Positions 1-60,218 of a DNA stretch of 60,218 nt are shown here, in pieces (position 1 is the first letter of the stretch; each line of letters opens with the position of its first letter). The DNA lies in NCBI GenBank assembly GCA_016219115.1, contig JACRCH010000139.1, positions 1 through 60,218 of the forward strand. Direction: 5' to 3'. This DNA is from Deltaproteobacteria bacterium (GTDB taxonomy: Bacteria > Desulfobacterota > GWC2-55-46). Under the pieces are notes generated by a model. The model had not been told where the DNA came from and did not search any database. It worked only from the letters and a program-made list of their open reading frames with translations. The position numbers and the translations under genes were made by a program.

Positions 1-141
1 GGAAGCTCTGATTAATTCCTTCATTCGTCATTGCGAGCCCTGCGAAGCAATCTCATCTTCAGGCAAATCAAGCGCTTGGAGATTGCTTCGTCGCTCCGCT
101 TCTCGCAATGACAGTAGAAACGAGAATTAATCAGAGGTTCC
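1..141. repeat. 141-bp composite imperfect palindrome (REP/MITE-like, non-coding)
   Basis: Nested inverted repeats read directly: 1-18 vs 124-141 (17/18 complementary), 27-37 GTCATTGCGAG vs 102-112, 43-54 CGAAGCAATCTC vs 79-90. No plausible ORF. Confidence 0.8.
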
Positions 142-142
142 A

Positions 143-159
143 TAACCGATAACCGATAC
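143..159. repeat. heptamer microsatellite (ACCGATA x ~2.5)
   Basis: ATAACCGATAACCGATA. It is the reverse complement of the TATCGGT tract at 58308-58344. Confidence 0.8.
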
Positions 160-172
160 GGAGCTTCAATCC

Positions 173-211
173 AAAAAAAAACCCCTTCTTTATCTTGAAT
201 CTAAGAAGAGG
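173..211 (-). terminator. candidate intrinsic terminator downstream of the OM barrel gene
   Basis: Stem 182-190/203-211 (8 of 9 pairs) with a 12-nt loop. On the minus strand it is followed directly by a U9 run (A-run 173-181). It lies ~240 nt past the stop at 450, so the assignment is tentative. Confidence 0.35.
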
Positions 212-449
212 CCTGTGTACCTTTTCTTATCTTCACAAGGCCTTTACATCGCCTTGCTGGAGTTAGCACCTGACATCGCCGCTTTATGCCGCGACCGGTT
301 GCTGTGGCTTCAACGGGCCAGTCCCTCTGCCACTCTGGATAAGAACAATCCAATATTATGTTGTACTGAATTTTATAATATAAGTTTAACGATGTGTCAA
401 GTTTTTTATTTCATGACCGGCCCGGCGGCAGGCCGCGCATGATTACACG

Positions 450-1364
450 TTAAAAACCGTACTTCACCCCGACCGTCAACGCGTACGACCTCCAGTTGAC
501 CTCGTTCAAACGCGTATCCGAGGTGGTCCCGTCGGTAAAAAACGTCCTGTCCGTCCCGCGTCTGGCCTGCCAGCTCTGGAGGTCGAAGGCGGCGTTCACC
601 GACCACTTCCTGCTCATGGCATAGTCCGCGCCAAGAGCCATTACCACGCCGCTCCCCCCGGCGGTGTGCTCGAAGCTTACCGGGTGCTGGAAGTCGTCCC
701 TCAGGTTCCAGTCCGCATCGGCCTTGTAATCGGTCAGGAAGTGGTATTCGAACGACCCGGTAAAGGTCCATGCGTTGTACGCGCCTACCAGGTCCATCCC
801 GGCCCAGGGGCCGAACCACCTGGCGTTATATGTACTGTTGAGGCCGGAGAAGGCGCCGGTGGGAGGTATGGTCTGAAACCCGTCGGTCATCCTCAGGTCC
901 TGCCTGTTGTACGAGGCCCCGAGCATCGGGATTATGTCGAACCCGCCGCCGTCAGCGGCGTAATGTTTTCTTATGCCGGCCCCTACCGTCACGTCCCAGA
1001 GACTGCCGCTGTCCGCGCCGTTATTGGACCTTGATATCTCCAGGGTGCGGTTGTTCCCGATGTAGTCCGAATCTTGGTTCACGCCGCTGTTGATCCAGCC
1101 GTAGTCCATGTTCGCGCGCATATAGACGGCGTGGAGCTTGGCGTCGGCCTTCGCCTTCACCTGATAGCTCTTAAGGTTCCGCCACCTGAGCTCGGACAGC
1201 ACGTTGGGGTTGGCCCCGGTCGTGTCCCCGGCTATGTTCCAGTCGATGTTGTCGACCCGTGTCCCGGCGCCGAGCGTAAAGTCAAAGCCGGGTTCAGCGA
1301 GGGCGGTGCCCGCATACAGCAACAGCGAAAATAAAAACAGAACCAGCGGAGCGCATTTCTTCAT
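450..1364 (-). CDS. outer-membrane beta-barrel protein (omptin-like by recollection)
   Basis: ORF 450..1472 trimmed to ATG 1364, which gives the signal peptide MKKCAPLVLFLFSLLLYAGTALA with GAGGTG just upstream. Alternating beta-strand pattern and aromatic C-terminus ...VGVKYGF. Confidence 0.7.
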   Translation of the reverse strand: MKKCAPLVLFLFSLLLYAGTALAEPGFDFTLGAGTRVDNIDWNIAGDTTGANPNVLSELRWRNLKSYQVKAKADAKLHAVYMRANMDYGWINSGVNQDSDYIGNNRTLEISRSNNGADSGSLWDVTVGAGIRKHYAADGGGFDIIPMLGASYNRQDLRMTDGFQTIPPTGAFSGLNSTYNARWFGPWAGMDLVGAYNAWTFTGSFEYHFLTDYKADADWNLRDDFQHPVSFEHTAGGSGVVMALGADYAMSRKWSVNAAFDLQSWQARRGTDRTFFTDGTTSDTRLNEVNWRSYALTVGVKYGF

Positions 1365-1485
1365 CTTCACCTCTGAAAACCGATATTTTAATATTTCCTT
1401 CGGGTATAATTCCCCGCGCCTCGCCACTCGTATATGAAATATATTTCCTTCGGATACCCCGTTGCGCGGCACGCTGGGCAGTTCA

Positions 1486-1791
1486 TTATCTCTCCACTAT
1501 CCCGAACCTCATCTCCGTTATCTCCTCGGACCTGCAGACCGGGCACCTGCTAGGGGTCTTAAGCCTCCCCCTCTTCCTGAACACGAAGCCGCAGGAGCGG
1601 CACACCGAAGGCTCCACCACGAACCTCTCCCCGCCGCCGGCGCGGTTTACCGTCCTCGCCACGTGGCCGAGGTGGTCTATCGCCTCCTTTTCCATGATGC
1701 CGACGGCCCTGGAGATGTCCTTGGAGGTGAGCATCCCCTCCTTGAGCGCCGCGGCTATCCTCTGCCTTATCGTAAGGTCGGCTTCAGCCAT
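1486..1791 (-). CDS. small HTH + zinc-ribbon regulator-like protein (COG3357-like)
   Basis: 101-aa ORF with an N-terminal helix-turn-helix-like segment and C-terminal CRSC...CPVC cysteine pairs. Confidence 0.55.
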   Translation of the reverse strand: MAEADLTIRQRIAAALKEGMLTSKDISRAVGIMEKEAIDHLGHVARTVNRAGGGERFVVEPSVCRSCGFVFRKRGRLKTPSRCPVCRSEEITEMRFGIVER

Positions 1792-2085
1792 AAAAAAGTA
1801 GACACCCCGTGCATTTACGGAAGGCGGTGCTCTTCCTGAGCGCGAGCCATTCCCTTAAGGGGTGCGGAAAACCGATGCGATTATACCAGAGCGTACGCTT
1901 TACACAATCTTTTTCTGCTCGCGCGCCGGCAAAATACGACACGGCTGTAACGGATAGTTTTCCGTGACGGACGCCTGCCGGAGAGCGGCTGAAAACGGCT
2001 TTTTGCGCAACCCGTTAAATTCAAATTTTAAGCTGGTAAAAGATTTTGTGACATGCTATATTCGCGGCAAGAAAGTAGGGTGTCC

Positions 2086-3273
2086 ATGGACAACCGGCTC
2101 ACAAGAAGATTTTTTCTGAAGACCGTTGGTGTTTTTACCGCGACAGCGGCGCTGGGTAGTTGGCCGACTAACATCTTTGCGGACGAGAAAAAACTTGTAA
2201 GGCTTCCGGAAAAGACCGACCTGATATTGCTCACATCGAGACCGCCGCAACTTGAGACTCCGTTACATTATTTCAAGGAATTGCTAACGCCGAACGAGGC
2301 GCTATTCGTCAGGTGGCATCTTGCGAACATCCCGACATCCGTGGACTTGAGCCAGTGGAGGCTCAATATCGGCGGGAACACGGACAGGGAAGTCAAACTG
2401 TCGATGGACGACCTGAAAAAGCTTGAGAAGGTGAGCTACACGGCTGTCATCCAGTGCTCCGGCAACGGCAGAAGCTTTTTCGAACCGCGCGTGCCGGGAG
2501 GGCAGTGGGACAACGGCGCCATGGGCAACGTCACATGGACAGGGGCCCGCCTCAAGGACGTCCTCAACGCCGCCGGCATCAAGGCCGGGTCCGTGGACGT
2601 CACCTTCAACGGGCTCGATTCCGGGCCGCTTCCGACGGTGCCGGACTTAGTAAAGAGCCTCCCGGTCGACAAGGCGATGGAGGACGACATCATCGTCGCA
2701 TACGAGATGAACGGGGCGCCGCTTACGATGCTCAACGGGTTCCCGGCAAGGCTCGTAGTGCCGGGCTGGTACGCCACATATTGGGTGAAGGCGTTGACCG
2801 ATATAAAGGTATTAACCCAGACCTTCGAGGAGTTCTGGATGAAGCCCGCGTACAGGATACCCGATAACGCATGTGGGTGCGTGGAGCCGGGCTCCGCGCC
2901 GAAAAAGACCGTGCCTATAAACCGCATGACCACGAGGTCCGTCATAGTGACGCCCACACAGGGGTCGGGGTTGAAGGCTAAAAAGCCCGTGGAGGTCATG
3001 GGAGTGGCGTTCTCGGGCGGGTACGGCATCAAGGACGTCGTCGTCTCGGTCGACAACGGCAAGACATGGAATACGGCCAGGCTCGGGCGCGACCTCGGCA
3101 AGTACTCCTGGGTGCTGTGGTACCACTCATGGAGGCCCGCAAAGCCCGGCAAATACACCGTCATGGCAAAGGCGACGAACAGCATCGGAGAGTCCCAGCC
3201 CTCCGACAGCCTCTGGAACCCCGCCGGGTATCTCTGGAACAAGATAGAAAAAATAGAGGTCAACGTAATATAG
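2086..3273 (+). CDS. sorA: periplasmic molybdopterin sulfite dehydrogenase/oxidase, catalytic subunit
   Basis: Tat signal MDNRLTRRFFLKTVGVFTATAALG from ATG 2086 (the ORF opens at 2053). Sulfite-oxidase-type Mo-ligand motif IQCSGNGRSFF. Directly followed by a c-type cytochrome gene, as in SorAB. Confidence 0.7.
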   Translation: MDNRLTRRFFLKTVGVFTATAALGSWPTNIFADEKKLVRLPEKTDLILLTSRPPQLETPLHYFKELLTPNEALFVRWHLANIPTSVDLSQWRLNIGGNTDREVKLSMDDLKKLEKVSYTAVIQCSGNGRSFFEPRVPGGQWDNGAMGNVTWTGARLKDVLNAAGIKAGSVDVTFNGLDSGPLPTVPDLVKSLPVDKAMEDDIIVAYEMNGAPLTMLNGFPARLVVPGWYATYWVKALTDIKVLTQTFEEFWMKPAYRIPDNACGCVEPGSAPKKTVPINRMTTRSVIVTPTQGSGLKAKKPVEVMGVAFSGGYGIKDVVVSVDNGKTWNTARLGRDLGKYSWVLWYHSWRPAKPGKYTVMAKATNSIGESQPSDSLWNPAGYLWNKIEKIEVNVI

Positions 3274-3281
3274 GAGACCAT

Positions 3282-3629
3282 ATGAAAAAACTTCTTTTTT
3301 TCTCAATACTGGCGATCGCCCTGGGTTCCGGTTCCGTCTACGCCCAGGACAAGGGCGCGAAAGACATGGTCGTGACAGGGAACACCAAATCGATCACCCT
3401 GCCCGATATCGCAACCCCGCTCAAGGACGGGCCGGGCAAGGAATATGTGGAGGGCAACTGCACCATATGCCACAGCACCGACTACATAAACATGCAGCCT
3501 AAAATGCCAAAGGCCAAATGGTCAGCCACGGTGAAAAAGATGGTAAAGACCTTCGGTTGCCCGGTGAATGATGCCGAGATGAAGGCGATAGAAGACTACC
3601 TTGCGGCCAATTACGGCACAGGGAGTTAA
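3282..3629 (+). CDS. sorB: monoheme cytochrome c subunit (SorB-like)
   Basis: ATG 3282 is preceded by TAGGAG. Signal peptide MKKLLFFSILAIALGSGSVYA and a single CxxCH (CTICH). The longer ORF from 3066 overlaps sorA and is rejected. Confidence 0.7.
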   Translation: MKKLLFFSILAIALGSGSVYAQDKGAKDMVVTGNTKSITLPDIATPLKDGPGKEYVEGNCTICHSTDYINMQPKMPKAKWSATVKKMVKTFGCPVNDAEMKAIEDYLAANYGTGS

Positions 3630-3683
3630 GACAGGGAGTTAAGAGAAGAGAGCCCGGCAACGCATAAGGGACCCCGTATCCCG

Positions 3684-3712
3684 TTGACTTGTATCGACCC
3701 ATCGGATATAAT
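3684..3712 (+). promoter_or_regulatory. sigma-70-type promoter candidate for prsT
   Basis: TTGACT (3684-3689), exact 17-nt spacer, TATAAT (3707-3712). It sits in the 217-bp gap upstream of prsT. Confidence 0.5.
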
Positions 3713-3846
3713 CAGAACCTTCCGCACAAATGAAGGAAAATTCTGATTCGCGGGAATTGTGCAGTCTTGACCCGCCGCTAAAGCCGACGGGTTGCGGCTT
3801 ATATCCCGTTCAGCGTATGGAGTTCATTAATTAATTCAAGCCGGAA

Positions 3847-6204
3847 TTGCCCGGACGTCCTGCCATTCAAAAAGGACAGGGACAAAAAAACGAGGGAACT
3901 CACAAAACCGTGCACAACTTAAAAAAGCATTACTTCATAACACCTCTTCTGACAGTCCTCGTCCTCATCTCGCTGGTCTCATGCACCGTAAGCCCTGAGA
4001 AGAAGGCCGCCAAGCATATGCAGAAGGGCATGGCGTACCTCGAAGAGTCAAAGTACAGGGAAGCGTCCATCGAGTTCAAGAACGCCATACAGATAAACAA
4101 CAAGAACGCGAAGGCCCACTATAATCTCGGACTCGCGTACCTTAAGATCGGAGGCTCCACCGGCCTACAGAACGCGTTCCAGGAGCTCAATATCGCCGTA
4201 AGGCTCGACCCGGCCATACTCGACGCGCATTTAAAGATCGGGGAGCTTTACCTTATGACCCGCCAATTCGACAAGGCCAGGGAACAGGCCGAGACCGTGC
4301 TTGGCAAAGAAAAGGATAACATGGACGCCAGGGTGCTCATGGCCGCGTCCCTTGCCGGGAAAAAGGAGTTCAGCAAGGCCGTGTCCATCATAGAGGATGT
4401 GCTCAAGGCGAATCCCGGCGCCATAAAGCCTTACATGGCCGCCGCCGGCATATACATATCGAATAACGACCTGGCATCGGCCAGGAGCAGTTATCAAAAG
4501 GCCATATCCGTAAAGAAGGACTCTATCGAGCCGAGGATAGCCCTCGCCAGCCTGTACTTAAGACAGGGCAACGCGACAGAGGCCGAGGCCGAGCTTAAAA
4601 GGGCCGTCGAGCTCAACCCGAAGGACAATGAGGCGCTCGTGGCGCTCGCCAACTTCTACCTTGCCTCAAAAAGGCCCGCCGAAGCCGAACAGGTGTTATT
4701 GTCCATAACGGCCTCAAGCCCTGAGAAGCCCGGCGGATATCTCATGCTCGCTGAATTCTACCTCTCGGCAAGGAGGACGCGGAACGCCGAGGAAATATTG
4801 AAAAAGGGCATGGATAAGACCAACAGCGCCCTGATCCTTCAACAGAAGCTCGCCGAGCTCCTGCTCGAAGAAAGAAAATATAAAGAGGCCTCAAGCGAGA
4901 TAGACTCCCTGCTCAAGAACCACGCCAACGACACGTACGGGCTCTACCTGAGGGGCAGGCTCCGTCTCTCCGAACACAAGGTCAACGAATCGATAGTCGA
5001 CCTGGCCAAATCGGTAAAAGAAGCGCCCAACCTCGCGCAGAGCCGCCTGTATCTCGGGCTCGCCTACCAGGCAAGCGGCAATATCAATACCGCGCAGGCC
5101 GAGATCGCCGAGGCGCTGAGGCTCGCTCCCGGACTGGTAAACGCCAGACTCGCGCTGGCGTCAATACACCTTGGCGCCAGAGAGTATAAGCTCGCCGCCG
5201 AAGAGGCGCGGAAGGTGTTGTCCCAATACCCCGACCATCCTGGCGCCAACATCATAATGGCGGACGTCAAGGCATATCAGTCCAAACCGGATGAGGCCAG
5301 GCAATACATAGAGAAGTTCATCAGGAAAGAACCGGACAACCCCGCGGGGTACGTAAAACTCGGCCTTATTTACCAGATGAAAAGGAACAACAGGGCGGCC
5401 ATCGAACAGTTCGAGAAGGCCCTTTCCATAAAACCCGACCTTGTTGAAGCCCTCGGCCTCATCACGACGAACTATATAATGAACAAAGAACCCCTGAAGG
5501 CCGTTGACAGGGTCAACGCGCAGATCAAAAAATATCCCGATAACCCACAGTTTCACCTTATCCTCGGCCGGGTATACATTATTATGAGGGATGCCAAGAG
5601 GGCCGAGGAGTCCTTGAATAAGGCCATAGACCTGAAAAACGACTTTATCGACGCGTATATAGACCTCGGAGGCATCTACTCCAGAGAGGGTTCCATTGAC
5701 CAGGCGATAAAGCAGTACAACGAGGCGGTCAGGATAAACCCGAAGCTCCTGCCCCCGTACATGCTTCTCGGCATAATATACGAAAAACAGGGCAAGTACG
5801 ACTCGGCCATAAAGAACTACAAGGCCGCGCTCGACATAAACCCGAAGTTCGCGCCGGCGGCCAACAACCTCGCATGGATATACGCCGAGCACGGCGGCAA
5901 CATAGACATGGCCGTCACGCTCGCGGAGACCGCCAAGGAACAGCTCCCCGACCACCCCGGCGTATCCGACACCCTCGGCTGGGTATACTACAAGAAGGGC
6001 GTATATCTCAAGGCCATATCGCTCCTCAAGGACAGCGCCTCCAAGGCGCCAAACGTGCCGGAGATACATTACCACCTCGGCATGGCGTACTTCAAAAACG
6101 GCGACATGAAACTCGCCAGGCAGGAACTTCAGGTTTCTCTTAAACTATCCGATAAGTACGTAGGGTCCGAAGAAGCAAAAAAGACCCTTGCCTCCATCAA
6201 GTGA
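3847..6204 (+). CDS. prsT: PEP-CTERM system TPR-repeat lipoprotein
   Basis: 785-aa ORF that is almost entirely TPR repeats, with a lipobox-like N-terminus ...LVLISLVSC. Size and context match the PrsT family (TIGR02917 by recollection). Start uncertain: TTG 3847 or GTG 3910. Confidence 0.75.
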   Translation: MPGRPAIQKGQGQKNEGTHKTVHNLKKHYFITPLLTVLVLISLVSCTVSPEKKAAKHMQKGMAYLEESKYREASIEFKNAIQINNKNAKAHYNLGLAYLKIGGSTGLQNAFQELNIAVRLDPAILDAHLKIGELYLMTRQFDKAREQAETVLGKEKDNMDARVLMAASLAGKKEFSKAVSIIEDVLKANPGAIKPYMAAAGIYISNNDLASARSSYQKAISVKKDSIEPRIALASLYLRQGNATEAEAELKRAVELNPKDNEALVALANFYLASKRPAEAEQVLLSITASSPEKPGGYLMLAEFYLSARRTRNAEEILKKGMDKTNSALILQQKLAELLLEERKYKEASSEIDSLLKNHANDTYGLYLRGRLRLSEHKVNESIVDLAKSVKEAPNLAQSRLYLGLAYQASGNINTAQAEIAEALRLAPGLVNARLALASIHLGAREYKLAAEEARKVLSQYPDHPGANIIMADVKAYQSKPDEARQYIEKFIRKEPDNPAGYVKLGLIYQMKRNNRAAIEQFEKALSIKPDLVEALGLITTNYIMNKEPLKAVDRVNAQIKKYPDNPQFHLILGRVYIIMRDAKRAEESLNKAIDLKNDFIDAYIDLGGIYSREGSIDQAIKQYNEAVRINPKLLPPYMLLGIIYEKQGKYDSAIKNYKAALDINPKFAPAANNLAWIYAEHGGNIDMAVTLAETAKEQLPDHPGVSDTLGWVYYKKGVYLKAISLLKDSASKAPNVPEIHYHLGMAYFKNGDMKLARQELQVSLKLSDKYVGSEEAKKTLASIK

Positions 6205-6356
6205 CGCCATAGTCAGGAGAGGATGCCGGACCCGATCCGCCGTTGCCCGGCTTTCGCCTCAAGAGGCGCTCCATTGAACATGCATAGCGAGCGCCCAGCC
6301 CGCGGCTTGTTGCGGGATCAAGCGAGCGAATCGGATATGATACTTCCTTACATGTC

Positions 6357-6390
6357 GAAGATTCCCTGCGGAAAAGCCGCGGGGAGCTTC
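6357..6390. repeat. dispersed hairpin element (GAAGATTCCCTGCGG-N8-CGGGGAGCTTC)
   Basis: Both arms (15 nt and 11 nt) recur exactly, in reverse complement, at 56930-56964 with a different 9-nt centre. The arms are partly self-complementary. Confidence 0.75.
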
Positions 6391-6420
6391 AAGCGGCGGT
6401 CCATGGGCTGGGTCGGCTAT

Positions 6421-6449
6421 TTGTGAAGTATGCCGAACTCTGGTAAAAT
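6421..6449 (+). promoter_or_regulatory. sigma-70-type promoter candidate for the LuxR-type regulator
   Basis: TTGTGA (6421-6426), 17-nt spacer ending in TGG (extended -10 TGn), TAAAAT (6444-6449). Confidence 0.35.
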
Positions 6450-6615
6450 AGCATTGTTTATCCATGGATTGAGAGCCAAGGAAAACTTCAGAACGCTGAA
6501 AAAACGGAACCTGCGCGGATTAAAAGCCCGACGGCGGCCGGAAACTCTAAAAAAGACAGCTTATATCGGGATGAGCGCTAAAAAAACATCAATTCCGGAA
6601 CATACCGAAAAAACA

Positions 6616-7275
6616 ATGAGCATAAAGGTCATTCTTGCGCTCAGCAACCGTCTGTTCTCCGAGGGGATCAAAAGGCTTCTGGAGAACGAGCGTGATATAA
6701 CGGTTGCCGGGGTGCTCAAAGCCGGCGCCAAATACACCGTCAAGGAGCTTGAGGGTCTATCTCCGAACGTCATACTGACCGATATCCTGACCCTGTATAA
6801 CTACCTCCCGGTCTTTGAACAGGGGCCCAAGGACATGCACATAGTCCTCCTTGACACCAACAGCGGCAGGGAGACCATTGTGGCGACGATACTTAAAAAG
6901 AGGCTCAACGGCGTCCTCCTGAGCGACACCGGCCCGGAACTCCTCAAAAAATGCATTCGCTCCGTCGCAAAGGGGGAGGTCTGGCTCGACAAGCATACGT
7001 TCAAGAACATACTTTACGGGATAAACGCGCTCGAAGCCGAAAGGACGGAAGCCCTCTCCGCCAGGGAAGAGGAGATAGTGGCCCTTACAGGCATCGGACT
7101 GAGAAACAAGGAAATAGCCCACCGGCTCCATATCAGCGAACCTACCGTCAAAACGCACCTGACCAGGATATTCAAAAAGCTCAATCTGAAGGCGCGCTCG
7201 GAATTGATCAGCTATGCGATAAAAAACCGCGAAATGAGCGGCCTGATCCCACAGACCAAGCACCGGGACCGCTGA
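6616..7275 (+). CDS. LuxR/GerE-family regulator with an atypical receiver-like N-terminus (EpsA-like)
   Basis: C-terminal HTH LSAREEEIVALTGIGLRNKEIAHRLHISEPTVKTHLTRIF. The receiver-like N-terminus starts MSIKVILALSNRLF, with SN where the acidic DD pair normally sits. Start is ATG 6616 (alternative 6571; the ORF opens at 6430). Confidence 0.7.
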   Translation: MSIKVILALSNRLFSEGIKRLLENERDITVAGVLKAGAKYTVKELEGLSPNVILTDILTLYNYLPVFEQGPKDMHIVLLDTNSGRETIVATILKKRLNGVLLSDTGPELLKKCIRSVAKGEVWLDKHTFKNILYGINALEAERTEALSAREEEIVALTGIGLRNKEIAHRLHISEPTVKTHLTRIFKKLNLKARSELISYAIKNREMSGLIPQTKHRDR

Positions 7276-7472
7276 TGTCCACCCATTGGCCCGCCCTCTC
7301 CCTTAAAAAAGCCTTTCTGACAAGGTGAATCCCCAAAAAAAAGGCTCTATGGCGCCTGAGGGCGCTTTCCATACCATCCGCCCCACATGGGAAAACGGCG
7401 TCCGCGAGGGCCGCCCGAATGGGCTCCACACAACGCATGCATTCAGCGCCGCCCCGCTGGGGCGGCAATTGG

Positions 7473-7504
7473 TTGCTACTTAAGTATTAATACTTTAGTA
7501 TAAT
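7473..7504 (+). promoter_or_regulatory. promoter candidate with embedded 14-bp perfect palindrome
   Basis: TTGCTA (7473-7478), 17 nt, TAGTAT (7496-7501), overlapping TATAAT (7499-7504). The spacer contains AAGTATTAATACTT (7482-7495), a perfect palindrome. It lies in an AT-rich island upstream of the EPS array. Confidence 0.3.
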
Positions 7505-7780
7505 ATTTTCACTACATCCGTTTGAATCATCTCTAATACGTTATTCTTTGATTTTCATACCGCTGACGGATTGTTATTTTATGAAATCAGACTATTATAA
7601 AGGGGCGCGATAAGAAACAAGCCGTTATGGCGAGAGCGGCTCCGAGGCGGTGACGGCGGAAAGCAGTGAGCCCGCCGCAGGATTGAAGCGCCGTGGGTTG
7701 CGGAACGCTAAAAAAATCCGCCGGTAGCGCAAGCGGACCCGAATTGCAAAATTTAAGATAAAATAGTAGCTGGCGAATAT

Positions 7781-8164
7781 ATGATGGTCCGTTTCAATGA
7801 AGAATACGGCTCCCTGTCCGTCAGGATCTGCCCGGAATGCGAACTGGCCTTTTACGCCAGGGTCGACGGCAGTCTTATATGCCCGCACTGCGGCTACGCC
7901 TTCATCGAGAAGCGCGGCGCGCGGAGGTCCTGCAGGGAAGCCGACATTACCATCCTTTTAAAGGGCAGGAAGGTTCGCGCAAAGCTCAAGGATTACTCGG
8001 AGCGCGGGGCAAGGGTGGTGTTCAGGGGCGTGGGGGGCGGCATGGATGCGGACTCCGAAATCGAAATTGATATCCGCGAGCTGCATATCCACAGGAAGGC
8101 GCGCGCGGTATGGCTGAGGGAGGTCGACGGGTCTTGCGTATCAGCCGGATTCATACTGTTATGA
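7781..8164 (+). CDS. zinc-ribbon + PilZ domain protein (c-di-GMP receptor candidate)
   Basis: CPEC...CPHC ribbon followed by PilZ signatures RRSCR (RxxxR) and DYSERG (D/NxSxxG). Same architecture as 55364-55789. Confidence 0.7.
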   Translation: MMVRFNEEYGSLSVRICPECELAFYARVDGSLICPHCGYAFIEKRGARRSCREADITILLKGRKVRAKLKDYSERGARVVFRGVGGGMDADSEIEIDIRELHIHRKARAVWLREVDGSCVSAGFILL

Positions 8165-8268
8165 CCCCGTTGCCGCAAAATATTTAAAAAAACGAAGAGA
8201 CCGGGGAAAAGAACAATTTTCAGAGGCGCGCCAACATCAGAAACGGAAGGGACGGAACAAGCATCGAT

Positions 8269-8886
8269 ATGAGAACATTCAAAAACACAAAGAGATTGGC
8301 GACGGTCCTTTTGATATCGATGGCCTGGCTGGGCTTGGCCTTTCCGTCGTTCAGCCGGGCGGCGGGACCTCAGGCTCAGGAGCAGGCCGCATACGAATAC
8401 AGGATAGGACCTGAGGACGTCCTTGAGATATCCGTCTGGAAGAACGCGGAGCTCTCCAAGACGGTCACGGTGCGCCCCGACGGCAAGATATCCATGCCCC
8501 TCATAGGGGATATACAGGCCGCCGGGCTCACGCCCGATGAACTGCGCGACAAGATCGTATACAGGCTTAACGAGTACCAGGAGGCCGCGATAGCCTCGGT
8601 GATAGTGCAGTCCGTAAACAGCTACAGGATATTCATACTGGGCGAGGTCAAAACCCCGGGGACGTACCTGTTAAAGACCAATACGACGATCCTGCAGGCC
8701 ATCTCGCTCGCGGGCGGGTTCACGCAGTACGCCGCCAAGAACAAGATAGTGCTGGTGCGCAGGAACTTGACCGGCGGCGCCGGGGACGAAAGGACCGTGA
8801 TAAGTTTTTCGGACCTTGTTTACGGCGATGACAAGACGGACAAAAACCTGGTGTTGCAGCCTGGAGATACCATCTTTGTACCTTAA
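8269..8886 (+). CDS. polysaccharide export protein (Wza/EpsE-like, Poly_export + SLBB)
   Basis: Signal peptide, the YRIGPEDVLEISVW motif typical of Poly_export, and SLBB-like ...LQPGDTIFVP at the C-terminus. Confidence 0.8.
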   Translation: MRTFKNTKRLATVLLISMAWLGLAFPSFSRAAGPQAQEQAAYEYRIGPEDVLEISVWKNAELSKTVTVRPDGKISMPLIGDIQAAGLTPDELRDKIVYRLNEYQEAAIASVIVQSVNSYRIFILGEVKTPGTYLLKTNTTILQAISLAGGFTQYAAKNKIVLVRRNLTGGAGDERTVISFSDLVYGDDKTDKNLVLQPGDTIFVP

Positions 8887-10024
8887 TTCCGGAAAGATAG
8901 CGGCGACGGCCCTTACGGCGTTATCCCTGTGCCTGCCGGCCGCGGCGGCGGCGGAAGTCGTGGTCAAACCGGCGGTAACGGCCGGGATCAGGTATGACAG
9001 CAACGCCACGATAAGCGCCGCGAACGAACAGAAAAAGGACGATTTTATCGTCACATTGTCTCCGCAGTTCGATATCATCAACGACCGTCAGAAGATAGTC
9101 TTTGATTTCATGTACAGGGTTACGGGGTTGTATTACCTTAAAGACCCGCAACTCAACACAATAAACCACTTCGTGACCGCCGATATGAAGGCCGAGTATT
9201 CTCAGACGACGAAATTCGACATCTCCGACTCCTTCTCATACTTGAGGCAGTCGCTTCTGGCAAGCCAGACGAACATCCAGACCAGCCGTTACAATATCAT
9301 GGCGAACACGGCCACGCTCAGGATGGAGCATGAATTCACGCCAAAGACATCGATGACGGCCAACATATCCGACAACGTCTTGAAGTACGAAGACCCGGCC
9401 GCCTATGACACCAGGACGGATTCCGCTGGCGTCGCGGAGGTCTATAAGATAACGCCGGCCACTTCGACGGACGCGGGTTACACATTCACGAACTATTCAT
9501 TTGAACCCTCCGGGTCCACAAAAGGCATCCAGACGCATACGCTCAGGCTGGGGCTGACCGAGCAGTTCTCCCCTACCCTGACGTTCAATATTTTCGGATC
9601 AGCCGTATATCAGAGCGGAGCCGGAAACAGCCGCGACTGGGAGAGCGGGGCCTCGGTCACAAAGGCATTCATGAGGTCTACGCTCAGCGGCGGATACGCC
9701 AGGACGGTAGCGACGACGTCCGGGCTCACCAACACGCTGGGCATAAACCAGACATATTCGCTGAGCTACGACTACAGGACCTCTGAACGTTCGGACGCCA
9801 TGATTTACGGCGCTTACTCCAAAAACCGGACCAGCCCCGCTTCCGTGGACCTTGAGTCCTACAACGCGGGGCTCAGGTGGGCGTATCAAATAAGGGAGTG
9901 GCTCGCCATAGGCGCGGGATACGACCACTTCGACCAGCGTTCCCGCGGCTCGGTGGGGACGGACGTAAGAAGAGACCAGGTGTACGTCAGCGCAACCGTC
10001 ACCCCGTATGAATGGAGGTTTTAG
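8816..10024 (+). CDS. PEP-CTERM-locus outer-membrane beta-barrel protein (uncharacterised)
   Basis: Signal peptide ...ALTALSLCLPAAAAAE, amphipathic beta pattern and aromatic terminus ...TPYEWRF. Start uncertain: ATG 8816/8828 overlap the upstream gene, while TTG 8876 gives a canonical-length signal peptide. Confidence 0.65.
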   Translation: MFTAMTRRTKTWCCSLEIPSLYLNSGKIAATALTALSLCLPAAAAAEVVVKPAVTAGIRYDSNATISAANEQKKDDFIVTLSPQFDIINDRQKIVFDFMYRVTGLYYLKDPQLNTINHFVTADMKAEYSQTTKFDISDSFSYLRQSLLASQTNIQTSRYNIMANTATLRMEHEFTPKTSMTANISDNVLKYEDPAAYDTRTDSAGVAEVYKITPATSTDAGYTFTNYSFEPSGSTKGIQTHTLRLGLTEQFSPTLTFNIFGSAVYQSGAGNSRDWESGASVTKAFMRSTLSGGYARTVATTSGLTNTLGINQTYSLSYDYRTSERSDAMIYGAYSKNRTSPASVDLESYNAGLRWAYQIREWLAIGAGYDHFDQRSRGSVGTDVRRDQVYVSATVTPYEWRF

Positions 10025-11499
10025 CTTTGGAGACGAACGGCAACAACATAATCTACTACCTTGAGGTCTTCTACAGGAGCAAATGGAAGATCGTCATCCC
10101 GACCGTGGCATGCACCGTCATAGCCGCGGTCATAGCCATAAGCCTGCCGTCGAAATACCGCTCGTCGACGCTGATCCTGGTAGAGCAACAGCAGGTCCCC
10201 GAGGCTTATGTAACGCCGACGGACAAGACCCCGTTCGCCCAGAGGCTCAACACGATCAAGCAACAGATCATGAGCAGGACGAACCTCGAGAAGATAATAA
10301 ACGACTTCAGCCTCTACAGGAGATCTGAAGGCGGTCTGATATCCAGGATTTCAAGCAAGCTCGGCGGAACGCGGGCCGCTCCGGGCAAGGAAGCGTCGTA
10401 TGAGCGGATGGCCGGCGATATCGACGTCAAGGTCCTCGGCGACAGGAGGTCCGAAGACGCCTTCAGCATCAGCTACACCGGGACAAACCCTTACGTCACA
10501 ATGCAGGTGACAAACTCCATGGCCTCGCTGTTCATAGAACAGAGCCTCAAGACGCGCGAACAGTACGCCGAGGGCACCTCGGACTTCCTGTCCAACGAGC
10601 TTGAGAACGCGAAAAAGGAGCTCGAGGGGCTTGAAAAGGCCGTAAAGGATTTCAAGGAGAGGAACATGGGGAGGCTCCCTCAACAGCTGGAGGCCAACCT
10701 GCGGACCCTCGACCGTTTTCAGATGGAGGTGCAGACCACCGCTATCGAGCTCCGGAACGCGGAGGAGAGGAGGGCCGCCATCGAAACGCAGATCAGCCAG
10801 ACAGGCGCGGCCGGCCCCGGCGTTGTCCTCGCCCCGGAGGCCGAGCTTGACAGGCTTCAAAACGAACTGGCGCGCCTGTTGTCGATGTACAGGGATAACT
10901 ACCCCGACGTGGTCATAACCAGGAAGCGGATAGCGGAGCTCAAGGAGCTACTGGCCAAATCGAACAAGAACGCGAGCAAGGCCGATGAAGCGGATGGCGC
11001 GGATGCGGCCGCGCGCAACCCGCGGGCCTCTAGCGCCGTTGCCGCCGCCAACTCGCAGATAACCGCCCTCAAGCAGAGGATGTCCGACCTGAAGAAGCAG
11101 ATAGCCCTGTATGAAAAAAGGGTCGAGGAAGCGCCCGCGATGGAGCAGAGGTTCACCAACCTGCGCAGAGACTACGACATATCGCTCAAGAACTACCAGG
11201 ACCTGCTCGCTAAAAAGCTCAGCGCCAGGCTCGCCGAGAGCCTTGAGAAGAGGCAGAAGGGCGAGCGGTTCAGGGTGCTCGACTCGGCCAACCTCCCTGA
11301 GAGCCCGGTAAGCCCGAACAAGCCGCTCATAGTCCTCATCGGCCTTCTCGCCGGACTGGGAGCAGGGTGCGGACTGGTCTACGCATTGGAGTTCCTGAGC
11401 CCGTCATTCAGGAACAAAGAGGAGCTAGAAGCGGCCCTGGGCGCTCCAGTGCTTGCCGTCATCCCGATATTCCTGGATAAACAGGGCGGAAACAACTGA
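10012..11499 (+). CDS. polysaccharide chain-length determinant / co-polymerase (Wzz/GumC type, PEP-CTERM locus subfamily)
   Basis: N-terminal TM within a Wzz-like segment (KWKIVIPTVACTVIAAVIAISLPSKYRSSTLILV), a long coiled-coil periplasmic region, and a C-terminal TM PLIVLIGLLAGLGAGCGLVYA. No kinase domain. Confidence 0.8.
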   Translation: MEVLALETNGNNIIYYLEVFYRSKWKIVIPTVACTVIAAVIAISLPSKYRSSTLILVEQQQVPEAYVTPTDKTPFAQRLNTIKQQIMSRTNLEKIINDFSLYRRSEGGLISRISSKLGGTRAAPGKEASYERMAGDIDVKVLGDRRSEDAFSISYTGTNPYVTMQVTNSMASLFIEQSLKTREQYAEGTSDFLSNELENAKKELEGLEKAVKDFKERNMGRLPQQLEANLRTLDRFQMEVQTTAIELRNAEERRAAIETQISQTGAAGPGVVLAPEAELDRLQNELARLLSMYRDNYPDVVITRKRIAELKELLAKSNKNASKADEADGADAAARNPRASSAVAAANSQITALKQRMSDLKKQIALYEKRVEEAPAMEQRFTNLRRDYDISLKNYQDLLAKKLSARLAESLEKRQKGERFRVLDSANLPESPVSPNKPLIVLIGLLAGLGAGCGLVYALEFLSPSFRNKEELEAALGAPVLAVIPIFLDKQGGNN

Positions 11500-11537
11500 A
11501 GCGGGCTTTCGGCGATAGCCGTGGAAGGAATCTTGGA

Positions 11538-12539
11538 ATGAAGAATCTACTGAGCGGACTGTTCGGAAAAAATACGAATACCGTAGAGCGCGCCGTACAG
11601 CAGGCGCCTCAGGCGGTGCCGCCCAGGCCCAGGGTATGGGCCGTCGGCGGATGCAAGGGCGGGGTCGGAAAGAGCGTTGTGGCGTGCAACCTCGCCGTGA
11701 TGCTCGCAAAGACCGGCAAGAGGGCGCTCCTCGTGGACGCCGACCTCGGGGCCGCCAACCTCCATACCCTTATAGGGGAGACGGAGGCCAAAAGAACGCT
11801 CTCCGGCTTTATCAAGTCCGAGTTCGACGATATAAGGCTGGCCATAGGCAAGACCGAAATACCGAGGTTGGACATCATAAGCGGGGCAAGGGATTCACTC
11901 GACGTGGCCAGCCTCAACGAGCATAAGGTGGCGAGGCTCCGCGAGGGGATCGGGAACGTCGCGTACGATTACGTCGTACTGGACACGGCCCCGGGGACGA
12001 CAAACGTCATACTCGATATATTCATGACGGCCAATGACGGACTTCTGGTGGTGACACCTGAGCCGACGTCCGTGGAGAACGCCTACAGGTTCATCAAGTG
12101 CCTCATCCTCAGGCGGATAAAGAAGATCCATGAATCCGATGAATCCGGAAGGCTCAAGAGTCTCCTTCAGAAGATACTGCACGAGAAAAAGGATCTAAGG
12201 CCGAGGACCGTCGGCAACCTCCTCGATGAATTGAGGGCGTACGACCATGGTCAGGGCGCCGTGCTCAGGGAACTGCTCAGGAACACGCGCCTCCATATCG
12301 TCGTAAATCAGGCGAGAAGGCCGGAGGACGGCGCCCTCGGATATTCCATGGAGCGGGCCTGCCACGACTTCTTCGGCCTCAGGGTGAGCTTCCTCGGCCA
12401 CATACCTTACGGCGACAGCGTCGTGGAGTCGGTGCGGAACAGGAAACCTCTTATAATAAATAACGGCGACAGCGAGCCGGCGAAAAGCATGGAAGGGATC
12501 TTTTACAGCCTGCTCCAGAGGGAAATAAAACCGATATAA
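11538..12539 (+). CDS. MinD/ParA-family (FlhG/BcsQ-like) P-loop ATPase
   Basis: Deviant Walker A GGCKGGVGKS, Walker A' LLVDADLG, Walker B VVLDTAPG. No TM segment and no tyrosine cluster. Confidence 0.75.
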   Translation: MKNLLSGLFGKNTNTVERAVQQAPQAVPPRPRVWAVGGCKGGVGKSVVACNLAVMLAKTGKRALLVDADLGAANLHTLIGETEAKRTLSGFIKSEFDDIRLAIGKTEIPRLDIISGARDSLDVASLNEHKVARLREGIGNVAYDYVVLDTAPGTTNVILDIFMTANDGLLVVTPEPTSVENAYRFIKCLILRRIKKIHESDESGRLKSLLQKILHEKKDLRPRTVGNLLDELRAYDHGQGAVLRELLRNTRLHIVVNQARRPEDGALGYSMERACHDFFGLRVSFLGHIPYGDSVVESVRNRKPLIINNGDSEPAKSMEGIFYSLLQREIKPI

Positions 12540-12558
12540 TCATAGCAGAGGGTCGATC

Positions 12559-13545
12559 GTGCATATGAATCTGAGAACCGTGAAAAACTACTACGAGATC
12601 CTTGAGGTCACTCCCGATGCCGCGCAAGACGAAATAGCGGAGGCTTACAGGAAGGCGCTTCAGGCGTACAACGACGAATCGCTGGCGGCGTACTCGCTCT
12701 ACTCGATCGGCGAGAAAAAGGCGATGATCGAGAAGATCTCCGAGGCCTACGACACGCTCAAGGACGAGGATAAAAAAAGGGAGTACGACGCGCGGCTCGC
12801 CGACGCGGACAAAAAAGACGGCATGGACGCCCCGGAGTTCGTCCTCTTCGACGAGGCCTCGGAGCTGGACGGCATGGATAATACCGTCAGCTTCAAAAAA
12901 CCGCTCGTCGTGATGGGAGACACCGACCCTGTGGCGGCCGAACAGTACCGAGTGCTGTACACAAGGCTCAGCCAGTTGAAGCAGAAGGACTCCCTGAGCG
13001 CCTTCGCCGTGACGAGCGCCGTTAAGGGAGAGGGCAAGACGGTGCTCTCCCTGAACCTGGCATATATCATAGCCGAGGAATTCAAGAAGCGGTGCATACT
13101 GGTCGAGTGCGACTTCAAGAAGCCTTCGGTCGCCTCGTACTTCGACCGGAGAGGGCCCGAGCACGGCCTTGTCGACATCCTCAAGGGGGAGGCCGACCTC
13201 GACGACGCGGTTACCAGGCTCGATGGGAGCGACAACCTGTTTTTCCTGCGGGCCGGCAAAAACGTGAAGAACTCATCCGAGCTCCTCGGGTCCGCGAGGA
13301 TGGAGGAGGTGACGGATGAGCTTGAAAAGGGGTTTGAATTCCTGATTCTCGACTGTCCGCCCATACTGCCGCTCGCGGACATGAACATCATCTCCAGGCT
13401 CGCCGACGGGCTGGTCATGGTTGTAAGGGCCGAGAGCACGCCCAGGAACATGGTGCGCTCGGCCATGGACTCGATAAAGGAGGGCAGGTTCATAGGCGTC
13501 GTGCTGAACGCGGCCCATACCTCCCTTAAAAAATACTACTACTGA
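12559..13545 (+). CDS. J-like domain fused to BY-kinase-type ATPase (tyrosine autokinase candidate)
   Basis: The N-terminus NYYEILEVTPDAAQDEIAEAYRKALQAYNDES...ISEAYDTLKDEDKKREYD is J-domain-like but lacks HPD. The C-terminal half has Walker A VKGEGKT, A' LVECD and B LILDCPP, and the protein ends ...KKYYY. Confidence 0.7.
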   Translation: MHMNLRTVKNYYEILEVTPDAAQDEIAEAYRKALQAYNDESLAAYSLYSIGEKKAMIEKISEAYDTLKDEDKKREYDARLADADKKDGMDAPEFVLFDEASELDGMDNTVSFKKPLVVMGDTDPVAAEQYRVLYTRLSQLKQKDSLSAFAVTSAVKGEGKTVLSLNLAYIIAEEFKKRCILVECDFKKPSVASYFDRRGPEHGLVDILKGEADLDDAVTRLDGSDNLFFLRAGKNVKNSSELLGSARMEEVTDELEKGFEFLILDCPPILPLADMNIISRLADGLVMVVRAESTPRNMVRSAMDSIKEGRFIGVVLNAAHTSLKKYYY

Positions 13546-13563
13546 GACGGGGCATGATCTGAC

Positions 13564-14958
13564 ATGTATCTCTTATTCAACAGATATGTAGCGCCGCAGA
13601 CGGTATTCCTGGCGCTCTCAGAGACAGCGCTGGTGTTTTTAACGGTGGTCCTGACGGCGGCCATACGGTTCTCTTTCATCGGGTCTTACGTATATGCGTA
13701 CGACCCCACGCTCCTGAAGACAATCGTAATGACCCTTACATACACCGCCGTATTCTACTACTTCGGCCTCTACAGCTCGGAGTTTTACCATCCAGGCCGC
13801 CAGATGATAATGAAGCTCCTCCAGGCGACCGCCGTATCGGCCGTGATCCTCTTCGGCATATACTTCATCTTCCCGTCCCTGAAGACGTGGCGCGGGATAC
13901 TGCTGGCCAACATGTTCCTGCTCCCTCTGGGGGTAGTGGTATGGAGGACCCTGCTGGCCGGCAGGCTCATGCCCGAGGCGCCGGAGAAAAGGGTGCTGAT
14001 AATAGGCACCGGGGAACTCGCCAGAAAGATAGGCACGGACATATACAGGAGACGCGGCCACGGGCTCAGGCTCACGGGCTTTATCGACGACGACCCGTCC
14101 AAGGTGGGCCAGTCCATCGTAAACCCCGGGGTCATAGGCTGCTTCGGCGACATCGCCGACATAGTCAAGGGCGAAAAGATAGAACGCATAATCATAGCGC
14201 TCCCGGACAGGAGGGCGCGTCTGCCGATGAGGGCGCTCCTGGACTGCAAGTTGAGGGGCGTCAACGTGGAGGAGGGGGAGACCTTCGAGGAGCGCATGAC
14301 CGGGAAGATCCCGCTCGACAACCTCAAGCCGAGCTGGATGGTCTTCTCCGACGGCTTCAAGTCCCTTCGGACCAGAAAGATAATGAAGCGGATTTTCGAC
14401 CTCGCAATATCAATGGCCGGGCTCGCCGTATGCGCCCCCGTCATGCTTATTACGGTGGTCCTGATAAAACTCGGTTCCAGGGGCCCGGTCGTATTCAAGC
14501 AGGCCAGGGTCGGCGAGCACGGCAAGGAGTTCAACATCTACAAGTTCCGCTCCATGAAACAGGACGCCGAGAGCAAGACCGGGCCGGTCTGGGCCTCTAC
14601 CGACGACGACAGGGTCACGCGCGTCGGCAGGATAATAAGGAAACTGAGGATAGACGAGCTCCCGCAGCTCATAAACATAATAAAAGGCGACATGAGCTTC
14701 GTCGGCCCGCGCCCGGAGCGCGCCTTTTTCGTAGATAAGCTCAAGGAGATAGTCCCGTACTACGAAATCAGGACGGTCGTAAAGCCGGGGGTCACGGGCT
14801 GGGCGCAGATCAAGTATCCCTACGGCGCCAGCGTCGAGGACGCCGTTGAAAAACTCCAGTACGACATCTACTACATCAAGAACATGTCCCCCTTGCTCGA
14901 TCTGATGATATTCTTCTTCACGATCAAAGTGGTGCTCACCGGCGAGGGGGCGAGGTAG
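13564..14958 (+). CDS. priming polyprenyl-phosphate sugar phosphotransferase (EpsB/WbaP type)
   Basis: N-terminal TM bundle, a central Rossmann-like segment (VLIIGTGELARKIG) and a C-terminal Bac_transf domain with DELPQLINIIKGDMSFVGPRPE. Confidence 0.85.
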   Translation: MYLLFNRYVAPQTVFLALSETALVFLTVVLTAAIRFSFIGSYVYAYDPTLLKTIVMTLTYTAVFYYFGLYSSEFYHPGRQMIMKLLQATAVSAVILFGIYFIFPSLKTWRGILLANMFLLPLGVVVWRTLLAGRLMPEAPEKRVLIIGTGELARKIGTDIYRRRGHGLRLTGFIDDDPSKVGQSIVNPGVIGCFGDIADIVKGEKIERIIIALPDRRARLPMRALLDCKLRGVNVEEGETFEERMTGKIPLDNLKPSWMVFSDGFKSLRTRKIMKRIFDLAISMAGLAVCAPVMLITVVLIKLGSRGPVVFKQARVGEHGKEFNIYKFRSMKQDAESKTGPVWASTDDDRVTRVGRIIRKLRIDELPQLINIIKGDMSFVGPRPERAFFVDKLKEIVPYYEIRTVVKPGVTGWAQIKYPYGASVEDAVEKLQYDIYYIKNMSPLLDLMIFFFTIKVVLTGEGAR

Positions 14959-15145
14959 TAACGTACCGGCGCAGAGCGCCTTGAACATGCACGGCGAACT
15001 CGCTCGGCCCTCGGCTTGGGGGACGCGGATAAGGAACAGATACATTCTTATATGTATAAGGCTCCACGCGGCCTGGGCCCAGTGGAGCTTCAACGTCCAA
15101 TAACCTCTCTTTTGGCGCGATATCGATTGAAAATCGCGCCTCAAG

Positions 15146-15157
15146 GGCGGTAGCATT
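15146..15157 (+). promoter_or_regulatory. ops-like element (GGCGGTAGCATT)
   Basis: The 8-mer core GGCGGTAG is exact and the last two positions deviate (TT vs TG). It lies 12 nt upstream of the NusG-paralog start, just 3' of a perfect 8-bp hairpin (15114-15121 / 15133-15140). Confidence 0.45.
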
Positions 15158-15168
15158 TTTAAAAACCC

Positions 15169-15669
15169 ATGAACGCCTCTATGCTGAACTGGTATCTGGT
15201 CTATCTTAAGCCGAGGAACGAAGACAAGATATCCGGTAGACTCTCGGATTGCGGGTTCGAGGTCTTCAATCCGAAGCTGAAGGAACGCAGGTTCATTAGA
15301 AGGAAGCTTGGCGACGTTATCTCCGCGTTGTTCCCCGGCTACATCTTCGTCAGGTTCGATTACCCTTCGGACTACCGCCTGATCAGCTACACAAGGGGGG
15401 TCAAGAAGGTCGTCGGGGCAGAGAACTCCCCTACCCCGGTGCCTCAGGCCATAGTAGACTCCATACGCGCCAGGCTGGTTGAAGGAGTGGCCGTGGTAAA
15501 GGCCCATAAGTTCACAGCCGGCGAAGCGGTGATGATCCAGGGCGGGCCGTTCAAGGGGCTCGACGCCATCTTTGAAAAAGAGATGAAGGGCATGGAACGG
15601 GTCTGCGTTTTATTAAGGGAGATAAACGCGCGGGTCGTGGTGGACGGCGCGGCGCTTGTAACGCCGTGA
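15169..15669 (+). CDS. NusG-family specialised antiterminator paralog (RfaH/UpxY-like)
   Basis: 166 aa. NGN-type start WYLVYLKPRNEDKISGRL and KOW motif FTAGEAVMIQGGPFKGLDAIFEKE. It is located inside a polysaccharide locus, not next to secE/rplK. Confidence 0.8.
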   Translation: MNASMLNWYLVYLKPRNEDKISGRLSDCGFEVFNPKLKERRFIRRKLGDVISALFPGYIFVRFDYPSDYRLISYTRGVKKVVGAENSPTPVPQAIVDSIRARLVEGVAVVKAHKFTAGEAVMIQGGPFKGLDAIFEKEMKGMERVCVLLREINARVVVDGAALVTP

Positions 15670-15805
15670 GATGCCGTTATTTTCTAAGGCGCGCGGTTAA
15701 AGCATCCGGCCTTTTCGCGCGATATAAATAAGAGACAGTTGCTCCATAAACAAATAATACTTTCCCCTCCAACAGGCGTTTTATACAATTAAAATGCACC
15801 TGAAT

Positions 15806-15817
15806 GGCGGTAGCCTG
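15806..15817 (+). promoter_or_regulatory. ops element, exact consensus match (GGCGGTAGCCTG)
   Basis: Matches GGCGGTAGnnTG at all 10 fixed positions, on the coding-sense strand. It sits in the 268-bp leader between the NusG paralog and the asnB-like gene. Confidence 0.6.
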
Positions 15818-15937
15818 TCCGGATATCGATAGTAAACCTCGACGGGAGCCTCTCCGCCGGGAAGAACGCTGAGATATTCTCTCCAAAACCACGCAAGGCG
15901 GGTCTTTGCGGATTAAACGCCCAGGAAAATTAAAAAC

Positions 15938-17869
15938 ATGTGCGGCATAGCCGGTTTCCTCAATTTAAATGACGGTAAGGACGCGTCCATAGCGACCCTT
16001 AAAAGGATGCTGTCTTCAATAAGGCATCGCGGCCCGGACGGCGCCGGAGTCTATTACGACGGCAGGGCCTGCCTCGGGCACGCCAGACTGAGCATCATAG
16101 ACCTGGCCGGCGGCACTCAGCCCATGTGCAACGAGGACAAGAGCGTCTGGATAACATTCAACGGTGAGATATTCAACTACATAGAGCTGAGGGAGGGTCT
16201 CCTTAAAAAAGGGCACGTACTCAAGACGCACTCCGACACAGAGGTGATCATCCACCTCTATGAAGACCACGGCGCGGAATGCCTTAAATACCTTAACGGC
16301 CAGTTCGCCTTCGCCGTCTGGGACAAAAACAAAGGCGAGCTGTTCCTCGCCAGGGACAGGCTTGGCATCCGCCCTCTCTTTTACGCCGGCTCAGGGGGAG
16401 CGTTCTTCTTCGCCTCGGAGATAAAGGCGATCTTCGCCGCGAACGTAATTGAAAGGGCCATGGACCCCGATGCCCTCGATGAGATTTTCACGCTCTGGTG
16501 CACGGTGCCGCCGAGGACCGCCTTCAAGGGCGTCTCCGAGCTCCCGCCGGCGCATTACATGACTGTTAAAAACGGCGTGGCCTCCATAAAACAGTACTGG
16601 GACGTCGACCTTTCAGGCTGTGGCGAGGAATTGGGCTTTGAGGACTCCATGGAGGCGCTTAAGGGCCTCCTCATAGACGCCACAAGGCTCCGGTTAAGGG
16701 CCGATGTCCCGGTGGGCGCGTACCTGAGCGGCGGCCTCGATTCCTCCGTCACCACGGCCCTCATTCGCAACTTCAGCTCCGCCCCCCTCCAGACGTTTTC
16801 CGTGGCGTTTGAAGACGGGGATTACGATGAGAGCGTTTACCAGAAGGAGATGGCCCGGGCTCTCGGCACCGAGCACCATGAGATAAGGTGCTCTTATTCG
16901 GATATAAGCGAAAACTTCGCCAGGGTCATCTGGCACACGGAAAAACCGATCCTCAGGACAGCCCCCGTCCCCCTATTCCTCCTGTCCGGGCTCGTTCGGA
17001 AAAACGGCTTCAAGGTCGTCCTCACGGGAGAAGGGGCCGATGAGGTACTCGGAGGCTACGACATATTCAGGGAGACGAAGATACGCCAGTTCTGGGCGCG
17101 GTTCCCGGACTCCGCGCACCGCCCCATGCTCCTTAAAAAACTCTATCCGTATCTCCCCGCCTTTCAGGGGCAGTCAAAATTTTACAGAGAGGCATTCTTC
17201 AATACCGGCGCCGCCGGGACCTCGGATATCCTTTTTTCCCACAGGCCCAGATGGCGGACGGCGTCCAGGAACAGACTGTTCTTCTCGGACTGGATGAGGG
17301 GCATGTTAAAAGGGAGCGCCGAGGATGCGTACGCGAAGACCCTGCCCGCGGGGTTCGAGGGGTGGCCTCCTGTGGCGCGCGCGCAGTACATAGAGCTTAA
17401 GAACCTGTTGCCGGGCTATATACTGTCGTCGCAGGGGGACAGGGTCTCGATGGCCCATTCAATAGAGGGGCGGTTTCCGTTCCTCGACCACCGCGTCGTG
17501 GAGTTCTGCTCGCGCCTGCCGTTGCGCTACAAGATACGCGGACTGAACGAGAAGTTCATACTGAAAAAGGCGATGAAGCCCCACCTCCCTGAAAATATAG
17601 TGAAACGGACGAAACAGCCCTATCTCGCCCCTGACGGCAAAAGTTTTTTCAAGAGCGGCAAGGCGTCCGATTATGTGGAGGATATGCTCTCGGATGAACG
17701 CATAACGGAATACGGGTATTTCAACCCTGGACCAGTGCGTCTCCTTGTGAACAAGTGCAGGAGGGGCGCGGTTACCGGGTTCAGGGACAATATGGCGCTC
17801 GTGGGGATACTGTCCGTCCAGATCCTCCACCGGCAGTTCCTTAAGGGCCCGGTCGCCGCCGCCCTTTGA
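15938..17869 (+). CDS. asnB: glutamine-hydrolysing asparagine-synthase-family amidotransferase (exosortase-system associated)
   Basis: Ntn start MCGIAGF and the PP-loop-like motif VGAYLSGGLDSS. 643 aa, typical AsnB architecture. Confidence 0.85.
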   Translation: MCGIAGFLNLNDGKDASIATLKRMLSSIRHRGPDGAGVYYDGRACLGHARLSIIDLAGGTQPMCNEDKSVWITFNGEIFNYIELREGLLKKGHVLKTHSDTEVIIHLYEDHGAECLKYLNGQFAFAVWDKNKGELFLARDRLGIRPLFYAGSGGAFFFASEIKAIFAANVIERAMDPDALDEIFTLWCTVPPRTAFKGVSELPPAHYMTVKNGVASIKQYWDVDLSGCGEELGFEDSMEALKGLLIDATRLRLRADVPVGAYLSGGLDSSVTTALIRNFSSAPLQTFSVAFEDGDYDESVYQKEMARALGTEHHEIRCSYSDISENFARVIWHTEKPILRTAPVPLFLLSGLVRKNGFKVVLTGEGADEVLGGYDIFRETKIRQFWARFPDSAHRPMLLKKLYPYLPAFQGQSKFYREAFFNTGAAGTSDILFSHRPRWRTASRNRLFFSDWMRGMLKGSAEDAYAKTLPAGFEGWPPVARAQYIELKNLLPGYILSSQGDRVSMAHSIEGRFPFLDHRVVEFCSRLPLRYKIRGLNEKFILKKAMKPHLPENIVKRTKQPYLAPDGKSFFKSGKASDYVEDMLSDERITEYGYFNPGPVRLLVNKCRRGAVTGFRDNMALVGILSVQILHRQFLKGPVAAAL

Positions 17870-17900
17870 GATAATTTCGCGATACCGAGGAGGATTGCAA

Positions 17901-18146
17901 ATGCGTGATAGGGTAAGAAAATTTATTTTTGACAACTTTCTTTTCGGCGCCGATGAAGGGAGCCTCAAGGATGATGACTCATTCCTTGAGCAGGGGATCA
18001 TCGACTCCACCGGGATACTCGAGCTCGTGGCCTTTCTTGGCGAGCAATTCAATATCCAGATTAATGACGATGAGCTGATGCCCGAAAATCTCGACTCCGT
18101 GAATTGCATCGTGAACTTCATAACAAGGAAGAAACAACCGGCCTGA
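17901..18146 (+). CDS. acyl carrier protein
   Basis: ATG 17901 is preceded by GAGGAGG. Phosphopantetheine-site motif GIIDSTGILELV. 81 aa. Confidence 0.8.
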   Translation: MRDRVRKFIFDNFLFGADEGSLKDDDSFLEQGIIDSTGILELVAFLGEQFNIQINDDELMPENLDSVNCIVNFITRKKQPA

Positions 18147-18147
18147 G

Positions 18148-19695
18148 ATGCGGATAGAAGACCTGCTCATAAACAGCGCTCAAAGGTCCCCGGACAAGAC
18201 CGCTGTCATACACGGCGCCGCACGGGCTACTTACGGGGAGATACTCGCCAAAGCGGCGGGACTTGCTTCCTGTATTCAGGCAAGCGGCCTGAAGACCGGA
18301 GACAGGGTCATAATCGCGATGGACAATTCGATTGATTACGTGATCGCCTACTTCGGGGTGCACCTTTCAGGATGCGTAACGGTATCCATAAATCAGCAGA
18401 CCTTGACCGCCGGATTCTCGATGATTGCCAGGGATTGCTCCCCCGCGGGCCTTATAGCAGGCATTGGCTTTATCCGGCAGATTGAAGGCTCCGGTGAGCT
18501 TGACAGGCTCAGATTTATCGCCGTTACCGGCAGGCCGGAGCAGATTCCAACGGATATAAACGCAAGAATTCCGGGTATTGTGCTTTTTGCCGATTGTATT
18601 AAGGCGGGTTGCGATATAAAGGCCCATAACGGAAACAGTGAATCCCTCGCCTCGATAATTTACACTTCCGGGACAACAAGCGCACCGAAGGGCGTAATGC
18701 TTGCTCACAGGAACCTTCTTGCCAACACCGGCTCGATCGTTGAATACCTGTCCATTAACGAAACAGACCGCATAATGGTGGTCCTTCCTTTTTATTATTC
18801 GTACGGGAACTCGCTCCTGCTGACGCATATAGCCAAGGGAGGCGCTATCGTTCTCGATAACCGTTTCGTTTACCCCAATGTCATCTTGAATAAGATGATA
18901 AGCGAGTGCGTAACGGCATTTGCCGGCGTCCCCTCCACTTTCGCCATACTGTGCCACCGCTCCAACTTCAAGGCCTTGCAGTTCCCTATGCTCCGATATA
19001 TCACGCAGGCCGGCGGCCCCATGTCTCACGCGCTGTCCGTTGAGATACTGAAGGTCGTGCCGCACGTAAAACTTTACATAATGTACGGCCAGACCGAGGC
19101 ATCGGCCAGACTTTCATACCTTCATCCGGATGATATCCATAGAAAGTCCGACTCCATTGGAAAGGCGATACCCGGGGTTGCTCTTGATGTGCTGAATGAA
19201 AACGGCGCGCCTGTCAAACCGGGGGAGACGGGAGAGATCGTCGCGTCCGGAGACAATATAATGATGGGTTACTGGGGCAAGCCGGACGAGACGGCGAAAG
19301 TTCTCCGTGACGGCAAATTATTCACCGGCGACCTGGCCACCGTTGATGATGACGGCTACCTTTACATAGTGGGCAGAAAATGGGACATGATAAAAAGCGG
19401 GGCCCACCGTATAGCCCCGAGGGAAATTGAAGAGATCTTAATGGAGCACCCTGCTGTCCACGAAGCCGCCGTGATAGGCAAGGATGACCGTATTTTAGGG
19501 GAGTCCATTTTTGCGTTCGTGGCCCTCAAGGATGGGCAGGCATGCACCAAAGAGGAGCTTTTGACTCACTGCCGCGGCAAGCTCCAGTTATTCAAGATTC
19601 CCAAGGCCATCTGTTTTTTGGATTCTCTTCCAAAGACCGAGAGCATGAAAATAAAGAAGCACGAACTTAAAAAAAGTGAACTTATCAAGAGGTAG
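18148..19695 (+). CDS. AMP-dependent acyl-CoA/acyl-ACP ligase 1
   Basis: Adenylation motifs IIYTSGTTSAPKGVML, YGQTE, GDLATVDDDGYLYIVGR and a terminal K in ...ESMKIKK. Confidence 0.85.
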   Translation: MRIEDLLINSAQRSPDKTAVIHGAARATYGEILAKAAGLASCIQASGLKTGDRVIIAMDNSIDYVIAYFGVHLSGCVTVSINQQTLTAGFSMIARDCSPAGLIAGIGFIRQIEGSGELDRLRFIAVTGRPEQIPTDINARIPGIVLFADCIKAGCDIKAHNGNSESLASIIYTSGTTSAPKGVMLAHRNLLANTGSIVEYLSINETDRIMVVLPFYYSYGNSLLLTHIAKGGAIVLDNRFVYPNVILNKMISECVTAFAGVPSTFAILCHRSNFKALQFPMLRYITQAGGPMSHALSVEILKVVPHVKLYIMYGQTEASARLSYLHPDDIHRKSDSIGKAIPGVALDVLNENGAPVKPGETGEIVASGDNIMMGYWGKPDETAKVLRDGKLFTGDLATVDDDGYLYIVGRKWDMIKSGAHRIAPREIEEILMEHPAVHEAAVIGKDDRILGESIFAFVALKDGQACTKEELLTHCRGKLQLFKIPKAICFLDSLPKTESMKIKKHELKKSELIKR

Positions 19696-19698
19696 CCA

Positions 19699-20700
19699 AT
19701 GAAGATTTGCGCCAGATGCATCCTGCCTGAAACGTTTCCGGGCATATCCCTGGATGACAACGGGATATGTAATCATTGCCACAGCTTTCCGGAAATCGAG
19801 TCCCTCATGGAGCAAAAGAAGGAATATGAGAACAGGTTCGTTGAGCTTGTCCGGAAGCATCGAGGCATCAATGAATATGATTGTCTGATGGCGTATAGCG
19901 GCGGGAAGGACAGCACTTACACTCTCATGCTTCTAAAGAGGCGATACGGCTTGAACATACTTGCGCTTACGCTGGACAACGGATTCATCTCCCCGAACGC
20001 GTTCAGCAACATGTGCGAGGTGACAAAGAACCTCGGGGTGGACCACCTCATATTCAAGCCTCGTTTCGACCTGATGAAAAAGATATTCCTCCTCGCATCG
20101 GAGAACGACGTGTATTCTAAAAAGACTCTTGAGCGTGCGAGCACGATCTGCACGTCATGTATCGGCATAGTCAAGTTCGTAACCCTGAAGATCGCCATTG
20201 AGAAGACAATACCCTTCGTAGGATACGGGTGGTCGCCCGGGCAGGCCCCGGTGCAGTCATCCGTGATAAGGACAAACCCGTCTCTTATGAAAGCGACCCA
20301 GGCGGCCATTCTTCGGCCTCTTTCAAGGCTCGCCGGAGCGGAGCTGAAACAGTACTTCCTTGGGGAAGCGCACTTCAGCGATCCCGAACGCTTCCCTTAT
20401 AATGTCCATCCTCTCGCGTTCCTTGAATACAACGAGGAGAGGATCATAGAGGAGATTGGGAATATCGGGTGGAAGGCTCCTAACGATACGGACTCGAACT
20501 CAACGAACTGCCTCCTGAACGCATATGCAAACGATGTCCATGTAAAGAGGTTCAAATTCCACCCTTATGTCTGGGAAATAGCGAACATGGTCAGGGCCGG
20601 GATAATGGGGCGCGAGGAAGGGTATGAGAAGATCTACGGAGAACAGCCCCCGGAGCTCATAAACGAGGCGAAGAAAAGGCTGGGACTGCCAACAAACTGA
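19699..20700 (+). CDS. N-acetyl sugar amidotransferase (WbpG/WbuX-type PP-loop enzyme)
   Basis: N-terminal Cys knuckles CARC...CNHC and PP-loop AYSGGKDST. Confidence 0.7.
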   Translation: MKICARCILPETFPGISLDDNGICNHCHSFPEIESLMEQKKEYENRFVELVRKHRGINEYDCLMAYSGGKDSTYTLMLLKRRYGLNILALTLDNGFISPNAFSNMCEVTKNLGVDHLIFKPRFDLMKKIFLLASENDVYSKKTLERASTICTSCIGIVKFVTLKIAIEKTIPFVGYGWSPGQAPVQSSVIRTNPSLMKATQAAILRPLSRLAGAELKQYFLGEAHFSDPERFPYNVHPLAFLEYNEERIIEEIGNIGWKAPNDTDSNSTNCLLNAYANDVHVKRFKFHPYVWEIANMVRAGIMGREEGYEKIYGEQPPELINEAKKRLGLPTN

Positions 20701-22262
20701 TGCTTGTACACAACTTTCTCGAATACAGCGCCGGAAAATCGCCGGGCAAGGCGGCCCTTGTCATCAACAACGAGCGCCACACCTACGCGGATATCAACGC
20801 GATGGCGGACAGGCTCGCGTATGCCCTGGTGGCCGAAGGGTTTGAAAGGGGCGACCGGGCCGTGGTCTTCCTTGAAAACACGCTTGAGGCCGTGGTCAGC
20901 ATATTCGCCATCCTCAAGGCAGGAGGGGCCTTCCTGCCTGTAAATCCCGGAACGAAGGGGGAAAAACTGGCGTATATACTCAACAACTCCCGCGCCTCCG
21001 CGCTCATAAGTTCCAACCAGAAGACCAATGTTATCAATGAGGTCTGCGGGGCAACGCCTTTTCTGAGGATGATAGTCCTTGCTGGAAATGGGACTGCATG
21101 GAATAATATAACATTAAACAAAAAAATAATTTCATTTGGAGACATCACTGAAAGCTCCGGCACGCCCTCCCTGCCCTGCGTGAGCATAGATGCGGACCTT
21201 GCAAGCATACTCTACACGTCGGGCTCCACGGGCAGACCCAAGGGTGTGGCGCTCACGCATCTGAACATGGTCTCAGCCGCCGATTCCATCACGACATACC
21301 TTGAAAACACTTCAGATGACATCATAATCAACGTCCTTCCTCTCTCCTTCGATTATGGGCTCTACCAGGTACTTATGGCTTTCAAGGTCGGCGCCACTGT
21401 GATACTGGAAAAGTCTTTTATCTACCCCTGGAGTATAATAGATACGATCTTGAGAGAAAAGGTCACCGGATTTCCAATAGTCCCCATGATATCCGCGATC
21501 CTCATGCAAATCGACGATATTAAGCAAAAAGACTTCAGCCATCTCCGTTATATCACTAACACGGCCGCTTCACTGCCCGATGCACATATAAAAAAGCTCA
21601 GAGAGTTCTTTCCAAAAACAAAAATATTCTCGATGTACGGGCTTACGGAATGCAAGCGCGTCTCCTATCTTCCAACGGAGGACCTCGAAAAACGCCCCGG
21701 CTCAGTTGGAAAGGCTATGCCCAACACGGAGACATATGTAGTAGATGAGGACGGTAAAAAGGTCGGCCCGGGGGTAATCGGGGAGCTGGTTGTCAGGGGC
21801 TCGAACGTGATGCGCGGATACTGGGAATCCCCTGAGGAGACCGCCCGGGTGATTAAAACAGGGGCATTCCCCGGCGATGTGCTACTTTATACCGGGGACA
21901 ATTTTGTGATGGACGAGGCCGGATATCTTTATTTCAAGGGCAGGAAGGACGACGTCATAAAAAGCAGAGGAGAGAAGGTAAGCCCCAAGGAAATAGAGAA
22001 TGTACTCTATGGTATCAAGGGGGTAGCCGAGGCGGCGGTCATAGGCGTCCCTGACCCTATCCTTGGCGAATCCATAAAGGCTTTCATTGTAAGAAGCGAG
22101 CACAGCCTGACGGAGAGAGACGTTTTGACGTTTTGCTCAACCCGCCTGGAGGACCTCCTTGTTCCGAAGGAGATAGTGTTCGTGGATGAGTTGCCGAAAA
22201 CAGAAAACGGTAAAATAAATAAAGCCTTATTGAAGCAGATGCCGCCGAGACCGTCCATTTAA
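20700..22262 (+). CDS. AMP-dependent acyl-CoA/acyl-ACP ligase 2
   Basis: ILYTSGSTGRPKGVAL, YGLTE, GDNFVMDEAGYLYFKGR. Its ATG overlaps the upstream TGA (TGATG). Confidence 0.85.
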   Translation: MLVHNFLEYSAGKSPGKAALVINNERHTYADINAMADRLAYALVAEGFERGDRAVVFLENTLEAVVSIFAILKAGGAFLPVNPGTKGEKLAYILNNSRASALISSNQKTNVINEVCGATPFLRMIVLAGNGTAWNNITLNKKIISFGDITESSGTPSLPCVSIDADLASILYTSGSTGRPKGVALTHLNMVSAADSITTYLENTSDDIIINVLPLSFDYGLYQVLMAFKVGATVILEKSFIYPWSIIDTILREKVTGFPIVPMISAILMQIDDIKQKDFSHLRYITNTAASLPDAHIKKLREFFPKTKIFSMYGLTECKRVSYLPTEDLEKRPGSVGKAMPNTETYVVDEDGKKVGPGVIGELVVRGSNVMRGYWESPEETARVIKTGAFPGDVLLYTGDNFVMDEAGYLYFKGRKDDVIKSRGEKVSPKEIENVLYGIKGVAEAAVIGVPDPILGESIKAFIVRSEHSLTERDVLTFCSTRLEDLLVPKEIVFVDELPKTENGKINKALLKQMPPRPSI

Positions 22263-22281
22263 AATATTGCAGGATCAAACC

Positions 22282-23115
22282 ATGTACAACGCGATTACAA
22301 TTGACGTGGAAGACTACTTCATGGTCTCGGCCTTTTCCAACGTCGTCAGCTTCGAGGACTGGACAAAATATGAAATCCGCGTCGAGCAGAATACGCGGAA
22401 GATACTCGACCTTTTCGCAAGGCACGGCGTGAGGGCGACCTTTTTCATCCTCGGATGGATCGCGGAGCGCGATCCAGGACTTATCAGGGATATCCGTTCG
22501 GCCGGACATGAGGTCGCCAGCCACGGCTACAACCACAGGCTGGTGTACGACCTCACCGCCGGGGAGTTCAGAGAGGATATCCGCAGGGCGAAGGGCATAC
22601 TGGAAGGCATTACGGGAACGCCGGTCCTCGGGTTCAGGGCCGCCAGCTACTCCATCGTCAAAAGAAGCCTCTGGGCCATAGACGTACTGATAGAGGAGGG
22701 CTTCAAGTACGACTCCAGCATCTTCCCCATCCATCACGACAGGTACGGCCTTCCTGGAGCCGAGCGCTTCCCGCATAAAATCAAGAGAAGCGCCGGGACG
22801 CTCTTTGAGTTCCCCCCTTCCACCTACAGGCTCTTCGGCCAGAACGTCCCCATAGCCGGTGGGGGATATCTGAGGTTCTTCCCCCTCTGGGCCACCAAGG
22901 CCATGGTGAAAAGGATAAACGAAAAGGAAAAACAGCCCGTCAACTTCTATCTGCACCCCTGGGAGATAGACACCGATCAACCCAGGATGAACGGACGCCG
23001 CCTCTCGGAGTTCAGGCATTATATAAACCTGAAGACCACCATGCCGAAACTTGAATCGCTGACAAAGGAATTCAAATTCAAACCGATATCCGAGATCATC
23101 GCGTCTTATGAATAG
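22282..23115 (+). CDS. XrtA/PEP-CTERM-system polysaccharide deacetylase
   Basis: Starts MYNAITIDVEDYF, with a NodB-like ASHGYNH motif. ATG 22282 is preferred over TTG 22267. Confidence 0.8.
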   Translation: MYNAITIDVEDYFMVSAFSNVVSFEDWTKYEIRVEQNTRKILDLFARHGVRATFFILGWIAERDPGLIRDIRSAGHEVASHGYNHRLVYDLTAGEFREDIRRAKGILEGITGTPVLGFRAASYSIVKRSLWAIDVLIEEGFKYDSSIFPIHHDRYGLPGAERFPHKIKRSAGTLFEFPPSTYRLFGQNVPIAGGGYLRFFPLWATKAMVKRINEKEKQPVNFYLHPWEIDTDQPRMNGRRLSEFRHYINLKTTMPKLESLTKEFKFKPISEIIASYE

Positions 23116-24655
23116 CGAAGTCCAGTCATACCCGTTGGCGGAGATCTTCCGTTTCCGGAAGAAGGCGGTGACGCTGGTATTTATTCTCGCCGCCGTGTTC
23201 CTGTTTGGATTCTACGGCGCGGCGAGCTCTCTCGTCGCGACATGGAACGGGAGGGACGACTATTCCCACGGCTTCCTGGTGCCTCTTATAAGCCTCTATT
23301 TCGTCTGGGCCGACAGACGAAGGCTCGGCTCCCTGACACCGGCCCCCAACCTGGCCGGCGGGCTCTTCCTCACCCTTGCCGGAGCGCTCATGAACGCCGC
23401 CGGCGGCATCGGCGGAGTGATGCTTGTCCAGCAGATATCCATACTCGTCATAATCCCCGGCCTTGTGCTCCTACTGCTCGGGACGCGGTTTTTAAAGGCC
23501 CTTGCCCTGCCCTTGCTCTATCTTGTCCTTATGGTGCCTTTGCTGGACCCGGTCATTAAAAGGATCCAGTGGCCCTTCCAGCTCCTCTCGGCCGCCGCCG
23601 CATCGGATGTGTTGACGCTTCTGGGCGTACCTGTTTTCAACCGCGCCCAGTATCTCGAACTGCCGACCGTCACGCTCGAAGTGGCCGACGTGTGCAGCGG
23701 CGTCCGTTACCTCGTATCCATCATAGCGCTGACGATACCGCTGGCATACTTCACCCAGAGGGGATGGAAGAAAAAGGGCCTGTTGTTCGTCCTTGCCGTT
23801 CTCATCGGCATTTTCACCAATATATTGCGTGTTATCCTTATCGGCCTCTGGTCTTATTTCGGCGGCACGGTCGTCCACGGCCCGATGCATCTGTTCCAGG
23901 GGCTCTTTGTCTCGGTCGTAGGGATGGTCTTCCTTTTCATCATCGCCATGGCGCTGTCCAGGGCCCCGTCCGCTGATGCGCATATAGAGGACCAGGCCCT
24001 GAAAAATGAGGAGGCCGGGCCAGTCTTAAACGCAAGCCGGTTCAACATCGCTTATTTCATCGCGATAGCAATGTTGCTCGGCCAGCTCGTCTATCTGCAT
24101 ACCTACACATCCAGGCCCGTACCTGTGAAGAGAAACTTGAATGCCATGCCCATGGATATCGGTGGATGGACGGGCATGGATATAAGCAGGACGGAGGCGC
24201 CTTTTTCCCCTCCGAGCGTCGATTCTGAGCTGGCAAGGATATACCGGAACGCCTCAGGCCGTGCGATAACGCTCTATGTCGGGTATTACGCGACCCAGAT
24301 GCAGGACAAGGAGATGATCCATGACAGCATGAGGAAGCTCTATGAGGACGCCGGTAATATCAAGTTGCCGACGGCGTCCATGGGCCAGGTATCCGTCAAC
24401 GAAACCACGGTTAAAGCGGCAGGCGGCGGCACGATGGCGCTTTACTGGTACGATATCAACGGACGGATACTCTCCAGCAATTACACGGCGAAGCTATATA
24501 CGGCGGCGGGAGGCCTTTTCAAAAGGCGCACAAACGGCGCTGTAGTCATAACGTCGACCATTCCCGCCAACCCGGCTGATTCCGAGGCGGCGCTCAACGA
24601 CGAACTCGATTTCGCCGGGAAGTTGCTACCGCTCCTCCGGGACTACCTCCCGTGA
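23108..24655 (+). CDS. xrtA: exosortase fused to an EpsI-family domain
   Basis: Polytopic N-terminal half carrying the exosortase signature residues in ADVCSGVRYL (Cys), FTNILRVILIG (Arg) and HGPMHLFQG (His). After one more TM, the ~200-aa C-terminal part resembles EpsI. The XrtA subtype is inferred from neighbours (prsT, FemAB, deacetylase). Confidence 0.8.
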   Translation: MNSEVQSYPLAEIFRFRKKAVTLVFILAAVFLFGFYGAASSLVATWNGRDDYSHGFLVPLISLYFVWADRRRLGSLTPAPNLAGGLFLTLAGALMNAAGGIGGVMLVQQISILVIIPGLVLLLLGTRFLKALALPLLYLVLMVPLLDPVIKRIQWPFQLLSAAAASDVLTLLGVPVFNRAQYLELPTVTLEVADVCSGVRYLVSIIALTIPLAYFTQRGWKKKGLLFVLAVLIGIFTNILRVILIGLWSYFGGTVVHGPMHLFQGLFVSVVGMVFLFIIAMALSRAPSADAHIEDQALKNEEAGPVLNASRFNIAYFIAIAMLLGQLVYLHTYTSRPVPVKRNLNAMPMDIGGWTGMDISRTEAPFSPPSVDSELARIYRNASGRAITLYVGYYATQMQDKEMIHDSMRKLYEDAGNIKLPTASMGQVSVNETTVKAAGGGTMALYWYDINGRILSSNYTAKLYTAAGGLFKRRTNGAVVITSTIPANPADSEAALNDELDFAGKLLPLLRDYLP

Positions 24656-25692
24656 CCGTACGGATCAGGCTATATACGGAGCAAGACAGGGAGCGGTGGG
24701 ACGGCTTCGTGAACGCCTCGGATTCCTCGGCCTGTTACCACCTTGCCGGCTGGAAGAACGTGATAGAACGGAGCTTCGGCCACAGGACATATTATCTCCT
24801 GGCCGAGGACAGCGGCAATGAGATAAAGGGGATACTCCCCATTGTCCAGCTCAAGAGCGTCATCTTCGGCAACTTCATGGTCTCTCTCCCCTACTTCAAC
24901 TACGGCGGCATCTGCGCGCGGAACGATGAGATAGGTCGCCTGTTGCTTGAAGAGGCGGTCTTGATAGGGCGCAGGCAGGGCGCGGAACACCTGGAGCTTC
25001 GGCATACCAGGCACATGGACGGCAAACTCCAGGAGAAGACCTCCAAGGTCTCAATGACCCTGAGTCTGCCGCGGCAGTCCCAGGAGTTGTGGGACGGCTT
25101 TCCTTCAAAACTCAGGAGCCAGATAAAAAAACCCTCGAAGGAAGGGATGTACTTCAGGATCGGCGGGGAGGATGAACTGGAGAGCTTCTACTCCGTCTTC
25201 TCGATAAACATGAGGGAGCTTGGCACGCCCGTATACTCCATTGAATTCTTCAGGAGCATTTTGAGGGAGTTCCCGGATAAGGCCCGCATATGCACCGTTT
25301 ACGCCCCTGACGGCACGGCTGTCGCCTCCGGGTTCCTGGTCGGTTTCAAGTCAACGCTCGAGATCCCCTGGGCGTCGTCCATAAGCTCTTACAACAGACA
25401 CAGCCCCAATATGCTCCTTTACTGGAGCGTGCTACAGTTCGCCTGTGAAAAGGGCTACGCCACCTTTGATTTCGGGCGCTCCACCCCGGGTGAAGGCACC
25501 TACAGGTTCAAGCAGCAGTGGGGCGCCAAGCCTGTCCAGCTCTACTGGCACTACTGGCTGAAAAACGGGGGCCAGATGCCCGGGCTCAACCCCCATAACC
25601 CCAAATATCAGACGGCCATAAGGATATGGCGGAGGCTCCCCGTCTCCCTGACGAGGCTCATCGGCCCGATGATAGTCAAGAACCTGCCGTGA
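24652..25692 (+). CDS. FemAB-family PEP-CTERM-system-associated protein
   Basis: GTG start overlapping the upstream stop. FemAB/Acetyltransf_6-type C-terminus ...GYATFDFGRSTPGEGTYRFKQQWGAKP. Confidence 0.75.
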   Translation: MTVRIRLYTEQDRERWDGFVNASDSSACYHLAGWKNVIERSFGHRTYYLLAEDSGNEIKGILPIVQLKSVIFGNFMVSLPYFNYGGICARNDEIGRLLLEEAVLIGRRQGAEHLELRHTRHMDGKLQEKTSKVSMTLSLPRQSQELWDGFPSKLRSQIKKPSKEGMYFRIGGEDELESFYSVFSINMRELGTPVYSIEFFRSILREFPDKARICTVYAPDGTAVASGFLVGFKSTLEIPWASSISSYNRHSPNMLLYWSVLQFACEKGYATFDFGRSTPGEGTYRFKQQWGAKPVQLYWHYWLKNGGQMPGLNPHNPKYQTAIRIWRRLPVSLTRLIGPMIVKNLP

Positions 25693-26963
25693 AGGGGGAG
25701 CGCGCAACGGGATTCAGGATGCGGCGCACCCTGCCCCCGGCGGCCGGGCCGAACCGTTTGAGGAACCTCCTGCACGCCGCGGGCGGCGCGTTATCGGGCG
25801 CGAGGGCATTAAAGAGGTTTGAAGGGGAGCTCAAGGAATACTTCGGCGTAAGACACGTCTTTCCGGTATCCTCGGGCAAGACAGCCCTCTTTGTCATACT
25901 CCGGGCCTTGAAGGCGCTCTCCCCGGAGAGGAGCACGGTGGTCATCCCGGCATACACCTGCTTTTCCGTGCCGTCCGCGGTCATAAAGGCCGGGCTCGAC
26001 GTCAAGCTGTGCGACATGGACCGGAAGACCATGGACTTCGATTACAATCTCCTTGCCGACGCGATAGGAAAAGACACCCTTTGCGTCGTGCCGGGCAATC
26101 TCTTCGGCATCCCGTCGGATGTCGAGAGGGTGCGGAGGCTCTGCGGGCCTCACGGGGCCTTTGTCGTGGAGGACGCCGCGCAGGCGATGGGTGTCAGGTA
26201 TAAAGGGCGGCTTGTGGGCACGGCCGGAGACGCGGGTTTTTTCAGCCTCGCCAGGGGAAAGAACATCACCTGCGGATCGGGCGGCGTCATCGTCACCGAT
26301 TCCGACAGGGTCGGCAAGGCCGTCAACGGCGTGTACTCCACCCTGCCCTCGCCCGGCGCCGCGGAAACGCTCAAGGAGTTCCTCATGGTCGTCGCCATGG
26401 ACGTATTCATCAACCCGTCGTTTTACTGGCTCCCGTCCGGCCTGCCATTTCTCAAGCTCGGGGAGACCAGGTTCTACAGGGACTTCCCCGTTGAGAGGCT
26501 CTCGGGTATGAAGGCTGGACTACTCAGGAACTGGAGGACGGAGCTTGAGTGGTCAAACAGGGTCCGGGCGGAGAACGCGGAGTATTTTCGCAGGGGGCTT
26601 GGGTTGCGCGACGCATACGGACGGACGCCGCTACTGCGTCTCCCGGTCGTTTTAGAGAGCGCCGAGGCAAGGGAGCGGGTCTGCTCCATCGCCAAAGGCA
26701 AGGGGCTAGGGGTAAGCAGGATGTATCCGTCGCCGGTAAATGAAATAGAGGAGATAAAAGAGCGGTTCTCCGGAGAAGAGTACCCCGGCGCGAAGACGGT
26801 GGCGGAGAGGCTCGTGACCATACCAACGCACCATCTCCTGAAAGACGGCGACAGGGCCGCGATCCGCGAACTCTTCCTCAAAACGGCGTCATGCCCCGCT
26901 CACGGACAGGACGCCGTCCGATTAAACACGCCGGCCAAGCCGGCGGGCCAACCCCGCTATTAA
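25689..26963 (+). CDS. DegT/DnrJ/EryC1-family PLP-dependent aminotransferase
   Basis: PLP-lysine region FFSLARGKNITCGSGGVIVT and VVEDAAQAMG. The start is either GTG 25689 (GTGA overlap with the upstream stop) or ATG 25719. Confidence 0.75.
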   Translation: MKGERATGFRMRRTLPPAAGPNRLRNLLHAAGGALSGARALKRFEGELKEYFGVRHVFPVSSGKTALFVILRALKALSPERSTVVIPAYTCFSVPSAVIKAGLDVKLCDMDRKTMDFDYNLLADAIGKDTLCVVPGNLFGIPSDVERVRRLCGPHGAFVVEDAAQAMGVRYKGRLVGTAGDAGFFSLARGKNITCGSGGVIVTDSDRVGKAVNGVYSTLPSPGAAETLKEFLMVVAMDVFINPSFYWLPSGLPFLKLGETRFYRDFPVERLSGMKAGLLRNWRTELEWSNRVRAENAEYFRRGLGLRDAYGRTPLLRLPVVLESAEARERVCSIAKGKGLGVSRMYPSPVNEIEEIKERFSGEEYPGAKTVAERLVTIPTHHLLKDGDRAAIRELFLKTASCPAHGQDAVRLNTPAKPAGQPRY

Positions 26964-26979
26964 TGTCCATCGGGACGAC

Positions 26980-28110
26980 GTGATGTTAAAGATAATCCTC
27001 TGGTCATCCATCATATTTGTCTTTTACGCCTACTTCGGCTACCCGCTTCTGCTTACCGCGCTCTCTCTCGTAAGGAAAAAGGCGGTAAGGAAGGCGGACT
27101 TCACCCCTCGGATATCTTTCATAATAGCGGCGCACAATGAGGAGAAGCGCATCGGCGAGAAGATAAAAAACACCCTTGAGCAGGACTACCCCAAAGACCT
27201 GCTTGAGGTTATCGTCGCCTCGGACGCCTCCACTGACGGCACCGACGGGATAGTCCGGTCATATCAATCAAGCGGCGTCAGGCTTGTCAGGGCGCCCGAG
27301 CGCAGGGGCAAGGAGAACGCGCAGAAGTTGGCGGTGGACGCGGCCTCGGGCGAGATACTCGTATTCTCCGACGCGGCTACAGGGCTGGAGCGCGACGGGG
27401 TGAGGAAGATCGCGCGGAACTTCAACGACCCGTCCGTCGGGTGCGTCAGCAGCGTCGACAGGTTCATCGGCAGGGACGGCAGGGTAAGCGGCGAAGGCGC
27501 CTACGTCAAATACGAGATGTTCCTGCGGGACCTCGAGACCGGGACCGGCACGCTCGTGGGCCTGAGCGGGTCTTTCTTCGCCGCCCGCAAGGAGCTATGC
27601 CACCCGTGGATAGCCGACCTGCAGAGCGATTTCAACACGCTTATCAATTCCGTCAAAAGGGGCTACAGGGGCGTAAGCGACCCGGACTCCATCGGGTACT
27701 ATCAGGACCTGAGCGATGAAAAAAGGGAATTCTCCCGCAAGGTAAGGACCGTGGCGAGGGGCATACGGGTCTTCATGAAGAGCCTGCCTCTGCTCAACCC
27801 CTTCAGGTACGGCCTTTTCTCGCTACAGCTGTTCACGCACAAGCTCTGCAGGTGGTTCGTCCCGTTCGCGCTCCTGTCGGCCCTGATAAGCAGTGTCTTG
27901 CTCGCCGGCGCATCGCGTTACTATATCTACCTGCTGATGACGCAGGCCGCGTTCTATGTATTCGCCGTCCTGGGGTTCTGGACGCGCTCCGAAAAAAAGG
28001 TCCTCAAGATCCCGTTTTTTTTCGTGCTGGTAAACTTGTCCATCCTCATAGCCTGGTATAAGTACCTGAGAGGCGAGACCTTCGTGAAGTGGGAGCCTTC
28101 TACACGTTGA
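26980..28110 (+). CDS. membrane-bound family-2 glycosyltransferase
   Basis: ISFIIAAHNEEKRIGEKI...VIVASDASTDGTD, preceded by an N-terminal TM and followed by C-terminal TM helices. Confidence 0.8.
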   Translation: MMLKIILWSSIIFVFYAYFGYPLLLTALSLVRKKAVRKADFTPRISFIIAAHNEEKRIGEKIKNTLEQDYPKDLLEVIVASDASTDGTDGIVRSYQSSGVRLVRAPERRGKENAQKLAVDAASGEILVFSDAATGLERDGVRKIARNFNDPSVGCVSSVDRFIGRDGRVSGEGAYVKYEMFLRDLETGTGTLVGLSGSFFAARKELCHPWIADLQSDFNTLINSVKRGYRGVSDPDSIGYYQDLSDEKREFSRKVRTVARGIRVFMKSLPLLNPFRYGLFSLQLFTHKLCRWFVPFALLSALISSVLLAGASRYYIYLLMTQAAFYVFAVLGFWTRSEKKVLKIPFFFVLVNLSILIAWYKYLRGETFVKWEPSTR

Positions 28111-29180
28111 GAGCGCCAGCGGTAAAAAAAAGCCTCAATTCAAACCTGCGCGCCCTCGGCGGCTGGATGTGCGGCATATCAGGGGCGCACAGGGCCCTTC
28201 ACAGGGGCAAGGTCGTCATACTGATGTACCACAGGGTCTTGAGGGACGATGACGAGGCCATACCGCACATGCAACCCGGCATGTACGTCACCGAATCCTC
28301 CTTCGAACGGCAGATGGGCTACGTAAGCGCCAATTACGAGGTGATATCCGTAGCGGACCTTATCCTGTCGCTTGATAAGGGCGGCCTTGACCCCGGCAAG
28401 AGATACTGCATCGTGACCTTTGACGACGGCTGGAGGGACAATTTCCTCCACGCGTACCCTGTCATGAAAAGGCGGGGGATCCAGGCCACAATCTTTCTTA
28501 CGACAGGGTTCATCGGAACCGGAAAGTGGTTCTGGCACGAGAAGGCGCGCTACCTCTTTATGCACGGGAGAAACGACGCGGCGCGTATCTGCCGGGAACT
28601 TTTGGCCTCAGGAAAAGCCTCCGGCGATATCATCTCATCCGTTCTCGGCGCTATCGAGGATACGGAAGGGGCCGAGGGCCATGCCGTCACTGACGCCGTA
28701 GTCGAAAGGCTGAAGGCCTTCGGCGAAACATCCATCGAGGATTCGTTGAAAAGGATATACGAGCCGCTCGGCCTGAGAGCGCCGGATGATAGGGTCTTTC
28801 TCAACTGGCACGAGGTCGAGGAGATGTCAAAGTCCGGTATTTCCTTCGGCTCCCACACCCGCACACACAGACTGCTTACAACCCTTGCGCCGGGCGAGGC
28901 GCGGGAGGAGCTCGAAGGGTCTCTGCGCGATCTTTCGGGCGGAAAGATAAACCGCGTCCCCGCCTTCTGTTACCCGAACGGGAACCTCGATGACGGGATA
29001 GTGAAGATGGTGAAAGAGTGCGGCTACCTGGCCGCGTTCACCACCAGCTTCGGTTTCGAGGACGCGCTCCCCGAAGACCCCTTCAGGATGAAGAGGATAG
29101 GTGTGCATAACGACGTCAGCTCGTCCATCCCGCTCTTCGCCTTTCACCTTTCGGGGCTCAGGCATAAACTCCGGCTGTGA
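28089..29180 (+). CDS. polysaccharide deacetylase (NodB homology)
   Basis: IVTFDDGWRDNFLHAYPVMKRRGIQATIF and FGSHTRTH. Start uncertain (28089 overlaps the upstream gene; alternative ATG 28167). Confidence 0.75.
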   Translation: MGAFYTLRAPAVKKSLNSNLRALGGWMCGISGAHRALHRGKVVILMYHRVLRDDDEAIPHMQPGMYVTESSFERQMGYVSANYEVISVADLILSLDKGGLDPGKRYCIVTFDDGWRDNFLHAYPVMKRRGIQATIFLTTGFIGTGKWFWHEKARYLFMHGRNDAARICRELLASGKASGDIISSVLGAIEDTEGAEGHAVTDAVVERLKAFGETSIEDSLKRIYEPLGLRAPDDRVFLNWHEVEEMSKSGISFGSHTRTHRLLTTLAPGEAREELEGSLRDLSGGKINRVPAFCYPNGNLDDGIVKMVKECGYLAAFTTSFGFEDALPEDPFRMKRIGVHNDVSSSIPLFAFHLSGLRHKLRL

Positions 29181-29231
29181 GCCCGACGCGGACTAAAAAA
29201 TCCATGCCGCTCAACCATACGGAGGCCACAC

Positions 29232-30083
29232 ATGAAGAACCTGCCACTCTATCTCGTTGCTATCTCCGCGGTTGCGGTCATGTCCGGATGCGTCAGGGAG
29301 AATATGCAGGCTGAAACGACGGTGCTCCCCTCAATCAATGACGTGGCCCCCTCCGCGTGGGCGAAGCTCAACGGGGAGAGGATATACTTCGGCCATCAGT
29401 CCGTCGGGGATAACGTCCTCTCAGGCATTGAGGATATAATGAAGGCCAACGGCGGCATCAGGCTCAAGATCATGAAAACCACGGATACAGCGGCCTTCAA
29501 CGGTCCCGTGTTCGCGCATTCATACGTCGGGACCAACGGCGACCCCGGCTCAAAGATCGAGGCGTTCCGGAAGATCATGGAAAGCGGCGTCGGCGGCAAG
29601 GCGGGCATTGCCTTCGTAAAGCTCTGCTTCTGGGACATAAGGAGCCGGACGGACGTGGAAAAGACATTCGCGCTGTACAGGAAGACACTCACAGAGCTTA
29701 AGGCCGAATACCCGAAGACGGTATTTGTCCATTTCACAGTGCCCCTGATGTCGTATCCCGGCGGCCTGTCCAACGGCGTCAAGCGCCTCTTTGGCCTCCC
29801 GGTCGGCCCTGACCTCGACAACATGAGGCGCAATGAACTCAACAGGCTGATACTGAAGGAATACGGCGGCAAGGAGCCTGTGTTCGATATAGCCCTTGTG
29901 GAATCGACCCTGCCTGACGGGACGCGCGCCTTCTTCACGAAAAACGGCGAACGTTACTACTGCCTCGCCCAAAGGTATTCGCGCGACGGCGGCCATCTTA
30001 ACGAGGAAGGGAAGAGGCTCGTGGCGGAACAACTCCTGATAAGGCTTACTCGCCTGACCGGGACGGATTGGGGCTATTTGTAG
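29232..30083 (+). CDS. lipoprotein, possible SGNH/GDSL-like esterase
   Basis: Lipobox VAVMSGC. FGHQSVG near the N-terminus and RDGGHLNEEGKRLVAEQL near the C-terminus resemble SGNH blocks I and V. Weak call. Confidence 0.4.
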   Translation: MKNLPLYLVAISAVAVMSGCVRENMQAETTVLPSINDVAPSAWAKLNGERIYFGHQSVGDNVLSGIEDIMKANGGIRLKIMKTTDTAAFNGPVFAHSYVGTNGDPGSKIEAFRKIMESGVGGKAGIAFVKLCFWDIRSRTDVEKTFALYRKTLTELKAEYPKTVFVHFTVPLMSYPGGLSNGVKRLFGLPVGPDLDNMRRNELNRLILKEYGGKEPVFDIALVESTLPDGTRAFFTKNGERYYCLAQRYSRDGGHLNEEGKRLVAEQLLIRLTRLTGTDWGYL

Positions 30084-30641
30084 ATGGGGATATACTCATT
30101 TGTCAAAGGCATATACCACGCCATGGAGGAGAAGCGGCGCGGGAAGTACATCGACAACCTGCTCGCCAGGGGCCTGAAGCTCGGCAATAACGTCGAGATA
30201 ATAAGCAACTTCTTCTTCGACCCTTCACATTGCTTCCTTATCTCCATAGGCGATAACTGCACCATCTGCCCGAACGTGAGGCTTATAGCGCACGACGCGA
30301 GCACCAAGAAGATACTCGGCTACACGAAGATCGGCAGGATAGACATAATGGAGGACTGCTTTATCGGGGACTCGGCCATAGTGCTCCCCAACGTCAGGAT
30401 AGGGCCGGGCTCCATCGTGGGCTCGGGGTCGGTCGTTACAAAGGACGTGCCGGCGGGCATGATCGCCGCCGGGAACCCGGCCAGGGTCATCTCCTCCGTG
30501 GACGAATACATCAGAAAGATCAAATCTATGAGCAGGGACAAGAAGATATTCGGCGAGGAGTACTACATAGAGCGCCTCGATGACGCCAAACGAAAAGAGA
30601 TAATACAGTCTATCGGAGATTCGATAGGCTTCATAGTCTGA
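30084..30641 (+). CDS. hexapeptide-repeat (LbH) O-acetyltransferase
   Basis: Left-handed beta-helix repeats ...IGDSAIVLPNVRIGPGSIVGSGSVVTKDVPAGMIAAGNPARVI. Confidence 0.8.
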   Translation: MGIYSFVKGIYHAMEEKRRGKYIDNLLARGLKLGNNVEIISNFFFDPSHCFLISIGDNCTICPNVRLIAHDASTKKILGYTKIGRIDIMEDCFIGDSAIVLPNVRIGPGSIVGSGSVVTKDVPAGMIAAGNPARVISSVDEYIRKIKSMSRDKKIFGEEYYIERLDDAKRKEIIQSIGDSIGFIV

Positions 30642-30642
30642 C

Positions 30643-31662
30643 ATGCCGAAATTCAGAATAATTAAAGCCGACCCTTTGGAGTATAAAGCGCGGATAGTGC
30701 GGTTCTGGCAGGAGTATCTGCCCGGCACCCCTCCGGAGCGCTTTGACTGGATGCGGACAAACCCCGCGGGCCCGGCGATATGGTTCTTTGCGATAGATGA
30801 AAAGACCTCCACGCTCGCCGGCGCCATATCCCTTATGCCCAAGGATATTCTTGTAAACGGCCGTCCGATGCGGGCCGGGATCATGGGGGACTACATGATA
30901 GGGAGCCGATACCGCGTCTTCGGCCCGGCCCTCGACCTGCAAAGGGCGGTCACGAAGGATTTTTCAGACCTCGGGTTCAGTTTCATCTATACCGTGCCCA
31001 ATCAGGCGTCAATAAAGATAATCGAGAGGATGGGCTTTGTCGAGGTACTGCGCCTGCGCACACTGGTAAAGCCGGTCAAGGCGCTCCCTTACCTGAAAAA
31101 ATACGTCAACCCGGCGGTGGCGCGGTTGACGGCGCCTGTGGCCGAGTTGGCGATGAAGATACGCTCCAGAGAGACCTACGTCGCCTCGGACGGGGTATTC
31201 GAGGAGGTGGAGGAGGCGGACGGCCGGTTCGACAGGTTCTGGCGGGACTTCAAAGCGGACCACATGGGCGTAACGGGCGAGCAGGGCTCGTCGTACCTTC
31301 AATGGAAGTACTTCAATAACCCGGTAAAGAATTTCCGCATCCTTGCCTGCGTGGAGGACGGGGACGGCGGCCTCCTCGGCTATATCTGTTTCGCCGTCAA
31401 TAACGATAAGATGGAGATCCACGACATCGTCGCCCGCGAGGAACGTCATGCGGACAAGCTTTTGAAACAGCTGATAATCAAGGCTGGCAGGGAGCGGTGC
31501 AAGTACATCTCCATAATGCTGTCGGAAAAGAGCCCGTGGGTGAAGAGGCTCAAGGCTTTTCTCTTCCTCGACGCGAATAGTCACGCAAGCGTCTACTGCT
31601 ACGGGGACATGGATGCGGTTGCCGAAAAATGGCATTTTTTCGAGGGCGAAAGGAATATTTAG
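30643..31662 (+). CDS. GNAT-fold acyltransferase-like protein
   Basis: 339-aa ORF with two GNAT-like halves (e.g. ...LLGYICFAVNNDKMEIHDIVAREERHADKLLKQLI). Called by eye only. Confidence 0.45.
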   Translation: MPKFRIIKADPLEYKARIVRFWQEYLPGTPPERFDWMRTNPAGPAIWFFAIDEKTSTLAGAISLMPKDILVNGRPMRAGIMGDYMIGSRYRVFGPALDLQRAVTKDFSDLGFSFIYTVPNQASIKIIERMGFVEVLRLRTLVKPVKALPYLKKYVNPAVARLTAPVAELAMKIRSRETYVASDGVFEEVEEADGRFDRFWRDFKADHMGVTGEQGSSYLQWKYFNNPVKNFRILACVEDGDGGLLGYICFAVNNDKMEIHDIVAREERHADKLLKQLIIKAGRERCKYISIMLSEKSPWVKRLKAFLFLDANSHASVYCYGDMDAVAEKWHFFEGERNI

Positions 31663-31677
31663 CCCTCCGTGCCTCCC

Positions 31678-32787
31678 ATGAAGAAATTGCGCCTGATGCA
31701 AATAACACACGACCTCGCCATAGGCGGGCTCCAACAGGTCGTTGTAAGCATATGCAAGACTATCGACAGGGACCGCTTCGACGTCTCGGTGCTCTGCCTC
31801 AGGGAATTGGGCGACTTCGCCGGCGACGTCAGGAGGCTCGGGATAAAGGTGATCCATCTGCCGCAGAAAAAGGGCGGCGTTGATTATCTCTCTTTCTTGA
31901 AGGTAGCCTGGGTTCTCAGGCGGGAGAGGACGGAGATCATCCATACCCATAATACCCAGCCGTTTATCGACGGGACGATAGGCGCGCTCATGTCAGGGGT
32001 CAAGACGATCGTCCACACGGACCACGGCAGGCCGTTCCCGGACAAGAGGAGGTATATGCTTGCGGAAAGGCTGATGTCGCACTTCGCGTACAGGGTCGTA
32101 GGGGTGTCCGACTATACCTCGCAGGCCCTCATAAAGTATGAAAAGATATCCCCCGCCAAGGTCGTCACGATAATAAACGGCATAGACATGTCGAAGTACG
32201 ATATCCATGTGGATAAGGCAAAAAAGAGAAGGGAACTCGGCATAACAAATGAGGGGCAGGTCATAGGCGTAGGCGCAAGGCTTGTGGAGCAGAAAGGACT
32301 GCAATATCTGATAAGGGCTATGCCGGCGATAATCAGGGAATTCCCCGGTATAACCCTTGTTATCGCCGGAGAGGGCGCATATGCGCAGACCCTGAAGAAC
32401 GAGGCCAGAGGGGCGGGCGTTGACGGAAGCGTCATATTCGCGGGGCCGAGGCTCGATATGCCGGAATTGCTCAAGCTCTTCGATGTATACGTCCTGCCGT
32501 CGCTGTGGGAGGGGCTCCCAATGGTGATACTCGAGGCAATGGCCTCCGGGTGCCCCGTCATAGCCACCAATGTCGGGGGTATCTCCATGGCGATAGAACA
32601 CGAAAAAAACGGGCTACTGGTCGCGCCAGGGGACCCGGCGCCGCTGTCAAGGGAGATAATAAGGCTTTTAAGGGACAGGGAGCTTGGAGGCCTTTACAGC
32701 GCAAGGAGCTTGAAAATCTTCAAGGAGCGGTTCAGCGCTGAGATTATGACGAAGAAGTACCAGGGCCTGTACCTTAGAGAGACGTAA
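31678..32787 (+). CDS. family-4 (GT-B) glycosyltransferase
   Basis: EX7E-type region PSLWEGLPMVILEAMASGCPVIATNVGG. ATG 31678 (the ORF opens at GTG 31669). Confidence 0.8.
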   Translation: MKKLRLMQITHDLAIGGLQQVVVSICKTIDRDRFDVSVLCLRELGDFAGDVRRLGIKVIHLPQKKGGVDYLSFLKVAWVLRRERTEIIHTHNTQPFIDGTIGALMSGVKTIVHTDHGRPFPDKRRYMLAERLMSHFAYRVVGVSDYTSQALIKYEKISPAKVVTIINGIDMSKYDIHVDKAKKRRELGITNEGQVIGVGARLVEQKGLQYLIRAMPAIIREFPGITLVIAGEGAYAQTLKNEARGAGVDGSVIFAGPRLDMPELLKLFDVYVLPSLWEGLPMVILEAMASGCPVIATNVGGISMAIEHEKNGLLVAPGDPAPLSREIIRLLRDRELGGLYSARSLKIFKERFSAEIMTKKYQGLYLRET

Positions 32788-32824
32788 CGGTTTACTTCCG
32801 CTTTCATACCGCGAGCCGACAACC

Positions 32825-33829
32825 TTGAAGCTGATAATAACCATCGATACGGAAGAAGACAACTGGGGTTGTTTTCAGCATGCCAGGCACACGGTAGAGA
32901 ACATAGGCAGGCTATCCTCCGTACAGGAGCTCTTTGACGAGTTTAATGTCAGGCCCACTTATCTGATCACGTATCCCGTGGCCGCGGACGAAAAGGCCGT
33001 CTCCATACTGAGGGCGATTGAGCAGTCCGGCAGGTGCGAAATAGGGGCGCACTGCCATGCATGGTCCACGCCTCCCTTTGAGGAGGCGGAGGACGAGAAA
33101 AACAGCATGCTCTGCAACCTCCCGGCCGGCCTGCAATTCAAGAAGCTCAGAACTTTGCATGAGACTATCATAAAAAACCTCGGCATAGCGCCCGTCTCGT
33201 TCAGGAGCGGCAGGTGGGACTACAACCATGACGTCGCCAGAAACCTCTACAGGCTCGGCTACACGATCGACACCTCGATAACTCCGTATACGGATTGGAC
33301 GAAGTACCACGGGACAGACTTCTCGGATATCTCCGCCGAGCCTTTTGCCTACTGTGACGGATTTGAGAAAAGGGCCTCCTCCCCATACGGCCTGATAGAG
33401 GTCCCGGCCACCATCGATTACCTCCAGGAACATACCGGGCTTAACCGCCGTATAAAAAAACTTGTTGCCGCGAAGTCCTTCAGCGGTTTGAGGCTTACGG
33501 GGATACTTTACAGGCTCAATATCGTCAATAAGGTCATGCTCTGCCCTGAAATATTCGGTAGCAAGGATATGATAGCCCTGACAAAAAAGATGGTTAAAAG
33601 AGGGCATAAGGTCGTCAACATGTTCTTTCATTCCCCCACCCTCACTCCGGGGCTTACGCCGTTTGTCCGGACAACGGATGACGTGAAACGTTTTCTCCGC
33701 ACCATCAGGGAGTATCTGGAGTTCGCGAGGGACAACGGCATCGGCTCCATAAAATTGTCCGAATCCGTGGATGTCCTGCGCAATGACGGAAGCCCTTTAC
33801 GTACCTTCAACCCTTTTAAACGTTCCTGA
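32825..33829 (+). CDS. WalW-like polysaccharide-deacetylase-fold protein
   Basis: TTG start. The N-terminus KLIITIDTEEDNW and the later GAHCHAW resemble deacetylase-fold WalW-type proteins (recollection). Confidence 0.45.
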   Translation: MKLIITIDTEEDNWGCFQHARHTVENIGRLSSVQELFDEFNVRPTYLITYPVAADEKAVSILRAIEQSGRCEIGAHCHAWSTPPFEEAEDEKNSMLCNLPAGLQFKKLRTLHETIIKNLGIAPVSFRSGRWDYNHDVARNLYRLGYTIDTSITPYTDWTKYHGTDFSDISAEPFAYCDGFEKRASSPYGLIEVPATIDYLQEHTGLNRRIKKLVAAKSFSGLRLTGILYRLNIVNKVMLCPEIFGSKDMIALTKKMVKRGHKVVNMFFHSPTLTPGLTPFVRTTDDVKRFLRTIREYLEFARDNGIGSIKLSESVDVLRNDGSPLRTFNPFKRS

Positions 33830-33877
33830 ACCGGAGAGAGGTACACACGGGGCGTTTCATGCAAATCCCCTCACCTT

Positions 33878-35008
33878 ATGTATAACGTGCGTTTGATAAG
33901 TTCCACTGAAGGATTCGCCCTTCTTGAAGGGATGTGGAACAGGTTGTTGTCCGTATCGCAGGCGAACAACTATTTTTTGCGATGGGAATGGCTGTGGAAC
34001 TGGTGGCATGTCTTCAATACCCCCGGAGACCGGCTCGCCATACTGGTCGTCGAGGAAGGAGATGAGGCCGTCGCTATCGCCCCTTTTTATGCGAAGAAGA
34101 GTCTTGCCGGGGGTATCCTTCCGGCAAGGCTCCTGATGTTCCTCGGCACCCAGGACGGCCCCGAGGGCGATGTCGGCTCAGATTATATGGACATAATCTG
34201 CAAGGAAGGCGCGGAAGGAGCGGTTATAGACGCCGTTTTTGAGTATATCGCCGTCAATAATCTCTGCGATGAGATATTCCTCTCAAAGGTCGCCGCTTCA
34301 TCGAATGCCTACGGGCTTATCATGGAGAAGGGCGACGCCATGGGGTTCCTTACGGAAGTGGCGAACGAGTTCATAAGCCCCTATATAAAACTCCCGTCGA
34401 GTTGGGACGATTATCTCGGGAGCCTCTCGGCCTCGATGCGTTACAAGATAAGGAACGAACGGCGCAAGCTCCAAAGGTCCCATCAGGCGGTCTTCAGTAA
34501 GGCGCGACGCGCCGAAGACCTCGGCCTATTCCTCGGGGAGCTTATAAAGCTCCATCAGTCCAGGTGGACCTCGAAGGGGATGGAGGGCGCCTTTTCCAAT
34601 CAAAAATTCGTCGAGTTCCATGAGAGGGTCCTGCCCATCATGCTCAAAAACGGGCACCTCGACCTGATCCTGCTCTCCGACAACGGGATAATCAGGGGCG
34701 CGATATATAATATAGTCTATAACGATAAAATATACTTCTATCAGTCAGGCATAGACGTGGAAAAGAGCGCCGTGTCATACGGCTTTGTCCTGCACAGCCA
34801 CTGCATAGAGGATGCGATACAGAGAGGGCTGAAGGAGTACGACTTCCTGCCCAAGGGCGGGACGGACGACTACAAGGAACGCTACACCAACGGCCTCCGG
34901 AGGGTGTCCGACATATACATGGCCTTGAGCAGGCCGGTCAAATATTGCGTTGCCGCGAAAAAAGGCGCGCGCCTTGCCTACCGACTCATCAAGCCTGTGC
35001 GGAATTGA
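33878..35008 (+). CDS. CelD/BcsL-like GNAT (Acetyltransf_6) protein
   Basis: FLRWEWLWNWWHVF near the N-terminus and a C-terminal ...EYDFLPKGGTDDYKERY motif. Confidence 0.6.
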   Translation: MYNVRLISSTEGFALLEGMWNRLLSVSQANNYFLRWEWLWNWWHVFNTPGDRLAILVVEEGDEAVAIAPFYAKKSLAGGILPARLLMFLGTQDGPEGDVGSDYMDIICKEGAEGAVIDAVFEYIAVNNLCDEIFLSKVAASSNAYGLIMEKGDAMGFLTEVANEFISPYIKLPSSWDDYLGSLSASMRYKIRNERRKLQRSHQAVFSKARRAEDLGLFLGELIKLHQSRWTSKGMEGAFSNQKFVEFHERVLPIMLKNGHLDLILLSDNGIIRGAIYNIVYNDKIYFYQSGIDVEKSAVSYGFVLHSHCIEDAIQRGLKEYDFLPKGGTDDYKERYTNGLRRVSDIYMALSRPVKYCVAAKKGARLAYRLIKPVRN

Positions 35009-35015
35009 GGCCCGC

Positions 35016-36218
35016 ATGAATCAAGCCGAAAAACATCTCATGACGCGGATACAAACAGCCAAAACAGTACCTGAACATATACGCCTTTCCGGCGGATGGG
35101 AGGGCGTCATATACCGCGAGTGGAGCTTCCCTCCAGACGTCATCGAGGTGTGGGACGCCCTTGCCGACAGGAGCGGGGACATCGGCATATTCCTCTGTTA
35201 CGGCTGGTTCGAGCAATGGTGGAAGGCGTTTAACGCGGCGCGGAGCCTTTTTGTCGCCGCCCTCTACGAGGACGGAACATTAAGGGCCGTATTCCCATGC
35301 TGTCTCAATGCCGTCGCCAATGACGCGCGCAAAAGGGAGGAGATATCCTCCCTCACGAACGACCATACCTGTCATTATGATTTCCTTGTCGATGCCGGGT
35401 ACAGCCATCAGGCGATACCGCACTTTGTAAATCTCTTGCGCATGATCCACCCTGACGCTGAGATGCACTTTGAATACACCCCTTCTAAAGGCGGTAATAT
35501 CAGCGCGTTTATCGAGGAACTGCGGCGTAACGGTCTGCCTTTTCACACGAGCGGCGGCCCCTGGGCTCCGTGGATGAGCCTCACAGGGGACTGGCGGACA
35601 TTTCGTGATAAATTAAGACTTAAAAATACCATGCGAAAATGCCGCAAGAGGGCGGAAGCCATGGGCAAGCTCGACTTCGAGGTCATACGGCAATGCGAGC
35701 GGCTCGATGCGGCGCTCGATTCAATCTTCGCGGTGGAGTTCAAGAGCTGGAAAAGGCGGGACGGGACGGCGATAAAATGCCATCCCGAGGTAGAGAATTT
35801 TTACAGGCTCCTCGCGCATTGGGCCATGCGCCATAACCGTCTCATACTGTTCGTAATGAGGTTAAACGATACCCCGATAGCGTCGGTCTACTGTCTTATC
35901 CACGGGCAGACGGTCTTCGGCATAAAGGCGGGCTACGACGAGGCCTTCGGCAATATCTCGCCCGGCAACCTGCTGTATGAGGACATATTTAAATTCCTTT
36001 ACGGCTCCGATGACGTAAAGGTCTTTAATTTCCTCGGTGCCTGCGAGCCGTGGAAGATGGAGTGGACGCAAAATTCATACGAATACGGATCGATAAGGGT
36101 CTACCCCGGCTCTCTCAGGGGCTGGAGCGATTACAGCGTCAAACACGGGTGGAAGGACTTTCTCAAGAGGTTTGACGCCGCCAGGCAGTTAAAGTCCTAT
36201 CTTGATAAGAGGAAGTAG
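35016..36218 (+). CDS. CelD/BcsL-like GNAT (Acetyltransf_6) protein, tandem paralog
   Basis: ATG 35016 (the ORF opens at 34950 inside the upstream gene). YGWFEQWWKAF parallels the upstream paralog, and the C-terminus has ...FNFLGACEPWKMEW. Confidence 0.6.
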   Translation: MNQAEKHLMTRIQTAKTVPEHIRLSGGWEGVIYREWSFPPDVIEVWDALADRSGDIGIFLCYGWFEQWWKAFNAARSLFVAALYEDGTLRAVFPCCLNAVANDARKREEISSLTNDHTCHYDFLVDAGYSHQAIPHFVNLLRMIHPDAEMHFEYTPSKGGNISAFIEELRRNGLPFHTSGGPWAPWMSLTGDWRTFRDKLRLKNTMRKCRKRAEAMGKLDFEVIRQCERLDAALDSIFAVEFKSWKRRDGTAIKCHPEVENFYRLLAHWAMRHNRLILFVMRLNDTPIASVYCLIHGQTVFGIKAGYDEAFGNISPGNLLYEDIFKFLYGSDDVKVFNFLGACEPWKMEWTQNSYEYGSIRVYPGSLRGWSDYSVKHGWKDFLKRFDAARQLKSYLDKRK

Positions 36219-36220
36219 GC

Positions 36221-37276
36221 ATGTCAAAGGCCCCCTGCGTAAGCGTTATCATACCGACCTATAACCGCGCCGATTTTCTGCCAGCCGCTATCCGGAGCGT
36301 CCTTGCCCAGACCTATAAGAACGTAGAGATAATAGTGGTGGATGACGGTTCAACGGATGATACGGGAAAAGTCGTTATCCCCTTCGGCGACAGGATAAAA
36401 TACATCCGGACCGCAAACATGGGGCCCGCTCACGCCCGCAACGTCGGGATGAAGGCCGGCGGCGGCAAATACATCGCGTTTCTGGACTCCGACGACGCGT
36501 ACCTGCCGGAAAAGCTCGATATGCAGGTATCTTTGATGGAGTCAGAGCCTGAGGTCGGCATGGTCTTCACCGACCTCAGCGCCGCGACGGAGGCCGGGGT
36601 CTGGCAGGAACGCCACCTGAGGTCATACCACCGCCTGTATGACAGGAAAGGATGGTCGTATGACGATATCTATCAGGTCAAGAAGAGACTGCCATTCAGC
36701 GGCGGGGTTGTTGAGTGCTATATCGGGGACATATTCAGGCACGTCCTGATGGACCCCCTTGTACCCTCCTTCACCATATTATTCCCCAGGGAGATCCTTG
36801 AGAAGGTGGGATATCAGAACGAGGCGTATCGCCTTGCGGAGGATTATGAGTTCATTGTCAGGGTCTGCAAACGGTTCAAGGCGGCCTTTCTCGATATCCC
36901 GACGTATGTCTACCGTTACCACGCGGGGCAGGTCTCCGTGCCCGGCCAGCCAAAGACAAAAGACAACCTTCTGAAGGTCATCCGTATCCATGAGGTATTC
37001 CTCCAGGCCGTGCTCGACTGGGGATGCGGGGACGCGGAGTATTACTCGCGCAACAGGGGCTGGCTCAACGCGCGCATCGCGGAGCTTTACCAATGCATAG
37101 GCGGATTCTGGATGGAATACGGCGACGCTGGAAAGGGCCGGGAATGTTTTAAGAAGGGTCTGTCCTTCGACCCTCACGGCAAAGGGAACCGTAAATCTTT
37201 ATACCTGTCGTTCCTGCCCTCCAGCCTCAGGCGAGTTTACACGGGGACGTCGCGGAGAATCAGAAGATGGACATGA
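36221..37276 (+). CDS. family-2 glycosyltransferase
   Basis: VSVIIPTYNRADFLPAAIRSVLAQTYKNVEIIVVDDGSTDDT and a DSDD motif. Confidence 0.85.
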   Translation: MSKAPCVSVIIPTYNRADFLPAAIRSVLAQTYKNVEIIVVDDGSTDDTGKVVIPFGDRIKYIRTANMGPAHARNVGMKAGGGKYIAFLDSDDAYLPEKLDMQVSLMESEPEVGMVFTDLSAATEAGVWQERHLRSYHRLYDRKGWSYDDIYQVKKRLPFSGGVVECYIGDIFRHVLMDPLVPSFTILFPREILEKVGYQNEAYRLAEDYEFIVRVCKRFKAAFLDIPTYVYRYHAGQVSVPGQPKTKDNLLKVIRIHEVFLQAVLDWGCGDAEYYSRNRGWLNARIAELYQCIGGFWMEYGDAGKGRECFKKGLSFDPHGKGNRKSLYLSFLPSSLRRVYTGTSRRIRRWT

Positions 37277-38376
37277 TAGGGTCTTTAAAACAGAAGGTAT
37301 CCAGAGAGCTAAAGAAGCATGCCAGCCACGCCACACTCTATGACGGCGCGCTCAAGGGCGCCGATATGCCGTTCAGGTGTCTGATAGTGGAGAACGCCAA
37401 TCTTGCGGGCTACCTGATAGCGAGGACCTATATGGAGAACCCCCGGATACTAAAGAAGCGGAGGGTCTGGATACCCGCCCTTAAAAGGATTATTGAAAAG
37501 AGGGAGGACGACATCGATCTCTGCATCGCCGTGCTCCCGGCAAGGTATGATGCGGAGTTCCAGGGCCTCTACGGCTTCAGAGGCCAGGAATGGGTGAATC
37601 AGACCCTGGACGTCTCCATCACCTGGGAGGAGATAAGGGCAAGGTTCCACGCCAACCCGCATAAGACCGAACGCAAGATCATGAAATACGGCTTCACATA
37701 CAGGGTATCGAATGATACAAAGGATTTTGATCTCTTTTATCATTCCATGTACGTCCCGCACGCGATAGGACAGTTCGGAGAGCAGGCATACGTGGAGTCC
37801 TATGATGACGTAAGGAGCTATTTTGAAAAAGGCTTCCTGCTGTTCGTCATGGAAAACGGCAAACCCGTATCCGGCGGGCTATGCCTGGTTGGCGATAGAA
37901 TCCTTACCTTCCGCAGGCTGGGGGTCATAGATGGCGACAAGGAATATATATTCAAAGGGGCGCAGTCCTCGCTCTACTTCTTTATCATCCGATACGCGCA
38001 TGACCGGGGGCTCAGGGAGGTGGACTTCATGAAGAGCCGTCCATTCCTCAATGACGGCAGGTACAGGCACAAACAGGAATGGGGCGCCTCTGTCAGCCCG
38101 GACAAAGAGTCGGAGACCAGTGTCTACTATTTTAACGCCGGAGAGCCGGAGAAAATATCGGCTTTCTATGAAAACAACCCCCTTATCGTCCCTGTCGAGG
38201 GAGGCATGGCGGGGGTCGTGGGGCGGAGCGGCTCTACCGTCATTTCAGACGAATCTATAAAAGAACTTGAAAAGCTCTATTACGCGCCAGGGCTCAAGGG
38301 CCTGAAATTACTCGCGCCGGGGTCGGCAAGACCGATAGATATTTCTTTTGAAGAGGCCTCAAAGGCTCAAACGTAA
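37267..38376 (+). CDS. FemAB/Acetyltransf_6-like transferase
   Basis: Pattern ...SLYFFIIRYAHDRGLREVDFMKSRPFLNDGRYRHKQEWGA matches the FemAB-like C-terminal signature also seen in 24652-25692. Confidence 0.5.
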   Translation: MDMIGSLKQKVSRELKKHASHATLYDGALKGADMPFRCLIVENANLAGYLIARTYMENPRILKKRRVWIPALKRIIEKREDDIDLCIAVLPARYDAEFQGLYGFRGQEWVNQTLDVSITWEEIRARFHANPHKTERKIMKYGFTYRVSNDTKDFDLFYHSMYVPHAIGQFGEQAYVESYDDVRSYFEKGFLLFVMENGKPVSGGLCLVGDRILTFRRLGVIDGDKEYIFKGAQSSLYFFIIRYAHDRGLREVDFMKSRPFLNDGRYRHKQEWGASVSPDKESETSVYYFNAGEPEKISAFYENNPLIVPVEGGMAGVVGRSGSTVISDESIKELEKLYYAPGLKGLKLLAPGSARPIDISFEEASKAQT

Positions 38377-39557
38377 TGGATGCCATTCCGAAGGACCGGT
38401 TGACCGTCCTCCATATATTCTCCGGAGACCTCTGGGCTGGAGCGGAGGTCATGGTATACAACCTCTGCGGAAGGCTTAAAGAGGCCCCGGGATTGGATAT
38501 CATGGCGCTCTCGATGAACGAAGGGGTGCTGACCGGCAAGCTCAGGGAATCAGGCGTTGAGACGCATGTCATCCCGGAGTCCGAGAACGGATTCCCTGTG
38601 ATAGTCCTCAAGGCCCTGCGCCTGCTTAAAGGGAAAAAGATCGATATAATCCACTCCCATCGCTTTAAGGAGAATCTTCTGGCCCTCTCCATTGCCAAAT
38701 ACAAAGGCGTAAAACACCTGGTCACCACGGTCCACGGCCTGCCGGAGCCGCCGCTCAACAATAAAAACGGAAAAAATAGCGCAAGCGTCAGAACAAGACT
38801 CCATTTTTTCATGCTCAAGAACTTTTTCAGCCGCGTCATCGCGGTTTCAAATGAAATGAAACAAATACTTGTACACAGGAATGGCTTTCGTGATAGTATT
38901 GTTGACGTTATTTACAATGGCATCCCTATGCAGTTGAATATTCCATCCGCCGTGCAATCAGCCGACAACTTTTTTAGAATCGGCACGGTCGGCAGGATGG
39001 TGCCTGTAAAGGACTTCAACCTCTTCCTTGAAGCGGCGGCGGAGATTAAAAAACATACGGCCAACTGCCGTTTCAGCATACTCGGCGACGGCCCCCTGAA
39101 GGAAAAGCTACTCAGGAAGGCAAAAGGGCTCGGCATAGCGGAGTATTGCGATTTTTTGCCGCCGAGGCCGGACCCCCTGCCGTATTACAGGTCGCTCGAC
39201 CTCTATCTGAACACCTCTATACATGAGGGTATACCGCTGAGCATACTCGAGGCCATGGCCTGCGGCGTCCCGGTAGTGGCCCCGAGGGTCGGGGGCATCC
39301 CGGAGATTATTTCAAACGGGGTGGACGGCGTCCTCGTGGACGGACGCAAGCCGGCAGATTTCATCGACGCATGCATGGGCCTTATGGAGGATTCAGGGTT
39401 GAGGACGCGCATTCGTGAAAACGCATCGAAGACGATTGTCAAGCGTTTCACTGATTCCACGATGGCGGCCGCCTACCTCTCTGCCTACAGAGGCCTATGC
39501 CCCCGTCATGCTGACGTCATGGTGGAGCAGAGATATAATACGGCCGGAAGACAGTGA
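38376..39557 (+). CDS. family-4 (GT-B) glycosyltransferase
   Basis: TSIHEGIPLSILEAMACGVPVVAPRVGGIPE. Its ATG overlaps the upstream TAA. Confidence 0.8.
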   Translation: MDAIPKDRLTVLHIFSGDLWAGAEVMVYNLCGRLKEAPGLDIMALSMNEGVLTGKLRESGVETHVIPESENGFPVIVLKALRLLKGKKIDIIHSHRFKENLLALSIAKYKGVKHLVTTVHGLPEPPLNNKNGKNSASVRTRLHFFMLKNFFSRVIAVSNEMKQILVHRNGFRDSIVDVIYNGIPMQLNIPSAVQSADNFFRIGTVGRMVPVKDFNLFLEAAAEIKKHTANCRFSILGDGPLKEKLLRKAKGLGIAEYCDFLPPRPDPLPYYRSLDLYLNTSIHEGIPLSILEAMACGVPVVAPRVGGIPEIISNGVDGVLVDGRKPADFIDACMGLMEDSGLRTRIRENASKTIVKRFTDSTMAAAYLSAYRGLCPRHADVMVEQRYNTAGRQ

Positions 39558-39587
39558 CTCGCCGGCATAGCGATACCGTACCGACAG

Positions 39588-40769
39588 ATGAAAAGAATAC
39601 TTTACATAGAGGCCAATACCGACGGCACGATAGGAGGGTCATATTACAGCCTTCTTTACCTTCTTCAGGGGCTCGACAAAACCAGATACGAGCCGCATGT
39701 GCTGTTCTGCCAGGACAACGTCCTGATACCTGAGTTCAAAAAGGTCACCCCCTACGTCTATGTAAATAATTTCGGGCCTTCTTCAAGCAATGTCTCAAAA
39801 AGATTCGCATCTGTTATCCAAGGCCCGATCAGGCTGTTTACAGACGTAATTTTAAAGCAACCGATGTTGCGGAAGATAATCAAAGAGATCAAACCGGACC
39901 TTGTCCACATAAACAACGGATATGCGGCGTTGCATGAATGGATGCTGGCCTGCTACTTGAATAAAATTAAAGTGGTCGCGCACGACCGCGGCACCAGGTA
40001 CCCGTGTAGCTTCAGGACAAAGGTCTTTGTCCGCCTCCTTGACGCCATTATATGCGTAAGCGACAGTTATAAGGACAACGTCACAAGGCAAAACCTGAAG
40101 GTCAGGCTCTTAAGGAGGGTCTATAACGGCCTCGATACGGAAATGATATCCGGCAGGATAAACCCCGCGGATATCGACAGGCTCAGGAGCGAATTCAAGT
40201 TGAGAAAGGATATGCCTGTTATCGGGATTACCGGCAATATCGACAGGTGGAAGGGGCAGGCGGTAGTCCTGAGGGCCATAAAAAAGGTCAGAGCGGTCTT
40301 TCCTGATATAAAGTGCCTCATTATCGGTCAAGTAGCCTGTGGCGCGGGAGAATACAAAAAGGAGCTCGACGAATACATCGCTGAAAACGGCTTGCGGGAT
40401 AACGTCATATTTACGGGCTTCAGAAAGGATATCCCCAACCTTCTTGCTCTTCTCGATATCATGTTGCACGCGTCCATCGAACCGGAGCCGTTCGGCAGGG
40501 TCATACTGGAGGGGATGGCCGCCGGCAAGCCGATAATAGCCACGAATTCAGGCGGCACGGTCGAACAGATCGTTGACAACGAGACCGGGATACTGGTCCC
40601 CATGAACGACCCCGGTAAGATGGCGGATGCGATCATATACTTCATATCCAATCCCGGCGCGGCGGGTGAAATGGGCGAAAAAGGCAAAAAGCGATTGGCG
40701 GAGCTCTTCAGCATAGAGAGGATGGTCAGGGAGACGTCACGGGTCTACGAAGAAATCTTTAACTTCTAA
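39588..40769 (+). CDS. family-4 (GT-B) glycosyltransferase
   Basis: ASIEPEPFGRVILEGMAAGKPIIATNSGG. Confidence 0.8.
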   Translation: MKRILYIEANTDGTIGGSYYSLLYLLQGLDKTRYEPHVLFCQDNVLIPEFKKVTPYVYVNNFGPSSSNVSKRFASVIQGPIRLFTDVILKQPMLRKIIKEIKPDLVHINNGYAALHEWMLACYLNKIKVVAHDRGTRYPCSFRTKVFVRLLDAIICVSDSYKDNVTRQNLKVRLLRRVYNGLDTEMISGRINPADIDRLRSEFKLRKDMPVIGITGNIDRWKGQAVVLRAIKKVRAVFPDIKCLIIGQVACGAGEYKKELDEYIAENGLRDNVIFTGFRKDIPNLLALLDIMLHASIEPEPFGRVILEGMAAGKPIIATNSGGTVEQIVDNETGILVPMNDPGKMADAIIYFISNPGAAGEMGEKGKKRLAELFSIERMVRETSRVYEEIFNF

Positions 40770-40786
40770 GCCTAAGGGGCTGACAC

Positions 40787-41476
40787 ATGATAAAAGGCTT
40801 CAGGTCTTTTGTTAAGCGAATCAGCCTGTTGCGTAAATCATATCACCTTGTTTACAACACGATAAAAAGCCCCAGTAAAGCCTCCCGATTGAGAAGATTG
40901 AAACTGGCCCATGATACCATGTCGAATATATCGGGCAGGGCGAATCTCTACAATGTCAAGAGATTATCGTTTGCGAACAATATTACAGTTGAAGATTTTT
41001 CGGTAATCAATTATCCTGTATACAGCGACAGGCCGTGCACACTGTCTATCGGCGAGAGAAGCTATATAGGAAGTTATGCCCACCTATCGCCTCAAAAGGG
41101 TTTCATAGAAATCGGCTCGAATTGCACCATACACCCATACTGCGTCCTCCTGGGCGAGGGCGGCATAACTATCGGCGATGACGTGAGGATAGCGACATCC
41201 ACGGTCATAGTGTCGGCAAACCATATATACGCCGACATGGACGTGCCCATCCGGAAGCAGGGGATGGAGGCAAAGGGCATCAAGATCGGCAATGACGTGT
41301 GGATAGGCGCGAATTGCACGATCCTGGACGGGGTGACAATCGGCAACGGGGCGGTTGTCGCCGCCGGAGCGGTCGTGAACAGGGACGTAAGCGCATACGC
41401 GGTCGTAGGCGGCGTCCCGGTGAGGCTTCTGAAATATAGAGGATTTGAAAGTTCTCTGCTGAAGAAGAGTTTTTGA
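40787..41476 (+). CDS. hexapeptide-repeat (LbH) acetyltransferase
   Basis: [49 protein letters not shown]. Confidence 0.8.
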
Positions 41477-41572
41477 AAAGTTTCATTTCAAAACCCTCCC
41501 ATTCACCGGGCGTAAAAATCCCTGCAAAAAACCCGAAAATTCCCCCTGTAAAAAATAACCGGGAAAAAGAAA

Positions 41573-41626
41573 ATGGCTCAGGAAGCATCGTTCGCGAGGA
41601 AGGCGGCGCGGTCGAATAGATCGTGA
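41573..41626 (+). pseudogene. 17-codon remnant duplicating the 5' end of the flippase gene
   Basis: Encodes MAQEASFARKAARSNRS*, versus the flippase start MTQETSFARKAARSG (42454). 41586-41607 is identical over 22 nt to 42467-42488. Confidence 0.7.
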
Positions 41627-41653
41627 ACGGTGCGATAGGGGATATCGGTGCCA

Positions 41654-42454
41654 ATGAATAAAAGCGATAGCGCCGACGCTATCATATATGGAGGTTCAAA
41701 CGAGGTGAGTGTTTACGGAAGAGATTTTTATGCCAAACGATATCAATCAACAAGTCCATCGGCAAGAGCTATTATACCTATTGTCCTTGAAAAGATAAAA
41801 GCGAAGAGCGTAATCGATATCGGTTGTGGGATAGGAGCCTGGCTGTCTATCTTCAAAGAGCATGGGGTTGATGATATCTTAGGGGTTGACGGCAGTTGGG
41901 TGGATGAAAATGAACTAAAGATTCCTTCCAAATGTTTTCTGAAGCAGAATCTGACTCAACCGATACGGGTTGAAAGAAGATTTGATCTGGCGGTATCCCT
42001 GGAGGTGGCGGAACATATACCGATGGATTTGGCAGATGCTTTCGTATCAGGTTTAACAGAACTTGCCCCGGCTGTGCTTTTTTCAGCGGCAATACCTTTT
42101 CAGGGAGGCATATGCCACATAAACGAGCAATGGCCTGATTTCTGGGATGCGATTTTCAAAAAAAAGGAGTATTTGGTGCTTGATTTTATAAGAAAAAGAG
42201 TTTGGCGGAATAGTAATGTTTTGCCGCACTATGCACAGAACATATTGTTATTTGTAAGACGTGATTATTTGGAAAACAATACGTTACTTAAGGAAGAATA
42301 TGAATCAGAACCCAATCTATCCATAGTTCATCCTGATATTTATTTATCAAAAATCGCCGAATTAGAATCAAAAAACAAATCGGGCAGAGAAATACTTAAA
42401 CAATTACCATTATCGTTTTTAAACTTTATAAAAAAGAAAGCAAGAAATTTCTAA
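41654..42454 (+). CDS. class I SAM-dependent methyltransferase (AT-rich insert)
   Basis: SAM motif VIDIGCGIGAWL. Visibly lower GC than its neighbours. The stop overlaps the flippase ATG (TAATG). Confidence 0.75.
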   Translation: MNKSDSADAIIYGGSNEVSVYGRDFYAKRYQSTSPSARAIIPIVLEKIKAKSVIDIGCGIGAWLSIFKEHGVDDILGVDGSWVDENELKIPSKCFLKQNLTQPIRVERRFDLAVSLEVAEHIPMDLADAFVSGLTELAPAVLFSAAIPFQGGICHINEQWPDFWDAIFKKKEYLVLDFIRKRVWRNSNVLPHYAQNILLFVRRDYLENNTLLKEEYESEPNLSIVHPDIYLSKIAELESKNKSGREILKQLPLSFLNFIKKKARNF

Positions 42455-43914
42455 TGACTCAAGAGACATCGTTCGCGAGGAAGGCGGCCAGATCCGGCCT
42501 CTGGCTTGCCGGTTTCAAATTCATCACGCAGGGGTTCTCATGGGTCGTAACGATCTCCGTGGCAAGGATGCTCCGGCCAGAGGATTACGGATTGATGGCG
42601 ATGGCGAGCATCCTCACGGGCTATATCGAGATGTTCAGCGAGATGGGCATTGGCGCGGCGATCATACAGAAAAAGGATATCACCCAGGAAGAGCTCTCAA
42701 GCACGTTCTGGTTCAATATCGGCGTCGGCATCGTGTTCGCGTTGGCCTGTTTCGGCCTTGCGTATCCGACGGCATGGATATTCAACGAGCCGGGGATCAT
42801 ACCCATAACACAGCTGATCTCGGTGCTGTTTATTATAGGCTCTCTCATGATCGTGCCTAACAACATACTGACCAGGAACGCCAGCTTCAAGGAGTTGGGT
42901 ATCATCAACCTGACGGCGGTTGTCGCTTCGAGCCTTGCCATGCTCTGGATGGCGTCAAAAGGCTTTGGCGTATGGACATTGATATATGGTACAATAATAT
43001 TAAGGTCGATGACTACGTTGCAGACTTTTCTTAAGGCGAAGTGGCGGCCTGACCTTCACTTCCGTTTTTCCGAGGTAAGAAGACTGCTTAGATTCGGGGT
43101 TCACGTCGCGGGCTCAAGGTCGCTCTTCTACGTCTTCCAGAAGTCCGATAAATTCATAGTGGGCAAGGTCTTCAACGCCCAGGCGCTCGGCTATTACTCT
43201 TTCGCCATGCAACTCGCCAATATCCCTACGGACAAGATCGTCTCTACGATTCAGCAGGTATCGTTCTCGGTGTTCGCCAAATATCAGAGCGAACTGGGGA
43301 AATGCCAGGATATCTACTTGAAGACGTCAAAATATATAGGCCTCCTTGTTATTCCTCTGTTTGCGGGCGGCTTTTTTCTTGGTGACGATATTATACGCGC
43401 GCTCTTAGGAGAGAAGTGGGCTCCGATAATATTTTTATTCAGATTGTTGTGCATCACGCAGGCGTTTCAGGCCGTCACGACGATAAACTCAATCATTCAT
43501 ACTTCTCTTGGGAGGCCTCATTGGGCCCTCTACTATATTTTAATAAATGTCCTGATTTTACCGATATCAATATTAGGCGCTTCAAGGTATGGGCTGAACG
43601 CACTGGCGATACCCTGGGTCACGCTCTTTCCGGCCATCTGCATAGGCTGGACCTGGATGACCTTGAAAAAACTTCAGATACCCCTCTCCACGTATTTGAA
43701 AACCTTCATGAAGCCTGTAGCCGGGACTTTATTGATGATCGCCGGGATCAAGGTCTTTCAGGCGGCTTATGCTACGGCCCATCTCACCGCGGAAAATTTA
43801 AAGATGATATTTATGCAGGAATTAATAATAGGCGCCCTAATCTACGCGATTTGGACCCTGAGCATGGAGAAAAAGTCGCTTATCGAGATATGGAGCCTGC
43901 GCAAGGCCAGGTAG
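42454..43914 (+). CDS. Wzx-type polysaccharide flippase (MOP superfamily)
   Basis: 486 aa and ~12 predicted TM helices throughout, with an N-terminus typical of Wzx/RfbX proteins. Confidence 0.75.
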   Translation: MTQETSFARKAARSGLWLAGFKFITQGFSWVVTISVARMLRPEDYGLMAMASILTGYIEMFSEMGIGAAIIQKKDITQEELSSTFWFNIGVGIVFALACFGLAYPTAWIFNEPGIIPITQLISVLFIIGSLMIVPNNILTRNASFKELGIINLTAVVASSLAMLWMASKGFGVWTLIYGTIILRSMTTLQTFLKAKWRPDLHFRFSEVRRLLRFGVHVAGSRSLFYVFQKSDKFIVGKVFNAQALGYYSFAMQLANIPTDKIVSTIQQVSFSVFAKYQSELGKCQDIYLKTSKYIGLLVIPLFAGGFFLGDDIIRALLGEKWAPIIFLFRLLCITQAFQAVTTINSIIHTSLGRPHWALYYILINVLILPISILGASRYGLNALAIPWVTLFPAICIGWTWMTLKKLQIPLSTYLKTFMKPVAGTLLMIAGIKVFQAAYATAHLTAENLKMIFMQELIIGALIYAIWTLSMEKKSLIEIWSLRKAR

Positions 43915-43929
43915 AAAGGATCTGACGCA

Positions 43930-45069
43930 ATGAAAAAACTATTATTCTTAAAGCTTGGGCCATATTTTAGTCCTGATGAATTGCCCAATAAGGTCCGTTA
44001 TACCCGTCTGTCCGAGTATTTTGAAGGTGATATTATGGCGGTAGTAAATACTAAGGAATTACGGAATTCTAACATAGGAAACTTCAAATTACGGGGCCTT
44101 TATCTGCCTTTACGTATAAGACACAAAACATTCTTAAGGGACGTTGCTTACGCACTCTTCGCAATAACTAAAAGCATTTATTCGCACTATTTTGAGGCAA
44201 AATACGATGCAATTATAACTTACGATCCTTTTATAACAGGCCCTCTGGCCATTGTGATAGGCAAATTGACGCGCACAAAAACTATCATTGAGATAAATGG
44301 AAACTATGCATCTGAAGTAAATTGGGAATTAAATCGCAGAAGTTTTTCTTCGCTGTTAAAATACAAATATTGTCTATATTGTATCCCGTTAGTTGTAAAT
44401 CATGCCAATGCAATAAAACTTTTGTACAGTGATCAAATCAAGCCATTTCAGGATAAAATCAGACCTACTTCAAAAATCTATTGTTTTCATAACCTCGTGC
44501 CAATTTCTCAAATAAAGGCTGGCGAAACTTCACATAAATATATTTTGTTTTTAGGCACTCCCTGGTATCGAAAAGGAGTTGATGTTTTAATTAAAGCCTA
44601 TAATAATATATCATCTGAGTTCCCAGATTATATACTGAAAATTGTCGGCTATTTTCCTGATAAATCAACTCTCATTAATCTAATAGACGGAAACAAACAT
44701 ATTGAGTTATGCGAGCCAGTCTTTCATGATGAGGCAATGAAGTTACTTTCCGAATGTTGCTTATTCGTCCTTCCCTCGCGTTCTGAAGCTATGGGTCGAG
44801 TATTGTTAGAGGCTATGGCTTCGAAGAAGCCTATTATCGCCTCAAATGTCGATGGAATACCGACCTACATCAAGCATGGCTACAACGGACTACTTTTTCA
44901 GTCTGAAAATGTCGATGATCTTGCCTTGAAGATCAAAAAAGTGCTAAACGACAAAGAATACGCGAATCAGCTTGCGGAAAATGGATATCAATATGTTAAT
45001 AGCACCTTGTCAGAGGAATGTTATTTAAAAAAATTTAGCGAAGTGATAGAAAAGGTACTAACCGATTAG
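43930..45069 (+). CDS. family-4 (GT-B) glycosyltransferase (AT-rich block)
   Basis: PSRSEAMGRVLLEAMASKKPIIASNVDGIPTYIKHGYNGLLF. Confidence 0.8.
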   Translation: MKKLLFLKLGPYFSPDELPNKVRYTRLSEYFEGDIMAVVNTKELRNSNIGNFKLRGLYLPLRIRHKTFLRDVAYALFAITKSIYSHYFEAKYDAIITYDPFITGPLAIVIGKLTRTKTIIEINGNYASEVNWELNRRSFSSLLKYKYCLYCIPLVVNHANAIKLLYSDQIKPFQDKIRPTSKIYCFHNLVPISQIKAGETSHKYILFLGTPWYRKGVDVLIKAYNNISSEFPDYILKIVGYFPDKSTLINLIDGNKHIELCEPVFHDEAMKLLSECCLFVLPSRSEAMGRVLLEAMASKKPIIASNVDGIPTYIKHGYNGLLFQSENVDDLALKIKKVLNDKEYANQLAENGYQYVNSTLSEECYLKKFSEVIEKVLTD

Positions 45070-45072
45070 GTT

Positions 45073-46296
45073 ATGGAAAACGCTTCTACTAATATTACAA
45101 ACAATAGAGATAAGTTTGGGTTTGTTTTAACACTGTTATTTATAATTATTGAATTTGGCAGACCCATGGATATGATACCTCTACTTAGAACATTACACCT
45201 TGGAATGATATTGGATATTTTATTGGTATTATCGTGGTTAATAAGGGGTAATATAGCGCAAGTAAAAAGTCGACAAACAACCTTTACTTTTCTATTTATC
45301 CTACTTCTTGCGACATATATTGTATTCGCAAGGAATAACTATCGAGCTTATCGAGAGACTAAAACAGTTTTATTATACATGCCCTTCTTTATCTCCGTTA
45401 TTATTTATATTAATTCATTCGAACGACTTAAAAAATTTTTTAATGTATGGATTATTTTAATGGTTTATTTGTCTGTCAAAGGACTACTTGGCAAAGGTAT
45501 TGCGGGCTCCAATTTTCTTAACGACGAAAATGATTTTTCCCTATTGATGGATTTGATGCTTCCTTTTGGCATATTTCTCTTCCTTTTTGAAAAACAGATA
45601 AAAAGAAAAATATTATTATTAGTCGGCTCCATCCTTGTTATCGGAAGCATCGTAGTATCCTTTTCCAGGGGCGGTTTTGTTGGATTGTTGTTTGTTTTTA
45701 TGGTCGCATGGTTATTCAGTCCTAAGAAAATTGCCTCGCTTATGATCGTTGGTATTCTCGTTGGCGCATTATATTTTTTAGGCAGTCATACATATTGGAA
45801 TGAAATGCGCACAATAAGCGATCCAGAAGAGTCAACAACCAAACAAAGGATTGAGCAATGGACGTCTGCATGGCATATGTTTCTGGATAAACCATTAGGC
45901 GTTGGTGGTGAAAATTATCCAGTATGGTATCCGGATTATCAAAATCCTGACATAAAAAGATCAATGTGGGGAAGGGAAGCTCATTCCTTGTGGTTTACCC
46001 TGCTTCCTGAATTAGGAATCTTTGGAGTCATAATCTATTTCTCATTGATATATTACAATCTACGGGATATTTTTTCGATTATTAAATTAAAATACAGAAC
46101 TGACGAAAATTTAAGATATGCTTATTATCTTTCTCTGGCGCTCCTGGCCAGCTTGGCAGGCTTTTTCTCCGCAGGCTCATTCATATCGGTATTGTACTAT
46201 CCGCATTTTTTTTATCTGACAGCCATGACTGTAGCAATAAAGAAGATAGTTGACCGATCGATCGTTGATAAGGAACGTTTAACAAGACACGGCTAA
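45073..46296 (+). CDS. O-antigen-ligase-like / Wzy-type polymerase
   Basis: Polytopic, with a Wzy_C-like loop SFSRGGFVGLL ... REAHSLWFTLLPELGIFGV. Confidence 0.7.
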   Translation: MENASTNITNNRDKFGFVLTLLFIIIEFGRPMDMIPLLRTLHLGMILDILLVLSWLIRGNIAQVKSRQTTFTFLFILLLATYIVFARNNYRAYRETKTVLLYMPFFISVIIYINSFERLKKFFNVWIILMVYLSVKGLLGKGIAGSNFLNDENDFSLLMDLMLPFGIFLFLFEKQIKRKILLLVGSILVIGSIVVSFSRGGFVGLLFVFMVAWLFSPKKIASLMIVGILVGALYFLGSHTYWNEMRTISDPEESTTKQRIEQWTSAWHMFLDKPLGVGGENYPVWYPDYQNPDIKRSMWGREAHSLWFTLLPELGIFGVIIYFSLIYYNLRDIFSIIKLKYRTDENLRYAYYLSLALLASLAGFFSAGSFISVLYYPHFFYLTAMTVAIKKIVDRSIVDKERLTRHG

Positions 46297-46352
46297 TGTT
46301 TAAGAAATATTCTTAGGTAGCTATATTACCCCTTGTGAAAGGAAAAACAATT

Positions 46353-47675
46353 ATGAAAGTCGTACTAGTTCAGGTAAATAAAAAAAATGGTATTGATAAA
46401 ACATCCCATCCACATGCTGGATTAGCATATCTCGGGGCTTATTCCCTAAACAGAGGATATGAGACTATTGCCATAGATGCAAAATATGAAGGAATAGATA
46501 ATAATGAGGTATTAAATCGAATTTTAAAAATAAAGCCGTTTATATTAGGGCTTACAATAAGAACCCCCGATGTAAAAGAATGCGAAAAAATTGCGGCTAT
46601 CGTGAAAAATAAAACACCTGATACAAAGATTATAGTGGGAGGAGCTCATGTTACTGGCATTCAGGAAAGAGTTTTGAAAGAATGCACTTATTTTGATATA
46701 GGTGTTATAGGCGAAGGGGAGCAAACTTTTTGTGAGTTGTTAGATATGCTAAAAAGCAATGATTCCAATTTACAGAATATCAAAGGAATTTTATACCGAA
46801 ATAATAACAATATTATTAAAACTCCATCTAGGGATTATATTATAGATATGGATTCATTATTATTTCCCGCCTGGCAATTATTCCCAAGTGGAAGTGATAT
46901 AACATTATTCACTTCAAGAGGATGTCCTTTCTCATGTAGCTTTTGCCAAAGGGTGATGGGCCAGAAGGTCAGAACAACGAGTCCAGCAAGAGTAATTGCA
47001 GAAATGAAAAGGAACATCAGTGATTTCAATGCTACCTTTTTCCAAATAGAAGATGAGGTTTTCGGAATTAATAAAAAGTGGATCAACGAATTATTGGATC
47101 TAATAATTAAAGACGGTATTAATCGACAGGTTAAGTGGATTGCAAATTCAAGAGTTAATGTTGCGAATATTGATATTTATAAAAAAATGAAAGAGGCTGG
47201 ATGCATTGGATTAGGATTTGGCGTGGAATCTGGAAATCAAAAAATATTAGATTCGGTTGATAAAGGTGTGACATTAGAACAGGCATATAATGCAATAAAT
47301 ATTGCGAAGAAGGCTGGATTGCAGACCCATACTTTTTTTATTTTAGGCCATCCGTGGGAAACAAAAGAAACCTTAAGAGATACAATAAATTTTGCATGCA
47401 AATTGAATCCTTACAGCATCGCCTTTGGCATGATGATCCCATATCCAGGCACTAAAATACACACTATGGCAAAAAAGGGTGAGGGGGGGTATAAGGGGTT
47501 CCATGAAGATTGGGAGCTATATACTAAATACTTTGGCAAAGGACTGGAATTGGAGGGCTTAAACAGGTCAACTTTAGAAAGATATCAAAAACAAGCTTAT
47601 GTTGAGTTTTATTTGAGAAATTTTCGGTTTTTAGATTTTTTTAAATTTGTATTCTCATATCTCAAGCAAAAGTGA
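46353..47675 (+). CDS. B12-binding-domain radical SAM enzyme
   Basis: N-terminal B12-like Rossmann segment, then CPFSCSFC (CX3CX2C). ATG 46353 (the ORF opens at GTG 46335). Confidence 0.8.
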   Translation: MKVVLVQVNKKNGIDKTSHPHAGLAYLGAYSLNRGYETIAIDAKYEGIDNNEVLNRILKIKPFILGLTIRTPDVKECEKIAAIVKNKTPDTKIIVGGAHVTGIQERVLKECTYFDIGVIGEGEQTFCELLDMLKSNDSNLQNIKGILYRNNNNIIKTPSRDYIIDMDSLLFPAWQLFPSGSDITLFTSRGCPFSCSFCQRVMGQKVRTTSPARVIAEMKRNISDFNATFFQIEDEVFGINKKWINELLDLIIKDGINRQVKWIANSRVNVANIDIYKKMKEAGCIGLGFGVESGNQKILDSVDKGVTLEQAYNAINIAKKAGLQTHTFFILGHPWETKETLRDTINFACKLNPYSIAFGMMIPYPGTKIHTMAKKGEGGYKGFHEDWELYTKYFGKGLELEGLNRSTLERYQKQAYVEFYLRNFRFLDFFKFVFSYLKQK

Positions 47676-47679
47676 ACCT

Positions 47680-47706
47680 CCGCCGACAGGAGTCGGTGGT
47701 TTCTTT
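47680..47706 (+). terminator. intrinsic terminator candidate after the radical SAM gene
   Basis: Stem CCGCCGAC (47680-47687) / GTCGGTGG (47692-47699) with one G-U pair, loop AGGA, then TTTCTTT. Confidence 0.5.
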
Positions 47707-47763
47707 AGCTACGGCGTATGTTGATCAGTTTTCAATCGTTATTTTAAGGAAGGAAAGATAATT

Positions 47764-48507
47764 ATGGTATCTACAAATCGATGGCATAAAGCACAGAAAC
47801 ATGAAAGAGATTATTGGCAAAAAAAGGCTGCTCGAATCGCCTATGGGAGCACAGAGCAATTAAATTGGTATGCATGGAAGGCTGTCGAAATGGAGAAACG
47901 ATTACAAGGCCATCTAAATGAAGAACATAAACAATCTGCAAAAATTTTAGAGATTGGTAGTGGGCCAATAGGAATTGTTACTTTTTTGAAATGGGGTGAA
48001 CGCTATACCATCGACCCTCTGGAAGATTTTTATAAATCAAATCCTGTATTATCCCACCAGAGGGATTCATCTATTCATTATTGTCAAGGGACTGGTGAAA
48101 AACTTCCGTTCGAGAAAAAATACTTTTCTCTTGTCATTCTTGACAATGTTTTGGATCACGTTAATGAAGCGGAGAGTGTGCTTAAGGAAATTTTTCGGGT
48201 TCTTTCCGATGACGGGGTATTGTATCTAGCCGTCAATGTACATACAAAATTGGGAGGGGTTCTTCATTCTGTTTTATCAAAATTAAAGATTGACAAGGGT
48301 CATCCATATACATTTACTGCAAAGAGTATTCGCAATTTTATTCGTGAGCATCAATTTCTTGTCCAAGCTGAAACAGTTAATGATTATTATTTGGCTCGTG
48401 AAAAAGACAGAAAATCAACTTCGCTGAAAGAGAAGATAAAAGGCTATACAGGTTTATCTGAATTTATTTATTATTCTGTCTGCAAGAAAAGAAGCTCCAC
48501 AGTTTGA
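47764..48507 (+). CDS. class I SAM-dependent methyltransferase
   Basis: ILEIGSGPIGIV and LVILDNVLDHV motifs. RBS AAGGAAGGAAAG upstream. Confidence 0.75.
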   Translation: MVSTNRWHKAQKHERDYWQKKAARIAYGSTEQLNWYAWKAVEMEKRLQGHLNEEHKQSAKILEIGSGPIGIVTFLKWGERYTIDPLEDFYKSNPVLSHQRDSSIHYCQGTGEKLPFEKKYFSLVILDNVLDHVNEAESVLKEIFRVLSDDGVLYLAVNVHTKLGGVLHSVLSKLKIDKGHPYTFTAKSIRNFIREHQFLVQAETVNDYYLAREKDRKSTSLKEKIKGYTGLSEFIYYSVCKKRSSTV

Positions 48508-48513
48508 CTTCGC

Positions 48514-49497
48514 ATGCTTTCACATTACAAACGATCTAATAGAATTTGGATAACATGGGAAAATCAAAGGAGGAATCATACTCTTAGTAAGGCTCTCAAT
48601 GCAAAATTGTTCCAGTTAGATTTCAAGACCAACAGGCCTTTGAGGTATATCCAATCAGCGTACTCGACGCTAATTACGTTTCTCAATGAACGGCCGGACA
48701 CAATTTTTGTGCAGAACCCTTCCTTGGTACTTGCAGCATTGGCCGTAAATTATGGTCGTATCGCCAGGGTACCGGTCGTTGTTGACGCCCATAACGCCGG
48801 GGTCTTCCCTTTTGACGGGAAAAAATGGTGGGCGAACAGATTGGCCGACTATTTGTTCAGACACGCGGCCCTTACGATCGTAACAAATCGAGCCCTCTCG
48901 GAACATATCAAGCAAAGAGGCGGTAAAACCGCGATACTGCCAGACCCACTCCCTGAATTCGGACGGATCGACGCAACAAAACCGTTGATAGGACGGGTCC
49001 ATGTATTATTTATCTGTTCCTTCGCGAGCGATGAGCCTTACATGGAAGTGATAGAGGCGGGAAGGCTGCTAAGCAAGGATATCATCATATACATAACCGG
49101 AAGATACAAAGGCGATGTGAACGGACTAAAGAAGAGTATGCCTGAGAATGTCATTTTAACCGGGTTTTTGCCGGAGCACGACTTCATCCAATTGCTCCAT
49201 TCCGTAGACATAGTCATAGACCTTACCACGCGGGAGGACTGCCTTTTATGCGGCGCTTATGAGGCCGTCTCGGCCGAAAAGGTCCTGATAGTTTCGGCAA
49301 CGAGGGCCTTGAAAGAATACTTTCATAAAGGCACGCTGTATACTCAAAACGACCGTGAAGACCTGGTAAGGCAGATAGAGCGGGCTATCAGCAATAAGGT
49401 CAGCCTTGCCACGGATATCAAGGAACTCAAAAAAGAAAAGACTACAGAGTGGGCCTTGAAAAAGGCTGAATTCGAGGCGGACTTGGAAAAATTCTAA
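48514..49497 (+). CDS. putative glycosyltransferase (GT-B-like), weak call
   Basis: 327-aa ORF, last gene of the + array. Rossmann-like halves (e.g. VHVLFICSFASDEPY, VILTGFLPEHDF). No diagnostic motif identified. Confidence 0.4.
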   Translation: MLSHYKRSNRIWITWENQRRNHTLSKALNAKLFQLDFKTNRPLRYIQSAYSTLITFLNERPDTIFVQNPSLVLAALAVNYGRIARVPVVVDAHNAGVFPFDGKKWWANRLADYLFRHAALTIVTNRALSEHIKQRGGKTAILPDPLPEFGRIDATKPLIGRVHVLFICSFASDEPYMEVIEAGRLLSKDIIIYITGRYKGDVNGLKKSMPENVILTGFLPEHDFIQLLHSVDIVIDLTTREDCLLCGAYEAVSAEKVLIVSATRALKEYFHKGTLYTQNDREDLVRQIERAISNKVSLATDIKELKKEKTTEWALKKAEFEADLEKF

Positions 49498-49543
49498 TCC
49501 GATATGAAAGTTGCAAAAGGGGCATCAAACGCCGAAAAAGCGA

Positions 49544-50845
49544 TCATTGTACGGTAGGCGGCGACGCTGGCGCGGCATTTATTCCGACAAGACTTATATT
49601 CGCACCAACATCCGTTGAATCGCTTGCTGAATGCCGGCCTGGACTGCTTGGTTGTAATGTAAAATCGTTGTTTGTATAATTTCTAAAGTTTGGCGATTGT
49701 TGAATATTGCCTGTTCCCGTTAAAGGCGCTGTTGCTGTTGTATAGTAACTACTTAAAACTCGTATGGGAGAACTATAACTGTCTGAATAAATAAGATTAT
49801 GATCAAACGTGGTGTTGCTACTGTCTGATGAATAATATGCATAAACGGCAACTCCTCTTAAGGAAGGCGAAGTAAAATTATATATAAGATTATCCCTAAC
49901 AACCGTGTTCTTGGCTCCTTCACAAAGAGTTGACCTGTCTAAAACAATACTACCGCCTCCTGTACGGACTACAGTATTATGTAAAATTTGCATGTCTACA
50001 GATATTAAATTAGCACATATATTGCTTTCTTCAAAAACCAATACTCCTATTCCCGTAACATCTCTTACCACATTATTTCTGAATATGATTCCTCTATGAT
50101 TGAGGTTCACGCCCCATCTGGTTTGATTATAAATCAAGTTATTTTCAATCGTTGTGATGTTTGAATTGTCATACCCGGATTTCCAATAAATACCAATATT
50201 AGTATCATGTATTTCATTATTTTTAATAGTTACAGTAAGACTATAAGCAACAAATAGTCCGCTCGCATTATTATGATACCCTTGAACCCCGTGTAAATGA
50301 TTATTTTCAATTATGATATTATCCGAACCTGTCCCAAGTAATACATGACCACTGTTGTCATTAGCGACAAAATCTTGCATATCACAGTTCCTGATTGTGA
50401 TATCGTGAGTTGAGCCCGCATGATTATATGATATGTAAACATTTGCAGTAGCCCCTCTTTTAATTGTAAGCCCGTCAAGAGTTATATAACTGACACCATC
50501 TATATCAAATACTGGCCTCCGCCCATCGGCTACACTTGACCCCATACCGTCAATCACGGCCGTTTCCCCTGTATACCCCTTGATCGTGATGGGGCTTCCA
50601 GAGCTTCCAGAGTTGGAAAACTTGATCATGTATTCAGAGTACGTTCCGCCGCGGACATACGCCGTGTCCCCGGCCACCATTGTGGTTGCCGCTTTCTGCA
50701 CGGTCTTCCACGGCAGTGTCAATGTCCCTGAATTCGAATCGCTACCGGTGGTGGAGACATAGTAGTCGGTCGAATGCGCGGCTATCGGATAGAGCAAGAA
50801 TACGATGAAGAGAACGCTGATGGTTTTCTTATATGTATTCCACAT
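49544..50845 (-). CDS. secreted right-handed parallel beta-helix protein (pectate-lyase fold)
   Basis: ATG 50845 with AAAGGAG 8 nt upstream. Signal peptide MWNTYKKTISVLFIVFLLYPIAAHS, a DYYVSTTGSDSNSGT entry and repeated ..I.NN.I.. PbH1-type turns. Confidence 0.75.
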   Translation of the reverse strand: MWNTYKKTISVLFIVFLLYPIAAHSTDYYVSTTGSDSNSGTLTLPWKTVQKAATTMVAGDTAYVRGGTYSEYMIKFSNSGSSGSPITIKGYTGETAVIDGMGSSVADGRRPVFDIDGVSYITLDGLTIKRGATANVYISYNHAGSTHDITIRNCDMQDFVANDNSGHVLLGTGSDNIIIENNHLHGVQGYHNNASGLFVAYSLTVTIKNNEIHDTNIGIYWKSGYDNSNITTIENNLIYNQTRWGVNLNHRGIIFRNNVVRDVTGIGVLVFEESNICANLISVDMQILHNTVVRTGGGSIVLDRSTLCEGAKNTVVRDNLIYNFTSPSLRGVAVYAYYSSDSSNTTFDHNLIYSDSYSSPIRVLSSYYTTATAPLTGTGNIQQSPNFRNYTNNDFTLQPSSPGRHSASDSTDVGANISLVGINAAPASPPTVQ

Positions 50846-50911
50846 TTTAAATTCTCCTTTGATTGACATCACTTGACCGTCAGATCGGATGGCGGATTCG
50901 GCGCCACGTTG

Positions 50912-51760
50912 TCAATGCAGTTGATCCGCTTTGTCGAGATAACGCGACTGCTCCGCCGGTGAGCCGCTGTTCCAGTAGGTTTCAAGGAATATAGAGTTAA
51001 TCCCGTACCCCGCCCAATCTTTGACCCAATTCAGGTCCTGCCTGCCCGCCTCCAGCTTCCCGTTTATCCAGTACTCAAAGACGCCGTCTGAAGAGCCTGT
51101 TGAGTTGAGCTTCACATGCGTCTCTATGCAATACCATTGTCCCGCGCTCAAGGGGGTTATTCCCTTTTTATACCCCAGCCATGAAAGATTGTCAAAGTCA
51201 TTCCATTTGGTGGTCGCAAGCCTGCTGTTGGAATCTATGCCGCTCGCCGGGTCGATCATGAGGTATTCTCTCTGGTCGGTGCTGGCCCATAGATGCGCTA
51301 TCATCGCCTGTTGCCAGTTCGCGCCCGCGAATACGGTGGCGCGGGTAAGCTTGTCAGGATAACCGGAGAATCCGTCCTGCAACTTTATATAGAAGCGCCA
51401 GTATATCTCTCGAAAGTCCGTATCGGCGTTGCCCTGTGTGCCTATGGGGTTCCTACCGAAGTTATACATTAAGTGGCCTACGTCCACTTCCCCCGCCTTC
51501 CACCTGGCCCTGAGAGAGTAATCGCCATTAAAGCTGTCGCTGTTGGACCTCTCAAAGCCTCCGTTCACGTCGTTAAATTCATAGTACTTGTCCTGCAGAG
51601 GCGTAGCGTCCTCAAAATCATCGCACCAGATAACGGCCGGGTCTTGATTTGCCCCGCCGGGGCACATGGCCTCGGTTGCCTGTGCTGGAGCTACGTTGAC
51701 CATGCAGGCGCCTGAACCGAGCAAGAGAGCAAGCCACTTATATATCTTACCTGACAGCAT
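50912..51760 (-). CDS. secreted concanavalin-like polysaccharide-lyase-type protein (weak)
   Basis: Signal peptide ...NVAPAQA. The pattern ...[30 protein letters not shown]... recalls the Polysacc_lyase (PF14099-like) fold. Overlaps the upstream gene by 14 nt. Confidence 0.45.
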
Positions 51761-53594
51761 TGCCGTATAGTCTCTTTCTTGTCTTTAGATAGAACGCGGC
51801 TCCCATGAATACTACCAGTATAATCGCCGACTGGTAAGGGAATTCCACCGTAAGGACGATCGGGGTGATCATAATCCTTGTCGCCGTCCTCAACGCCTCG
51901 TGCCTTGCGATATAGTCGGCTATCGGAGGAGAGGTCCTGTAGTACAGGGCTACGAAGGCCTTTCCGGGCGCGTTTGTGAGCAGGTAGTTGTCCCTGAACC
52001 TTCTTAACGCCATTACGTGCGAGTCAAGGTAGCTTCCGTAGGCCGCGGTGGCTATGAAGCATCCGCCGCCCCCGCCGCCGCTCCCGCCGGAGCCGCCTGA
52101 TACGCTTGAACCGCTGGCGCTGTTCGCGATCGTGACCGTGATGGAGGACGTCGCTGTCGCGCCCAGGTTGTCAGTGACCCTCACCGTGACCGTGTATGAG
52201 CCTGCGGTGCTATAGGTATAGGATACGGGGTTGCTCGTCGTGCTGGCGTCAAATGTCCCGTTCCCGTCAAAGTCCCACTCATAGAGCGCTATAGACCCGT
52301 CCGGATCCGACGCCGTAGCAGAGAAGGTTATCGCTGACGAGACAGACCCTGACGACGGAGAGGCGCTTATTGAGGAGATAACCGGCGCCAGGTTGCCCGG
52401 GGCGTTTACCGTGATGGTGGAGATGTTGGATACCACCGATAACCCGCCGCTGTCCGTCACCCGCACCTTCGGGCTGTACGTGCCGGCGTTCGTATATGTA
52501 TACGTAGCGCTGGCCACCGTCGCGGTATTGGAGTCGTACACCCCGTCGCCGTCAAAATCCCACTCATAGCTTGCGATATAACCGTCCGAATCAGTTGCCG
52601 TCGCGCTGAAGCTGACCGTTACCGGCGAGGTCCCGCTCGTGGTGCTCGCGGATGAGGCTGTTATGGCCGGGGCGACATTTGAAGTCGTAAAGATGTAATT
52701 TGAGGATACGGCCTCGTTGCCGGAGGCGTCCTTTGACCTGACCCTGAAATCATACAGGGATTTGCCGGCGAGCCCTGTTATGACTACCGAATGCGTTGTG
52801 ACGAGGTTGGAGTCGAGGGTTGTCGAATAGCCGTATGACGTCGTAAGCCCGTAGTTGACCTGTGACGTCGATGCCTCGTTCGTCGTCCATGTGACGGTGG
52901 CTGTGTCGTTCGTCACCGAGGCGACAACCACGTTGGAGATTACAGGAGCCGTCGTGTCGGCCGCCGCCGAGGTCGTGAATGTATAGTTCGATGATGTCGC
53001 GAGGTTGCCGGAGGCGTCCCTGCTTAAAACCCTGTAGTAATATATCGTGGAGGCGGAAAGCCCGGATATGGTCTGGCTGTGGCTTGTCGCAAGCTGGGTG
53101 TTAAGCGTCGTGGAATTGCCTAAAGAAGAGGTCGTGCCCCACTGCACCTGCGTGTCCGAGGCCTCGTTGGTCGTCCAGGCGACGGTAGCGCCTGTCGTGC
53201 TTATGTTGTTGCTGTAAACTCCGCTTATTACAGGGGCCGTGGTATCGGAACCGGCGACGGTTTTGCTGACCTCTGTGGAATAGCCGCTCTCATTACCAGC
53301 CGTGTCATAGGCCGTAACGGAAAAATAATATGTCCCGCCGTCCGTAAGGCTGGCTACCTGGTAGGTCATCACGTTGCCTACGTTTATGGTCTGCGTGTAG
53401 TTGCCCGTTGACGTCCCGTAATACACCTTATAGCCCGCGAGGTCGGTAAGAGCGGTGCCGTCGGCATTGGTGGTGGGGGCTGTCCAGGAAAGCGTGGCGG
53501 TGCCTGCGAATACGGCGGAGGAATTGAGGCATATGAACAGAAAAAGCGTCAATCCCGTTATATATGTGAGAAATTTGCTCATATTTTTTAACAT
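51747..53594 (-). CDS. secreted 3x Fn3 + 2x PKD protein with Gly-linker and [11 protein letters not shown]-terminal module
   Basis: Signal peptide, three Fn3-like repeats and two PKD repeats (YEWDFDGDG / YEWDFDGNG). The C-terminal part is [23 protein letters not shown]... followed by a TM helix and KTRKR. Confidence 0.8.
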
Positions 53595-53689
53595 ATTCTA
53601 ACCTCGTGATGTCGGTTTAGAAGCAATGGTATCTTTTCAGTATCCTTCCTCTCCTACCCACGAGTATAATGAAACGGCCTCCCTTATGA

Positions 53690-53705
53690 TGTGACAGCCG
53701 TCACA
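53690..53705. promoter_or_regulatory. CRP-type palindrome TGTGA-N6-TCACA
   Basis: TGTGACAGCCGTCACA, with both half-sites perfect. Centred ~103 nt upstream of the ATG at 53594 of the minus-strand operon. Confidence 0.45.
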
Positions 53706-53776
53706 AGCCCTGCAAAATGATCTTTACTGTCGGATTTACTGGAATTGCCCGAATGAGCGTCTGAAATGGAGGCGAT

Positions 53777-53803
53777 AAAAAAATGCGCCCCATAGAGGGG
53801 GCG
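53777..53803 (-). terminator. intrinsic terminator (minus strand)
   Basis: GC stem CGCCCC (53786-53791) / GGGGCG (53798-53803) with a 6-nt loop. On the minus strand it is followed after 2 nt by U7 (A-run 53777-53783). Confidence 0.5.
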
Positions 53804-54046
53804 TCGCTCCACGTTTTTTCAACTGGATTATGCTCTTTACCGGCTCTCTGCAATATTTTCCGGTGGACCGCAACCCAGCAACATTACCCCGATAAATGGG
53901 TGCTGAAAAAGTCTTTTCTTTATATCGGCTACGTGGGCAATTTTTAAAAGATTTTTACAAAAAACCTCCATCCGCCTAATAAAGCGTTGAAAAGGAGCTT
54001 ATCGGGCAATATACACCCAAAGATGATCAAATATTGACTTTGATAG

Positions 54047-54082
54047 AAAATATGGACCGGATATTATCCCGGTCCATATTTT
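54047..54082. other. perfect 14-bp stem-loop with A4/T4 flanks built in
   Basis: AAAATATGGACCGG (54047-54060), loop ATATTATC, CCGGTCCATATTTT (54069-54082). Non-coding. Confidence 0.7.
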
Positions 54083-54165
54083 CTATCCCGCCTTCCCGTA
54101 TAAAACCGCGAAGTGCAACGCAGGGAATCACGGCTTATAAATGCATGTTCCAGCGAATCTGCGTT

Positions 54166-54205
54166 GCACAAAAAAGAAAAGCCCGCATTTGGTATACGGG
54201 CTTTT
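54166..54205 (-). terminator. intrinsic terminator of the PEP-CTERM gene
   Basis: Stem AAAAGCCCG (54177-54185) / CGGGCTTTT (54197-54205). On the minus strand it is followed by TTTTCTTTTTT. It starts 36 nt after the stop at 54241. Confidence 0.65.
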
Positions 54206-54240
54206 CACTTTAATTCATTATTCTCATCGGTTGCACTTGA

Positions 54241-54975
54241 TTATGCCTTCCTTTTTCTCCGTATGAACCCCAATGCGCCGCAACCGACCAAACCGGAACC
54301 GAGCAGGAAGATGGTGCCTGGTTCGGGGATTGTCTTATTTATGTAGTCGTTCCCGCACTCCATCGTCCAGTGGAGCGTCAGATTACCCCCGTTATACAGG
54401 GACAGGCTACTCAAATCCAAGCTCCCCTCGAGGACGTATGAGGTCCCCCCGTCGGAGTTATTTGCGAATACCCCGGTGCCATAAGCGCCTGTAAAGGTAG
54501 TCGGCACTGAAGACCCTGTGGCATACTTGAACGGGTCTGATATGCCGAACTGGGAATACATCACATTCTGCCATGTGGATACCTGATAGAGCGTGTAGGT
54601 AGGCACCCCCCCGGATATCGAGAACCTTATAGCGTAATCATAGACACCGTCGCCGTTTACCTCCAGGGCCAAGTCGCCGGGATTGTAGTGATACCCGCCG
54701 GTTGTTACCCCGCTTGCGAGGTTGAAGCCGGTCTGCAGGCCGAAGTAGAGCTTGCCGGAATTGTCGAGATACAAGCCGAGGTACTCCGCGTCGAAACTCT
54801 GGCCTCCGTAGGCTGGGCCAACATAGCCGCCTGGGCCGACGCCGTCGTCGTTTGCATAATACCCGTTCCATTCGGCGAGACTAAAATTACCATCTACTGT
54901 TATAGCGGAGGCTGTGGTACTGATCAACATAACTGCGGCAACCGTTAGTCCCAATATGAGTTTTTTCATTGTCAT
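54241..54975 (-). CDS. PEP-CTERM sorting-domain protein (exosortase substrate)
   Basis: ATG 54975 with AAGGAG 7 nt upstream, and signal peptide MTMKKLILGLTVAAVMLISTTASA. The C-terminus IPEPGTIFLLGSGLVGCGALGFIRRKRKA gives PEP + TM + basic tail. The ORF extension to 55068 is rejected because it would contain the promoter. Confidence 0.85.
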   Translation of the reverse strand: MTMKKLILGLTVAAVMLISTTASAITVDGNFSLAEWNGYYANDDGVGPGGYVGPAYGGQSFDAEYLGLYLDNSGKLYFGLQTGFNLASGVTTGGYHYNPGDLALEVNGDGVYDYAIRFSISGGVPTYTLYQVSTWQNVMYSQFGISDPFKYATGSSVPTTFTGAYGTGVFANNSDGGTSYVLEGSLDLSSLSLYNGGNLTLHWTMECGNDYINKTIPEPGTIFLLGSGLVGCGALGFIRRKRKA

Positions 54976-55015
54976 TGTACGTCTCCTTACATTCAGCGTT
55001 ATGGTTATGTAGTTC

Positions 55016-55031
55016 TGCAACAGTCGTGCCA
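55016..55031 (-). promoter_or_regulatory. sigma-54 (-24/-12) promoter of the PEP-CTERM gene
   Basis: The reverse complement reads TGGCACGACTGTTGCA (TGGCAC-N5-TTGCA, with GG and GC 12 nt apart). It ends ~40 nt upstream of ATG 54975. Confidence 0.65.
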
Positions 55032-55363
55032 TTTCAATCCGGCCCTCTCCCTTGACATGATAACTCATTGATTATTAAGCCTTTTTATTTAATTAATGTC
55101 ACTGCCGGCTAAATTAATAAGACAATTGGAACTATTGAATATGGTAAAACTGTAAAAAAAGCTGACATATACATCACCTAAAAATTCAAACTTATCAAGC
55201 CATATTCCTTTTTTTGCTGAAAAATCAAATAATTACGAAACAAATCCTTTTGTAAAAAAAATTATTATTTGATTTTTAAAAGTTTACAGGGTGCATTGCG
55301 GAGAATTGCACGGATAGCGGTTGGATACACGGTTTTACGGATGGAGCGATAGGCTGGAGGAAT

Positions 55364-55789
55364 TTACAGGGGCTGGTTTAAGAACCTTAAGCCGGCTTTA
55401 CATATAAAGGAGTCGAACTTTTTGATCCAGACCACCTTCGCCTCCGTATCTATCTCGAAGTCCTTTATAACAACCCTGATCGTATCTCCCTTATCGTACC
55501 GGAAGTCAACGCCCAGCTTTACACAGATTCCGCCTTTTGAGATATCCACAGTCTGTCCGCTGAGCGAATAACCGCCTCTGTGGAGGTCGCACGGCCTCTG
55601 GATCAATGCCCTCGATTCGGCTCTCTTCTCGATGTCGGATAACCTCAGTGAAAAGCCGCAGAAAGGACAGTTTATCTCCCTCCCAGCAGAGATGGTGTAG
55701 AATTTACAGAGGCATCTCGGACATGTATTTTCTGTTACCCTTGGACGCATATTACTCAAGACCCCTATACCCTCCGGCATAATGAACAA
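55364..55789 (-). CDS. zinc-ribbon + PilZ domain protein (second copy)
   Basis: TTG 55789 with GAGGA 6 nt upstream. CPRC...CPFC ribbon, RAESR (RxxxR) and DISKGG (DxSxxG). Same architecture as 7781-8164. Confidence 0.7.
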   Translation of the reverse strand: MFIMPEGIGVLSNMRPRVTENTCPRCLCKFYTISAGREINCPFCGFSLRLSDIEKRAESRALIQRPCDLHRGGYSLSGQTVDISKGGICVKLGVDFRYDKGDTIRVVIKDFEIDTEAKVVWIKKFDSFICKAGLRFLNQPL

Positions 55790-56510
55790 CCCAGGTCCTC
55801 TTTATTTAACGACCGGCCGTTGCCATGAACCTTCCTGCGTTCCCGGGCTTTTTTGCGCCTGGAACTGTAAAATATCGATTAAATCTGTTGCGGCTGGCTT
55901 TGGATCAGGAGAGTTACTGAAAATCCGCCATCACCTAAGCCCTGGGAGGGTTCATTTTTTAACAGGCTAAATAGACACGACCGCGTTGCAATGGATACCG
56001 TAACAATCGGCTCCTACTCAAATATACAAGCAAAACCTGTACCATTAGCCTCAATAAACAGATGCGTCATAAATCCTTGTTTTTTCAAATAGTTAGAATT
56101 TACATATCCCGATTGTCCGCCTGGTAAAAAAATGAGTGTTAAAAGAATTGACATCCGCAATGCGCCTTATTCAGAGCCATTAATCTATTTTAGCTTTATA
56201 ATTCAATATATTAGAATATAACTTGCTGTAAGATATTTAAATGTAAAAAAAGTTATATTATTTACGAATTATATATACCTTCCACTTATTGAGAGATGAA
56301 CAATATTTATTGTAAAACTTGTTGACTACCGAAATTCAGCCCCTTGACCTTCTAAATATTGATATCTTATCTTTTTTTTGGATTTTTTCTAAAATGCCAC
56401 CCCCACGCCTAAAAGCTTATCGTTCAACTTCTTTACATTCTTGACATAGAATATGCATCAAGGGACGCACAAATGCTAATTTTATCAAATAATTCAAGTT
56501 ATTACGAAAA

Positions 56511-56526
56511 TGGCGCTCTTTTTGCT
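56511..56526 (+). promoter_or_regulatory. sigma-54 (-24/-12) promoter of the small PEP-CTERM gene
   Basis: TGGCGCTCTTTTTGCT = TGGCGC-N5-TTGCT with canonical GG/GC spacing. It ends 46 nt upstream of ATG 56573. Confidence 0.6.
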
Positions 56527-56572
56527 TTTTAATTACGGCAGGTATTTATCTCATCGAGAGTAAGGATGGCAT

Positions 56573-56903
56573 ATGAAAAGAAAAATGTCCTTTATGGGTA
56601 TTATCCATTTGTTTGGCGTCTACCTTAGGTATGATAGACAGCCGGACGGCCAATGCTAATGGTATGAGCAATTTTGGGGGACATTCTGGCAGTTACGGCG
56701 ATACAGGCGGCGGAAGCTACGGCGGCACTGGTTATGGGGATACTGGCGGTATGGATAATGGCGGCACAGGTTACGGCAACACAGGATATCAAGGCGATTG
56801 CAACCATGCCTCAGTCCCGGAACCTTCCACCCTTCTACTCCTCGTTAGCGGCCTGACAGGGCTTGCGGCTATAAGGAGATTAAAAACAGGGTCGAAACCC
56901 TGA
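56573..56903 (+). pseudogene. Gly/Tyr-rich mini PEP-CTERM protein with an apparent frameshift in the signal peptide
   Basis: ATG 56573 with an AAGGA RBS opens MKRKMSFMGIIHLF..., which stops after 28 codons. The body (frame of 56613-56903) continues ...CPLWVLSICLASTLGMIDSRTANA NGMSNFGG...VPEPSTLLLLVSGLTGLAAIRRLKTGSKP. The two frames differ by 1 nt. Confidence 0.6.
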
Positions 56904-56923
56904 TCCAGGCAAGAACGCGAAAA

Positions 56924-56975
56924 AACGTTGAAGCTCCCCGCTGGCCAAGCCGCAGGGAATCTTCAACGTTTTTTA
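56924..56975 (+). terminator. intrinsic terminator built around a dispersed hairpin element
   Basis: Stem AACGTTGAAG (56924-56933) / CTTCAACGTT (56961-56970), then a T-run to 56974. The 27-nt loop is the reverse-complement copy of the 6357-6390 element. Confidence 0.6.
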
Positions 56976-57105
56976 TTGCCCGTCTCGTGGATGGGAGGAT
57001 GGGTGCAGACTCTACCCGGGGAGGGCAAACCTAACCGTCAGCCGTCTTGAGGACGGCTAAAGACTGCGGGAAGACTCATTTTTTCAGCCGCCTCTCAAAT
57101 GGCCT

Positions 57106-58308
57106 CTATCTTATGACCTGATTAAGCTCGAATATCGGCAGAAGTATGGCGAGCACTATGAAGCCGACCACCACGCCCATGACGAGCACTATAGCCGGTT
57201 CGAGCAGTGAGAGCGACCTCTCGACCGACACCTCGAACTCCCTTTCATAGTTGTCCGCGGACTTGAGAAGGAGCTTGTCGAGCTCGCCGCTCCTCTCCCC
57301 TGTGGCCACCATGTGCGTGAGTATGCCGGGGAAGGCCCCGGTCTTCCTCATGCTCGCCGAGAGCGTGGCCCCCTCCGTAACCTCCATGACGGTCCGGGCC
57401 AGCGCCTCATCGAACACGGAGTGGTGCAGTACCCGCCTCGTCATCTCAAGGGCGTTTATTATTGGCACCCCGCTACTCAATAGGCTCCCGAGCGTCCTCG
57501 CGAAATTCGCCATATAGAACCTCGTGAAGAGCTTGCCCAGGAATGGCGCCCCGAGCAGAAACCTCTGCGCCGCCCCCATGCCACCGGGCGTCTTTATAGC
57601 CCTCCATCCGGCGAACGACAGGCCCGCGCCGGCAAGGACGAGCAACGGCCAGTAGCCGGTCACCACGTGCACCATCGCCACGAGCACCCTTGTCACAAGC
57701 GGCAGTGCGCTTTTTGTGTCCTCGAAAATAGACGTTATCTTCGGCACGACGAAGAGGAAGAGGAAAAAGAGGACCCCGGCCCCGACTACCAGCATGAGCG
57801 CCGGGTAGATGAGGGCGGTCCTTACCCTGGCGTAGACCCGCGCCCTGGCATCGAGGTACTCGGAGAGCCGTATGAGCGCGCCATCAAGGGCGCCGCCGGC
57901 CTCGCCGGCCTCTACCGCCCTTACGTAGATCTCCGGGAATATGCCGGGGTGCGCCTCAAGCGCGCTGGAAAGGGAACTGCCCGCGGTCACGCCGTCCTTG
58001 ACCGCGATGAGCGCGCCCTTCAGGGAGACGTTCTCCTCCTCGTTCACAAGGAGCGTCAGCGCGTCGAAAAGGGTGGTGCCGGAACTGAGAAGGGAGGAGA
58101 GCTGGCGGGTCGCGGCGGCGAGGTCGTTGAGCGAAACCGGCCTGCGGCGCGTCAAGGCCCCGCCCTGGCCCCCCTGGACGCGCAGGTCTCTCGGGAACAG
58201 GCCGTCTTTCCTGACCCTTTCAGCCGCCTCCCTGACGCTGACGGCCTCAATGGAGCCGAGGACCTCTTTGCCAAGCGAGTCATAAGCCCTGTATTGGAAT
58301 ATCGGCAT
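57106..58308 (-). CDS. gspF: type II secretion / type IV pilus platform protein
   Basis: 400 aa with a duplicated T2SSF architecture and 3 TM helices. Starts MPIFQYRAYDSLGKEV, typical of GspF/PilC. Confidence 0.85.
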   Translation of the reverse strand: MPIFQYRAYDSLGKEVLGSIEAVSVREAAERVRKDGLFPRDLRVQGGQGGALTRRRPVSLNDLAAATRQLSSLLSSGTTLFDALTLLVNEEENVSLKGALIAVKDGVTAGSSLSSALEAHPGIFPEIYVRAVEAGEAGGALDGALIRLSEYLDARARVYARVRTALIYPALMLVVGAGVLFFLFLFVVPKITSIFEDTKSALPLVTRVLVAMVHVVTGYWPLLVLAGAGLSFAGWRAIKTPGGMGAAQRFLLGAPFLGKLFTRFYMANFARTLGSLLSSGVPIINALEMTRRVLHHSVFDEALARTVMEVTEGATLSASMRKTGAFPGILTHMVATGERSGELDKLLLKSADNYEREFEVSVERSLSLLEPAIVLVMGVVVGFIVLAILLPIFELNQVIR

Positions 58309-58344
58309 ATCGGTAAATTCGGTTATCGGTTATCGGTTATCGGT
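58308..58344. repeat. heptamer tract TATCGGT (1 + 3 tandem copies)
   Basis: TATCGGT at 58308-58314, then GGTTATC x3 (58321-58341) plus GGT. It fills most of the gspE-gspF gap and abuts the gspF start codon. Confidence 0.8.
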
Positions 58345-58396
58345 GAAGGATAAAGACGTATTTTTGCCGGTAACAGACAACCTATCACCGAGACTG

Positions 58397-59956
58397 TTAA
58401 TCGTTTTCGGCTACCCTCACGACCTCCTCAAGGGTGGTTATCCCGGAGGCGGCCTTATCGAGGCCGTCCTCCCTCAGCGTCCTCATGCCGCGCGACGCGG
58501 CGTACTTCCTGATCGTGGCGGAGTCCGGGTTCTTGAGTATTACCGGCCTCATCTCGTTATCCACGTGCATGAACTCGAATATCCCGGTCTGCCCGCTGTA
58601 TCCGGTCTTCATGCACTTGTCGCACCCCCTGCCCCTGAACAGCCTCTTCGGCGCCCTGCCGCCGAATACAGTCAGCTCGGCCTCGGTCGGCGAGTACTCC
58701 TCCCTGCAGTTGTTGCAAACGACCCTTACAAGCCTCTGGGCGAGCACGGCCGTAAGAGATGATGACAGGAGGAAGGGCATGACGCCCATATCCACGAGCC
58801 GGGTAACGGCTGAAGGCGCGTCGTTCGTGTGGAGGGTGGAGAGCACCAGGTGGCCGGTGAGGGATGCCTGTATCGCCATCTCGGCGGTCTCGATGTCCCT
58901 TATCTCGCCGACCATTATGACGTCGGGGTCCTGCCTCAGTATGGAGCGTAGCCCCCTGGCGAAGGTGAGCCCTATCTTCGTGTTGACCTGTATCTGCCCG
59001 ACCCCCCGCAACTGGTACTCCACCGGGTCCTCCACGGTGATGATGTTCCTCTCATGGAAGTTTATCCTGTTCATCGCCGCGTAGAGCGTCGTCGTTTTCC
59101 CTGAACCGGTCGGCCCGGTCGCCAGGATTATGCCGTTGTTCCTCCTCAAGAGTCCGTCCATGGCCTCGGTCTGCGCCGCGCTCAGGCCGATCTCCTGGAG
59201 GCTTACCCCCGCCCCCTTCCTGTCGAGGAGCCTCAAGACCACCCTCTCACCGAAGGTGGTCGGCACCACCGAGACCCTCACGTCTATGTCCCTGCCCGCC
59301 ACAAGGAGCCTTATCCTGCCGTCCTGCGGGAGCCTCTTTTCAGCTATGTCGAGCCCGGACATTATCTTCACCCTCGATATGAGGGCCTCCTGTACTACCT
59401 TGGGCGGGGACAGGACCGAGGAGAGCGCCCCGTCCCTCCTGAAACGCACGTCCACCTCGCGCTCGAAAGGCTCTATGTGTATGTCGCTCGCCCTCTCCTT
59501 GACGGCCTGAAACAGGAGCGAATTGAGGAGCCTTATTATCGGGGCCTCGTTCGTAAGCTCAAGGAGGTCCTTCGGCTCCTCGAACTGGTGGGCTATCACG
59601 TCGAGGCTCTCGCCGTGGAGCTCGTTGACCACCTCCTGCGCGGAGCCGGAGAGCCTCTCGTAATGCCTGTTTATGGCCTCCAGTATCTTATCCTGAGGCG
59701 CAAGGACGGCGCTCACGGGCGCGCCTATCGACCTGCCCATGTCCTCGACGGCGTAGAGGGACTTGGGGCTCGCCACGGCCACGATGAGCCTGCCGTCCTC
59801 GACCTTGAGCGGGAATACGAGGTTTTTCTTTACGAACGAGAGCGGGAACCTGTCCAGGAAAGAGGGGTCGATGTCCGAGTCGTCTATCCTCTCCCTGAAG
59901 GGCAGGCATATCGCGTAAGGTATGGAGTCGTCGTTGTCCGCTGTCTTAATGCCCAT
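58397..59956 (-). CDS. gspE: type II secretion / type IV pilus assembly ATPase
   Basis: T2SSE_N-like N-terminus, Walker A GPTGSGKTTT, and the tetracysteine motif CNNC...CDKC. Confidence 0.9.
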   Translation of the reverse strand: MGIKTADNDDSIPYAICLPFRERIDDSDIDPSFLDRFPLSFVKKNLVFPLKVEDGRLIVAVASPKSLYAVEDMGRSIGAPVSAVLAPQDKILEAINRHYERLSGSAQEVVNELHGESLDVIAHQFEEPKDLLELTNEAPIIRLLNSLLFQAVKERASDIHIEPFEREVDVRFRRDGALSSVLSPPKVVQEALISRVKIMSGLDIAEKRLPQDGRIRLLVAGRDIDVRVSVVPTTFGERVVLRLLDRKGAGVSLQEIGLSAAQTEAMDGLLRRNNGIILATGPTGSGKTTTLYAAMNRINFHERNIITVEDPVEYQLRGVGQIQVNTKIGLTFARGLRSILRQDPDVIMVGEIRDIETAEMAIQASLTGHLVLSTLHTNDAPSAVTRLVDMGVMPFLLSSSLTAVLAQRLVRVVCNNCREEYSPTEAELTVFGGRAPKRLFRGRGCDKCMKTGYSGQTGIFEFMHVDNEMRPVILKNPDSATIRKYAASRGMRTLREDGLDKAASGITTLEEVVRVAEND

Positions 59957-59993
59957 TACCGGCTCTCTATCGGGATATTGAAAAAGCCCTGGG

Positions 59994-60007
59994 GAAGCTC
60001 TGATTAG
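59994..60007 (+). repeat. 14-nt copy of the left-end terminal repeat
   Basis: GGAAGCTCTGATTA is identical to 1-14, in direct orientation. Similarity ends after 14 nt. Confidence 0.6.
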
Positions 60008-60014
60008 TCATGTA

Positions 60015-60191
60015 CCCCCGGCAGAGCCGGGGGCTTGAAAAGACGCCCCTCAAAGGGGCTATATGCAAAAAAAAATAACAACCAAAACCGCCCCTCCCTC
60101 GATGGGAGGGGCGGGGCGCCCATCCGAAGGATGGGTCGGGGAGGGTGACCTTTTCACCCCCACCCAAACCCTCCCCCGTCAAGGTGGAGGG
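60015..60191. repeat. array of five GC-rich stem-loops (REP-like)
   Basis: The stems are 60015-60021/60027-60033, 60045-60049/60055-60059, 60088-60098/60104-60114 (11 bp, perfect), 60119-60125/60129-60135, and 60169-60177/60183-60191 (1 mismatch). The units have different sequences. Confidence 0.7.
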
Positions 60192-60218
60192 CTTATGAGG
60201 ACAGACTGCACAAAATTA

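Follow-up and report, generated by a model that had tools for sequence, protein, structure and literature searches.

Recruitment of specialized NusG paralogs to transcribing RNA polymerase has so far been worked out in mechanistic detail only for RfaH of E. coli and UpxY of Bacteroides. Two further factors of this kind, LoaP of Bacillus and TaA of Myxococcus, have polyketide clusters as their targets, and we know of no ops-type core for either. RfaH is the product of a monocistronic gene and acts in trans, its ops element lying on the sense strand ahead of long polysaccharide operons. In the crystal structure of the RfaH:ops complex, R73 lines the T6 pocket. Substitution of C3, G4, G5, A7 or G8 reduces or abolishes recruitment of RfaH, and position 6 is the most tolerant of the central positions (PMC5995543). 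A stem-loop has been noted in the E. coli JUMPstart sequence (PMC2864571), the 39-mer form of which was verified in more than 5000 genomes; its stem, CTGG/CCAG, ends 1 nt before ops. The opsX site of Bacteroides has two parts, an RNA pause hairpin enhanced by NusA and a non-template hairpin, YGCGNAGCR (PMC11685472). Monomorphic, cis-encoded homologues of RfaH have also been predicted (bioRxiv 2026, PMC13015549). A stepwise model of RfaH evolution has the ops contacts and autoinhibition arising together, late and within the Proteobacteria (PMC7593976).

The locus compared here with these systems lies in a window of 60,218 nucleotides, the whole stretch of DNA that was analysed, from a Deltaproteobacteria bacterium. 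Its features are given in order of position.

7720 to 7731, plus strand: one-mismatch site GCCGGTAGCGCA, not part of the system.
7781 to 14958, plus strand: upstream module of the same locus, separated by 222 nt from the conserved paralog start.
15114 to 15140, plus strand: stem-loop 1, a perfect 8-bp stem (GGCGCGAT at 15114–15121, ATCGCGCC at 15133–15140) with an 11-nt loop.
15146 to 15157, plus strand: ops-like copy 1, GGCGGTAGCATT, stopping 23 nt short of the paralog's conserved start codon.
15181 to 15669, plus strand: RfaH-like NusG paralog of 162 amino acids with NGN and KOW domains.
15680 to 15735, plus strand: non-coding block, after the paralog gene and before stem-loop 2, that only the closest relatives conserve (alignment A7).
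15773 to 15802, plus strand: stem-loop 2, CAG plus GCGUUUUA pairing with UAAAAUGC plus an AC bulge plus CUG, with a 6-nt loop (RNA fold).
15806 to 15817, plus strand: ops copy 2, GGCGGTAGCCTG, an exact match to GGCGGTAGnnTG.
15938 to 49497, plus strand: probable target array, 33.6 kb with about 31 co-directional genes, almost gapless (ORF map).

In environmental and wastewater bacteria, Nitrospira among them, it is exosortase/PEP-CTERM loci that drive the formation of flocs and of the biofilm matrix. Known regulation of an exosortase locus acts at initiation, through PrsK/PrsR with sigma-54 (PMC1569441), and a literature search found no paper linking RfaH to exosortase. In the window, the upstream module encodes PilZ-like, export and outer-membrane proteins, a chain-length determinant, two ATPase/tyrosine-kinase-like proteins and a priming glycosyltransferase, and this gene order also precedes the paralog in relatives. 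Family matches in the downstream array identify an AsnB-like amidotransferase, an ACP, two acyl-CoA ligases, a deacetylase, an exosortase, a FemAB protein, glycosyltransferases, Wzx and Wzy-like proteins. The immediate neighbours of the paralog are the priming glycosyltransferase and the AsnB-like amidotransferase, and its likely target is the 33.6-kb operon 15938–49497. A reading made earlier from the sequence alone had called this an XrtA/PEP-CTERM locus. The exosortase (23108–24655) is in fact of the XrtW type, scoring 571.6 bits with the exosortase W model (cut-off 425) and 184.2 bits with that of XrtA, below its cut-off of 208; several accessory genes pass the XrtA-system models TIGR03013, TIGR03006, TIGR03019 and PrsT. 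Scans of positions 7000–51000 for sigma-70 promoters and intrinsic terminators stayed at background level and placed no start or terminator between the two modules.

The paralog is a two-domain NGN and KOW protein of about 160 residues with full-length homology to RfaH. Its earlier description as a 166-residue NusG paralog stands as to family (Pfam NusG NGN match, 8e-18). The 166-residue form begins at a lineage-specific ATG at 15169 (ORF 15169–15669), which two of the three closest relatives either lack or have in another frame; the conserved start is the second ATG, at 15181 (MLNWY...). Family placement rests on HMM scores, among which the best NCBIfam family is RfaH at 105.6 bits (TIGR01955 / NF006534), followed by UpxY at 72.2, LoaP at 46.5 and NusG at 46.0. 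The RfaH equivalog cut-offs are not reached (105.6 against 144.5 bits, and 91.4 against 124), nor are those of UpxY (NF033644, 100 bits) and LoaP (NF033641, 125 bits). The protein differs from UpxY in being better fitted by the RfaH model, with both scores below cut-off, and from LoaP in its much lower similarity. The best PDB sequence match is likewise E. coli RfaH (2.8e-12; residues 1–152 of 162 aligned). Relative to that protein, K10, T72-R73-G74, F130 and R138 are kept, and H20 is changed to R, R23 to D, Q24 to C, E48 to S and I93 to V. Of the four residues whose side chains touch ops in the E. coli protein (K10, H20, R23 and R73), the paralog has K10 and R73 and lacks H20 and R23; Q24 is missing too. 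Counted from the 15181 start, R73 is residue 72 of the window protein. Among element-linked paralogs, 72 of 91 have K10.

An AF2 model of the paralog, run with 18 sequences (pLDDT 83.7), has the NGN fold and an all-beta C-terminal domain of 4–5 strands (pLDDT 75–84). Foldseek matches the model to 8phk_P and 6c6s_D over 160–165 columns; fully recruited RfaH is matched over the whole length, autoinhibited RfaH over the N-terminal domain only. The features of the autoinhibited state (an alpha-helical C-terminal domain, the E48–R138 bridge, I93 and F130) do not come together in this prediction from 18 sequences, and E48 of the salt bridge is lost. Because AF2 predicts an all-beta C-terminal domain, the paralog, unlike E. 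coli RfaH, is probably not autoinhibited. The predicted beta domain is shared with the homologues of PMC13015549, as is a position within or next to a long envelope-polysaccharide operon; compared with these, the window paralog is accompanied by a strongly conserved ops-type element.

Two copies of the motif flank the paralog gene on the sense strand, and both are preceded by the shared bases (C)TNAAN; in these respects the sequence-only reading was accurate. It was also right that copy 2 reproduces the enterobacterial ops consensus exactly. As in the E. coli RfaH/ops/JUMPstart system, a homologous protein goes together with an identical 12-mer that stands in sense orientation before a long polysaccharide operon. 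Copy 2 has the pause-type arrangement G(-10)...T(-1)G(+1), as G2, T11 and G12, and the first downstream gene has its ATG 121 nt further on. It is the sole intergenic part conserved out to relatives at 50–57% protein identity, and its covariance-model match (15791–15821) reaches 21.1 bits (E 0.014 in an 835-kb search). Nearer the paralog, the block at 15680–15735 could be a promoter or a regulator site: it shows no fold signal (RNA fold z -0.07), more distant relatives do not have it, and scanning and inspection found no sigma-70 or sigma-54 consensus match in it.

A signal of twelve nucleotides, as first read, captures the core of a larger element. As judged from sequence comparison, the element is a composite: a stem-loop, a spacer usually of 3 nt, and then GGCGG(T/C)AGC(C/T)TG. 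A stem-loop stands directly 5' of the ops 12-mer at both window sites. The perfect 8-bp hairpin reported before copy 1 is present, with an RNA fold of -18.1 kcal/mol (z -2.3), and ends 5 nt before the copy; stem-loop 2 ends 3 nt (AAT) before copy 2. A -10-like TACAAT at 15784–15789 was rejected as a promoter, being the loop of stem-loop 2. Compensated changes occur at both copies in close relatives, at stem-loop 1 in L081 and L082 (GGCGCAAT/ATTGCGCC), where the flanks diverge, and relatives have, at the position of stem-loop 2, a stem-loop built from other stem sequences. Alignment A5 has 86% of its cells paired as against 70.5% in shuffles, with changes on both sides in five of six pairs and 16–48% pairing in slid controls; the alignment behind the covariation test had been fitted to the model. 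Stems of at least 5 bp are found in 63% of 112 instances and in 27% after shuffling of the 5' part. Among instances the bases G1 G2 C3 G4 G5 A7 G8 are invariant, which takes in those needed for recruitment of E. coli RfaH, and the motif ends in YTG in most relatives. Which bases vary and which do not agrees with the mutagenesis of RfaH recruitment (PMC5995543).

The element resembles JUMPstart in having a stem-loop just 5' of ops. It differs in its usual 3-nt spacer, in its stem sequence and in the lack of a match to the Rfam JUMPstart family (RF01707), which found nothing at E<=10 in 14900–16000 or at E<=5 in five related loci, one of them with a canonical GGCGGTAGCGTG. No other Rfam family matches either site, and the sole match in the window is an unrelated SAM riboswitch. 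The likeness to Bacteroides lies in overall design. There too a NusG paralog is encoded in the polysaccharide operon under its control, and the site is a composite of a nascent-RNA hairpin and a non-template DNA hairpin with GCG..AGC stems, often just upstream of the paralog gene and with conservation extending upstream of the core (PMC11685472). In contrast to opsX, the core is exactly the E. coli GCGGTAGC and not YGCGNAGCR, the main site in the window lies downstream of the paralog gene, and no UpxZ-like inhibitor gene was seen next to it. The paralog is also unlike E. coli RfaH in being encoded inside its target locus. In this it is like LoaP and, by description only, TaA, both of them cis-encoded processive antiterminators of long biosynthetic operons.

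A site at 7720–7731, one mismatch from the motif and in the leader of the first gene of the upstream module, had been put forward as a further instance. The sequence is present, but its role is unsupported: it sits within its own TCCGC...GCGGA stem, has neither a preceding stem-loop with spacer nor the extended motif, and gives no covariance-model match even at E<=10. One-mismatch sites occur in the window at about the frequency expected by chance (6 against 3.6), and this one is best taken as such.

Pairing of the paralog with the element was followed in other genomes from both directions. In the forward test, 80 loci were found through the protein alone and their flanks of 6 kb on either side searched. 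About 20 loci have the exact 9-mer GGCGGTAGC on the paralog strand, 70–280 nt to one side or the other of the gene, and in further loci the same positions hold GGCGGCAGC variants. Covariance model R1 was searched over both strands of 835 kb. Its 26 best matches (E<0.3), 20 of them outside the seed, all share the strand of the paralog and are no more than about 500 nt away from its gene; in the window it matches at the two sites only. Strand-specific co-occurrence was found in loci of Thermodesulfobacteriota/'Deltaproteobacteria', Nitrospirota, Acidobacteriota and Verrucomicrobiota, whereas RfaH/ops belongs to Gammaproteobacteria. In the reverse test, metagenome loci were picked by a 22-nt DNA pattern alone, GCACCNGAANGGCGGYAGCYTG. 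A NusG paralog adjoins on the same strand in 61 of 80 loci, upstream in 29 and downstream in 32, and on the opposite strand in none. A broader HMM found no hidden paralogs in the 19 remaining loci, which are treated as candidate trans targets or as truncated on short contigs. Six annotated sites of this kind have enough flank: five precede Wzx, GT1, ABC-2 (Wzm-like) or formyltransferase genes, and the sixth a GGDEF gene.

Gene order around the element recurs as well. Thermodesulfobacteriota/'Deltaproteobacteria' MAGs and Nitrospira have it between the paralog and the AsnB/deacetylase-exosortase module, in the order paralog, element, AsnB/deacetylase, exosortase, ligases (loci L001–L006, L020, L024, L028, L081 and L083), and the same cassette heads deoxysugar or O-antigen-type operons in other loci. 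Because the same gene and signal recur in several distant phyla, the RfaH-like paralog and its ops element very probably form a genuine member, not described before, of an established control system.

Element and protein also vary together. Base 6 of the motif is T beside paralogs with Arg73 and C beside those with another residue: in the genome loci Arg73 accompanies T6 in 17 of 19 cases and C6 in 2 of 12, and in the independent metagenome set the figures are 20 of 25 and 4 of 36 (Fisher p 7.5e-8). The association persists after clustering at 70% identity (p 2e-4) and 60% (p 0.018); at 50%, where 10 clusters are left, it is not significant. A common C variant at position 6, paired with a residue other than Arg, is a departure from E. 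coli ops.

We consider it likely, by analogy with the described systems, that 15181–15669 encodes an RfaH-type specialized NusG paralog and that this paralog is loaded onto transcribing RNA polymerase at the flanking elements. The sequence-only reading had proposed a dedicated, ops-recruited antiterminator for a long polysaccharide operon, and the strand-specific co-occurrence, the invariant bases and the co-variation of base 6 with residue 73 support it. Transcription of the sites, pausing, binding and antitermination we infer by homology with E. coli RfaH/ops and Bacteroides UpxY/opsX. The mechanism would run as follows. (i) Once transcribed, the stem-loop would act as a pause hairpin of the nascent RNA, ending about 13–15 nt behind the RNA 3' end. 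(ii) RNA polymerase would pause at T11/G12 of the ops-like sequence. (iii) The non-template GCGGTAGC in the open bubble would fold into a small hairpin with C3:G8 and G4:A7 pairs, leaving G5 and T6 exposed. (iv) These bases would be read by the N-terminal domain of the paralog, in which K10 and R73 are conserved. (v) The paralog would then move onto the clamp helices and displace housekeeping NusG. (vi) Riding the polymerase through 15938–49497, it would suppress both Rho-dependent termination and pausing, also in the distal Wzx/Wzy part, which is AT-rich. (vii) Its beta-barrel KOW domain would probably couple polymerase to ribosomes. With the gene directly upstream of the main site, the protein would be made beside its loading place, an advantage of encoding in cis.

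The weaker copy, ahead of the paralog's own start codon, would on this mechanism give positive feedback. Autoregulation had been raised before and is plausible; it is less certain than recruitment at copy 2, because copy 1 is the weaker of the two and is kept in the nearest relatives only. Copy 1 has the ops core, with T12 in place of the pause-type G12, a 5-nt spacer and a covariance-model match (15130–15161) of only 12.5 bits (E 3.7). It ends 23 nt before the conserved start codon, not 12 nt as previously given. Its block, TCAAGGGCGGTAGC(A/T)TTTTTAAAAAC, is kept in four of four close sequences; L001 and L002 have no copy, and there the paralog starts 7–25 nt after the priming glycosyltransferase gene. 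An alternative that we regard as unlikely takes 15114–15157 as mainly the promoter of the paralog gene with a very short leader, the downstream copy being the one functional ops. The copy overlaps a weak sigma-70-like match, TTGAAA-18-TAGCAT (15127–15156), and the lack of a Shine–Dalgarno sequence before 15181 would suit such a leader, as the weakness of the copy and its absence from L001 and L002 would suit the alternative. In close relatives, however, the -35 hexamer is not kept (CTAAAA/AAAAAA), while the stem is compensated and the ops core invariant. A sigma-70 promoter scan is at background (1 found, 0.8 expected), and an element directly before the paralog gene is the normal arrangement in about half of instances (32 of 61 metagenome loci; also L014, L017, L018 and L037).

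Recognition might instead be of nascent RNA, as has been proposed for LoaP, with the paralog binding the stem-loop, GGCGGUAGC or both and still acting as an antiterminator. Conservation of the stem by pairing and not by sequence fits an RNA structure, the paralog lacks R23 and Q24, which belong to the DNA pocket in E. coli, and no choice between DNA and RNA follows from the base-6/residue-73 co-variation, RNA and non-template DNA being the same in sequence. A leader hairpin is implicated in LoaP action, and LoaP reportedly uses a hairpin in the nascent RNA (PMC11685472). We nevertheless hold RNA recognition to be improbable. The 8-nt core is exactly that of the non-template hairpin in E. coli, the invariant bases form a pattern that fits DNA recognition by RfaH, residue 73 lines the pocket for T6 of the DNA, and the LoaP model scores far below that of RfaH. 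In Bacteroides the pause hairpin RNA is not itself the recognition determinant (PMC11685472).

That the element is a DNA site of another regulator or an alternative-sigma promoter, merely linked genetically to the paralog, is very improbable. Sequence and pairing alike are conserved in its 3' arm and spacer, GCACCNGAAN, and MarR/HTH genes adjoin the element in some loci. Against this, the covariation of the stem argues for a single-stranded structure, no sigma-70 geometry was matched and inspection found no sigma-54 -24/-12 match near either site, and the identity of the ops core together with the base-6/residue-73 co-variation ties the site to the paralog; conservation upstream of the core is explained in Bacteroides by contact of the paralog with upstream duplex DNA (PMC11685472). 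The earlier reading had called the placement unlikely by chance from the expected rarity of ten fixed bases, a statistic that has to be corrected. In-window counts are not significant: the 9-mer occurs twice (15146 and 15806) and nowhere else on either strand, against 0.48 expected, and at least two copies appeared in 12 of 100 shuffles. As judged from the comparisons, the significance of the signal lies in its placement and strand and in its conservation in other genomes. Chance matches in a G+C-rich window are scarcely credible beside 26 of 26 position- and strand-specific model matches, the 61 of 80 reverse-test loci and two copies that are conserved in close relatives while their flanks diverge.

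The proposed loading of the RfaH-type paralog at its ops element also leads to a wider proposal, which we advance tentatively and rate at a little under even chances. Recognition of the GCGGTAGC non-template hairpin would be an old or widely transferred module, not a late proteobacterial refinement tied to autoinhibition. It would work with paralogs that are encoded in cis and not autoinhibited, in four other phyla at least. These paralogs would carry a natural specificity code (Arg73 reading T6; Asn, Pro, His or Thr73 going with C6), and some of them would act in trans on further polysaccharide operons. Set against the stepwise model (PMC7593976), the window clade would have ops without autoinhibition and outside the Proteobacteria, and a paralog encoded in cis and probably free of autoinhibition, yet still with ops, is relevant to the sequence of events published for RfaH evolution. 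The natural ops variants and their protein variants (T6/R73 and C6/non-R73) would be a ready-made data set for the recognition code. If the paralog is recruited as proposed, expression of the 30-kb biosynthetic half of such loci hangs on the loading of an elongation factor at one short site, and that site would be a simple handle by which to predict or engineer EPS production. Should the module prove as widespread as suggested, the window would be a link between control of the UpxY/opsX and RfaH/ops types, and the first transcription-elongation control described for exosortase EPS loci.

Both copies of the ops-type motif lie on the forward strand and flank the gene for an RfaH-like NusG paralog, in agreement with the sequence-only reading, which had also described the perfect hairpin that precedes the first copy. 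Each copy follows a stem-loop.

Motif copies and stems around the paralog
15114-15121 / 15133-15140, forward strand: copy 1 stem, perfect 8 bp, ending 5 nt 5' of copy 1
15146-15157, forward strand: ops-like copy 1, GGCGGTAGCATT, from the sequence
15773-15802, forward strand: copy 2 stem, 11 bp, interrupted, from RNA folding
15806-15817, forward strand: ops copy 2, GGCGGTAGCCTG, with an exact GGCGGTAGnnTG, from the sequence

Neither strand of the 60 kb holds any other exact GGCGGTAGC 9-mer. At least two such 9-mers arose in 12 of 100 shuffles of the window, and one-mismatch 12-mers number six against 3.6 expected. The in-window counts, taken alone, are not significant, which corrects the earlier argument from expected frequency; the case for the motif depends on placement and comparison.

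Relatives of the paralog were collected by protein only. The resulting 80 loci come from Thermodesulfobacteriota/'Deltaproteobacteria' MAGs (50-57% identity), Nitrospirota (about 40%), Acidobacteriota, Verrucomicrobiota and others. About 20 of the 80 carry an exact GGCGGTAGC on the paralog strand at 70-280 nt on either side of the gene, and GGCGGCAGC occupies the equivalent place in many more. The conserved stretch exceeds 12 nt, reading TGCACC(G/T)GAA(T/G)-GGCGG(T/C)AGC(C/T)TG. A covariance model of the element, seeded with six instances, was run against both strands of 835 kb. The best 26 matches (E<0.3; 20 non-seed) all adjoin the gene on the paralog strand, and the only matches in the window are 15791-15821 (21.1 bits) and 15130-15161 (12.5 bits). 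For the reverse test, metagenome contigs, which form an independent data set, were scanned with a 22-nt pattern. A NusG paralog is adjacent on the same strand in 61 of 80 pattern-picked loci (29 upstream, 32 downstream) and on the opposite strand in none of the 80. All of this evidence is comparative, and MAG and metagenome loci are non-independent samples.

Six of the 19 paralog-less metagenome loci had sufficient flank and were annotated (L084, L114, L129, L131, L143 and L146). Five have the motif ahead of polysaccharide genes, encoding Wzx, GT1, ABC-2 (Wzm-like) or formyltransferase, and the sixth, L129, has it ahead of a GAF-GGDEF gene; this gene content makes the sites candidate additional targets in trans. 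Hairpin-ops matches with enough flank and no nearby NusG paralog occur in these six loci and in L095, L100 and L137. Some loci, whether or not they have the paralog, carry a MarR/winged-helix regulator gene directly beside the hairpin-ops element; examples are L012 (5020-5682) and L114, where the ORF is just upstream of the motif.

The stem-loop also belongs to the element. In most instances the stem ends 1-3 nt before G1, the first base of the ops 12-mer, most commonly at 3 nt, and its sequence varies. Arm pairs include CCGGT/ACCGG, CTGGT/ACCAG, CCGGC/GCCGG, AAACGG/CCGTTT, CAGGTCAT/ATGACCTG and GGTCATGGAG/CTCCGTGGCC. In an alignment that was fitted to the model and so favours structure, 86% of cells pair; shuffles give 70.5% and slid partners 16-48%, and five of the six stem pairs have changes on both sides. 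Stems of at least 5 bp are present in 63% of 112 instances, compared with 27% once the 5' part is shuffled. Both elements are almost unchanged in the closest relatives (74-92% protein identity), amid adjacent intergenic DNA that diverges, and the copy 1 stem shows a compensated G:C to A:T change. At 50-57% identity nothing in the intergenic region is conserved except the downstream element; the upstream copy is missing from these relatives, since only 7-25 nt separate the paralog from the priming-glycosyltransferase gene before it.

Two further features of these intergenic regions were observed. A non-coding forward-strand block directly after the paralog stop codon (15680-15735) hardly varies among the three closest relatives; its conservation was not found in more distant ones, and it has no promoter-consensus match and no fold signal. 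A strong forward-strand hairpin (15059-15090; -19.4 kcal/mol, z -2.7), lacking a T-run, lies about 100 nt past the priming-glycosyltransferase gene. Its stem changes look compensated in the relative L081, as read from an alignment of the region upstream of the paralog. Possible roles are processing, stability or a leaky stop separating the two modules.

The ORF between the copies carries a NusG NGN domain (Pfam, 8e-18). MLNWY is the usual start among homologues, and of the three closest relatives two lack the first ATG or have it out of frame, which sets the conserved start at 15181 and the length at 162 aa. The protein falls below four NCBIfam cut-offs: RfaH, 105.6 bits (cut-off 144.5); UpxY, 72.2 (100); LoaP, 46.5 (125); NusG, 46.0 (135.7). 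By score it is outside the RfaH equivalog family. The closest solved structure is E. coli RfaH (2.8e-12), by whose numbering K10 and T72-R73-G74 are kept, and R, D and C occupy positions 20, 23 and 24. An AlphaFold2 model (shallow alignment, 18 sequences; pLDDT 83.7) has an all-beta C-terminal domain. This model matches fully recruited RfaH (8phk, 6c6s) along its whole length and autoinhibited RfaH (5ond, 2oug, 8pfg) in the N-terminal domain only, and the autoinhibitory salt-bridge residue E48 is replaced by Ser. The paralog is probably outside the RfaH family in autoinhibition too, and it most likely works in an RfaH-like manner.

In the E. coli RfaH:ops structure, K10, H20, R23 and R73 contact DNA, and the flipped-out T6 lies in a pocket of H20, R23, Q24 and R73; G4C, G5A, A7T and G8C abolish recruitment, and T6A lowers it about 3-fold (PMC5995543). 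Among instances of the present element, G1, G2, C3, G4, G5, A7 and G8 are invariant and position 6 alone varies. Loci with T6 tend to have Arg at residue 73, and those with C6 have Asn, Pro, His, Thr, Gln or Ala there. Arg73 accompanies T6 in 17 of 19 genome loci and C6 in 2 of 12; the metagenome figures are 20 of 25 and 4 of 36 (p 7.5e-8, a statistic that ignores the tree). With sequences clustered by identity, again with no tree, the association persists at 70% (p 2e-4) and 60% (p 0.018) and is lost at 50%, where 10 clusters are left. This co-variation is the most direct sign that the paralog itself may read the element.

Family matches identify the surroundings as a predicted exosortase exopolysaccharide cluster.

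Gene order of the locus
First genes: PrsT-like TPR protein, LuxR-type response regulator, PilZ-like protein
Next, before the paralog: export protein, outer-membrane protein, chain-length determinant
Next, ending at 14958: two ATPase/tyrosine-kinase-like proteins, priming glycosyltransferase; then the paralog
After the paralog: AsnB-like amidotransferase, ACP, two acyl-CoA ligases, WbuX-like protein, deacetylase
Next: exosortase, FemAB, an aminotransferase, many glycosyltransferases
Distal genes, ending at 49497: Wzx, Wzy-like protein, radical-SAM protein, methyltransferase, GT4

The ORF map shows genes 15938-49497 running in one direction, nearly gapless. The sequence-only reading had placed them in an XrtA/PEP-CTERM setting, which needs correction: the exosortase (23108-24655, forward strand, with a fused EpsI domain) scores as exosortase W (NF038142, 571.6 bits, cut-off 425) and falls short of XrtA (184 bits, cut-off 208). 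Even so, several accessory genes match XrtA-system models above cut-off. GC content is 0.35-0.46 in the distal 42-50 kb, against about 0.55 elsewhere; this AT-rich end (42000-50000) holds the genes for Wzx, GT1, a Wzy-like polymerase, a B12/radical-SAM enzyme, a methyltransferase and GT4, and has the look of a variable segment gained by horizontal transfer. A borderline PilZ-domain match in the first array gene (7781-8164, forward strand; 22.7 bits, cut-off 22.5) hints at c-di-GMP input. In the export machinery, the tyrosine-autokinase-like ATPase (12559-13545, forward strand) carries a fused J-domain (DnaJ N-terminus), an arrangement kept in the close relative L081 (377-1357). A SAM riboswitch (RF00162; 224-345, reverse strand; 82.5 bits, gathering score 44.4) is unrelated to the paralog and element.

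The mechanism proposed is modelled on RfaH/ops and on Bacteroides UpxY/opsX, whose recruitment site comprises a NusA-enhanced RNA pause hairpin, a non-template hairpin YGCGNAGCR and upstream duplex DNA (PMC11685472). The stem-loop would act as pause hairpin, its 3' end about -13 to -15 from a pause at T11. The ops-like core would supply both the elemental pause (G-10, T-1, G+1) and a non-template hairpin read by the paralog. The paralog would then replace NusG and carry polymerase across 33.6 kb, through the AT-rich Wzx/Wzy end and past a terminator-like hairpin (47680-47699), with a cis advantage from the gene adjoining its site. Copy 1, the weaker of the two, lies ahead of the paralog's own start codon, where no Shine-Dalgarno sequence is present, and might serve in feedback and in recruiting ribosomes; it is a candidate loading site or promoter. 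The distal hairpin (forward strand; 8 bp, 6 G:C, then TTTCTTT) sits in an 88-nt gap ahead of the array's last two genes and would be a site that an antiterminator needs to read through. Consensus promoter and terminator scans of the locus gave no excess over background.

Known systems resemble this one in part. A conserved stem-loop at JUMPstart was noted in 2010 (PMC2864571). In the E. coli JUMPstart 39-mer, checked in more than 5000 genomes, the stem ends 1 nt before ops, compared with 1-3 nt, mostly 3, in the present elements, and the Rfam JUMPstart model does not match these in the window region or related loci. RfaH homologues have been reported in 23 phyla, about 95% of them in Proteobacteria; in that work detailed recruitment was known for E. 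coli only, and ops contacts were placed late in RfaH evolution (PMC7593976). The predicted beta C-terminal domain fits a 'monomorphic', cis-encoded class described in a 2026 preprint (PMC13015549). The literature search found no paper combining RfaH and exosortase, and the founding PEP-CTERM paper is silent on NusG and on antitermination (PMC1569441). The system combines features of the RfaH and UpxY branches, and we would file the paralog as a NusG-paralog antiterminator recruited at the ops-type pause site of polysaccharide operons.

Gene order is conserved from the lineage of the window as far as Nitrospira: chain-length / tyrosine kinase / priming GT / (deacetylase) / paralog / [element] / AsnB or deacetylase / exosortase / ligases. 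The element marks the beginning of the locus's large biosynthetic half. The cassette also stands at the head of other operon types. L017 is a deoxysugar operon in which ops and paralog precede nucleotidyltransferase, epimerase, C-methyltransferase and dTDP-sugar epimerase genes, and in L012 the paralog/element cassette heads a Wzm/Wzt-type O-antigen-like operon. The cassette is thus a general module of polysaccharide operons and is not confined to exosortase systems.
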